Positions 1 through 32,000 of a stretch of 32,000 nucleotides of DNA are shown piece by piece. The position numbers were made by a program, and so were the translations under genes. Each line of letters begins with the position of its first letter. Within the stretch, counting starts at the first letter, position 1. The stretch spans positions 180,001-212,000 of the forward strand of contig NZ_CP064926.1 in assembly GCF_018336915.1 (NCBI RefSeq), given 5' to 3'. The notes beneath the pieces were generated by a model that was not told the DNA's origin, did not search any database, and saw only the letters and a list, made by a program, of their open reading frames with translations. The stretch is from Acaryochloris marina S15. Lineage in GTDB: Bacteria > Cyanobacteriota > Cyanobacteriia > Thermosynechococcales > Thermosynechococcaceae.

Positions 1-2892
1 TATCTCCAGCAGCAACAGATTTATGCTAGTGCTCGTGATATCACTGCTCGAAAGGAAATTGAGCAAGTTTTAGCCTTGAGAGCCAGACAACAGACTTCAG
101 TAGCTCACTTGGGAGCATTAGCCTTAGCAAATCGAGATCTCGATGATTTGATGAATGAAATTGTCAGAGTCATCTCTCAGACTTTGGAGGTGGAATATTG
201 CAAAGTACTTCAATTACTCCCCGATGGTGAATCTTTATTGCTGAAGGCCGGGGTTGGATGGCAACCTGGGCTGGTGGGTCAAACGATCATTGGGACTGAG
301 CGAGAGTCCCAAGCCGGATACACATTGCGGAGTACGAGGCCGGTCATTGTTGACAACTTGGAGACTGAAACGCGGTTTAGCGGACCACCCTTGTTACGAG
401 ATCACAAGGTTGTCAGTGGGATGAGTGTCATTATTCAAGGGCAACATCAAACTTACGGGGTCATAGGTGCTCATACGATTTACCATCGTCTCTTTAATGA
501 GAACGATATTGACTTTCTCCAAGCAGTGGCCAATCTGTTGGCACAAACGATGGACCGGCACCAAATCGATCAAGTATTGAGACAAAACGAACTAGAATAT
601 CGAACTTTGGCAGAAAACCTACCGGGAATTATTTATCGAGTCTTTCCTGAAGACCATAACCGAACGGTGTTTCTGAATGATCAGTGCAAAACATTGACGG
701 GTAATGATTCTATCAACCTTTCAGTGGGAGAAGTTTGCTCCATTGACCCGATGATTGTGCCAGAAGATCGGTCTCAAGTGGTTACAACCGTGCAAGAAGC
801 GGTCTCTTGCTTGAAGCCGTTTCAAGTGGAGTATCGAATCAAGGATAAACAGGATCAGATTCGGTACTTTTGGGAGAAAGGACAACCCATTCCAGCCCAA
901 AATGGTCAACCACTTCACATTGATGGCGTCATTTTTGATGTGACGGATCGCAAACAAGCTGAAGCTGCACAACAAGAAAGTCAACAGCGTCTGAATAGTA
1001 TTCTTGAGTCGCTTCAAGATGTCGTTTGGTCTGTGAGTGCAGACTCATATGAATTGTTGTATCTTAGTCCAGCTGCAGAAGAGGTGTATGGACGTTCCAT
1101 TTCAGAATTTTTTGATAATTCACAACTCTGGTTGCACGTTGTTCATCCACAGGATCAGGAAAAGGTCAGGTCTTTTTCTGATCAGCTACTCAAGACGGGC
1201 AATAAAGAATTGGAATACCGTATTGTCCGTCCAGATGGCTCAATCCGATGGTTGTTGGATCGAGGCTGGGTGATTAAAGATGCTGAAGGGATGGTCCTGC
1301 GATTGGATGGCGTGGCGACGGATATTACGGAACGCCAGCAATCACAAGATCAAATATCAGAACTAGCAGCGCTATTGGATGTCGCCACTGATGCCATTCT
1401 GGTCCGGGGACTTGACGGTCGGATTCAATACTGGAACAAAGGTGCAACTGCTCTATATGGCTGGACTCAGAAGGAATCGCTCAGTCAAGATGTAGACCAA
1501 TTACTAGATATAACAAATGAGGAAGCAGCAGAGATTGAACAATATGTGAGGAAGCAGGGAAAGTGGCAAGGCGAACAACAACATGTGACTAAATCAGGGG
1601 ACGTAATCACGGTGATGAGCCGATGGACGTTAGTCCAAGATAGTTTAGGAAATTCCAAAGCCATACTCATTGTCAATACCGATGTCACTCAAGCAAAAAA
1701 ACTTGAAAAACAATTTTTACGAGCTCAGCGACTGGAGAGTATTGGTTCACTTGCCAGTGGGATTGCTCACGACCTCAATAACATTCTGACACCTATCTAT
1801 GGTGTGGCCCAGCTTTTACCCCTGCAACTTCCCAATGCAAGTGAACAAATTCAGCATCAGTTTGAGATTTTACAAGCCTGTGCGCAACGGGGGTCAAAAC
1901 TCATTACCCAAGTGCTTTCATTTTCCAGAGGCGCAGACGGGGAACGCGCGATTCTCTACATCAAACCTTTACTGAGTGAGCTTAGAGATTTCGCCCTTAA
2001 GACGTTTCCTAAATCCATTGAAATATCCATGCAGATCTCTGAAGATCTTTGGTCGATTCATGCAGATGCAACCCAAGTCCATCAAGTCTTTATGAACTTA
2101 CTCGTAAATGCTCGTGATGCGATGCCAGATGGCGGTTTTTTGTCTGTCCACGCAATGAACCTTACTCTAGATGAAACCCTTGCAGCAGACTATCTCAATG
2201 CCCAAACTGGCCCATACATTTTGGTCACCATTACAGATACTGGAATTGGCATTCCTCCTAAACTACAGGAACAGATATTCGAACCCTTCTTCACCACCAA
2301 GGAGCCTGAAGGAGGAACCGGGTTAGGGCTCTCGACGGTCAACAAGATTATTCAAAGCCATCATGGATTTATCACCGTCTACAGTGAAGTCGGTCAAGGC
2401 TCTCAATTCAAAATCTACCTCCCTGCTGTTGAATCAACAGCTAGAGTTGAGAAAGAACATTTAGACTGTCCTAACGGTCAGGGAGAAATCGTTTTAGTCG
2501 TTGATGATGAAGCTCCGATTCGGGAAGTGGCCCAGAGTATGTTGTTAAAACACAACTATCAGGTAATGACTGCGGCTGATGGTATTGATGCCATTGCTCA
2601 GTTTGCTCAACATCATACAGAGATTGATGTTGTATTAATGGATATGCAGATGCCAACACTCAGTGGAGAAACAACCATTCAGGCGCTGCGAAAAATCAAT
2701 CCTCAGCTTAAGGTCATCGTAACCAGTGGCCTCCTGGTTGATGAGACGTTTGCGTTATCCCTTGGACAGTGTGTTAGAGCCTTTCTTCAGAAACCTTTTT
2801 CTTCAGATACCTTGCTCAGAATGTTACAGAATATCCTTCAAAATAAGTCACAGGATACAGATATTAAAGCTCTTGCAAATAATAGTGACTAG
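1..2892 (+). CDS. Hybrid sensor histidine kinase (PAS tail-GAF-PAS x3-HisKA-HATPase-receiver), 5' end outside the window
   Basis: Frame 1 is open from nt 1 (YLQQQQIYASARDITARKEIEQ, a PAS-domain tail), so the TTG at 76 in the ORF track is internal. There are PAS-end signatures (FDVTDRKQAE, ATDITERQQS, NTDVTQAKKLE). The H-box is SGIAHDLNNILTPI. The ATPase boxes are NLLVNARDAM, DTGIGI and GTGLGLS. The C-terminal receiver is VLVVDDE..VVLMDMQMP..VTSG..QKPF. Confidence 0.9.
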   Translation, partial: YLQQQQIYASARDITARKEIEQVLALRARQQTSVAHLGALALANRDLDDLMNEIVRVISQTLEVEYCKVLQLLPDGESLLLKAGVGWQPGLVGQTIIGTERESQAGYTLRSTRPVIVDNLETETRFSGPPLLRDHKVVSGMSVIIQGQHQTYGVIGAHTIYHRLFNENDIDFLQAVANLLAQTMDRHQIDQVLRQNELEYRTLAENLPGIIYRVFPEDHNRTVFLNDQCKTLTGNDSINLSVGEVCSIDPMIVPEDRSQVVTTVQEAVSCLKPFQVEYRIKDKQDQIRYFWEKGQPIPAQNGQPLHIDGVIFDVTDRKQAEAAQQESQQRLNSILESLQDVVWSVSADSYELLYLSPAAEEVYGRSISEFFDNSQLWLHVVHPQDQEKVRSFSDQLLKTGNKELEYRIVRPDGSIRWLLDRGWVIKDAEGMVLRLDGVATDITERQQSQDQISELAALLDVATDAILVRGLDGRIQYWNKGATALYGWTQKESLSQDVDQLLDITNEEAAEIEQYVRKQGKWQGEQQHVTKSGDVITVMSRWTLVQDSLGNSKAILIVNTDVTQAKKLEKQFLRAQRLESIGSLASGIAHDLNNILTPIYGVAQLLPLQLPNASEQIQHQFEILQACAQRGSKLITQVLSFSRGADGERAILYIKPLLSELRDFALKTFPKSIEISMQISEDLWSIHADATQVHQVFMNLLVNARDAMPDGGFLSVHAMNLTLDETLAADYLNAQTGPYILVTITDTGIGIPPKLQEQIFEPFFTTKEPEGGTGLGLSTVNKIIQSHHGFITVYSEVGQGSQFKIYLPAVESTARVEKEHLDCPNGQGEIVLVVDDEAPIREVAQSMLLKHNYQVMTAADGIDAIAQFAQHHTEIDVVLMDMQMPTLSGETTIQALRKINPQLKVIVTSGLLVDETFALSLGQCVRAFLQKPFSSDTLLRMLQNILQNKSQDTDIKALANNSD

Positions 2893-3024
2893 TGCATCGT
2901 TAAGACTTGATTTTAGGGTAAGTATGTCTGGTAAGTATTATTATGCAAGCCTTCTGGAGATCGCCTACCCTAATTTTTTAGCTTGACGCTGCACTAGAAG
3001 AAATTTTCAGAAGAGGAGGTTGAG

Positions 3025-4044
3025 GTGGCACAGGATCCGCTACCAGTCGGTAAATTACCTACACATCTATTGGCCCACTTTCTCTCTCAAACCCCCATTC
3101 ATGATCCTCAAGTCCTATTGGGGCCAGGCATTGGGCTTGATTGTGCTGTCGTCGATGGGGGAGCAAAGTTATGGGTCATTAAATCTGATCCCATTACCTT
3201 TGTCACAGACGAAATTGGTTGGTATGTCGTCCAGATTAATGCCAATGATATCGCCACAACTGGGGCTACTCCCCGCTGGTTGATGGCCACTATTCTTCTC
3301 CCCGAGCAGAGGACCACTGCAACTTTGGCTGAACGAATTCATCAGCAAATTTACACGGCTTGTCAGGAGATCAATGTCTCTTTAATTGGGGGGCATACTG
3401 AAATCACCTATGGCCTAGACCGACCCATCGTTGTCGGAACACTGATTGGTGAAGTGGCGCGAGATAGCCTTATTACTCCTCGTGGTGCTAAGCCTGGTGA
3501 TCGCATTTTGTTGACTAAAAGTGTACCCATTGAAGCTACGGCAATCTTAGCTCGCGAATATTCTGAACAAATCAGTCAGGCGTTAACTCCCGATGAGCTG
3601 ACTCAGGCGAGGGGTTACCTCTATAAGCCTGGTATTAGTGTGCTCCGTGATGCCCAACTTGCCAGCCAAGCTGGGCAAATAACGGCGATGCATGACCCAA
3701 CTGAAGGAGGGTTACTCGCCGCCCTTTGGGAGTTAGCCCAGGCCAGTAACTGCCAATTAATGATCGACCTTGAGAAAGTGCCGATATCGGACCTCTCAGC
3801 CCAGATTTGCCAAGTTTTTGAGGTTGATCCATTGGCTGCGATTGCTTCTGGAGCGCTTTTGCTGACTGCTCCCAAACGTGATGCAACCTCGATTTGCCGG
3901 ACCTTAATCGCGTCTGGTATTCCCTGTTGTGAGATTGGAGAAGTTAAGTCAGGGAAGGCCACCGTATGGTCTAGATCAGCATTGGGACGTAAACCGTTAC
4001 CTTGTCCTAGTCGAGATGCGATCGCAAAGGTGATCAGTCCTTAA
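3025..4044 (+). CDS. AIR-synthase-related (PurM superfamily) protein, HypE/ThiL-like paralog lacking the HypE C-terminal cysteine
   Basis: GTG start lies a few nt after GAGGAGG. PurM-superfamily patterns are present (GLDCAVV, INANDIATTGATPRW, LIGGHTEIT, PGDRILLTK, AMHDPTEGGL). The C-terminus is ...DAIAKVISP, with no PR(I/V)C motif. Confidence 0.75.
   Translation: MAQDPLPVGKLPTHLLAHFLSQTPIHDPQVLLGPGIGLDCAVVDGGAKLWVIKSDPITFVTDEIGWYVVQINANDIATTGATPRWLMATILLPEQRTTATLAERIHQQIYTACQEINVSLIGGHTEITYGLDRPIVVGTLIGEVARDSLITPRGAKPGDRILLTKSVPIEATAILAREYSEQISQALTPDELTQARGYLYKPGISVLRDAQLASQAGQITAMHDPTEGGLLAALWELAQASNCQLMIDLEKVPISDLSAQICQVFEVDPLAAIASGALLLTAPKRDATSICRTLIASGIPCCEIGEVKSGKATVWSRSALGRKPLPCPSRDAIAKVISP
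4018..4025. repeat. HIP1 octamer
   Basis: Exact GCGATCGC. Confidence 0.95.
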
Positions 4045-4056
4045 ACTCCGTTACGT

Positions 4057-4944
4057 CTAGAGGGAAGGGGCCGTTCCTAATAGCCCTGCTAAGCCAAGAA
4101 TCATACCTAATCGTCCCAGCACAATCAGGTATTTATAGGTTAGGGAAGTCTGAATTGTTTGATAACGCCAGAGCGCTAGAGCGAAGCTTAACAGCATGAA
4201 AGTGGCACAATATCCAAACAAGGCTGGATGAGCCATGGTGAGTTGAATCATAGCAATGGGAATCGAAATTAGCAGTAGAAGTATTAAGCCCCAAGCGATT
4301 GAAAATGCCGGAGTCGGTCCCCAACTATTGGCAATAGTATGCACATTCCGTTGCCGATCTCCCTCTGCATCATGAATATCCCAGACAATTTCTTTGGCCA
4401 AAATATAGAAAAACAAAAAGATACTCGGGTAGAGCATTGCCCAAGGGCGTTCCGTTACTAGGCTGGCAAAGAAGATTAAAGTTCCCACAATCATTGCCAC
4501 AATACCGTTGCCCAAAGTACCGCTGAGATTCAAGATAGCGGCATAATTCCAAAGCAGCAAAGCACTGATAGCCACTACAATCCAGCACGCTAGACCTAAA
4601 GGAACTGCTGCGCCTAAAGCACCGCAAAATAGCGTCACTGCAATCCACCAAGCATGATGAGGTAGCAGAGTTTCGGAGGGAAGGGGGCGATCAGGATGGT
4701 TAATCCGATCTTTTTCAATATCATCGAAATCATTGATAGCGAAAGCTCCAGCCGTCATACATGTCAATACAGTGGCAGTCTGTAGATAGACCCAAACTGA
4801 TGTCGCGGGTTGTAGGGCAAAGACCGTGAGACAGCTTGCCACAGCCGCTAGGACGCTAAGTGTAGGGCGGCAAAGTTGAGCTACTCCCTGAAGCAGGTTA
4901 GGAGAATTAAATTGTTTGGGAGAGGAGGGAAGGGTAACCATCAT
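4057..4944 (-). CDS. UbiA-family aromatic/polyprenyl prenyltransferase (integral membrane)
   Basis: First Asp-rich motif is NDFDDIEKDRINHPDRPLP (NxxxDxxxD) and the second is DIHDAEGDRQRN. The sequence is hydrophobic and multi-helix throughout. Confidence 0.85.
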   Translation of the reverse strand: MMVTLPSSPKQFNSPNLLQGVAQLCRPTLSVLAAVASCLTVFALQPATSVWVYLQTATVLTCMTAGAFAINDFDDIEKDRINHPDRPLPSETLLPHHAWWIAVTLFCGALGAAVPLGLACWIVVAISALLLWNYAAILNLSGTLGNGIVAMIVGTLIFFASLVTERPWAMLYPSIFLFFYILAKEIVWDIHDAEGDRQRNVHTIANSWGPTPAFSIAWGLILLLLISIPIAMIQLTMAHPALFGYCATFMLLSFALALWRYQTIQTSLTYKYLIVLGRLGMILGLAGLLGTAPSL

Positions 4945-5000
4945 TCAGCTCCGTGCAAAGAATAACGTTGTCATAGTGGGCTGCTTGCAAATCTTTCAGC

Positions 5001-5576
5001 TCAGAACTCCGCCGGAGTCTGCCAATCGCATAGTTGAGCCGGAGAACGCATTTTCACGGTTGGATATTGATAGAATCCGTCCATATCCAACTTCACTTCA
5101 TCAAATCGAATCCAATTGACTCTTCCGAACGGTTCTCTGACGCTGCGAATCACATAGCCATTTTGAAGGGTTAAGTGCTGATCTAATCGCCATATATACT
5201 GTGACGTTGTGATCGGAGGCCAAGGGTGACCAGGCCAAGACAAAGCTAACCCCTGCCCTATCACCTGATTCTGTTCTGCTCTACCTTGAACACAAATGTA
5301 TGCTCCAGAATGGGGGAAACCGTAATATCCATTCACGAAGTTGCCCCTCTTAGCAAAGTTAAAGCAAACCCCATTACCATCGCGTCCGTCTTCAGGCTCA
5401 GGCAGACTGCAAACTTGATAGTTCCCATCCGTCAGTAATTTCAATCGCCAGGGTTGAGAAGTGGGCATTGTTGGCGCAGACGGATGCTCAGTGACATCCA
5501 TATTGGGTGAAAATGCCGTGACGATTAAAGGGATGCCCATCATCGCCAATATCTGGATCGGGGTTATTGCAAACAT
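5001..5576 (-). CDS. Hypothetical exported or membrane-anchored protein
   Basis: Long ORF. I prefer the internal ATG at 5576 (MFAITPIQILAMMGIPLIVTAF, a hydrophobic N-terminus) because GGAGGTGAGAGG lies directly upstream. No family recognised. It sits 56 nt upstream of the UbiA gene on the same strand. Confidence 0.55.
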   Translation of the reverse strand: MFAITPIQILAMMGIPLIVTAFSPNMDVTEHPSAPTMPTSQPWRLKLLTDGNYQVCSLPEPEDGRDGNGVCFNFAKRGNFVNGYYGFPHSGAYICVQGRAEQNQVIGQGLALSWPGHPWPPITTSQYIWRLDQHLTLQNGYVIRSVREPFGRVNWIRFDEVKLDMDGFYQYPTVKMRSPAQLCDWQTPAEF

Positions 5577-5710
5577 CCTCTCACCTCCGCATTTATTAAG
5601 ATGAGCAATGCAGCCCAAGCTGCATTTTTAACCTATGCCATAAACTTGAAGAAGCTTTGACGACTGAGTTTGCTGCTTTAGCCGGATTATCGGTAAGTTT
5701 GAATTTACAT

Positions 5711-5746
5711 CCTCACAAGTTCCTCAATATTGATTCCTTTATTAAG
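5711..5746 (+). promoter_or_regulatory. Copy D of the recurrent (T)TTCCTCA(A)TAT element, about 110 nt upstream of hoxW
   Basis: CCTCACAAGTTCCTCAATATTGATTCCTTTATTAAG. The 11-mer TTCCTCAATAT is identical to the copy at 22854..22885 (read on the minus strand) and has the same orientation relative to the downstream gene. Confidence 0.35.
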
Positions 5747-5840
5747 TCAATAGTGTAGTGGTTGAAGACCAGACAGACCTCATAAGCTCTTCAACATTAA
5801 GCCCTACAGTTAAAGTGATGAGTATTAAGGAGGCATCTTC

Positions 5841-6371
5841 ATGGACTCTTCACCAGCCATTCTCCAACCCACAAAAACCCATTCAATCTTAGTTATTGGT
5901 TATGGGAATCAGCTTCTTTGTGATGATGCTCTTGGCCCTCGGATTGCAGATGAGGTAGCGATTTGGCGTCTTCCTCAGGTGAGATCGTTAACCGTCCATC
6001 AACTCACACCTGAACTGGCTGCAGAACTTGCGAACACAGAAACAGTAATCTTTATTGATGCATGCCGTTTGAACCCAGATCAGGCAGTCAGAGTCACTCA
6101 GATTACCCCTAGGGGTATGGAAACAACGGGCAGCACTGTCCCTTCCATGGGGCATACCTGTGATCCTCGTTCATTACTCGCGTTAACCCACTCAGTCTAT
6201 GGGCATCATCCCCAAGCCTGGTGGGTAGAGGTGACAGCCGTCGATTTTGCCGTGGGTGAGCATTTGTCCACGACTGCAGAGCAAGGCATTACTGAAGCAC
6301 TGGACGCCATTCAAAATCTCATCCAGTCGCAGCTGGATTCTGCTGCAAGGTCCATCAAACGTCATGCATGA
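5841..6371 (+). CDS. hoxW: Hydrogenase maturation endopeptidase (HycI/HybD/HoxW family)
   Basis: ILVIGYGNQLLCDDALGPRIADEV and FIDA motifs are typical of [NiFe]-hydrogenase C-terminal proteases. AAGGAGG lies 7 nt upstream of the ATG. The gene is adjacent to hypA/hypB and the hox genes. Confidence 0.9.
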   Translation: MDSSPAILQPTKTHSILVIGYGNQLLCDDALGPRIADEVAIWRLPQVRSLTVHQLTPELAAELANTETVIFIDACRLNPDQAVRVTQITPRGMETTGSTVPSMGHTCDPRSLLALTHSVYGHHPQAWWVEVTAVDFAVGEHLSTTAEQGITEALDAIQNLIQSQLDSAARSIKRHA

Positions 6372-6705
6372 AGTGAGTTTAATGCAAACCACCCTAGACA
6401 TTGCTTGCGACCATGCAGCCCAACAAGGTGCTCAGCATATCCACTGGATTAAGCTGCGGGTAGGTGAACTATCAGGGGTAATTCCCGAAGCCCTCACTCT
6501 CGCCTTTGAAATCGTCACCACTGGCACCATGGCTGCGAATGCTCGGCTTGAAGTAGAAACGGTACCCGTCATTTGCCACTGTTCAGCTTGTTATCAAGAT
6601 TTTCAGCCCACTGGCTGGGTTTATGTTTGTCCCACCTGTCATCAGTTCACCACTGATTTACGCCAAGGCAGAGAACTAGAGTTAACAGCAATGGAGGTGT
6701 CGTAG
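6364..6705 (+). CDS. hypA: Hydrogenase nickel-insertion protein HypA
   Basis: Canonical MHE(V/L)S N-terminus at 6364 (MHEVSLMQTTLDIA). The zinc site is CHCSAC ... CPTC. The start overlaps the hoxW stop (ATGCATGA), suggesting translational coupling. Confidence 0.92.
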   Translation: MHEVSLMQTTLDIACDHAAQQGAQHIHWIKLRVGELSGVIPEALTLAFEIVTTGTMAANARLEVETVPVICHCSACYQDFQPTGWVYVCPTCHQFTTDLRQGRELELTAMEVS

Positions 6706-6706
6706 G

Positions 6707-7528
6707 ATGTGTGAAGATTGCGGTTGTAGTGCTGGATCTGTCCAGATTCATCAAGGCCATGATCCTCAACCGAACAAAACAACAACAAGCTTAGAAGTTC
6801 CAACACCCAGCGTACGCCACCTTGACCTGCACGCTAAGATTCTGGAGCACAATGATCGCATTGCGGATCAGAATAGAGCCCTGTTTCACCAACAGGGCTG
6901 GTTAGTGGTGAATATTCTGTCTTCGCCGGGGTCGGGGAAAACAGCTTTGATTGAGCGACTTGCTCAAGATCAACGGAATAATTGGCAAATCGGGACCATT
7001 GTTGGCGATTTAGCGACGGATAATGATGCCCATCGATTAGGCCATGCTGGGGTATCAGCTGTCCAAATTACAACGGGGACAGCGTGCCACTTAGAAGCCA
7101 GTATGGTGAGCCACGCTTTATCCAAACTCCCATCCAAACCTTGGGATCTCCTTGTGATTGAAAATGTCGGCAACCTCGTTTGTCCCGCTGCGTTCGATTT
7201 AGGAGAACAAATCAGAGTCGTCGTCCTGTCTGTTACCGAGGGCGAAGACAAACCCCAAAAATATCCAGCAATGTTCAAGTCGGCTCAGGTCGTTTTGATC
7301 AATAAGACGGATATTGCAGAGGCTGTGGGATGGCAACGAGACCTTGCGATCGCAAATCTCCAACAAATCGCCCCCCAAGCGACCCTCTTTGAGGTATCGG
7401 CCCGAACAGGAGCGGGTATGCATGCCTGGTATGCCTATTTGGACCAGTGTCGCCAAGGCCTAAATGGACCATTGTCTCGCTCCCAAAACTCACAAGTTTT
7501 ACAGATTGGTAGACTATCCTCAAACTAG
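6707..7528 (+). CDS. hypB: Hydrogenase nickel-incorporation GTPase HypB
   Basis: N-terminal MCEDCGCS (CxxCGC Ni site), P-loop SSPGSGKT, ENVGNLVCP and NKTD GTPase motifs. The ATG lies 1 nt after the hypA stop. Confidence 0.93.
   Translation: MCEDCGCSAGSVQIHQGHDPQPNKTTTSLEVPTPSVRHLDLHAKILEHNDRIADQNRALFHQQGWLVVNILSSPGSGKTALIERLAQDQRNNWQIGTIVGDLATDNDAHRLGHAGVSAVQITTGTACHLEASMVSHALSKLPSKPWDLLVIENVGNLVCPAAFDLGEQIRVVVLSVTEGEDKPQKYPAMFKSAQVVLINKTDIAEAVGWQRDLAIANLQQIAPQATLFEVSARTGAGMHAWYAYLDQCRQGLNGPLSRSQNSQVLQIGRLSSN
7346..7353. repeat. HIP1 octamer
   Basis: Exact GCGATCGC. Confidence 0.95.
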
Positions 7529-7579
7529 CCCCAGAGGGAACTGATTCATCCATTTTGCAATTGCTGAAGGAGTGATCAG

Positions 7580-8071
7580 ATGAGCCAATATCTGGTGATG
7601 ATTGTAAATAAAACAACCGCTCGTTTTCTCACCTTAAGAGATCCCCCACCCCTTGAATACTCTGGTCCTCGTCTAGTGGAACAACAGGCACTGCTCAATC
7701 CCATCCAGAGTCAGGTGGGGCGCGAATTATGGACGAGTAGCAAAAGCGGAGGCAATCGGGGGGCAACCCGCCAAAGTCATGGGTATGACGACCACCGTCA
7801 AAGGCACCTCAAGGAATTTGATCGACGGTTTGCCCATGCGATCAATGCTGGGATGAGCCACTTCATTCATACCTACCCCATCCAACACATCCTGCTAGTG
7901 GCTGAACCACAAATTCTGGGGCATTTACGGCCCACGCTAATGGCAACGTTACCGAAAGCCATTGTCCCCACAGAAGTCGCGAAGGATCTGTGTAACTTAT
8001 CTGTTTCAGAGATCTACCAATACCTACTCGATCAACAGTTGTTACCCAGGCTAGCTAAACAGGTCAGATAA
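7580..8071 (+). CDS. Hypothetical protein resembling the 'host attachment protein' (Host_attach) family
   Basis: GAAGGAG RBS upstream. The pattern YLVMIVNKTTARFLTL ... HGYDDHRQRHLKEFDRRFA ... ILLVAEPQILGHLR ... KDLCNLSVSEIYQYL matches my recollection of that family's layout. This is not verified by search. Confidence 0.55.
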   Translation: MSQYLVMIVNKTTARFLTLRDPPPLEYSGPRLVEQQALLNPIQSQVGRELWTSSKSGGNRGATRQSHGYDDHRQRHLKEFDRRFAHAINAGMSHFIHTYPIQHILLVAEPQILGHLRPTLMATLPKAIVPTEVAKDLCNLSVSEIYQYLLDQQLLPRLAKQVR

Positions 8072-8085
8072 GACTTTTTAGAACG

Positions 8086-8769
8086 GTGAGGATACTTTAT
8101 ATGATCTATTTACCCGTTTCTCTACTGCTATTTCTCTTATTTTTACTGTTCCTACCCTTTGTCTGGCTGGTATTGACGATTGATGTCGTTCAACTTGCTG
8201 CTGCAAAGTTAGGATTTACGCCTCAAGTGGCCCTCGCACTATTGGTCTTAGTTATTTTGGGCAGCACCCTCAATATCCCTCTTTATCGTATGGACTCACC
8301 TATGCATGGGATGGACGACTTTTTGATGTACTACCAACGTCAATTCTGGGGTATTCCTTTGCTCGAAATGAAACAGACAAAGGTCATAGCCCTGAATGTA
8401 GGAGGTTGCTTAATCCCCATTATTCTGGCCGTTTACCAATTTAGACAGGCCAATCCAGCAGCCATCTTGCTGATTACATCTGTCGTGACGGTTGTTTGTT
8501 TCTATGCCGCCCATATCGTCCCTGGAATTGGGATTACGATGAACCCATTACTCGCCCCTTTGACTGCGGCATTAACAGCAATGCTATTTGGAATGAGCCA
8601 TGCTCCAGCGACTGCTTTTGCTGGGGGCATTTTAGGAACGTTAATCGGTGCAGATTTATTACATCTAAGGGATATTACAGCTATGAGTGGCGGTGTCCTC
8701 AGTATTGGCGGGGCCGGGGTTTTTGACGGAATTGCCCTATGTGGTTTGTTTGCCCTTTTGTTGACTTAA
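8086..8769 (+). CDS. Multi-pass integral membrane protein (possibly DUF1614-like)
   Basis: Strongly hydrophobic 227-aa ORF starting 14 nt after the previous stop (GTG 8086, or ATG 8101). The LNVGGCLIPIILA and GGAGVFDGI stretches are reminiscent of DUF1614 proteins, but that assignment is uncertain. Confidence 0.6.
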   Translation: MRILYMIYLPVSLLLFLLFLLFLPFVWLVLTIDVVQLAAAKLGFTPQVALALLVLVILGSTLNIPLYRMDSPMHGMDDFLMYYQRQFWGIPLLEMKQTKVIALNVGGCLIPIILAVYQFRQANPAAILLITSVVTVVCFYAAHIVPGIGITMNPLLAPLTAALTAMLFGMSHAPATAFAGGILGTLIGADLLHLRDITAMSGGVLSIGGAGVFDGIALCGLFALLLT

Positions 8770-8800
8770 AGGCATTACGTTTGTTGTGAGGCTAAGCACT

Positions 8801-9283
8801 ATGGAAGTGACTACCGTTGCCCTAGACATCCCTGAAAATACAAATTTAATCTTGGGTCAAAGCCATTTTATTAAAACAGTGGAGGATTTATACGAGATTA
8901 TGGTTGGAACTTGCCCACAGGCAAAATTTGGTCTGGCCTTCTGCGAAGCATCAGGGCCCTGTCTGATCCGGTTTGCTGGCAACGACCCCTCCCTCCAAGA
9001 CATCGCCGTCAGTAATGCCAAGAAGATCGCTGCGGGTCATAGTTTTATTCTATTGATGCAAGATGCTTACCCCATTAGCGTTTTGAATGCCATTCAGCAG
9101 TCCCCAGAGGTCTGCACCATTTACTGTGCCACGGCTAATCCTGTAGAAGTCATCCTTGCCCAGACGGACCAAGGTGCTGGGGTGTTAGGCGTGATTGATG
9201 GCTTCTCTCCTAAAGGGGTGGAAGGAGAAGAAGACATCTTGGAACGTCAAGATTTTCTTCGCCAAATTGGCTATAAATTTTAG
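8801..9283 (+). CDS. Adenosine-specific-kinase-family protein (Pfam 'Adenosine_kin'-like)
   Basis: MEVTTVALDIPENTNLILGQSHFIKTVEDLYE ... KFGLAFCEASGPCLIR ... AGHSFILLMQDAYPISVLNAI ... ATANPVEVI matches the conserved pattern I recall for this small family. The ATG at 8801 is preferred over the GTG at 8786. Confidence 0.65.
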   Translation: MEVTTVALDIPENTNLILGQSHFIKTVEDLYEIMVGTCPQAKFGLAFCEASGPCLIRFAGNDPSLQDIAVSNAKKIAAGHSFILLMQDAYPISVLNAIQQSPEVCTIYCATANPVEVILAQTDQGAGVLGVIDGFSPKGVEGEEDILERQDFLRQIGYKF

Positions 9284-9367
9284 GCTCTAAAGATGGGGTC
9301 TTTAACGGATTAGCCTTCTCCATCAAAGCAGCCTTGTTATGAATGATCATGTGAATGGATACTGACG

Positions 9368-11842
9368 ATGACCCATCAGCGCCTCCAACTAAAGATTCAA
9401 GGGGCTGTTCAAGGCGTAGGGTTTCGGCCATTTATCTTCCGTTTAGCAACCCACTGGAAATTAAGGGGTTGGGTTTCGAATGATGCCCAGGGGGTGGTGA
9501 TTGAAGTGGAAGGTTGCCCTGATCAGTTGAACCCGTTTCTAACTCAACTTCAAGCCAATCCCCCTGCTCTCGCTGAAATTGAGACCATCGAGCAAACGTA
9601 TATTCCACCTCTGGGTGAGGGAACCTTTACGATTCGTCCCAGCCAACAAGGCCCTAAATCCGCCTTCTTGCTGCCAGATGTCGCCACTTGTGCCGATTGC
9701 CTCCGTGAACTGTTCAACCCCTGTGATCGCAGATATCGCTACCCGTTTATCAACTGTACGCACTGTGGCCCGAGATATAGCATTATTCAAGCCTTACCCT
9801 ACGATCGCGGCAATACCGCAATGGCGAGCTTTCAAATGTGCCCCGATTGCTTATCCGAGTATCAGAATCCCTTATCTCGCCGATTTCATGCACAACCGAT
9901 TGCCTGTCCCACCTGTGGCCCTATCGTTGAAGTAGGGCATTGGCAGGGGGAACGCTGGGTTCGCAATCAGTTACCGGGACAGGGTGCTCAGTTAAGACAT
10001 GGGGAGAAGGCGGAAGCAGGAGAAGAACTGGAGCCAATCGGGTTAGCCGCTGCAGCTCTTCGTCAGGGGCAGATCGTCGCTGTGAAAGGAGTGGGGGGCT
10101 TCCATTTGTTGGTCGATGCTCGAAATCCAGAGGCGGTAAAGAGGCTAAGAACGCGCAAACAGCGACCCGATAAACCCTTTGCCTTGATGTATCCATCTTT
10201 GGAACGGGTCAGAAACATCTGTGAGGTGTCTGAACTGGAGGCGGAGTGGTTGCAATCTCCCAAGGCTCCCATCGTTTTACTCCAGCGAAGACACCTCTTT
10301 CAGGAGGACCGGCTTGCTGATGAAGTCGCCCCAGGTTGCTGCCGCCTGGGCATATTTTTACCCTACACCCCGATTCATCATCTGCTGATGGCTGCCCTCG
10401 ACTTCCCCCTTATTGCCACCAGCGGCAATCTCAATGGTGCACCCATCTGCTTCAATTCGGAACAAGCCCTGCATCACCTCAAATCTATCGCTGATCTTTT
10501 TCTGATCCATAATCGCCCTATTCTTCACCCTGTAGATGACTCAATTGTCCAAGTCATCAACAGGCAACCTCAACTCCGTCGCCGTGCCCGAGGATATGCT
10601 CCGCTTCCCATATGTATCACTCTTCCATCTCTGCCCTCCAGATCTAAACCCTCATCTCCAAAGCCACAATCTACCCGAAACTCAAAACTCCCCACTATCC
10701 TCGCGGTCGGCCCTCATCTGAAGAACACCATTGCCCTTTCCTTAGACGATCACGTTTTTATAAGTCAACACCTGGGCGATCTGGACACCGTGCCCTCCTT
10801 CGACCGTTTTCAGCAAACCCTACAGGCGTTACTTCAGCTCTACGAGTGCCAACCTAACCTGATCGCCTGTGATGCTCATCCAGATTATGCTTCCACCCAA
10901 GCTGCCCAAGCATTGGCTCAGCAATGGCAAGTCCCCTTACTATCAGTGCAACATCACTATGCTCATGTATTGGCCTGCATGGCAGAGCACCACTTAGAAG
11001 CACCTGTTCTGGGTATTGCTTGGGATGGAGCGGGTTACGGCTTGGATGGGACCGTCTGGGGAGGAGAATTCCTCCGAATCACGCCATCAGGATTTGAGCG
11101 GGTCGGCTACTGGCGTCCCTTTCTCTTACCCGGTGGTGACCTGGCCGCTCGTGAGCCCAGACGATCGGCGATGGGGCTGCTCTATACCTGCTTGGGTGCC
11201 CAAATCTTTGAGGGGGAAGGGTTAGCTCCCTTGAATGCTTTTTCCCCGCAGTCCGCAAAGGTATTGCAGGCAATGCTAGATCGGTCCCTCAATACCCCCC
11301 TGACTTCAAGTGTGGGGCGATTCTTTGATGCGATCGCATCCGTCACTAATCTGGTTCAAACCACTAGTTTTGAGGGTCAAGCAGCGATGACCTTAGAGTC
11401 AATCTTGGGCAAGGCTGAAACGGAAGACTATTATCCTTTCCTTATCTCCACGTCATCGCCCTTAGTGGTGGATTGGGAACCGATGCTGATGGCAATTCTG
11501 GCAGAGATTGACCAAGGAGTTGATACGAGCTGGATCTCAGCTAAGTTTCACAATACTTTGGTCGAAATTATTGTCCAGATTGCCCATCAAATCGGAGAGC
11601 CATGTATTGTGCTCACAGGAGGATGTTTTCAAAACCAATATTTGAGTAAAAGAGTCATCCACAAATTGCAGGAGAATCAGTTTCGACCCTACTGGCATCA
11701 ACAAGTGCCTACCAATGATGGGGGGATTGCCCTCGGACAAGTCATGGCCGCTCATCGCCACTATATTGGCCGCTTTCCCAAGGTCAATGAGACTTTTTAC
11801 AGACAACAGCCCTTTGTGGAGGCAGATTCACCATGTGCTTAG
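9368..11842 (+). CDS. hypF: Carbamoyltransferase HypF
   Basis: N-terminal acylphosphatase domain (IQGAVQGVGFRPFIFRLA), two zinc-finger pairs (CADC..CTHCGPRY, CPDC..CPTCGP), a YrdC-like segment (VKGVGGFHLLVDA) and a C-terminal Kae1-like domain (WDGAGYG..GGCFQN). Confidence 0.95.
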   Translation: MTHQRLQLKIQGAVQGVGFRPFIFRLATHWKLRGWVSNDAQGVVIEVEGCPDQLNPFLTQLQANPPALAEIETIEQTYIPPLGEGTFTIRPSQQGPKSAFLLPDVATCADCLRELFNPCDRRYRYPFINCTHCGPRYSIIQALPYDRGNTAMASFQMCPDCLSEYQNPLSRRFHAQPIACPTCGPIVEVGHWQGERWVRNQLPGQGAQLRHGEKAEAGEELEPIGLAAAALRQGQIVAVKGVGGFHLLVDARNPEAVKRLRTRKQRPDKPFALMYPSLERVRNICEVSELEAEWLQSPKAPIVLLQRRHLFQEDRLADEVAPGCCRLGIFLPYTPIHHLLMAALDFPLIATSGNLNGAPICFNSEQALHHLKSIADLFLIHNRPILHPVDDSIVQVINRQPQLRRRARGYAPLPICITLPSLPSRSKPSSPKPQSTRNSKLPTILAVGPHLKNTIALSLDDHVFISQHLGDLDTVPSFDRFQQTLQALLQLYECQPNLIACDAHPDYASTQAAQALAQQWQVPLLSVQHHYAHVLACMAEHHLEAPVLGIAWDGAGYGLDGTVWGGEFLRITPSGFERVGYWRPFLLPGGDLAAREPRRSAMGLLYTCLGAQIFEGEGLAPLNAFSPQSAKVLQAMLDRSLNTPLTSSVGRFFDAIASVTNLVQTTSFEGQAAMTLESILGKAETEDYYPFLISTSSPLVVDWEPMLMAILAEIDQGVDTSWISAKFHNTLVEIIVQIAHQIGEPCIVLTGGCFQNQYLSKRVIHKLQENQFRPYWHQQVPTNDGGIALGQVMAAHRHYIGRFPKVNETFYRQQPFVEADSPCA
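11330..11337. repeat. HIP1 octamer
   Basis: Exact GCGATCGC. Confidence 0.95.
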
Positions 11843-12063
11843 CTGTACCAGGCAAGATTGTTAGCATCTTGGATCATGATGACCCGCTGTTACGGACCGG
11901 AAAAGTTAGTTTTGGGGGCGTTCTGAAAGAAGTCAGTCTTGCCTATGTTCCAAATGCTGAGGTTGAGGACTATGTCATTGTCCATGTAGGGTTTGCATTG
12001 AACGTCATTGATGTTGAAGAAGCTGAGCGGACCTTACAGCTCTTGCATAATATCAACCCCTGA
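11833..12063 (+). CDS. hypC: Hydrogenase assembly chaperone HypC
   Basis: Canonical MCLAVPGKIV N-terminus with the essential Cys2. Length is 76 aa. It overlaps the hypF 3' end by 10 nt. Confidence 0.93.
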   Translation: MCLAVPGKIVSILDHDDPLLRTGKVSFGGVLKEVSLAYVPNAEVEDYVIVHVGFALNVIDVEEAERTLQLLHNINP

Positions 12064-12106
12064 GCCTGCCCGAGGGAAACGAGCTTTCACAAAAGTATTG
12101 ATACTC

Positions 12107-13591
12107 TCAACCTTTGACCTGAAATTCCCCCGTTGAGGTTCTCCACACCTCGCTCAGGACTCGGCCACTGTTTGCCGCTTTGCATTGGATATGAATTGGC
12201 ATCTGGCCTGCCGCATGGGTTGAGCAACTTAAACAAGGATCAAAGGCCCGAATGCCTGCTTCGACTCGATTGAGCATTGACTCAGGAATATCCGGTCCAT
12301 GGAGGTAGTGACGAGCAATCTGGGCAACGGTGCGGTTCATCGCCAGATTGTTTTGCCCCGTGGCGATGATCAGATTAACGGATTGGAGTAACCCCGTTTC
12401 ATCTACTTGATAGTGATGAAACAATGTCCCTCTCGGTGCTTCACTCACCCCAATCCCTTCTAGTTGATTGACATCTGCCTGGGCTCGCAAGGGGGACTTG
12501 CAGAGTTCTGGATCTTCTAATTTCTGCTCAATGCGCTCAATACAGGCCAAAATCTCAATTAAGCGGGCGTAATGGTAGAAGAAAGAAGATGTAACGGTCC
12601 CATTGCCCCGCTGTCGAAATTCTTGTAATTCTTGATCGGCTAAGGGAGTGCCCATGCGATCACAGACATTCAGTCGGGCTAAAGGTCCCACCCGATACAT
12701 GCCACTCTCCAAACGGCACAATCCTGGAGACTGATTAGGATAGCCCAAGGGTCGATAGTAGGGTGACTTTAGATAAGAATCAGCCTGAACCGCTTCGCCA
12801 ATAAAGGAATGGAATTGGCACGGATCAAGATGATCTGCAATGATATTTCCGACACTATCCACAAAGCGTAAACAGCCATGGTAATGTTCCCAGGTTCCCT
12901 CTGTATTGATTAACCCCATAAATAAGCTGGGGAAATTACCAAAAATTCGAGCCTCACTAGCATGTCTATCCAACAGGTCTTTAAACCGATTTAGGGTTGA
13001 AAGGGCCGTTGACCGTACCTCTGACAACCCAGCTCGGATTTGTTTACGTCCCTCGCCGGTTAGAGCCGATCGTACACCTCCAGGGACAGCCCAAGCCGGG
13101 TGAATTTTCTGCCCACCCAAATGCTGAATCACTTCCTGTCCAAACTGGCGTAGCCGGATACCGCTGCGGGCAAGTTCCGGCTCTGCGGCCATCAGGCCAA
13201 ACACATTCCGTTGGGCCGGATCACTCTCCCACCCCAACAGTAGATCGGGACTACTCAGATGAAAAAAACTCAAGGCATGGGACTGAATAATCTGACCTAA
13301 GTTCATTAAGCGGCGCAATTTCTCTGCCGCTAGAGGAATATGAACTGCAAGAATTTGGTCTCCGGCTTTCGCCGACGCTAGCAGGTGACTCACAGGGCAA
13401 ATCCCACAGATGCGCGGGGTAATTCCCGGCATCTCCCAAAATGGTCGGCCTTCGCAAAACTTCTCAAATCCCCGAAACTCCGTCACATGAAATCGAGCAT
13501 CTGTGACTTCACCCGCGTCATCCAAGTAAATCGAGATTTTGGCATGGCCTTCAATCCGAGTGACCGGATCAATGATGATTCTCTGAGGCAT
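12107..13591 (-). CDS. hoxH: Bidirectional [NiFe]-hydrogenase large subunit HoxH
   Basis: N-terminal RIEGH and [10 protein letters not shown] (CxxC Ni-Fe ligands). C-terminal DPCLSCSTH is followed by a 35-aa extension, the expected HoxW substrate. Confidence 0.95.
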
Positions 13592-13629
13592 TATGAATTT
13601 TCTGTTTTTTTAGGTTACACATGAGTCAG

Positions 13630-14256
13630 CTAGCCACTACACCAGGCATCATACTCTCGATCTTTATAGGCTTCTGGGTACTCCTCACGAAACGCTTCAA
13701 AAGCAGTTTTTTCAAGCTTTTCGGCACGTTGATGAGCCGCTTCCGCTTGGACTGCATCAACGTCCTGCCAAGCTTGTTGACAGGCTTTAGAATCGGCTCC
13801 CTGTCGTTGACAGATAGCGTGAGCGTCAGCAATTAACTGTTGTGTTTTCTGAGCAAGCTCCACTTCTAAGGGGTTTTCCAAGAAGTCACTTTGATCCAGG
13901 ATGTCAGAGATTGAGAGAATGCCCAGCAGATTCCACTGGATAATGGGTGCGGCATGAATACCGCTGGTGGTCAATAATCGTGCGGCATATTCGACCCCGA
14001 GTTCCGGATTGAGCACCAAACAAGGTTTCGTCATAATTTCATAGACTCTCACCTGCCGTGGATCACGGCCAAAGGACGTTACTTTGGCAACGATATCGAA
14101 GGCTGTCACAATTCCGTAAGCATCTTGCTCATGGTTCCTATCAACAATGAGGGCATGAATCCCATGCCGTCGCATCAATCGGACGGCCTCAGCCACCTTC
14201 GCCGAATTCCGAATTTTGATGACTTCCGTAGTCATAATGTCTGCAACTTTCATCAT
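13630..14256 (-). CDS. CBS-domain pair fused to a CP12-like C-terminal domain (CBS-CP12, long form)
   Basis: Two CBS repeats (VADIMTTEV..HALIV; IMTKPCLV..AAPII). The tail AICQRQGADSKACQQAWQDVDAVQAEAAHQRAEK aligns almost residue-for-residue with the N-terminal Cys pair and AWD_VEEL core of CP12. The C-terminal CP12 Cys pair is absent (FREEYPEAYKDREYD). GGAGAA RBS upstream. Confidence 0.85.
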   Translation of the reverse strand: MMKVADIMTTEVIKIRNSAKVAEAVRLMRRHGIHALIVDRNHEQDAYGIVTAFDIVAKVTSFGRDPRQVRVYEIMTKPCLVLNPELGVEYAARLLTTSGIHAAPIIQWNLLGILSISDILDQSDFLENPLEVELAQKTQQLIADAHAICQRQGADSKACQQAWQDVDAVQAEAAHQRAEKLEKTAFEAFREEYPEAYKDREYDAWCSG

Positions 14257-14295
14257 TGTTGTTTCTCCAAGCGTTTATGCCAGTCCTATCCAAAC

Positions 14296-15723
14296 TCACC
14301 CCACTGGTGCCTCCTGAGCTTGCAAGCGGGGCTTAACCAACCGTGACTTTCCCCAATTCCAGAGGGCACCTAAGCCCAAGAGAACAATGACAATGCTCAT
14401 AATTCCGCCGATGAGGGGAATAGCGGTAATTAACATCAGAACCACTACCCCCATCAGGAATGGGATAAATCGGTTTGCTGTCTTATGCAGGTTGAATTGG
14501 CTGCTGAGCCAGCGTCCACCCAGATCGCTGATTAATACGGGAGCAATCAAACTCGCGAAGCTGCCAATACCGACCCATAGGGCCAGATTAGCCAAGGTTC
14601 CGACTCCCAGAACGGGCCAGGCTAGTCCTTGGAGGGTCAAGACAAGCACAATAAATGCAAGGATGGTCAGAACTGCGATCACAACACTCGCTACTCCCAC
14701 CAACACACTGGTCACAATGCCCCAACCCAACGTTCTCAAGGGTCGAGTCTGAATATTCTGAGTTAATCCTTCTGTCCACTTTGGAAATGCCCAAAGCAAG
14801 GCACATCCCACTAACCCAATCGTCAGCAAGCGTTGCAGTTGATCTAGCACGATATTCGTCGGCTTGGCTGGCGTCGGTTCCCATTCTGGAATCGGTTGAT
14901 GCGTGATTTTACCTGTCACTTGCGATCCATCATTTAGGGAGGCAGTAGTTGGTGATTTGTAGGTCAACCGACCTTTGACTTGGGCCGAATCTGTGAGGGT
15001 TAATCCTGCCGGCACATCAGGAATCTTAAGGCGAGGGCTAGGTCCGAATATAGGTTTCCAAGTCTGGTTGTCGCCGACGGTAACGGCCATATCTTGACCC
15101 ACTGTCCCCTCTAAGGTTAGTCCTCCCATACCCCCCACAACATCCTGATCAACCGTTCCTGCCAGTAGTGCCTGACCACTCGCAACTGTGAGAGTGCCAC
15201 CGATGGACGTTTGGGGTTGACTTTCCAGGCTCAGCCCTGCGGCGATCATGTCATCTTTCACCCGAGCCTGATTTTTGAGAAGCAGTGCCTCTCCTGCTAT
15301 CCGCACGTCGTCTTGAACCGTTCCGTTCACCACCACGGCTTGCCCTGCAGCGATTAAATCCCCTTCAACAGACCCATTGAGGGCAACCAAAGCGCCGGCC
15401 AGAATAGCATCACCTTTAACAGTGCCATCAATCGTTATTTCATCACCTGCTAAGTAAACATCCTTCTCAACGGTGCCCGATAGTTGAATGGTCTCTCCTG
15501 CTGCAAACAGATTATCTTTTAAGGTTCCGTCAACCGTTATACGGTCCCCAGTTGCATAATAGTTACCTTGAATGACCTCTGTAGCCTCCACGGTGATCTG
15601 ATCTTGCGTCACGAAATTGGGGGCTCCAACCGCAGAAACCGCTAATAGCAATGGGGCAATGACCAAGGCCATTAGAAACAACAGCACTTGTCTAAAATAT
15701 TGTCTCGATGGTTTAGTTTGCAT
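14296..15723 (-). CDS. Membrane protein with an N-terminal hydrophobic anchor or signal, about 9 bactofilin-like beta-helix repeats and a C-terminal polytopic domain
   Basis: Hydrophobic N-terminus (VLLFLMALVIAPLLLAVSAVGA). About 17-aa repeats of the form h-x-x-A-G-x-x-h-x-h-x-G-x-V-x-x-D (e.g. VYLAGDEITIDGTVKGD, AILAGALVALNGSVEGD, LIAAGQAVVVNGTVQDD). The last ~190 aa contain several long hydrophobic helices. Confidence 0.75.
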   Translation of the reverse strand: MQTKPSRQYFRQVLLFLMALVIAPLLLAVSAVGAPNFVTQDQITVEATEVIQGNYYATGDRITVDGTLKDNLFAAGETIQLSGTVEKDVYLAGDEITIDGTVKGDAILAGALVALNGSVEGDLIAAGQAVVVNGTVQDDVRIAGEALLLKNQARVKDDMIAAGLSLESQPQTSIGGTLTVASGQALLAGTVDQDVVGGMGGLTLEGTVGQDMAVTVGDNQTWKPIFGPSPRLKIPDVPAGLTLTDSAQVKGRLTYKSPTTASLNDGSQVTGKITHQPIPEWEPTPAKPTNIVLDQLQRLLTIGLVGCALLWAFPKWTEGLTQNIQTRPLRTLGWGIVTSVLVGVASVVIAVLTILAFIVLVLTLQGLAWPVLGVGTLANLALWVGIGSFASLIAPVLISDLGGRWLSSQFNLHKTANRFIPFLMGVVVLMLITAIPLIGGIMSIVIVLLGLGALWNWGKSRLVKPRLQAQEAPVG

Positions 15724-15769
15724 CTGAGGTACCTACACTGAAAGTGATAAAGTAGCCTGTTCTGAAGGG

Positions 15770-16315
15770 CTAAATAGCTCCGTTTAAGGCAGCTTGGTCT
15801 TCAAAAGCTTCAACCACATCCCAGGCCACAGAACATTCTTTTGAAATCTGGGTTTGCGGGTCACCACAAATAATCCGGGCATGTTTTAAGGCATTGTCGA
15901 TTTGCTGAGCAAGCCAATTGGCTTGATAGTTATGCTTCCCATCCGTTTTCATCACTAAGTCGGTCACGGATACAATGCCTAAAAGCTGCTGTTCATCAAT
16001 CACTGGTGCTCTCTGAATGCCTGATTCTGCAAGTAATTGAGCTAATTCTTCCACAGTGAGATCAGGATGGGCTGTAATACAAGGTTCGCGAACTAGCTTT
16101 TGAATGCCAATTTCATGGGGATTTTTGCCGACAGCCAAGACTTGGTAAACAATATCTCGCTCAGTGATGATACCGTAAGCAGTTTGTCCCTCAGGGTGTT
16201 CAACAATGAGGGAGCGGACTTTATGGTATTGCATCAGGGCAATGGCTTGTGCCACGGTTGCTGTATCCTGAATCGCAATCACCTCTTGGGTCATAATGTC
16301 TCTAACTTTAAGCAT
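15770..16315 (-). CDS. CBS-domain pair fused to a truncated CP12-like domain (CBS-CP12, short form)
   Basis: I prefer the ATG at 16315 (MLKVRDIMTQ) because AAGGAGAA lies upstream. Two CBS repeats are followed by ARIICGDPQTQISKECSVAWDVVEAFEDQAA, which is a CP12 N-terminal Cys pair plus an AWD_VE core. The protein ends shortly after that core. Confidence 0.8.
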   Translation of the reverse strand: MLKVRDIMTQEVIAIQDTATVAQAIALMQYHKVRSLIVEHPEGQTAYGIITERDIVYQVLAVGKNPHEIGIQKLVREPCITAHPDLTVEELAQLLAESGIQRAPVIDEQQLLGIVSVTDLVMKTDGKHNYQANWLAQQIDNALKHARIICGDPQTQISKECSVAWDVVEAFEDQAALNGAI

Positions 16316-16388
16316 CTTTGTTCTCCTTAATACGTCCACGATTGATAGGAACCGAGCAGAGGTCATTGACCATTGAATGAGATTGTGA

Positions 16389-16934
16389 TCACCCGAATTT
16401 AATTTGATCTCGGCCCTCGAGTTGAGGCTTCTTCCCCTGCAGTAGCGCTTCTAATACCAATTGGATTCGAGAAGGTGATGGCGGGCAACCCGGTAAAAAG
16501 AGATCAACGGGAACAACGGTATGCACGGGTTGAACCCGATCCAATAAAGGGGGAACAATCTCTTCCTCTGCAGGAATTTGGGGCACCAGATCTGCCATGT
16601 CGATGTAAGACCGCTCAAGAACCCTCTCCGCTGTACCCAAAACATTACGTAACGCTGTGACATTCCCAGTAACGGCACAGTCCCCAAAGGCAATCAGGTA
16701 TTGAGTGCAATCTCGGACTCGATGAATCATCTCCCAATGGTCTGTATTGGCTATTGCGCCTTCGACTAATGCCACATCTACTTCTTGTGGATACTGCTTG
16801 GCATCCATAAAGGGGCTGTAAACAAGATCTATCTGGTGGGCCAACTCAAATAGCCACTCGTCAAGGTCCAGAAAAGACATATGGCATCCTGAGCATCCTC
16901 CTAGCCAAACAGTCGCTAACTTCAGTTTTGCCAT
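16389..16934 (-). CDS. hoxY: Bidirectional [NiFe]-hydrogenase small subunit HoxY
   Basis: MAKLKLATVWLGGCSGCHMSFLD and GDCA..LPGCPP Fe-S ligand motifs. The ATG at 16934 is preceded by GGAGG. The longer track ORF (to 17012) adds a non-conserved leader. Confidence 0.93.
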   Translation of the reverse strand: MAKLKLATVWLGGCSGCHMSFLDLDEWLFELAHQIDLVYSPFMDAKQYPQEVDVALVEGAIANTDHWEMIHRVRDCTQYLIAFGDCAVTGNVTALRNVLGTAERVLERSYIDMADLVPQIPAEEEIVPPLLDRVQPVHTVVPVDLFLPGCPPSPSRIQLVLEALLQGKKPQLEGRDQIKFG

Positions 16935-17075
16935 TCTGCCTCCATACTTTAAAAATAGTTGTGCATGATGAGTGCTCACTTTTAAGTTCGACTGCATGTT
17001 CAAGAGATGCATTCAAACTCACGATTCCAACCTCAAAACTGATTTCCTTTCACTGTTTTGTTTGGTATTTCTCAC

Positions 17076-17795
17076 TCACTTTTGAATCCATTCCCGCCTC
17101 GTTCTAGCAGTAGCAATAAATTCAAGTTGGGTACGATCATGTTCCATCTCCCCAACAGTTGAACCACGACGAAAGATGGCTCCTGTTGGACAGGCATTGA
17201 CGCACTTTCCACAAGCGGTACAGCTCTCGGCTTCCCCCCAAGGCTGGTTTAAATCTGTAATCACTCGGGAAGTCCGACCTCGACCTGCCATATCCCAGGT
17301 ATGAGCCCCTTCAATCTCATCGCAAACTCGAATACAGCGAGTACATAAAACACAGCGATTATGATCAACGCCAAATTGAGGATGGGAAATATCAACGGAG
17401 CGATCTGGAAATTGATAGGTAAAACGCACATGATCAATCCCCATCTCAATGGCAAGATCTTGCAACTCGCAGTGGTGATTGGAAACGCACACTGAACAGA
17501 TATGATTCCCTTCCGCGAATAGCAGCTCCACGATCATGCGTCGATAGTGTTTAAGCCGTTCTGTTTGGGTTAGAACGATCATCCTCTCTGCCACTGGCGT
17601 GACGCAGGCGGCCAATAGCTTAGAATTTCCACTAACCTCTACTAGGCAAAGTCGGCAGGCTCCCCATAAGGAAACGCCCTGTAAGTTGCATAGCGTCGGA
17701 ATATGAATCCCTGAAGCTGTAGCGGCTTCAAGGATTGTTTCATCACCCCGTGCACTGATGAGTTGATCATCAATCTTGAGGGTCTTAACAGCCAT
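17076..17795 (-). CDS. hoxU: Hydrogenase diaphorase subunit HoxU (NuoG N-terminal-like Fe-S protein)
   Basis: N-terminal 2Fe-2S ferredoxin-like segment (CNLQGVSLWGACRLCLVEV), a His/Cys cluster (HICSVCVSNHHCELQ) and two 4Fe-4S motifs (CVLCTRCIRVC, CTACGKCVNACP). Confidence 0.93.
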   Translation of the reverse strand: MAVKTLKIDDQLISARGDETILEAATASGIHIPTLCNLQGVSLWGACRLCLVEVSGNSKLLAACVTPVAERMIVLTQTERLKHYRRMIVELLFAEGNHICSVCVSNHHCELQDLAIEMGIDHVRFTYQFPDRSVDISHPQFGVDHNRCVLCTRCIRVCDEIEGAHTWDMAGRGRTSRVITDLNQPWGEAESCTACGKCVNACPTGAIFRRGSTVGEMEHDRTQLEFIATARTRREWIQK

Positions 17796-17835
17796 AGCCC
17801 ATACCTGCTTTCTCCTTTTGCTGTGTACCCAGTCC

Positions 17836-18027
17836 TTACCAAGAATTCTCCTGGTTTAGATCTGGATCAGCTGGATCGCCTTCAAAGGGTTGGATTCCCA
17901 CCTCTGGATAGTCATCATGGGAAGGACTAAAGATACGGAGAATCGGTTGAGCAATATAGCTAAGGAAGCGTCGAACCGTTTTGCTTAAGGATCGTATGGA
18001 TAGAGATTTACCCTGGAGTGTTGCCAT
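17836..18027 (-). CDS. Small hypothetical ORF (63 aa) immediately upstream of hoxU
   Basis: ATG lies after a GAGGAC-like RBS and ends 40 nt before hoxU. It is the first ORF downstream of two copies of the TTTTCCTCA element. No family recognised, so it may not be translated. Confidence 0.3.
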   Translation of the reverse strand: MATLQGKSLSIRSLSKTVRRFLSYIAQPILRIFSPSHDDYPEVGIQPFEGDPADPDLNQENSW

Positions 18028-18050
18028 TATCGAATGTCCTCACAACTAAA

Positions 18051-18084
18051 CTATATAGAGAAAAATTTGAGGAAAAGATGTCAG
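18051..18084 (-). promoter_or_regulatory. Copy B of the recurrent TTTTCCTCA element
   Basis: The minus strand reads CTGACATCTTTTCCTCAAATTTTTCTCTATATAG. It lies 24-57 nt upstream of the small ORF start (18027) and ends in the palindromic, -10-like CTATATAG. Confidence 0.4.
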
Positions 18085-18122
18085 TTTTCATAGGATGTGA
18101 CATCTGACCTCTTAATTTGAGG

Positions 18123-18152
18123 CTATATAGACAATATGAGGAAAACGTGAGC
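18123..18152 (-). promoter_or_regulatory. Copy C of the recurrent TTTTCCTCA element
   Basis: The minus strand reads GCTCACGTTTTCCTCATATTGTCTATATAG. It is a direct repeat of copy B with the cores 69 bp apart, and it shares GCTCA..TTTTCCTCA..TCTATA with the copy at 22854..22885. Confidence 0.4.
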
Positions 18153-18326
18153 GGTATGCTGTCCAAGTTCGATAAAACAGAAACATTGCAAACCATTCCC
18201 CACAGCAGTTCGCAAGTATTGCTATATATTTCTCAATGCCCTATTTGAATCAACTGATTGGAGGGTTGCTTGACTTTAGCCTAATCAGGTTACTGTGCTG
18301 CTAGAAAACCGTGCACCGTAGGTTAC

Positions 18327-19334
18327 CTAAAGATCGCTTTCAGGAATTTCTTCTTTAAAATCAATGACCAATTGCATGGTTTCTAGGACTAAAGATCTGA
18401 GGTCTTGAGTGAGAGGGAGTTTAGCCTCAGGACCAAACCAACGGTCAAAAGTTTTGACATAGGGTTCTTTGCCCTTTAAGTAACCCTCCATGAAACGTAC
18501 TAGAGCGTAATTCACTTGATCAACAAATTTGGAATTATTCTCAGGCATCATGCAGGCAATTCCCTCTCTTGAAAAATACCCAACAACATTAAAGTCCTCA
18601 GGATTCTGGCTGTTTTGTAGCCAGCCTTCTAGTAAAATACCGTCGGCTGCAAAGGCATCAACGGTGCCCTGCTGCAATGCTTTATATCCCTGAGCATGAT
18701 CTTGGATGGCGATGATCTGGGCTCGGGATTGAGTACGGCGAATCGCAATCTCATTTGTTGTGCCCGCAACAGCGGCGATTTTCTTATTGGCCAACGCCTC
18801 GGGTTCCCATGCCTCACTCCCCTTCTTCATCAACAAGCGGGTTCCTGTCAGACTATAGCTAACGGAAAAGTCTATTTCCTTATCCCTTTCCCAGGTATAG
18901 CTGCTAGCATCACAGACAATATCTACTTCACCTGTGACTAATTTAGGAATTCGATCGCTAGGGGTAAGAGCAATCAACTTTAGCTCAATCTCTTTTCCAA
19001 GCGTTTTTGATAATTGGGCCTGTACCTGTTTCAACATTTCGATTGAGTAACCCTGAAATTGCCCATGTTCATCCATGAAGGCAAAGGGGAGAGCATTTTT
19101 ATTAGTTCCAGCTGTTACAGTGCCAGTACGAGCTACTTTTTCGAGGACCGTTTCTGCAGAAACAAGCTGTGGGTTAGCTATGGTGAAGAGACTACAAAGG
19201 GTGGTCAGTAAAGTAAGCCTAACTCCTCGCCCCCAAACCTTTACAAGGGGATGAGGGAAGCGGTTTGGATCAACAGGATATTGCATGCTCGTATTCTGAA
19301 TAATTCGGACTAAGTTTATAGAAAAAAAGAACAT
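18327..19334 (-). CDS. Periplasmic polar-amino-acid-type solute-binding protein (SBP family 3), orphan
   Basis: Signal-like segment LTLLTTLCSLFTIANPQLVSA. Family-3 SBP patterns are present (GTVTAGTNKNALPFAF, GYSIEM, DIVCDASSYTWERDKEIDFS, VDAFAADGILL). The start is uncertain (19334 or the ATG at 19286). No permease or ATPase genes are adjacent. Confidence 0.8.
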   Translation of the reverse strand: MFFFSINLVRIIQNTSMQYPVDPNRFPHPLVKVWGRGVRLTLLTTLCSLFTIANPQLVSAETVLEKVARTGTVTAGTNKNALPFAFMDEHGQFQGYSIEMLKQVQAQLSKTLGKEIELKLIALTPSDRIPKLVTGEVDIVCDASSYTWERDKEIDFSVSYSLTGTRLLMKKGSEAWEPEALANKKIAAVAGTTNEIAIRRTQSRAQIIAIQDHAQGYKALQQGTVDAFAADGILLEGWLQNSQNPEDFNVVGYFSREGIACMMPENNSKFVDQVNYALVRFMEGYLKGKEPYVKTFDRWFGPEAKLPLTQDLRSLVLETMQLVIDFKEEIPESDL

Positions 19335-19415
19335 ATTTTGAGTTTTGTAATAATTAGTTGAATCGTTTTTGTGCTGACAAAGCCTAATATTTTCAAGCCC
19401 AAGTCTGACGTAGTT

Positions 19416-21080
19416 CTATGAGGAGTGATGATCGTCAGATGCCTTATTATGCATAAGCTCTAAGTACTCATCTTTGAAAAAATGTAGGGTACTTAGTATG
19501 GGATTTGGGGCAGATTTACCAAGGCCGCACAGGCTAGTATCCTTGACCATTTCGCAAAGTTGGTTCAGAGACTCTAAATCATCTGTTCTTGCTTTCCCTT
19601 CGCAGATTTTTGTGAGCAACTGGTGAAGCTGAACCGTTCCTGCCCGACAGGGAACGCATTTGCCACAGGACTCTTCCATACAAAACTCCATGAAGAAACG
19701 AGCGACGTCCACCATATTGGTGGCCTGATCCATGACAATCATCCCACCAGACCCCATAATGGACCCCAAACGGGTTAGAGACTCATAATCTACAGGCGTA
19801 TCAAAGGCATGGACGGGAATACATCCCCCTGAGGGGCCACCGGTTTGCACTGCTTTAGCCGATCCATCAAGGACCCCCCCGCCCATCTGTTCAACGATTT
19901 GACGCAGGGAGGTACCCATGGGTACTTCAATCAATCCGGTGTTTTGGATCTTGCCCGCTAAGGAAAAGACTTTGGTACCTTTGCTCTTGTCTGTGCCAAT
20001 CCCAGCAAACCATTCAGCACCGTTGCGAATGATAGGAGCGATATTCGCAAAAGTTTCCACATTATTAATCAATGTTGGACAACCCCAAAGTCCGGATTCA
20101 GCAGGGTAAGGTGGTCGGGGGTGAGGTAAGCCGCGCTTCCCTTCGATGGAGGCCATTAGGGCTGTTTCCTCACCACAGACAAAGGCACCCGCACCAATGC
20201 GGATATCGATCCGAAAGTCAAAGGGGGACTCAAAAATTTGACTGCCGAGTAAACCTTGCTTGCGAGCTTGACGAAGGGCCGTTTCGAGGTGATTGATGGC
20301 GAGGGGATACTCACCTCGAATATAGATGTAGCCTTGGTTGGCGCCGACAGCATAGGCTGCAATTGCCATCCCTTCTAACACCCGATGTGGATCGCTTTCT
20401 AAGACACTGCGATCCATAAAAGCACCAGGGTCTCCTTCATCACCATTGCAAATCACATACTTTTGTCCTGGGGGCATTTTGGCAACTGTTGACCATTTCA
20501 AGCCTGTGGGGTAACCGCCGCCGCCTCGCCCTCGTAGACCACTTTGAGTAATCTGATCAATCACTTCACTGGGGGTCATATCATAAAGTGCCTGGTAGAG
20601 GGCTATATAGCCTTTATTGGCCATATATTCCTTAATTTCCTTAGGGTCGATGTGGCCACTGTTTTCAAGGACGATGGGGTGTTGAAGGGTGAAAAAAGGG
20701 TGATGTCGGGGCTGATAAGAGGAGGGTTGAGGCAAAGAGAGGGGAGTATTGTTTGGTAACTCTTTGGGAAGATTGGATTGGAGGGTTTCTTGACAGGCGT
20801 GGACCAGTTCAGGGACGCTCTCGGCGGTCACTTGATCGTAGAGAATGCCTGAAGGGTCTAGGCGGACTAGGGGACCTCGGCTACATAGTCCCATACAACC
20901 TACCCCCCGGACTTGAATGGGAGGGGTGAGGGCTTGTGTTGAGATCGCAACTTCGATTTGTTTTTTTACTTCTAATGCATTAGCAGATAAACAGCCCCCC
21001 ACCGTACAACAGCGGATGCAGGGAGCACTGAGGATCTCTTGTTCTCGCTTAGCTAGAGTTTGTAGCTCTTGTAAATCCAT
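19416..21080 (-). CDS. hoxF: Hydrogenase diaphorase subunit HoxF (NuoF-like NAD(P)H/FMN/4Fe-4S)
   Basis: N-terminal thioredoxin-like 2Fe-2S segment. NuoF motifs are [27 protein letters not shown] and the 4Fe-4S motif [10 protein letters not shown]. The ATG directly abuts the hoxE stop (TAAATG). Confidence 0.95.
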
Positions 21081-21590
21081 TTATGTTGCTACCTTACATT
21101 GAGGATGGCCCATCATCTGTGTGACTTGCTGACCCAATTTTTCTGAGGTTTGATAGCCGACAACTTGACCATCCAACACCACAGCAGGAGCGCTCCCACA
21201 GGCCCCTAAGCAACGAGCAGTGCTGAGTGATAAGCATCCATCCCTGGTGGTTTCCCCAGTTTGAATTTGAGCGATCTGTTCCACGGTTGATAGGAGTGAT
21301 GCAGCCCCTTTTACAAAACATGCCGTTCCCATACAAACCACACAGGTATGACGTCCAGAGGGGGTTAGCGAGAAAAAGTGATAGAACGTGGCCACACCAT
21401 AGACTTGACTGGGAGGTAACTTCAAACTGTGGGCAATATGCAATAGGACATCTTGTTCTAAATATCCGAACAATTCCTGAGCTTTATGGAGAACTTCAAT
21501 CAGAGAATTGGGCTGATATTGATGCCGTTTCATCGTTGCCTCTAACACCCTAAAACGATGATCTTTATTGGGATGAGGTTTGCCATCCAC
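21081..21590 (-). CDS. hoxE: Hydrogenase diaphorase subunit HoxE (NuoE-like 2Fe-2S)
   Basis: HPNKDHRFRVLEATMKRHQYQPNSLIEVLHKAQELFGYL and VCMGTACFVKG...CLGACGSAP are typical HoxE/NuoE motifs. GTG start with AAGGGAG 12 nt upstream. Confidence 0.9.
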   Translation of the reverse strand: MDGKPHPNKDHRFRVLEATMKRHQYQPNSLIEVLHKAQELFGYLEQDVLLHIAHSLKLPPSQVYGVATFYHFFSLTPSGRHTCVVCMGTACFVKGAASLLSTVEQIAQIQTGETTRDGCLSLSTARCLGACGSAPAVVLDGQVVGYQTSEKLGQQVTQMMGHPQCKVAT

Positions 21591-21661
21591 AATAGTTTGA
21601 CTCCCTTCACTTAACTGTCATTGGATAGCTCTGCATTTTTCTTAGAGCATGTCTGTTGTCT

Positions 21662-22735
21662 TCAGGCCGGCTGCTGAGGACGCACAACCATTACAGAACA
21701 GGACGCATGGTTCGCAACATATTTCCCCACACTGCCAAGAAGCATTTCGCTGAGTCCAGAACGACCCCGATTACCCACTAGAATTAAGTCTGATGATCGG
21801 TTCTTGGCAAACTCACAAATGATTTCGCCGGGAGATCCGGGTTGTTGAATAAATTCAGTCGGAATACCTGCTTCCCTTGCGATCGCAGTATAGGAACGCA
21901 ATTGGGGTAGGCAATCACTATCATAGGTATTCCACTGTCGTTGCTGGCTGTAGAGGATGTCATCGCGCAAACTAGGATAGTCATCCAGCCGTTGCTGAGT
22001 AAAAGCGGTTGGATGGGTGATAGAAATGGGAACTTTGGCAATATCCGGTGGCAAGACATGCAGCAACATCAGCCTAGCCGTGGACATTGATTTGGCAACG
22101 TTTATCGCCATATTAAAGATTTGTGGGTTTATGGCACTCCCATCCATGGCCACTAATATACTGCGGTAAGACAACTTTTCGCGCCATGCTTCGGAAGACT
22201 GTTGATTCGCCGCTAGGGTATTTATGGATTGTTTGGGGATGAACTCGGGGACATCTTGGTGGTGGACAATCAGGACTGAGCAGGGAGCATTATGTGTGAC
22301 GTAATTGCTAACACTGCCCAATAGAAGTTTGCTGAGAAAGTTTCGACTGCGTCGTCCAATGATGATCGTATCGGCTTGCCATTGTCGGGCTATTTCACAA
22401 ATCTCCCTGCCTGGATCTCCTAAAGATTGTTGATAGACAACGGTAAGACCCTTTTCTTTTGCCTGATTGGCTCGAGATCTGAGTAACTCAAGACTGCTGG
22501 CTTTGAAGACATCTAAGTCATTGAGATAAGAGTTTACGACCCCAGTATGTGACAGGTCAAACTCCTCTAATACGCCTGGCATCAGAGGATACGGAGGATA
22601 TCCCTCCTCAGTCGAGGAAATGACATGCAATAATAAGAGCTTTGCATGGGTTGCCTTAGCTAGAACCACAGACTGCATAAAGGTTTGCTGACTAAAGGCG
22701 GAGTGATCTAAAGCCACCAGAATTTTTTTTGACAT
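21662..22735 (-). CDS. Tandem universal stress protein (two UspA domains)
   Basis: Two repeats of the USP pattern (KILVALDHS...GSVSNYVTHNAPCSVLIV and SILVAMDGS...GSVGKYVANHASCSVMVV). The ATG at 22735 is preceded by GGGAGG. The gene ends 71 nt upstream of hoxE on the same strand. Confidence 0.9.
   Translation of the reverse strand: MSKKILVALDHSAFSQQTFMQSVVLAKATHAKLLLLHVISSTEEGYPPYPLMPGVLEEFDLSHTGVVNSYLNDLDVFKASSLELLRSRANQAKEKGLTVVYQQSLGDPGREICEIARQWQADTIIIGRRSRNFLSKLLLGSVSNYVTHNAPCSVLIVHHQDVPEFIPKQSINTLAANQQSSEAWREKLSYRSILVAMDGSAINPQIFNMAINVAKSMSTARLMLLHVLPPDIAKVPISITHPTAFTQQRLDDYPSLRDDILYSQQRQWNTYDSDCLPQLRSYTAIAREAGIPTEFIQQPGSPGEIICEFAKNRSSDLILVGNRGRSGLSEMLLGSVGKYVANHASCSVMVVRPQQPA
21879..21886. 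repeat. HIP1 octamer
   Basis: Exact GCGATCGC. Confidence 0.95.
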
Positions 22736-22853
22736 GACAACCTCCCAAAGCATCCAGCTCCAGTTATATATCTACTTATAGTTCCAATTTCCGTCGACCT
22801 TCTAGAAGGGAAGACCGACCCAAACATCTATCCTGGACGTTTCCTGCTTAGGG

Positions 22854-22885
22854 TTATAGAACAAGATATTGAGGAAAATATGAGC
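22854..22885 (-). promoter_or_regulatory. Copy A of the recurrent TTTTCCTCA element, in the divergent USP/USP intergenic region
   Basis: The minus strand reads GCTCATATTTTCCTCAATATCTTGTTCTATAA, about 120-150 nt upstream of the tandem-USP start (22735). The 9-mer TGAGGAAAA occurs only three times in the window, and all three are in these elements. Confidence 0.4.
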
Positions 22886-23105
22886 TTTAGCTGCAACCCA
22901 GACATTCATGTCTAGAGAAAATTTCGAGCCCTTGTCATCAGGGATTACTCAAACCATCCAGTATGCTTCACAATCTTGGGACGAATGATAGCAACCAGAC
23001 AAGTGCTAAGTTGAGTGACTGACAAGAAAATAAAGCTCTACCATGGAGGTATAAGGGGTTGATCGGAACTGTCCAGACGGTTGTTATTTGTGTGGAGGAA
23101 TCCTG

Positions 23106-23624
23106 ATGAGATACCATCGCATTTTGGTTGCACTAGATACTTCATTCCTTCAACCCGCTGTTTATGAGCAGGCATTGGCAGAAGCAAAATTACATTCAGC
23201 TGAGCTAAAGCTATTTCATGGTGTAGAGGCAGAAATTAATCCCTTGGGTAACTCAACGATCTCACCCCTAGGGCCCCCTTTAGAATCAGGTTACCTTTCT
23301 CCATCTGCTGTGGATTACGAGTTGGCACAGCAAGCCTGGGAAGCACAAATTGCGGAAGCCAAACAATGGTTACTGGAATTTTCCTTAAAAGCAGAGCAGC
23401 AAGGTATAAAGACAACCTTTGAGGCCGAATTAGGCAATCCTGGACCTCAGGTTTGCGAATGGGCTAAAGACTGGCACGCTAATCTGATTATCGTGGGTCG
23501 CCATGGTCGCACAGGACTCAAGGAACTCTTACTGGGGAGTGTCAGCAACCATATCGTCCACCATGCCCCTTGTTCTGTCTTGGTCATTCAAGGAGAAACG
23601 GTTGTTTCAGAAGACTCCCATTGA
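23106..23624 (+). CDS. Universal stress protein (single UspA domain)
   Basis: YHRILVALD ... IIVGRHGRTGLKELLLGSVSNHIVHHAPCSVLVI. The ATG at 23106 is preceded by GGAGGA. Confidence 0.9.
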   Translation: MRYHRILVALDTSFLQPAVYEQALAEAKLHSAELKLFHGVEAEINPLGNSTISPLGPPLESGYLSPSAVDYELAQQAWEAQIAEAKQWLLEFSLKAEQQGIKTTFEAELGNPGPQVCEWAKDWHANLIIVGRHGRTGLKELLLGSVSNHIVHHAPCSVLVIQGETVVSEDSH

Positions 23625-23714
23625 ACAGACTGAAAGGGTAAAAGCACCTGGGCTCTCAACTTCATCGCACTTTCGCAAGCCTCTCGGGCTCCGCTCCACA
23701 GAGAGTCAGTATCC

Positions 23715-24628
23715 TCAATTCAAGTGTTCGGGCGACTTGCAATCGATGACATCCCCCGACCTGACATGAGTTTCTGCCAAATTTAACAGGTGTGGGATAG
23801 TGACGAGTTGGTAGCCTTGTCGTTTTAACTCGGAGATCACTAAGGGCAGAGCCTTAATCATTAATTCGCGATTACCCCCGCCATCATGCATCAGCACGAT
23901 GCCGCCAGATGTTGCATTTTTAATGACATTTTGCACTGCTAAATCCACAGACCCCTCATAGGTATCGTCAATCGTCCATAAGACAGTAACCATCTTTTGA
24001 GCACTAGCTTGGGCTACTAATCCATTGTCCAGAAATCCACCAGGGGGACGGAATAGAGTCGTTTTATGTCCAGTGTACTGTTCAACAATATCAGTAGTTT
24101 GCTGAATCTCGGTCAGGGCAAGTTCAAAGTTGTGATCTTGGTAGCCATGGCTCCAAGAGTGATTGCCAATAGCATGTCCTGCCGTCGCAATCTGTTGGAG
24201 TAAGTGAGGGTATTGAGCTACATTACGGCCCAATACAAAGAAAGTGGCTTTGATATGGTGTTGCTGGAGAATATTCAATACGTTGAGGTGTTGTCAGGCC
24301 AGGGACCATCATCAAACGTGAGTGCGATCGCTTTTTGATCACGGGGCAGTTGCACCCCGTAAATGGTTTGTCCTTGAAATCTAATTGGGGGGCGGTTACA
24401 AGGGAAGGGGCGTTCCCCTGAGTCTAACTTGAGGGGCTGAGCGTCATGAATCCTGGAGTGAGACACATCCAAAGATACAGTAATCCGCTCTACAGAAAAA
24501 TGACCGACCCTTGGAGTGTTTAGGTTGATCTGATGTCCGAAGGAATACATTGCCATGAGTAGACTCACTCCAACTAGTGCAGTAAGCTGGCGTTCGAAGG
24601 TATCGACTCGTAGATTTTGCCTAAACAT
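23715..24628 (-). pseudogene. NodB-family polysaccharide deacetylase split by a 1-nt frameshift
   Basis: The upstream ORF (24275..24628) ends ...KAIALTFDDGPWPDNTSTY*. The downstream ORF (23715..24278, TTG) begins (V)LNILQQHHIKATFFVLG and carries HSWSH, RPPGG and LMHDGG. Together they form one contiguous NodB domain. Both frames are open only over 24278..24293, which localises the shift. Confidence 0.75.
24324..24331. repeat. HIP1 octamer
   Basis: Exact GCGATCGC. Confidence 0.95.
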
Positions 24629-24802
24629 TTCTAGCGCAATAGCTACTAATCTGAGGATGTGTAACTAGAATCTCTCTAATTGTCAAAGGGATCAGAACAG
24701 TCTGTGATGTTCAAAAAGTGTTGATAATCTTGTGTTTAAGCGGTTTAAAGGAACCTATCATCATGGACCAATACATTGCAGACTGCCTTATCTCTATTCT
24801 AG

Positions 24803-27181
24803 CTAGTCTTTCTCAGCATATAGTTTAGTTGTGAGGGGCATGGATTGATTGGCAATGCGCGCTTTCCCCAACCCCAATGCTCTAGCTTCAGTCAGGGTCT
24901 CTTCTGCCAAAATACACAAGTCTTGAAAATCTTGACTGTCCTCAGGACAATGAACCACACTCGCACTACAGGTCATCTGGATGTTGGTGCCATCAGGTAT
25001 TGAATAGGGAGTTTTGTAGACAACATCCAAGAAATCTTGAACCCTTTGACCTCCTTCAGTTTTGGTTACCCCCATCAACCCCACTAAAAATTGATTCCCA
25101 CCCCTACGAGCAATCACATCCTCCGACGATACCAACCCTAATAATGCTTGAGCAAACTGTCTCAGGATACTGTCGCCTACCGCATAGCCAAAGCAATCAT
25201 TAATCTGCTTTAGACGCTCTATTTCCAGAATGACAAGGCACATGTTTCGGGGCTGATGTGCCACTTCACTTAACAACAATTCCAGGGCATGGGCCGTCTC
25301 GTGGCGGCTGAGCACTCTGGCCAAAGGATCAATAGTGGAAAGACGGCGTTGCAATCGAGTTCGTTCTAGACGGTTGAGAATACGGACCACCAATTCTGGT
25401 CCGACAATGGGCTTACTGATGAAATCATCTGCACCTGCAGCATAAACTTGGTTGACCACATCAGCCTCGGTATGAGCGGTTAAGAAAATGATGGGCAATT
25501 GTTCCCATTGGATATCATTACGAACCACCTTGCACAAATCTATCCCACCAATGTGGGGCATCTCTACATCAAGCAACAATAGATCAGGGGGAGAATGGGT
25601 AAGCGTTTCCCAAAACTGAGTAGGCTCGGCGAGTCCAATCACTTCAAGCCCCCAGGGTTTACATAGAGCCGCAACGGTCTCCAATATTTGCGGGTCATCA
25701 TCCACAATCATGATCCGGGCTTCTTTACGCTCCTTACTTTGGAGGGTGTGCTCAACCCGTTCCCACACTTGTTGAAGGGGTAAAGATTTTGAGATGGGTA
25801 GTTGGCCGTCTGAATAAGCTTTAGCCATCTCTTGATACCGATTCTCATCAGCCGTCCAGATCAAGACTGGAATGGGTAGTGGAAGATATAGTAACGCTTC
25901 TAGAAAGGTTAGGCTTTGGATGGGAGACTGGCCTGCTGGATCAAAGAGGATGAGATGTGGAGCCTGTTCCTGAATGAGGTCTCGTGCTAGATCAATGCTC
26001 TCTGCTGTTAGATATCGAATTTGATGCTGACGGGCCTCGGCAGATAGAGCATCTCGGGAAGGCCCGTCAGCGTCAATGGCTAATACAACCCTTTGCCCAA
26101 CATCATCCCGATAGTCTGAGGTCACTTGAGTTTCGGGTTGGCAAGCATAATTAATTTCCTGGCGCAGAGCATCAACATCCTGCTGCAATTGCAAGGATTG
26201 ATTGGAGTTGAGGGGGGAATTGGAACGCAACAGATGTTCAATCTCACGTGCTAACTGGGACCCCTTCGATAAACCAAAGGTCCCCAATCCTCCTGCCAAG
26301 GTATGGGCTTCTTGTTGAGCCGCTTGCCTCAATTCATCATTAAAGCAACCCTCAGTAACCGCCGTTGCAGCCTTGTCTAATAGTTTGATTTGGTCCAGGA
26401 TGCGGGGCTGAAACTTAATCCAAATATCAGCAATCGCACTCATCGTTTGCTGCTTAATTTTGGCTTCTGGTGGTTGAATAGGCGTCGCTTTATTTTTATC
26501 GAGTTCTGATAGAGCTTTAAGGCGATACCCGATTCCATAAACCGTTTCAATCAAGTCCGTGGGTGCCCCCGATGCTTTTAATTTTTGACGGAGACCCTTG
26601 ATATGGGTTCTGACTGCTTCTTCTCCAGGTGTGTCCTCATAGGTCCATATATGTTCTAGAATCATGCCGCAACTAAATACACGGCGGGTATTCCGTATAA
26701 ATAACTCTACTAGGGCATATTCTTTGGGAGTAAGTTTGAGGAGAACATCTTGATATTTGACCTCGCACGCTCTCGGGTCTAGCTGTAAATTTTCCCACTT
26801 TAATATCGGTGGGTTGATAGCTTCCCCTCTGCGGAGTAAGGCCCTGATTCGAGCCGCTAACTCTTCTGGATCAAACGGTTTAACGACATAGTCATCTGCT
26901 CCAGCGTCAAGGCCAATCGCTCGATCATGGCTGCTATCTTTTCCCGTGAGTAGCAAGATTGGGAGCTGATAGCCTTGCGATCTCAACTGCCGACAGAGAC
27001 TGACTCCATCCAATTTAGGCAACATTACATCTGAAAGGATTAGGTCGTATTCAAAGGCTTCGACCAATTCTGCTGCAGTCTGGCCATCGGATGCCAGTTC
27101 AACTGCATAATTTAGATCGACTAACAAGGTTTTTAGCGCTTCAGCGATTAACTCATCATCTTCCACGATTAGGATTCTCAC
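24803..27181 (-). CDS. Multidomain response regulator: REC - OmpR-type winged helix - HPt - REC-like - REC - degenerate GGDEF (GGNQF)
   Basis: REC1 is MRILIVEDDE..LILSDVMLP..LLLTG..VKPF. The wHTH is LTPKEYALVELF..VYGIGYRLK. The HPt-like helix is AQQEAHTLAGGLGTFG. REC2-like is VVLAIDADG..LILFDP..IWTA. REC3 is IMIVDDDP..LLLLDVEMP..FLTAH..SKP. In the GGDEF fold the signature reads RRGGNQF (25088..25102) and the I-site reads SSED rather than RxxD. Confidence 0.88.
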   Translation of the reverse strand: MRILIVEDDELIAEALKTLLVDLNYAVELASDGQTAAELVEAFEYDLILSDVMLPKLDGVSLCRQLRSQGYQLPILLLTGKDSSHDRAIGLDAGADDYVVKPFDPEELAARIRALLRRGEAINPPILKWENLQLDPRACEVKYQDVLLKLTPKEYALVELFIRNTRRVFSCGMILEHIWTYEDTPGEEAVRTHIKGLRQKLKASGAPTDLIETVYGIGYRLKALSELDKNKATPIQPPEAKIKQQTMSAIADIWIKFQPRILDQIKLLDKAATAVTEGCFNDELRQAAQQEAHTLAGGLGTFGLSKGSQLAREIEHLLRSNSPLNSNQSLQLQQDVDALRQEINYACQPETQVTSDYRDDVGQRVVLAIDADGPSRDALSAEARQHQIRYLTAESIDLARDLIQEQAPHLILFDPAGQSPIQSLTFLEALLYLPLPIPVLIWTADENRYQEMAKAYSDGQLPISKSLPLQQVWERVEHTLQSKERKEARIMIVDDDPQILETVAALCKPWGLEVIGLAEPTQFWETLTHSPPDLLLLDVEMPHIGGIDLCKVVRNDIQWEQLPIIFLTAHTEADVVNQVYAAGADDFISKPIVGPELVVRILNRLERTRLQRRLSTIDPLARVLSRHETAHALELLLSEVAHQPRNMCLVILEIERLKQINDCFGYAVGDSILRQFAQALLGLVSSEDVIARRGGNQFLVGLMGVTKTEGGQRVQDFLDVVYKTPYSIPDGTNIQMTCSASVVHCPEDSQDFQDLCILAEETLTEARALGLGKARIANQSMPLTTKLYAEKD

Positions 27182-27331
27182 TGTAATCCTCCTAGAGGGC
27201 TGGGGTGACGGATTCGATCCTATTCTTCAGAGTAACGGCAAATCGGGGCAGCATCCGTTCGGAGAACAACACTTGTTGAAGTTTCTTGGCCAAACCACTT
27301 CATCAAGTATATTTATCCAGCGCTCCGATTT

Positions 27332-27381
27332 TGAGGAGCTTGTGAAGATTGAGGTGTCAACCATTCTTCACAAGCTCCTCA
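27332..27381. repeat. Perfect 17-bp inverted repeat with a 16-nt spacer in a divergent intergenic region
   Basis: TGAGGAGCTTGTGAAGA (27332..27348) and TCTTCACAAGCTCCTCA (27365..27381) are exact reverse complements. The repeat lies 60 nt upstream of the DUF4278 ATG and 151 nt upstream of the response-regulator start. Confidence 0.9.
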
Positions 27382-27440
27382 GGCCCTTGCAATAGATTTT
27401 AAGTGAGAGGTATCGGGAACTTCCTAAAGGAGAGGAGACA

Positions 27441-27887
27441 ATGAAACTAACCTATAGAGGCATTAATTACGACTATAGTCCTCCAGTGGTTCGCTATGGC
27501 AACCGCGCTGGAGTAGGCAAATATCGTGGCGCAACTTACCCACGCCAAAATCTAAAGGAGACGCCTGTACCTCAAGTCAGTGCTGATCTCACCTACCGTG
27601 GTGTGGCGTATCATACCGGTGAATCACCGACTGATACTTCTCAATCACAAAGGGAAGACCAACCTGAAACAGTTGGAGCTGATTGGGTGTCTGTTGCTGA
27701 AGAAGCCCGGTGGTTAATGATGGATCATCATCGGATTATTAAGCACCGCCAGCAAAGTATGCTCGGTCGGACGACATCAGAGATTCATCTTAAGGTAGAT
27801 CCCTCAAAATATTGGAATCATATTCAAGGGAAAGTCCATCCCAGCTTTCGAATGACTTATGAACGCAGCCATGCTGCTATGAGTTAG
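27441..27887 (+). CDS. DUF4278-family protein
   Basis: The N-terminus MKLTYRGINYDY and a second YRGVAYH repeat are the hallmark of cyanobacterial DUF4278 proteins. A GGAGAGGAG RBS lies upstream. Confidence 0.75.
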   Translation: MKLTYRGINYDYSPPVVRYGNRAGVGKYRGATYPRQNLKETPVPQVSADLTYRGVAYHTGESPTDTSQSQREDQPETVGADWVSVAEEARWLMMDHHRIIKHRQQSMLGRTTSEIHLKVDPSKYWNHIQGKVHPSFRMTYERSHAAMS

Positions 27888-27946
27888 GGATTTTGAATCC
27901 CAGTTTGAGTCATTCAGCACAATGAAACGTTGGAGGTCGTAACCCG

Positions 27947-28162
27947 ATGAGACCAAAGTATACCTTCACGAGGTTGATAATGATGATTTGGTTTTACCTG
28001 AATCAGCCTTTGTTTAAGCCTAAGTGGTTCCTCAACCTCTTGATGTTTTCTCATACTGATGACAGAGAGCTGCTGGAACGTTGCTATATCAGGGAATGTG
28101 AAATTGAACAGCACAGAATGTTGTTAGAACGTTGTTGGCAATACTCTTGTGAGATTTTCTAG
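27947..28162 (+). CDS. Questionable small ORF (71 aa) with a duplicated LLERC-x4-CEI motif
   Basis: GGAGG lies 10 nt upstream of the ATG. The ORF has a hydrophobic N-terminus and an internal repeat, LLERCYIRECEI / LLERCWQYSCEI. It uses many rare-looking codons (AGA, AGG, ATA) and overlaps an antisense ORF, so it may be non-coding. Confidence 0.25.
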   Translation: MRPKYTFTRLIMMIWFYLNQPLFKPKWFLNLLMFSHTDDRELLERCYIRECEIEQHRMLLERCWQYSCEIF

Positions 28163-28221
28163 GGTCCACTATTAACCTCATTCACAACCCTCTACATCAA
28201 TATAAATCGAGGAATAGACAA

Positions 28222-28791
28222 ATGAGAGTTTGGATTCGTAGAGGTCTTTTCTTGTTGTTATTGATCAGTACCTTGGTGCTGCTGCTCGTTACCAATATGG
28301 GGAATGGGATAGGTTCATCTGCGATCGCAGAAGTGAGTATGACGCGAGAATCACAAGGTCAGATGCTCTATCAATCTCGACAACATCTACCCGATCAACA
28401 AGGTAATCATTGGTTGGTCGTAGCATCCAAACATGTGGGTTTTGCTAGCCCCCCTAGCATTGACCTGATGCTAGCTGGCTGCCCTGGCTTTGTAGATATC
28501 GATCATTCCCTGCCTCTTACCCTCATCATGTCTAAAGGAAAAACCGTGAAAGTGAAGAGCCTCCCAGAGTCTTTGTATACTGAAGTCCTCCCTGGCTCTA
28601 ACGTTGCCCAATATAATCTCCAGCCCATCGTGCCTGAGTTAGACGCTGCTCTTGACCTGTTTATTCCGACAAAGGGGATGAAGTCCATTCAGGTTGAAGT
28701 CCCTACTCAAGTGGTGCAAGAGTGGCAAACGGTGGCAACTTGTGCAGATATCCTTTGTGAACCGCTCACGGACCCTGCCTTGCCCCACTAG
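28222..28791 (+). CDS. Hypothetical exported protein (possibly DUF3122-like)
   Basis: Signal-like N-terminus RRGLFLLLLISTLVLLLV. The QMLYQSRQHLPDQQGNHWLVV and LAGCPGF stretches resemble a cyanobacteria-restricted DUF I recall. The family assignment is uncertain. Confidence 0.6.
   Translation: MRVWIRRGLFLLLLISTLVLLLVTNMGNGIGSSAIAEVSMTRESQGQMLYQSRQHLPDQQGNHWLVVASKHVGFASPPSIDLMLAGCPGFVDIDHSLPLTLIMSKGKTVKVKSLPESLYTEVLPGSNVAQYNLQPIVPELDAALDLFIPTKGMKSIQVEVPTQVVQEWQTVATCADILCEPLTDPALPH
28321..28328. repeat. HIP1 octamer
   Basis: Exact GCGATCGC. Confidence 0.95.
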
Positions 28792-28796
28792 TGGGG
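28783..28796. repeat. 14-bp perfect palindrome CCCCACTAGTGGGG containing the stop codons of both convergent genes
   Basis: The central CTAG gives TAG on both strands (plus 28789..28791; minus complement of 28788..28790). Both proteins therefore end in Pro-His-stop, and the two CDSs overlap by 4 nt. Confidence 0.9.
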
Positions 28797-29666
28797 TTGG
28801 TTAAGGGCTTCAAAGCCTGACACGATATCCAGTAACTCTTCCGTAATTTTGGTTTGGCGTTGCTGTTGAAAAGCAGCTTGTAACTCCGTCAAATGTTCAG
28901 CAATATTGGTTTGAGCTAACTGCATTGAGGTTAAGCGACTGGCATTTTCACTCGCTAAGGACTCAGCGCAGGCTTGATATAGGGCAACAAAAAAATGCTG
29001 CCGGAATATGGCTGAGAATAATCGCTCACGGCTCAGAAAAACCATCGGGCGACAGCGAGTCGGCCAGGAGGAGGGGCGCTCAAGGTCGACTTCCAGGGGA
29101 AAGATCTGTTGTTGGTGAGGGGTACTGGTATGGCCGCTGATGGGATGATTATGGAACACCCAAATTTGGTCTACCTGGCACAGAGCACGCCATTTTTTAA
29201 GCTGGACAACAATCGTTTGTACCTTAGATGTAATTCCGTCAACCGAGGTCGGGACCGGAAGATATCGCTCGATGGCGTAACCTTGATCCATGATGCGATC
29301 GCAAATTCGGGCTCCCATTCCCAACAGAAGGGGTTGCTCTCCCTGAGAGGAGTGCTGTTCTAGGTGCTGAATCACCACCTCTGATAGCTGTTCATTAAAA
29401 CGGCCACACATCCCCTGATCCGAGCCAAAAATCACCATTCCTAAGCGATGGTGAGCACTGGGTCTAACGTGAGTCAATGTATCAGGATAATTCATTCGGA
29501 GAATTTGTATCCCCATAGCCAAGGTTTGGCGATAGTGCTGGAGTGCATTGGCAGCCTGTTCATATTGACGGATATTGGCGGCTGCTAGAGCTTTCATCGT
29601 TTTAGCAACGGTTTGCAACTCCTGAGTGCTGGCGATTTTGCGCTTAAGGGTTTCTAGAGTTTGCAT
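28788..29666 (-). CDS. atpG: F-type ATPase gamma subunit, alternate (N-ATPase-like) form
   Basis: MQTLETLKRKIASTQELQTVAKTMKALAAANIRQYEQA (gamma N-terminal helix) and the C-terminal helix QQQRQTKITEELLDIVSG. At 292 aa it is short and unlike the cyanobacterial housekeeping gamma N-terminus. It is the last gene in the operon, after alpha. Confidence 0.85.
   Translation of the reverse strand: MQTLETLKRKIASTQELQTVAKTMKALAAANIRQYEQAANALQHYRQTLAMGIQILRMNYPDTLTHVRPSAHHRLGMVIFGSDQGMCGRFNEQLSEVVIQHLEQHSSQGEQPLLLGMGARICDRIMDQGYAIERYLPVPTSVDGITSKVQTIVVQLKKWRALCQVDQIWVFHNHPISGHTSTPHQQQIFPLEVDLERPSSWPTRCRPMVFLSRERLFSAIFRQHFFVALYQACAESLASENASRLTSMQLAQTNIAEHLTELQAAFQQQRQTKITEELLDIVSGFEALNQPH
29295..29302. 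repeat. HIP1 octamer
   Basis: Exact GCGATCGC. Confidence 0.95.
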
Positions 29667-29764
29667 TATGTTGATGGCTAGCTAGGAAGGATGAAAGTTG
29701 GGTTTTCATGGAGATCATCATCAAAGGATTAGGCTCAGGGAATGTGTCAGGCTAGATTCAGCAA

Positions 29765-31306
29765 TTACAACTCATTGTCTGGGTCCTTCGATATGCTGTT
29801 GGCGATCCAATTCAAAAGTACCTCCCGATCCGTTTCGCGCAACTGCCCTGCATTCTGGATGCGATCGCAAATATTCGGTAGCTCACGTCGTATCGCTTCT
29901 CCTATATGCTGTTCTGCTTGGGACACTTGCTCAATGGGCACGGGATCAAACTGTCCCTGAGTAACCGCTAGCATCACAGCAATTTGCTCCGCAACGGGCA
30001 ACGGCTGAAACTGAGGTTGTTGCAGCACTTCACGCACTCGACGACCTCGCTCTAAAGATTGCTGAGTGGATTCTTCTAAACGGGTCCCAAACCGAGCAAA
30101 AGACTCCAATTCTTCAAATTGCGTGTAGGACAGTCGTAGATCCCCTGCAACGGTTCGGTAAGCAGGAAGCTGGGCTTTGCCCCCGACGCGGGAAACCGAT
30201 TTGCCCACATCAACAGCAGGAAATATTCCCTTTTGGAACAGATCAGGGGTGAGATAGATTTGCCCATCTGTAATCGAGACTAAATTGGTGGGGATATAGG
30301 CCGATAGATTTTGAGCTTCCGTCTCCACAATGGGCAAAGCTGTTAGAGAGCCTCCCCCTAACTCAGGCCGCAGACACGTCGACCGCTCCAGCAGCCGAGC
30401 ATGAATATAAAAAATATCACCTGGAAATGCTTCCCGTCCTGGCGGGCGGCGCAATAGCAGCGATAGCTCACGATAGGCACGGGCATGTTGAATCAGATCG
30501 TCATAAACAATCAACACATCTTGCCCTTGCTCCATAAAGTACTCTGCCATCGTGGTCGCAGCATAGGGGGTGATATATTGCAGGCCAGGTGAGGCTTCCC
30601 CCCCTGCTACCACGACAATGCAGTAGTCCATCGCCCCCCGATTGCGAAGCTCAGCGATCAGCTTGGCCACAGCAGAACTGCGCTGACCAATGGCGCAATA
30701 CACACAAATCACACCCTGATCTTTTTGGTTGAGGATAGTATCGATAGCAATCGCTGTTTTTCCCGTTTGGCGATCGCCCACAATTAGTTCTCGCTGTCCC
30801 CGACCAATGGGGATAAGGGAATCAATCGCCTTAATGCCTGTCTGAAGAGGCACGGTTACAGGAGCCCGGTCCATGATGGCAGGGGCCTCCCGTTCAACGG
30901 GGCGTCGTTCACTTTCAGTCACTAATCCGCGTTGATCCAACGGGCGACCTGTTGCATCAACGACTCGGCCAAGCAACCCCTCTCCTACAGGGACATCTAG
31001 AACCCGGCCTGTTCGCTGGACTTCACACCCTGCCCTCAGAGAATGTCCATCATCCAGCAAAATCAAACCCACCTCATCCGGATCTAAATTAAAGGCCAGC
31101 CCCATCCGATCGCCGGGAAATCTGACTAACTCCTCAGATTGCACCTGTAAAAGACCAGTCGCTCGGGCAATACCATGGCCTAAATAAGTTACAGTTCCGA
31201 TTTCTTGGCTCTGCAACTCGAATGGATACTGGCCTTCCACCTGATCAAATGCAGCAAAAATTTGATGCAGTACTGGCTTCAAAATGTCGAGTTTTGGGGC
31301 CTCCAT
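29765..31306 (-). CDS. atpA: F-type ATPase alpha subunit, alternate (N-ATPase-like) form
   Basis: P-loop [15 protein letters not shown] and alpha-subunit motifs ([33 protein letters not shown]). The ATG lies 3 nt after the preceding b-subunit stop. Confidence 0.92.
29861..29868. repeat. HIP1 octamer
   Basis: Exact GCGATCGC. Confidence 0.95.
30770..30777. repeat. HIP1 octamer
   Basis: Exact GCGATCGC. Confidence 0.95.
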
Positions 31307-31309
31307 GGT

Positions 31310-32000
31310 CTACCCCTGCTCAACTGATTCTTTTTCCATGCCATCCCATACCTGATTTAACTTCATCTCCAGCTGCTGAAGATATTGCTCTACCGTCCAA
31401 GCCAGCTTATATCCTGGAATCTTGAGTTCAATTCCACACATTAAGTCTGGAGCCGTCGTAAATTGGTACGCACTAGGGTCTACTCCACGGGCTTGCTTAA
31501 GGAGTACCTCAAGTATGCGATTTCTGCTTTCTTGAGGTATGGGAAATGTACTGGATATCATCAGTTTCTGTTCCCTGACGTTGGATAAAGCAACTCGTAA
31601 CACCGCTTGTTCTGAAGCGGGTAGATGATTAAGACGAGTCAGAAAAGCTTCAATGATTTGCTGCTCTAAATCAGCATTCGCCAAATCTTGAAGGAGATAC
31701 CGAACGGTGGTCGTTAACTGCTGTCCTGCCAACTTCTGTAGAGTCCCTAGAAATACTTGCCGCTCATGTTTGACTGCCTCTTTCCATTGAGCTTGTGTAC
31801 TATCGACTTCGTCCCGAATTTGTTGCAACAACTGATGTCGATGCTCTTCTGCTGCTGCTTGCGCTTGGGTCAAAAACGAGGCTTGTCGATGTTCTAAAGA
31901 TTGCTGCATCTGACGCCAACGCTCAGCTTCTTGCTGAGCAACTTCTTGCTGATGAGCAGCTTCCTTTAACTGCTGAGCAATCAGCCGTTCCCGCTTTTTC
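31310..32000 (-). CDS. atpF: F-type ATPase b subunit with a delta(OSCP)-like C-terminal region; 5' end outside the window
   Basis: The frame stays open to nt 32000 (KKRERLIAQQLKEAAHQQEVAQQEAERWRQMQQ..., a typical b-subunit coiled coil). The C-terminal part (ISSTFPIPQESRNRILEVLL..DLMCGIELKIPGYKLAWTVEQYLQQLE) resembles the delta-subunit C-terminus. No separate delta gene lies between b and alpha. Confidence 0.75.
   Translation of the reverse strand, partial: KKRERLIAQQLKEAAHQQEVAQQEAERWRQMQQSLEHRQASFLTQAQAAAEEHRHQLLQQIRDEVDSTQAQWKEAVKHERQVFLGTLQKLAGQQLTTTVRYLLQDLANADLEQQIIEAFLTRLNHLPASEQAVLRVALSNVREQKLMISSTFPIPQESRNRILEVLLKQARGVDPSAYQFTTAPDLMCGIELKIPGYKLAWTVEQYLQQLEMKLNQVWDGMEKESVEQG

Follow-up and report, generated by a model that had tools for sequence, protein, structure and literature searches.

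Between hoxY and hoxH, the genes for the small and large subunits of the cyanobacterial bidirectional hydrogenase, Acaryochloris marina S15 carries two CBS-CP12 fusion genes and, between these, a gene for a membrane beta-helix protein. Here, in a window of 32,000 nucleotides, domain identity, gene order, purifying selection and the conserved adjacency of CBS-CP12 to hoxH were observed directly, and by homology the two fusion proteins are most likely AMP- and thiol-sensing regulators tied to HoxH. For Nostoc 7120 and Synechococcus 7002, CBS-CP12 genes inside hox clusters have already been published (PMC6142219, PMC7521041), and the recurrent membrane-protein partner appears to be the only new element of the locus.

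Organisation of the hox operon

The three same-strand genes that an earlier sequence-only reading placed between hoxY and hoxH are present as open reading frames on the minus strand, where hoxY is followed by a CBS-CP12 of 181 aa, the membrane beta-helix protein (475 aa), a second CBS-CP12 of 208 aa and finally hoxH. hoxY (16389..16934; Pfam Oxidored_q6, 1.4e-29) is called as 181 aa on identical public contigs, and a longer open reading frame reaches 17012. It is followed by the short CBS-CP12 gene (15770..16315), the membrane-protein gene (14296..15723), the long CBS-CP12 gene (13630..14256) and hoxH (12107..13591; Pfam NiFeSe_Hases), which encodes a [NiFe] hydrogenase large subunit 94% identical to HoxH of A. 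marina MBIC11017 pREB4. Upstream lie hoxU (17076..17795), the first gene of the hoxU-hoxY-...-hoxH block, and the diaphorase genes hoxF (19416-21080; Pfam Complex1_51K) and hoxE (21081-21590; Pfam 2Fe-2S_thioredx), identified by their Pfam domains, an identical public contig and the pREB4 annotation. As all five genes are on the minus strand, they form a complete, co-oriented hoxEFUYH structural set, which is adjoined by hoxW, hypA, hypB, hypF and hypC.

The gaps around the three inserted genes measure 38-73 nt and Shine-Dalgarno sequences are present. Promoters and terminators of their own had been named as a point to check, and no promoter- or terminator-like site was found in these gaps, so that the three genes look operon-internal. 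For the short CBS-CP12, the start previously chosen is right, as AAGGAG precedes ATG 16315 at 7 nt, and a longer open reading frame from 16366 was rejected on the same placement. All three genes are under purifying selection, with dN/dS values of 0.08-0.14 for the short CBS-CP12, 0.13-0.27 for the membrane protein and 0.04-0.10 for the long CBS-CP12, an overall span (0.04-0.27) in the range of the Hox subunits. The identical arrangement is already annotated on the MBIC11017 plasmid pREB4, and calling it unusual was therefore an overstatement. The A. marina hox plasmid has been described as a fermentative redox module induced by anoxia (PMC8949462).

The two CBS-CP12 proteins

With an N-terminal CBS pair and a C-terminal CP12 that bears the AWD_VEEL type of core, both proteins belong to the CBS-CP12 fusion family (Stanley 2013; Hackenberg 2018), which the sequence-only reading had named as a described cyanobacterial family; its classes CBS-CP12-N and CBS-CP12-N-tr have been defined (PMC6142219). 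The HMM searches proposed for the C-terminal tails returned significant CP12 matches in both proteins, fused in each case to the CBS pair.

The long protein (208 aa) shows two CBS stretches (PF00571, 1.6e-22) and a CP12 match that spans the entire model (PF02672, 6.7e-20, 72.1 bits, positions 1-70/70), and it aligns with the Microcystis CBS-CP12 structure 5NMU through the CP12 core at 1.3e-59. It carries the motif AICQRQGADSKACQQAWQDVDAVQAEAAHQRAEK, with an N-terminal Cys pair C-x9-C and the core AWQDVDAV, while the canonical C-terminal pair (C-x8-C), whose loss had been claimed for this paralog, and the YDD tail behind it, which inserts into GAPDH, were not found. Its tail, ...FREEYPEAYKDREYDAWCSG, has one Cys only and ends in a conserved WCSG; sister strains have a C-x16-C pair in this tail (AFCEEYPEAFKDREYDAWCSG), and Arg occupies that place here. 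An N-terminal pair combined with the lack of the C-terminal one is the pattern of class CBS-CP12-N.

The short protein (181 aa) likewise has two CBS stretches (PF00571, 2.1e-24), and its CP12 match covers model positions 1-41/70 only (PF02672, 6e-5, 24.2 bits against a cut-off of 22.7). It carries IICGDPQTQISKECSVAWDVVEAF and ends 10 residues past the core; of CP12 it has the first two helices, with the C-x10-C pair and AWDVVEAF noted before, and no tail. The N-terminal Cys pair and truncated CP12 domain are those of class CBS-CP12-N-tr. The match to 5NMU (3.9e-40) covers residues 5-178 of the 5NMU chain, and the protein stops about 5 residues past the last aligned one; chain residue 178 is also where the ordered, hexamer-mediating alpha5-alpha6 region of 5NMU ends. 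An AlphaFold2 model (pLDDT 86.3) has helices at 130-146 and 153-180, and its best Foldseek match is 5NMU (1.1e-17, TM 0.66-0.70); the alpha5-alpha6 helices are thus predicted in the short protein. The earlier description of two differently truncated paralogs therefore holds for the short protein but not for the long one, in which CP12 is full-length and the C-terminal Cys pair is replaced.

Both CBS domains of both proteins keep the pattern G-h-h-S/T-x-x-D, as GIVTAFD and GILSISD in the long and as GIITERD and GIVSVTD in the short protein. In CBS domains this is the ribose-phosphate pattern.

The two proteins are 41% identical and fall into separate deep clades of a neighbour-joining tree, on which grounds a recent duplicate pair was rejected. 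As judged from their sequences, the two old clades match the published classes CBS-CP12-N-tr and CBS-CP12-N (PMC6142219). It was thus too strong to regard the differing forms as unusual, and truncated variants are said to accompany full-length ones in most strains (PMC6142219).

The closest known system is the CBS-CP12 of Microcystis aeruginosa PCC 7806 (IPF_2164; PDB 5NMU, 5NPL and 5NVD; Hackenberg et al. 2018, PMC6142219), which binds AMP, forms hexamers and inhibits its target in an AMP-dependent manner; hexamers form via CP12 helix alpha5 and each monomer has two AMP sites (PMC6142219). Both CBS ligand motifs (GIVTETD and GIISVSD in Microcystis) are common to this protein and the two described here. 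The TrxA-linked Microcystis protein, however, possesses both Cys pairs (...YCEANPDALECRIYD). In A. marina S15 the long protein has WCSG at its end and no canonical C-terminal pair, and from the short one the entire disordered tail is missing. The C-terminal pair is likewise missing from the hox-cluster CBS-CP12 of Nostoc sp. PCC 7120 (Alr0765) and Synechococcus sp. PCC 7002; in those clusters one CBS-CP12 has been reported, whereas here members of two clades flank a membrane-protein gene. The Nostoc 7120 homologue is co-expressed with hox genes (PMC6142219). With canonical CP12 of the GAPDH-CP12-PRK complex, the long protein shares the N-terminal Cys pair, the AWD core and a tail of the form ...EYPEA...EYD..., and its C-terminal 70 residues match 6gfo_E at 2.4e-10; unlike canonical CP12, it is fused to a CBS pair and lacks the C-terminal Cys pair needed for GAPDH binding. 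The Microcystis fusion formed no ternary complex (PMC6142219). The CBS-pair fold is also that of M. tuberculosis hypoxic response protein 1 (Rv2626c; 1XKF, 1Y5H), AcuB and plant CBSX1/2 (Foldseek about 2e-11), small proteins that bind adenylates and are expressed when oxygen or energy is low, which lack the CP12 helices and come from different lineages and operons. The A. thomasi orthologue has been automatically named 'Hypoxic response protein 1'.

Conservation of the linkage to hoxH

Of 80 cyanobacterial hoxH loci, the 80 closest by HoxH, 45 have a CBS-CP12 gene just upstream of hoxH; the median distance between the two is 55 nt, and at 33 loci it is within 150 nt. The synteny of CBS-CP12 with hox is thus conserved. 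The sequence-only reading had mentioned single CBS-type open reading frames between hoxY and hoxH in some strains, and the published hox clusters of Nostoc 7120 and Synechococcus 7002 include CBS-CP12. Because the other 35 loci show no upstream copy, Hox does not generally require CBS-CP12; at 27 of these loci hoxY directly precedes hoxH and the interval is demonstrably empty, and in the remaining 8, of which 4 are short contigs, hoxY is not upstream of hoxH.

At four loci where hoxY is not upstream (L020, L021, L051 and L076), CBS-CP12 still adjoins hoxH, and in two of these (L051 and L076) a C-terminal (W/F)CSG is kept even in CBS proteins without a CP12 core. The WCSG Cys is missing from several hox-linked long forms, whose C-terminus is ...EARLYDL. 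In the Nostocales loci surveyed, the gene directly before hoxH belongs to the long clade. Beyond Acaryochloris, each clade provides the single gene at this position in some lineages, while Acaryochloris and a few relatives keep both. Both types are found near hox/hyp in a Thermosynechococcaceae MAG, A. thomasi and Adonisia; the long gene of Adonisia follows hypF, and a short-clade gene adjoins hypD, hypE and hypB in Myxosarcina. Three short-clade homologues of other genera were checked, none of which is in a hox cluster (one beside hyp, two near neither), and one long-clade member (L095) stands beside phosphofructokinase with no hox genes nearby. The hoxY-hoxH interval also takes unrelated inserts, among them unrelated open reading frames in Synechocystis and, elsewhere, a P-type ATPase, HlyD/FtsX and small membrane proteins.

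Two plus-strand genes in the neighbourhood are of note. Homologues of the Host_attach / baeRF_family12 gene of the adjacent hyp cluster (7580..8071; Pfam 1.5e-25) directly adjoin short CBS-CP12 genes in Altericista and Myxosarcina, and this gene is a possible partner, loosely linked here. The PF04008 'adenosine-specific kinase' family gene beside hypF (8786..9283; Pfam 6e-77) has counterparts at 12 of the 80 hoxH loci, and at 10 of these a short CBS-CP12 is present too.

The membrane protein

The 475-aa product of the middle gene has a bactofilin-type match at residues 94-169 (PF04519, 4.2e-9, 37 bits against a cut-off of 27.9). PF26514 (DUF8173) matches its C-terminal membrane region, a precomputed result for the identical protein and most of 248 homologues, as this family is absent from the local Pfam copy. 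An AlphaFold2 model (pLDDT 90.4) has a helix at the N-terminus, beta-helix structure over 37-276 and further helices over 288-462, and Foldseek gave no PDB fold match to it at E<=1e-3. An N-terminal signal anchor and about five C-terminal transmembrane helices are predicted, and hydropathy and positive-inside analysis predict that the acidic beta-helix of 250 residues is outside the cytoplasm, where it probably faces the periplasm or lumen. No more than a short tail and two loops of about 20 residues would then face Hox. Given this predicted location, tethering of Hox via the beta-helix is unlikely, which weakens the membrane-tethering idea of the sequence-only reading. A cytoplasmic loop motif, LGGRWLL, is conserved in the family, and a search of the family for conserved polar or charged intramembrane residues found none apart from Gly and Pro.

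The repeated beta-helical pattern is common to this protein and the bactofilins (PF04519; Thermus BacA filament, 6RIB), which are small cytoplasmic filament formers without its length, signal anchor and transmembrane helices. A typical bactofilin was rejected as its identity, given the predicted anchor, transmembrane helices and external beta-helix (about 240 residues) and an E-value of 3.2 for the 6RIB fold. Public annotation names it 'polymer-forming cytoskeletal protein'.

Its linkage to hox, also put forward for checking, recurs: at least six cyanobacterial lineages have a homologue in the hoxY-hoxH interval, namely Acaryochloris species, A. thomasi, Cyanothece SIO1E1, Scytonema RU_4_4, Cyanobacteria bacterium J06639_1 and two Nostocales-like contigs, with a remnant in Nostoc UHCC 0251. 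In the family tree, these hox-linked homologues are spread across the cyanobacterial portion. The family is widespread and most members are not hox-linked; around homologues outside hox lie glycolytic or fermentative genes, namely PFOR, PEP synthase, GAPDH and Usp. Three hox clusters have the membrane protein and no CBS-CP12, and more than 40 have CBS-CP12 and no membrane protein. Where both occur, the membrane-protein gene directly precedes a long-clade CBS-CP12 in Acaryochloris, L047, L085 and L089, and in L095, without hox genes, one gene separates the two. The membrane protein thus recurs in the hoxY-hoxH interval but is an optional passenger there, and our literature search found no paper on a DUF8173-type membrane protein at this position.

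Discussion

We tentatively favour a model, to which we would give somewhat less than an even chance, in which the three genes are selected, operon-internal accessory genes and the CBS-CP12 proteins are AMP/thiol regulators acting on Hox. All three would be genuine accessory genes of the plasmid-type Acaryochloris hoxEFUYH operon. By homology to the Microcystis protein (5NMU), the CBS-CP12 proteins would most likely form oligomers whose CBS pairs bind AMP, and the N-terminal Cys pair of CP12 would serve both as a thiol switch. Made together with HoxY and HoxH in dark, anoxic, low-energy conditions, they would act on HoxH or the HoxYH module and so tune the turnover of H2 to energy charge and redox state. 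The short protein would keep only the ordered oligomer-forming core, the long one would add a disordered effector tail ending in WCSG, and mixed oligomers of the two are possible. AMP binding, oligomerisation, co-transcription in Acaryochloris and Hox as the target are all points that we infer, and to speak of a dedicated sensing module for Hox, as was done from the sequence, is an overstatement, since phosphoribulokinase is the sole CBS-CP12 target shown biochemically (PMC6142219). A more elaborate and unlikely version would make the trio a dedicated hydrogenase gate, in which mixed short/long oligomers read AMP and thiol redox state, the tail (...EYPEA...EYDAWCSG) docks in the Hox nucleotide or active-site pocket, as CP12 plugs the GAPDH NAD site, and the DUF8173 protein places or couples the complex at the membrane.

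The demonstrated activity of the family, AMP-dependent inhibition of phosphoribulokinase, suggests instead that the CBS-CP12 proteins never touch Hox and, when loaded with AMP in the dark or under anoxia, inhibit phosphoribulokinase or central-carbon enzymes, so that pathways consuming ATP and NADPH are shut off during fermentation and the placement in the hox operon sets only the timing of expression. The view of the hox plasmid as a fermentation module, the phosphofructokinase neighbour at L095, the CBS-CP12 genes that elsewhere adjoin pyruvate kinase, nif and TrxA genes (PMC6142219) and the fermentative neighbours of the non-hox membrane-protein homologues are consistent with this. However, adjacency specifically to hoxH survives cluster rearrangements in two clades, which co-regulation would not require, and the hox-linked forms lack the C-terminal Cys pair of the Microcystis protein tested on phosphoribulokinase, so that we regard this explanation as possible but doubtful. 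That the gene immediately precedes hoxH could also point to a role in HoxH assembly or metal loading through the WCSG Cys and the N-terminal Cys pair, and not in the regulation of the completed enzyme, a view to which the retention of (W/F)CSG without a CP12 core, the hyp neighbours in Myxosarcina and Adonisia and the title of a paper on the Nostoc homologue Alr0765, which claims a link to iron acquisition, would be congenial. Yet many functional hox clusters have no CBS-CP12 gene, the ...EARLYDL forms have no WCSG Cys, the partner Cys of the terminal pair is Arg in A. marina S15, and the CBS-CP12 proteins resemble no Hyp protein, all of which makes such a role quite unlikely.

In five lineages (with one intervening gene in L095) the membrane-protein gene is followed by a long-clade CBS-CP12, which, together with the conserved LGGRWLL loop, would suit a channel- or transporter-like membrane protein with the free-standing CBS-CP12 proteins as its cytoplasmic adenylate sensors in trans, analogous to the fused CBS pairs of MgtE, ClC or OpuA, and only an indirect link to Hox. 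We consider this improbable, as each partner occurs in hox clusters without the other, no transporter fold matched the membrane domain, and the family lacks conserved polar or charged intramembrane residues apart from Gly and Pro. Chance insertions functionally unrelated to Hox or to each other might be expected in an interval that takes a P-type ATPase, HlyD/FtsX or small membrane proteins elsewhere, but the purifying selection on all three genes and the same families at the same position across distant lineages already disfavour neutral passengers, which we hold to be very improbable indeed.

How the cyanobacterial bidirectional hydrogenase is controlled after synthesis, and how it comes to be partially associated with the membrane, are questions that bear on biological H2 production. 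A CBS-CP12 gene immediately upstream of hoxH is the majority state in the closest 80 HoxH loci, and it stands there in two ancient forms, repeatedly joined by an uncharacterised membrane-protein family. The locus thus supplies two small proteins and one membrane protein as candidates, in addition to the loosely linked baeRF12-like and PF04008 genes, and tractable homologues exist in Nostoc 7120 (Alr0765) and in the hox cluster of Synechococcus 7002. If the gate were real, this would be the first case of a [NiFe] hydrogenase controlled post-translationally by energy charge; if the CBS-CP12 proteins regulate carbon metabolism and not Hox, CP12-type regulation would be extended to fermentation.

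Organization of the hox gene cluster

The sequence-only reading placed three genes between hoxY and hoxH, and all three were found there, together with every motif that it had quoted. On the reverse strand, the cluster runs from hoxE (21081-21590) and hoxF (19416-21080) through a gene for a GrrP-like solute-binding protein (18327-19334; TIGR04262, 194 bits against a cut-off of 190) and a conserved 63-aa ORF (17836-18027) to hoxU (17076-17795) and hoxY (16389-16934). The inserted genes follow on the same strand, namely those for a 181-aa CBS-CP12 protein (the short form, 15770-16315), a 475-aa membrane protein (14296-15723) and a 208-aa CBS-CP12 protein (the long form, 13630-14256), and then hoxH (12107-13591), which is adjoined by the divergent hypC and hypF. 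The hoxF-hoxU position that holds the solute-binding-protein gene and the 63-aa ORF is occupied by an IS1 transposase in A. marina MBIC11017.

The intergenic gaps from hoxY to hoxH measure 73, 46, 39 and 38 nt and contain Shine-Dalgarno-like sequences, such as the AAGGAG that precedes the ATG of the short gene at 16315. A consensus scan for promoters and terminators, which would have given the inserted genes transcription of their own, returned no site in these gaps, with overall counts at or below the shuffled expectation. Comparisons with one Thermosynechococcaceae MAG and three further Acaryochloris genomes gave dN/dS values of 0.08-0.14 (short gene), 0.13-0.27 (membrane-protein gene) and 0.04-0.10 (long gene), as against 0.04-0.11 for the Hox subunits, and the three inserted genes are therefore under purifying selection. 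Their co-transcription with hox is plausible. Synonymous divergence from MBIC11017 (surveyed locus L005, 7869-9296) was only 0.087 in the membrane-protein gene and 0.31-0.40 in all neighbouring genes, a pattern suggestive of recent recombination or gene conversion in a tract confined to the former.

The arrangement has been deposited before. HoxH of the window is 94% identical to HoxH on the MBIC11017 plasmid pREB4, where the same five-gene stretch is annotated, its inserted genes being labelled 'CBS domain-containing protein', 'polymer-forming cytoskeletal protein' and 'CP12 domain-containing protein', and public read assemblies contain contigs with identical encoded proteins. Two comparative Acaryochloris papers, PMC8949462 among them, describe the hox plasmid as a fermentative redox module induced by anoxia, and the text of neither names the three inserted genes.

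Two CBS-CP12 lineages adjoin hoxH

Both small proteins contain two CBS domains and a CP12 match above the Pfam cut-off. The latter covers the whole model in the long protein (72.1 bits), and model positions 1-41 only in the short one (24.2 bits against a cut-off of 22.7), so that the C-terminal tails were correctly recognized as CP12-like. The solved structure of Microcystis CBS-CP12 (5NMU) was matched by the long (1.3e-59) and the short (3.9e-40) protein. In the alignment, the short protein spans chain residues 5-178 of 5NMU and ends five residues beyond, and its AlphaFold2 model (pLDDT 86.3), a CBS pair with two helices, has 5NMU as its best fold match across the whole resolved length of that structure. 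The short form has therefore lost only the disordered tail and kept the ordered part of which the hexamer interface is built.

There is no truncation in the long form, whose tail (...EYPEAYKDREYDAWCSG) closes with (W/F)CSG, an ending common to many hox-linked homologues, including two CBS proteins with no CP12 core. These two CBS-pair proteins, each about 165 aa long and encoded near hoxH at surveyed loci L051 (8748-9245) and L076 (8557-9099), lack both the CP12 core and its Cys pair, still terminate in ...NWCSG, and have a normal long CBS-CP12 gene immediately downstream of their own. Conservation of the terminal WCSG thus seems to be independent of the CP12 core. An Arg of the long form in this strain is a Cys in that of MBIC11017, which gives the latter a C-x16-C pair.

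The prevalence of this arrangement was assessed by a scan for HoxH relatives with one genome per species, from which the best 80 loci, all cyanobacterial, were taken and homologues of the window's proteins located within them. A CBS-CP12-type gene lies upstream of hoxH in 45 of the 80 (median distance 55 nt; 33 within 150 nt), which bears out the conserved linkage to hox. The combination of hoxY, a long-type gene and hoxH was found in 23/80 loci and that with a short-type gene in 12/80; hoxY is upstream of hoxH with no CBS-CP12 gene in 27/80, and four loci retain the CBS gene beside hoxH with no hoxY upstream. Thus, among these best 80 loci, a single CBS-CP12 gene before hoxH is the commonest state. 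Both types at one locus are a minority state, yet not a unique one: the pair was recorded for three species-level Acaryochloris genomes, one Thermosynechococcaceae MAG and, in addition, A. thomasi. The Adonisia cluster has its short gene before hoxH and its long gene after hypF.

The two proteins share 41% identity. A neighbour-joining tree of 62 CBS-CP12-type sequences (the Microcystis 5NMU protein, 59 sequences from hox loci and two from contigs to which the membrane protein had led, one of which has no hox genes) is split deeply in two. The short clade comprises Acaryochloris, A. thomasi, the Thermosynechococcaceae MAG and the Leptolyngbya/Nodosilinea/Adonisia group, the TrxA-linked Microcystis protein falls in the long clade, and each clade has single-copy hox-linked members elsewhere. 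On this phylogeny, the two forms are old, separate lineages, and a recent tandem duplication with differential truncation was rejected on account of the identity and the separate deep clades. The short form matches the published class CBS-CP12-N-tr and the long form CBS-CP12-N; according to PMC6142219, a truncated variant is usually accompanied by a full-length one, and the hox clusters of Nostoc 7120 and Synechococcus 7002 contain CBS-CP12 genes, that of Nostoc 7120 (alr0765) being co-expressed with hox. The short clade is not exclusive to hox: none of three looked-up homologues from other genera lies in a hox cluster, and one of them adjoins hyp genes.

A DUF8173 membrane protein recurs between hoxY and hoxH

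The membrane protein has 248 homologues at E ≤ 1e-3, most of which carry the precomputed Pfam family DUF8173 and which annotation pipelines often call bactofilin or CcmA. The hoxY-hoxH interval holds a homologue in A. thomasi (61% identity, full five-gene order), in a Cyanothece SIO1E1 MAG (45%, followed by a long CBS-CP12 gene) and in Cyanobacteria bacterium J06639_1 (37%, with a long CBS-CP12 gene), as well as, with no CBS gene, in Scytonema RU_4_4 (43%) and two Nostocales-like contigs; Nostoc UHCC 0251 has a remnant of the gene at this position. The hox-linked members are dispersed across the cyanobacterial clade of the family tree. Other cyanobacterial members neighbour PFOR fragments, PEP synthase, Usp and GAPDH genes, and one adjoins a flavoprotein gene followed by a CBS-CP12 gene and phosphofructokinase. 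The distant members in the metagenome scan are probably non-cyanobacterial, and none is hox-linked. At 27 of these metagenome loci (L102-L162), a co-oriented gene comes next, often no more than 200 nt away, whose unannotated product of about 650 aa looks like a radical-SAM enzyme, with a conserved protein of about 200 aa further downstream in 13; this neighbourhood was set aside as a clue to function, being lineage-specific and uninformative on hox.

The AlphaFold2 model (pLDDT 90.4) consists of an N-terminal helix (residues 5-32), a beta-helix (37-276) and further helices (288-462). In Foldseek, no PDB entry reached E ≤ 1e-3; generic extracellular beta-helices ranked highest, and a bactofilin filament scored E = 3.2. 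Hydropathy and the positive-inside rule predict a cytoplasmic N-terminus with three Lys/Arg, a beta-helix outside the cytoplasm (31 acidic vs 15 basic residues), and, following it, about five transmembrane helices with their basic loops and tail on the cytoplasmic side. This predicted topology argues against tethering of the cytoplasmic Hox enzyme via the beta-helix and, together with the lack of a fold match, led us to reject a bactofilin cytoskeleton or cytoplasmic Hox tether as the leading idea. A known transporter or nickel permease was likewise rejected, with nothing above noise in NCBIfam and no transporter in Foldseek, and the family alignment contains no conserved intramembrane His, Cys or acidic residues.

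Other recurrent neighbours

Two further small membrane-protein families with no Pfam match, both unrelated to that of the window, were found between hoxY and hoxH: one of 150 aa in nine Nostocales loci (L023, L024, L032, L034, L039, L041, L058, L062, L071) and one of 224-238 aa in three loci (L011, L018, L035). Thus, several kinds of membrane protein have been repeatedly inserted here.

A gene of the PF04008 'adenosine-specific kinase' family adjoins hypF (8786-9283, forward strand; 6e-77) and occurs in 12/80 hoxH loci (including L045, 13173-13667), only in Acaryochloris or the Leptolyngbya/Nodosilinea/Adonisia group. Ten of the twelve hold a short CBS-CP12 gene and none is from Nostocales; an AMP-related enzyme family here neighbours proteins whose characterised relative binds AMP. 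The hyp cluster also contains a Host_attach/baeRF_family12 gene (7580-8071, forward strand), possibly another of the hox accessory genes; a homologue immediately precedes a short-clade CBS-CP12 gene in Altericista and Myxosarcina (L172, 4431-4937; L174, 4274-4771), and one lies between hoxF and hoxU in two Calothrix loci (L055, L077). Universal stress protein genes flank hoxE (21662-22753, reverse strand; 23088-23624, forward strand), with a homologue near hox in 22/80 loci, and such genes also adjoin non-hox members of the membrane-protein family.

Discussion

The sequence-only reading had interpreted the insertion as two differently truncated paralogs that, with the membrane protein, form a redox- or adenylate-sensing and possibly membrane-tethering module for Hox. 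Its hox linkage stands, as does the sensor reading, to which the ligand-type motifs conserved in both CBS domains of both proteins point. Tethering is weakened by the predicted position of the beta-helix, and in place of differently truncated paralogs there are two old, already classified variants, the long one untruncated. Sensing and hox linkage are already in the literature for single CBS-CP12 genes. New are the figures for how often CBS-CP12 genes adjoin hoxH, the division of these genes into two clades, the correspondence of the short form to the ordered core of 5NMU and the WCSG tail of the long form; the recurrent DUF8173 partner also appears to be new, a literature search having found no paper on this family or its hox linkage.

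We tentatively favour hox-linked CBS-CP12 proteins as adenylate- and thiol-sensing oligomers that act on the hydrogenase. The main alternative, which we regard as rather unlikely, is that they share only their expression with Hox and act on PRK or other enzymes of carbon metabolism, consistent with the sole activity demonstrated for the CBS-CP12 family (on PRK) and with the glycolytic genes found as neighbours away from hox. Less likely than this are a role in maturation or metal handling, which we find improbable, a regulation of the membrane protein in trans, which is quite improbable, and a reading of the three genes as neutral passengers, which, beside their dN/dS values, is highly improbable.

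Under the favoured hydrogenase-directed reading, CBS-CP12 oligomers would be made alongside HoxYH at low energy and low oxygen, and would sense adenylates and thiol state. Their target may be the hydrogenase or, more narrowly, HoxH, since in two separate clades the gene has stayed next to hoxH through rearrangements of the cluster.

Follow-up and report, generated by a model that had tools for sequence, protein, structure and literature searches.

A stretch of 32,000 nucleotides from Acaryochloris marina S15 (the window), which derives from the 277-kb Acaryochloris plasmid pMB02, carries an oriented, putative promoter element of pho-box-like geometry, composed of two head-to-tail 11-bp direct repeats with the consensus TTCCTCAcAAg / TTCCTCAAATT, followed by a -10 hexamer TAnnnT; the -10, the start site and activation are predicted from this geometry. 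The element is probably read by a regulator of the OmpR/PhoB type, most likely the hybrid response regulator encoded at 27181-24803, and the probability of this reading is put at about 0.6. It is not specific to hox and hyp genes and, judged from the sequence, marks the promoters of a far larger regulon. Literature searches with the motif string found no published description.

The earlier note on this DNA was built on the 9-mer TGAGGAAAA, which reads TTTTCCTCA on the gene strand. Its statement that exactly three copies occur was reproduced by a count in the window (18068-18076, 18137-18145 and 22870-22878, all on the + strand), and the flanks that it quoted, together with a partial fourth copy, GTTCCTCAATATTG, at 5719-5732, were read as given. 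The figure of about 0.25 copies expected by chance was too low, since dinucleotide shuffles gave 0.72; three or more copies were reached in 2 of 100 shuffles, so that the count of the 9-mer by itself is no more than borderline. Variants of the 9-mer with one mismatch were not enriched in the window (14 against 12.1 expected). It was found that TTTTCCTCA is part of one unit of a 22-bp tandem-repeat element, and the signal is decisive when the element is taken in its extended form, through the pattern CTCA-N7-CTCA, the enrichment of matches to a position weight matrix (PWM), the intergenic bias and the fixed offset of TAnnnT. The pattern CTCA-N7-CTCA selects three of the four copies, here called A, C and D (Table 1), and all four copies face their downstream gene, as had been claimed.

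The two 11-bp repeats were revealed by the positions conserved outside the search pattern in a profile of 126 cyanobacterial sites, in which TTTC stands at positions -3 to 0 and AATTTTT at positions 16-22, T19 being present in 116 sites. The TAnnnT hexamer lies exactly 11 nt past the second CTCA in 27 of 33 intergenic plasmid sites, and T27, A28 and T32 are each present in 27 of the 33; these sites were picked by a 15-mer PWM alone, and the hexamer is outside that matrix. From the measured spacing of the repeats and the -10, the hexamer would occupy -12 to -7 and the repeats about -41 to -20, where they would stand in for a -35 box. At the -35 position the sequence is ACAAGT, which bears no resemblance to TTGACA, and the sole TTGACA-like part (yTCACA) lies 20 bp from the -10, with a spacer that is conserved throughout. 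The spacer of promoters of the sigma-70 family is 16-19 bp, and a TTGACA-like hexamer at that distance from the -10 is absent from the element. Two direct repeats with a period of 10-11 bp, as in OmpR/PhoB tandem sites, are seen both in the 126-site profile and in copies A, C and D, and the fixed place some 10 bp before the -10, where a -35 would otherwise stand, is found in 27 of the 33 sites. The idea of a promoter module thus stood, but it is built on paired 11-bp direct repeats and not, as first described, on a 9-mer with a loosely spaced TATA part. The -10 of copy A, assigned by the family-wide spacing, is TAGCCT (18125-18120) and not TATATA, which removes the caveat of variable spacing, and the TATATA of copy B is absent from A. 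marina MBIC11017.

Table 1. Sites of the tandem-repeat element and associated genes in the window (PWM, score of the full site)
Feature	Position	Strand	Remarks
Copy A, full site	18120..18153	-	32-mer PWM 24.3; upstream of 63-aa ORF and hoxUY...H
Copy A, repeat 1	about 18153-18143	-	
Copy A, repeat 2	18142-18132	-	contains TTTTCCTCA at 18145-18137
Copy A, -10 TAGCCT	18125-18120	-	assigned from the fixed offset of 27/33 sites
Copy A, predicted transcription start	about 18113	-	
Copy B, half-site	18051..18084	-	scores <10 on both PWMs
Copy C, full site	22853..22886	-	PWM 27.1; upstream of tandem-USP gene and hoxEF
Copy D, full site	5709..5743	+	PWM 31.9; upstream of hoxW-hypA-hypB
Second hoxW site	5779..5810	+	PWM 22.5; 67 bp downstream of copy D
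Weak divergent site	5630..5661	-	PWM 14.2; faces 205-aa ORF at 5618-5001
Site within 3' end of hypB	7489..7520	+	PWM 20.3
Site upstream of hybrid response-regulator gene	27315..27346	-	PWM 18.5; 134 nt upstream, same strand
Divergent partner site	27367..27398	+	PWM 27.7; faces DUF4278 gene 27441-27887
63-aa ORF	17836..18027	-	first gene behind copies A and B
hoxU, hoxY, CBS, bactofilin/DUF8173, CBS-CP12, hoxH	12107..17795	-	NCBIfam and Pfam
Tandem-USP gene, hoxE, hoxF	19416..22753	-	downstream of copy C
hoxW, hypA, hypB	5841..7528	+	downstream of copy D and second hoxW site
Hybrid response regulator, 792 aa	24803..27181	-	candidate reader

Conservation in orthologous hox/hyp promoters was seen for copies A, C and D, which are kept in A. 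marina MBIC11017. Copy A lies within a 57-nt block that is identical in that strain, the flanks being about 75% identical. Copy C (CTCATATTTTCCTCA, 11 nt, then TATAAC at 22858-22853) precedes the same USP gene there, and the order motif-USP-hoxE occurs also in Phormidesmis priestleyi (L089). Copy D, aTCCTCACAAGTTCCTCA, is a clear TCCTCA-N5-TCCTCA direct repeat with a weak -10 at the canonical offset (TTTATT). Beyond the four copies of the earlier note, sites were found at 5779-5810, 7489-7520, 27315-27346 and 27367-27398. The first of these (CTCATAAGCTCTTCA, 11 nt, then TACAGT) lies 31 nt before the hoxW ATG at 5841, and MBIC11017 has the identical motif with TATCGT as the -10; the second (CTCACAAGTTTTACA, 11 nt, then TATCCT) faces an ORF at 7580-8071 (host-attachment/baeRF-like), DUF1614 and an adenosine kinase gene. 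The site upstream of the regulator gene, TTCACAAGCTCCTCA, has a poor -10 (CTGGAT) and orthologues in MBIC11017 and A. thomasi, the latter having a good -10 (TATTTT) and lying 162 nt before the ATG, and its divergent partner reads TTCACAAGCTCCTCA, 11 nt, then TAGATT. The site at 5630..5661 (GTCAAAGCTTCTTCA, 11 nt, then TAGGTT) is uncertain because of its PWM score of only 14.2. The genes from hoxU to hoxH would be co-transcribed from copy A, and those from the tandem-USP gene to hoxF from copy C. The 63-aa ORF belongs to a conserved small-protein family (..RIFSP..DDYP..GxQPFEGD..), homologues of which stand directly behind the motif at other loci (L123, L129, L104, L094, L066, L062, L118 and L082).

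Copy B had been counted as an equal member. It scores below 10 on the full model and is a degenerate half-site in the leader of the predicted copy-A transcript, about +30 to +60 from the predicted start. Its repeat 2 is perfect (TTTTCCTCAAATTTTT, core 18076-18068), the upstream half, CTGACA at 18084-18079, is shifted out of register by 1 bp, and TATATA (18057-18052) follows at 10 nt, not 11; the core is kept in MBIC11017 and the TATATA is not (CTGCAAACAG there). The same copy could act as an RNA element, UCCUCA pairing with the UGAGGA Shine-Dalgarno of the 63-aa ORF, 28 nt downstream, and so gating translation. Such a role is doubtful: TCCTCA (18073-18068) and TGAGGA (18042-18037) are exact complements within the predicted leader, and both strands of the pairing, and not the intervening loop, are kept in MBIC11017 (two sequences), but the predicted folds do not contain this pairing and are no stabler than shuffles (z = -0.11 and -0.47). 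A coding role, for small + strand ORFs that follow TGAGGAAAA (read as a Shine-Dalgarno-like sequence) or for a 31-aa leader ORF after copy A, was rejected, as every difference from MBIC11017 is non-synonymous or lies outside any frame.

Sites scoring at least 15 number 24 on pMB02, about one per 11 kb, and 21 on pREB4, against 3.4 expected and a null maximum of 7. On the source plasmid 33 of the 37 sites scoring at least 13 are intergenic and gene-facing, in a plasmid of which 21% is intergenic (about 1e-18 by our own binomial estimate), and the intergenic sites stand mostly 60-350 nt before an ORF of the same strand. The genes behind them include hoxEF, hoxUYH, hoxW-hypAB, nifJ, N-ATPase, USPs, hsp20, groES and ftsH. 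The shared, oriented promoter module proposed before the hox structural, hoxW-hypAB and USP-hoxEF units is thus borne out by the PWM sites and the fixed offset, and a dispersed repeat unrelated to gene context, which would have spoken against it, is not what the plasmid contains.

A pattern scan over 185,579 species genomes gave, among the matches listed, at least 120 blocks, 99 of them cyanobacterial and spanning many orders, while a viral control scan with the pattern gave only 37 single matches. The genes downstream in the matches listed were nifJ (6), Hsp20 (6), BLH_phosphatase (6) and USP (5), then FtsH, ABC/HlyD and others; nifJ stands behind the motif in distant genera as well. Among the same matches, the conservation before hox and hyp genes extends to unrelated cyanobacteria, in which the motif precedes USP-hoxEFUYHW, hoxW and hypF-linked genes; hox/hyp genes are found behind it in Phormidesmis, Amazonocrinis, Cyanosarcina, Chlorogloeopsis, Chroococcidiopsis and a MAG, and hoxW in particular at L056, L142 (Amazonocrinis) and L170 (Cyanosarcina). 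The co-regulation suggested earlier for hydrogenase, maturation and USP genes holds for the presence of the motif at their promoters, but not for a restriction to hox/hyp, as nifJ, hsp20, ftsH, groES and N-ATPase carry it too. What these genes encode (hydrogenase, PFOR, N-ATPase, PEP synthase, PFK, USPs and chaperones) points to energy, redox or low-oxygen stress as the signal. One PRC-barrel gene carries the motif.

In the candidate reader a receiver (REC) with D51 is followed by an OmpR/PhoB winged helix at about residues 125-222, an HPt domain with H293, a C-terminal REC with D538 and a GGDEF domain that is degenerate (RGGNQF); Pfam gave Response_reg, Trans_reg_C, Hpt, Response_reg and GGDEF for these, and its closest solved relatives are MtrA, RegX3, RpaA and PhoP. 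Full-length orthologues (35-58% identity, >600 aa) were found in 9 of the 99 motif-selected cyanobacterial 8-kb blocks among the matches listed, where at most 0.7 would be expected by chance even with five paralogues per genome (our estimate; Poisson P ~5e-8). Conversely, 11 loci picked solely for the regulator (245 kb) contained 13 sites against 0.6 under a Markov null, with 7 of the 11 loci positive; this enrichment is read as only about 6-fold, the value under a plausible background site density for cyanobacteria, since that density is a guess for those genomes. No site was found within 10 kb in 4 of the 11 loci, and two of these four, which have a different neighbourhood, may be paralogues. 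Because its peptide patterns were unspecific, a metagenome search for orthologues yielded mainly generic OmpR regulators, and the metagenome loci, as a negative control, contained 1 site in 458 kb, within the best orthologue. Three Acaryochloris species, Aetokthonos, Scytonema and Heteroscytonema carry a same-strand site ahead of the regulator gene. The linkage could also mean that the regulator gene is a mere member of the regulon. Among the candidates put forward earlier (LexA, a cyAbrB-type protein and this REC-wHTH protein), genomic linkage, which extends over many genera, favours the last, which is probably the reader and is the best candidate, and a LexA-type site finds no support.

In the mechanism proposed, a phosphorylated dimer of the OmpR/PhoB-type regulator would bind the repeats head-to-tail and recruit RNA polymerase via sigma region 4, like PhoB at pho boxes. 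Pho boxes of E. coli are bound head-to-tail by an OmpR/PhoB winged-helix dimer, and the element resembles them in its two direct repeats of 11-bp period, which end about 10-11 bp upstream of the -10, and in having no -35 box. The unit differs (CTGTCAT against TTCCTCA), as do the targets, which are those of the phosphate regulon there and hydrogenase, fermentation and stress genes here, and the candidate reader is a 792-aa hybrid with HPt, second receiver and GGDEF domains. That regulator would most likely be the RcaC-like protein encoded at 27181-24803, which shares with RcaC (Fremyella/Nostoc), an OmpR-class regulator binding target promoters (PMC13079394, PMC5737509), the unusual order REC, OmpR-class DNA-binding domain, HPt, REC. 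A phosphorelay of the RcaE-RcaF-RcaC type, with a PAS/GAF hybrid kinase and a single-domain receiver, is suggested by the relatives A. thomasi, Microcoleus, Brasilonema, Aetokthonos, two Leptolyngbya, Scytolyngbya and Microseira, in which the genes of the regulator, a large PAS/GAF sensor kinase and a 126-aa REC protein are adjacent; in the window the regulator gene adjoins neither a kinase nor a single-REC gene. The differences from the Rca system are that the targets here are not phycobiliprotein genes, that the family occurs also in non-acclimating taxa, e.g. Acaryochloris, that most of its members add a GGDEF domain (degenerate in the window protein), and that the neighbouring kinase has PAS/GAF domains and is not known to be a photoreceptor. 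The regulator appears to be autoregulated.

A different regulator of the OmpR family (a plasmid RpaB paralogue, RpaA or an Hrr1-like protein) might read the element, the hybrid regulator being merely a target, and this is regarded as unlikely. The tandem 11-bp geometry would suit any OmpR/PhoB protein, both Acaryochloris plasmids encode an RpaB paralogue above the RpaB equivalog cut-off, simple REC-wHTH genes occur in 3 motif-selected blocks, and RpaA has been reported to regulate hoxUYHW-hypAB (PMC13421787). HLR1 and the RpaA site are likewise tandem-repeat sites of cyanobacterial OmpR-family proteins, and yTCACAA, which is the first half-site of the element, is similar to the TTACAW half of HLR1. 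However, HLR1 is KTTACAWW-N2-KTTACAWW, with a 10-bp period and a variable position (PMC13421787), against TTCCTCA-N4-TTCCTCA with a period of 11 bp at -41 to -20 here, where the second half of the consensus yTCACAAnTTCCTCA has no TTACA, and RpaB at HLR1 was rejected as reader on sequence and period. RpaA, considered for hox control in S. elongatus, was rejected on its site, TAAA-N7-TTAA at -58 to -36, upstream of the -35 (PMC12916501), as the half-sites here are CTCA/TTCCTCA at -41 to -20. The H box, bound by Hrr1, the OmpR-type hydration regulator of Nostoc flagelliforme, consists of paired 11-nt direct repeats, AGGAATTTACM, and has the AGGAA/TTCCT core, the 11-nt period and a link to stress genes in common with the element (PMC13079394). 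Its unit is set against TGAGGAA plus 4 nt (TTCCTCAnnnn) here, so that the bases beside the core differ, and Hrr1 homologues are mostly from Nostoc (PMC13079394), whereas the motif is found in many orders. Simple OmpR genes are, moreover, linked to the motif three times less often than the hybrid regulator. As to regulators outside this group, OrrA, the salt and dehydration master regulator with PRC-barrel avaK genes in its regulon, came into consideration through the PRC-barrel gene that carries the motif; it is a LuxR-family protein (PMC13131328) and hence not the winged-helix candidate, but may be a co-regulator, and CdgS/CdgK have a different architecture, REC-GGDEF (PMC9927289).

Recognition by a repressor at the -35 region, in a LexA- or AbrB-like role as in Synechocystis hox, is improbable. 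The site overlaps the -35 position, the Synechocystis hox promoters are under LexA and cyAbrB proteins, whose target operons, hox and nifJ, are the same (PMC13421787), and binding at copy B or the second hoxW site, both of them downstream of a first promoter, would repress; but no -35-like hexamer stands at the proper spacing, so that the promoters look activator-dependent, and a repressor would not need single-base phasing with the -10. LexA and cyAbrB1/2 recognise palindromic or AT-rich DNA unphased to the -10, against the phased direct repeat here, and the earlier judgement that this is neither a LexA nor an NtcA box agrees with the absence of the LexA palindrome and of GTA-N8-TAC (centred at -41.5) from copies A-D. 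The strictly fixed distance to the -10 would suit an alternative sigma factor, e.g. a plasmid group-2-like factor, and a 299-aa cyanobacterial RpoD-family gene ends the gene string behind the site at pMB02 269000, which fits sigma autoregulation. The conserved DNA is, however, a 22-bp tandem repeat whose TTCACA-like part, 20 bp from the -10, falls outside the 16-19 bp spacer range, group-2 sigmas recognise ordinary -35/-10 boxes, and only 1 of the 99 cyanobacterial blocks among the matches listed has a sigma gene near the motif, the hybrid regulator being present in 9, all of which makes a sigma factor quite improbable. The view that the motif recurs by chance, or is a dispersed mobile repeat without regulatory function, could draw on the borderline 9-mer count, the unenriched one-mismatch variants and the richness of Acaryochloris plasmids in IS elements; it is refuted by the plasmid enrichment, the intergenic and orientation bias, the fixed -10 offset, conservation above that of the flanks and recurrence across cyanobacteria before the same gene families. 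Only 22-32 bp are shared, no inverted termini of the MITE kind or other terminal repeats were seen in the aligned flanks, and there is no linkage to transposases.

With the OmpR/PhoB-type regulator as the preferred reader, it is tempting to go further and to see in an RcaC-like phosphorelay the conserved master activator of a pan-cyanobacterial regulon, acting via TTCCTCA-N4-TTCCTCA promoters on hydrogenase and its maturation, PFOR, N-ATPase, USPs and chaperones; this wider proposal is tentative, and the odds are somewhat against it. What is known of the transcriptional control of the bidirectional hydrogenase comes mainly from Synechocystis (LexA, cyAbrB1/2 and SigE) and S. elongatus (RpaA). 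If the proposal is true, the RcaC-like relay would supply, outside the LexA/AbrB model of Synechocystis, the common switch that has been missing for hydrogen and fermentative metabolism. The element gives a sharply defined, searchable cis-signature uniting hoxEF, hoxUYH, hoxW-hypAB, nifJ, USPs, small heat-shock proteins and FtsH in a single promoter class over many orders of cyanobacteria, and a widespread but unnamed regulator family is nominated together with its kinase. The signal for hydrogen and fermentative metabolism, the role of the conserved small ORFs and USPs, and the concentration of the regulon on a plasmid in Acaryochloris now become testable, and for H2 engineering the element could serve as a regulated promoter of compact size, with its putative reader as a candidate for a master switch.

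The three copies of the 9-mer TGAGGAAAA that the earlier note had located in the window were all found where it placed them, and the flanks quoted there, together with a fourth, partial copy, proved correct on re-reading. The chance expectation was 0.72 copies (shuffles), 2 of 100 shuffles reached three, and one-mismatch variants of TGAGGAAAA showed no enrichment in the window; the 9-mer count alone is therefore only suggestive. Alignment with Acaryochloris marina MBIC11017 showed that copies A, C and D are kept in the orthologous promoters, copy A lying within a 57-nt block of perfect identity whose flanks are about 75% identical.

Location of the motif copies, genes and related loci (window coordinates unless another replicon or locus is named)
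Feature	Position or locus	Strand	Remarks
Copy D	5709-5743	+
hoxW, hypA, hypB	from 5841	+
hoxY-hoxH interval	13630-16366	-	three non-hydrogenase genes
Bactofilin/DUF8173 gene	14296-15723		475 aa
63-aa ORF	18027-17836	-	then hoxU, hoxY, CBS gene, bactofilin/DUF8173 gene, CBS-CP12 gene, hoxH
Copy B	18051-18084	-
Inverted repeat, 8 bp	18076-18105	-	AGATGTCA (18105-18098) / TGACATCT (18083-18076)
Copy A	18120-18153	-
-10 of copy A	18125-18120	-	TAGCCT
Tandem-USP gene	22753-21662	-	then hoxE, hoxF
Copy C	22853-22886	-
-10 of copy C			TATAAC
GrrP-like substrate-binding protein gene		-
Hybrid regulator gene	27181-24803	-	792 aa; REC-Trans_reg_C-HPt-REC-GGDEF
N-type F1Fo ATPase operon, 3' part	28788-31909	-	continues into pMB02 223566-231721
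MBIC11017 nitroreductase and IS1 insertions	L004 (pREB4) 12942-13814 and 17583-18580
Regulator-kinase-receiver-motif-phosphatase synteny	L255, L260, L261, L264		Microcoleus, two Leptolyngbya, Microseira
Loci with ~80-aa Cys-rich family	L061, L070, L080, L085, L090, L112, L120, L129

Copies A, C and D have CTCA-N7-CTCA in common, which over the whole 277-kb plasmid pMB02 of Acaryochloris sp. 'Moss Beach' extends to yTCACAAnTTyCTCA. With a PWM built from these plasmid sites, 24 sites scoring at least 15 were found on pMB02 and 21 on pREB4, the MBIC11017 plasmid, against 3.4 expected from Markov sequences. Although intergenic DNA makes up 21%, it holds 33 of the 37 sites that score 13 or more, and nearly all lie 60-350 nt before an ORF on the same strand. 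A TAnnnT hexamer, absent from the PWM model, occupies positions 27-32 in 27/33 sites; this fixed offset removes the earlier caveat of variable spacing between the core and the TATA-like part. Bases outside the search pattern are also conserved in 126 cyanobacterial sites (TTTC at positions -3 to 0, G or C at position 8, AATTTTT at 16-22), and thus the element consists of two 11-bp direct repeats, TTCCTCAcAAg / TTCCTCAAATT, whose repeat unit is the core first noticed. If the -10 is set at -12 to -7, the repeats would span about -41 to -20, the geometry of the pho box, which is established for PhoB. It is a real, conserved promoter motif of a mechanistic kind already known. The analysis demonstrates its anatomy, enrichment, conservation and gene context, and from these the transcription starts and activation are inferred.

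The exact pattern YTCACAANTTYCTCA-N11-TANNNT, for which about 277 chance matches are expected in 596 Gb, was matched by at least 120 blocks of the species-genome collection. Among the matches listed 99 are cyanobacterial (Nostocales, Chamaesiphon, Pleurocapsales, Leptolyngbyaceae, Chroococcidiopsis, Thermosynechococcaceae and others), several of them containing a divergent pair, or else two or three sites; the same pattern gave 37 single matches in the viral collection, which is the chance level.

Plasmid copies of the motif in Acaryochloris stand in front of hoxEF, hoxU, hoxW, nifJ, the N-ATPase operon, ppsA and a pfk-hypD string, as well as USPs, hsp20, a PRC-barrel/groES unit, ftsH, thioredoxin, psbU paralogues, RNA-binding proteins and an ABC/HlyD exporter. 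Elsewhere among the cyanobacteria the genes immediately behind the motif, among the matches listed, encode NifJ (6), Hsp20 (6), BLH-phosphatase-like proteins (6), USP (5), and also FtsH, pentapeptide proteins, ABC/HlyD, DUF2949, protoglobin and homologues of the 63-aa ORF; commonest, at 8/92 of the sites listed, is a ~80-aa Cys-rich family (MSTCPCCSDVLLRH..WFCRSCW..). The motif is followed by USP and hoxEFUYHW in Phormidesmis priestleyi, by hoxW in a MAG, Amazonocrinis and Cyanosarcina, by nifJ with USP-hoxE farther on in Chlorogloeopsis, and lies upstream of hypF in two Chroococcidiopsis. The observation in the earlier note was confirmed and its interpretation partly supported. The proposal that hox, hyp and USP genes are co-regulated holds, but the regulon is much larger, covering stress and fermentation. 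The 63-aa ORF, unannotated and without a Pfam or NCBIfam match, is a member of a small-protein family conserved in cyanobacteria (..RIFSP..DDYP..GxQPFEGD..), which recurs immediately after the motif in Nostoc, Anabaena, Calothrix, Microseira and Pleurocapsales.

In copy B the second repeat is perfect and the first half is displaced by 1 bp, and the copy scores below 10 with the PWM; in MBIC11017 only its TTTTCCTCAA core is retained and TATATA is replaced. Its place would be at about +30 to +60, inside the leader predicted for the copy-A transcript. The arrangement at hoxW is similar, with two tandem sites 67 bp apart, but unlike copy B the second hoxW site is good and has its own -10. On paper copy B could act as an anti-SD by pairing with the UGAGGA of the 63-aa ORF, but folding gave this no support. 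Between copies A and B this leader also holds the AGATGTCA/TGACATCT inverted repeat, partly kept in MBIC11017, whose fold is no more stable than those of shuffles.

Of the known sites, neither HLR1 (RpaB; KTTACAWW-N2-KTTACAWW, PMC13421787) nor the RpaA site (TAAA-N7-TTAA at -58 to -36, PMC12916501) matches the motif. The Hrr1 H box (2 x AGGAATTTACM, PMC13079394) has nothing in common with it beyond the AGGAA core and the 11-nt period, and OrrA belongs to the LuxR proteins (PMC13131328). In the open-access literature neither the motif nor the hybrid regulator family was found described, an earlier account elsewhere being possible, and the motif is apparently new.

One specific candidate for reading the motif, the hybrid regulator, has its gene within the window itself; which protein binds, and which signal it answers, is inferred. 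When the plasmid regulators were compared by tblastn with 120 motif-selected 8-kb blocks, its full-length orthologues were present in 9 cyanobacterial blocks (35-58% identity over >600 aa), about 0.7 being expected by estimate even at five paralogues per genome, simple OmpR proteins in 3, a sigma factor in 1 and Crp in 0 of 120. The motif is followed by a small Cys-rich ORF and the hybrid regulator in Scytonema and Heteroscytonema, by USP and the regulator in Aetokthonos, and three Acaryochloris species have a site 134-162 nt ahead of the ATG of the regulator. Conversely, eleven regulator-selected loci (245 kb) hold 13 sites with scores of 15 or more, where the Markov null gives 0.6, and 7/11 are positive. 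Four show the order hybrid regulator, PAS/GAF hybrid kinase, 126-aa receiver, motif and a BLH_phosphatase/PTP-NADK-like gene (131-157 aa), among the commonest motif targets. The family is widespread and carries no annotation beyond 'response regulator' or 'diguanylate cyclase'. The N-terminal half forms a standard OmpR/PhoB module (nearest solved relatives MtrA, RegX3, RpaA and PhoP), and orthologues differ at the C-terminus, which is absent, GGDEF, or PAS plus histidine kinase. Here the GGDEF domain (residues about 620-790) is degenerate, with RGGNQF for GGDEF/GGEEF, and therefore probably inactive as a diguanylate cyclase. Domain order and neighbours resemble the RcaE-RcaF-RcaC phosphorelay (PMC13079394, PMC5737509).

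The window is 100% identical to pMB02 over 7.4 kb and 87.7% identical to pREB4. The regulator and bactofilin/DUF8173 genes, intact in the window and in SRR12447961 (792 and 475 aa), are each broken in two in the Moss Beach plasmid as deposited (708 + 75 and 202 + 277 aa); the window therefore derives from another, nearly identical assembly or strain, or that reference contains frameshift errors. The hoxY-hoxH interval encodes a CBS-pair protein, the bactofilin/DUF8173 protein and a CBS-CP12 fusion, and in a MAG (L056) motif sites also fall between hoxY and hoxH. In MBIC11017 a nitroreductase gene, accompanied by a motif copy of its own (pREB4 137915), is inserted between the divergent USP genes, and an IS1 element between hoxF and the substrate-binding-protein gene. 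The alternative N-type ATPase operon contains AtpR/AtpZ-like genes, and a cation:proton antiporter is embedded in it; the operon's promoter (pMB02 223483, outside the window) carries one of the best motif copies, kept in pREB4 and A. thomasi. Genes of chromosomal type are present on pMB02 in additional copies, namely an RpaB paralogue, a group-2-like sigma factor, three psbU, two groESL, recA, ftsH, grpE, hsp20 and several USPs. With about one site per 11 kb and this gene content, pMB02 looks as if it were a dedicated stress/fermentation replicon.
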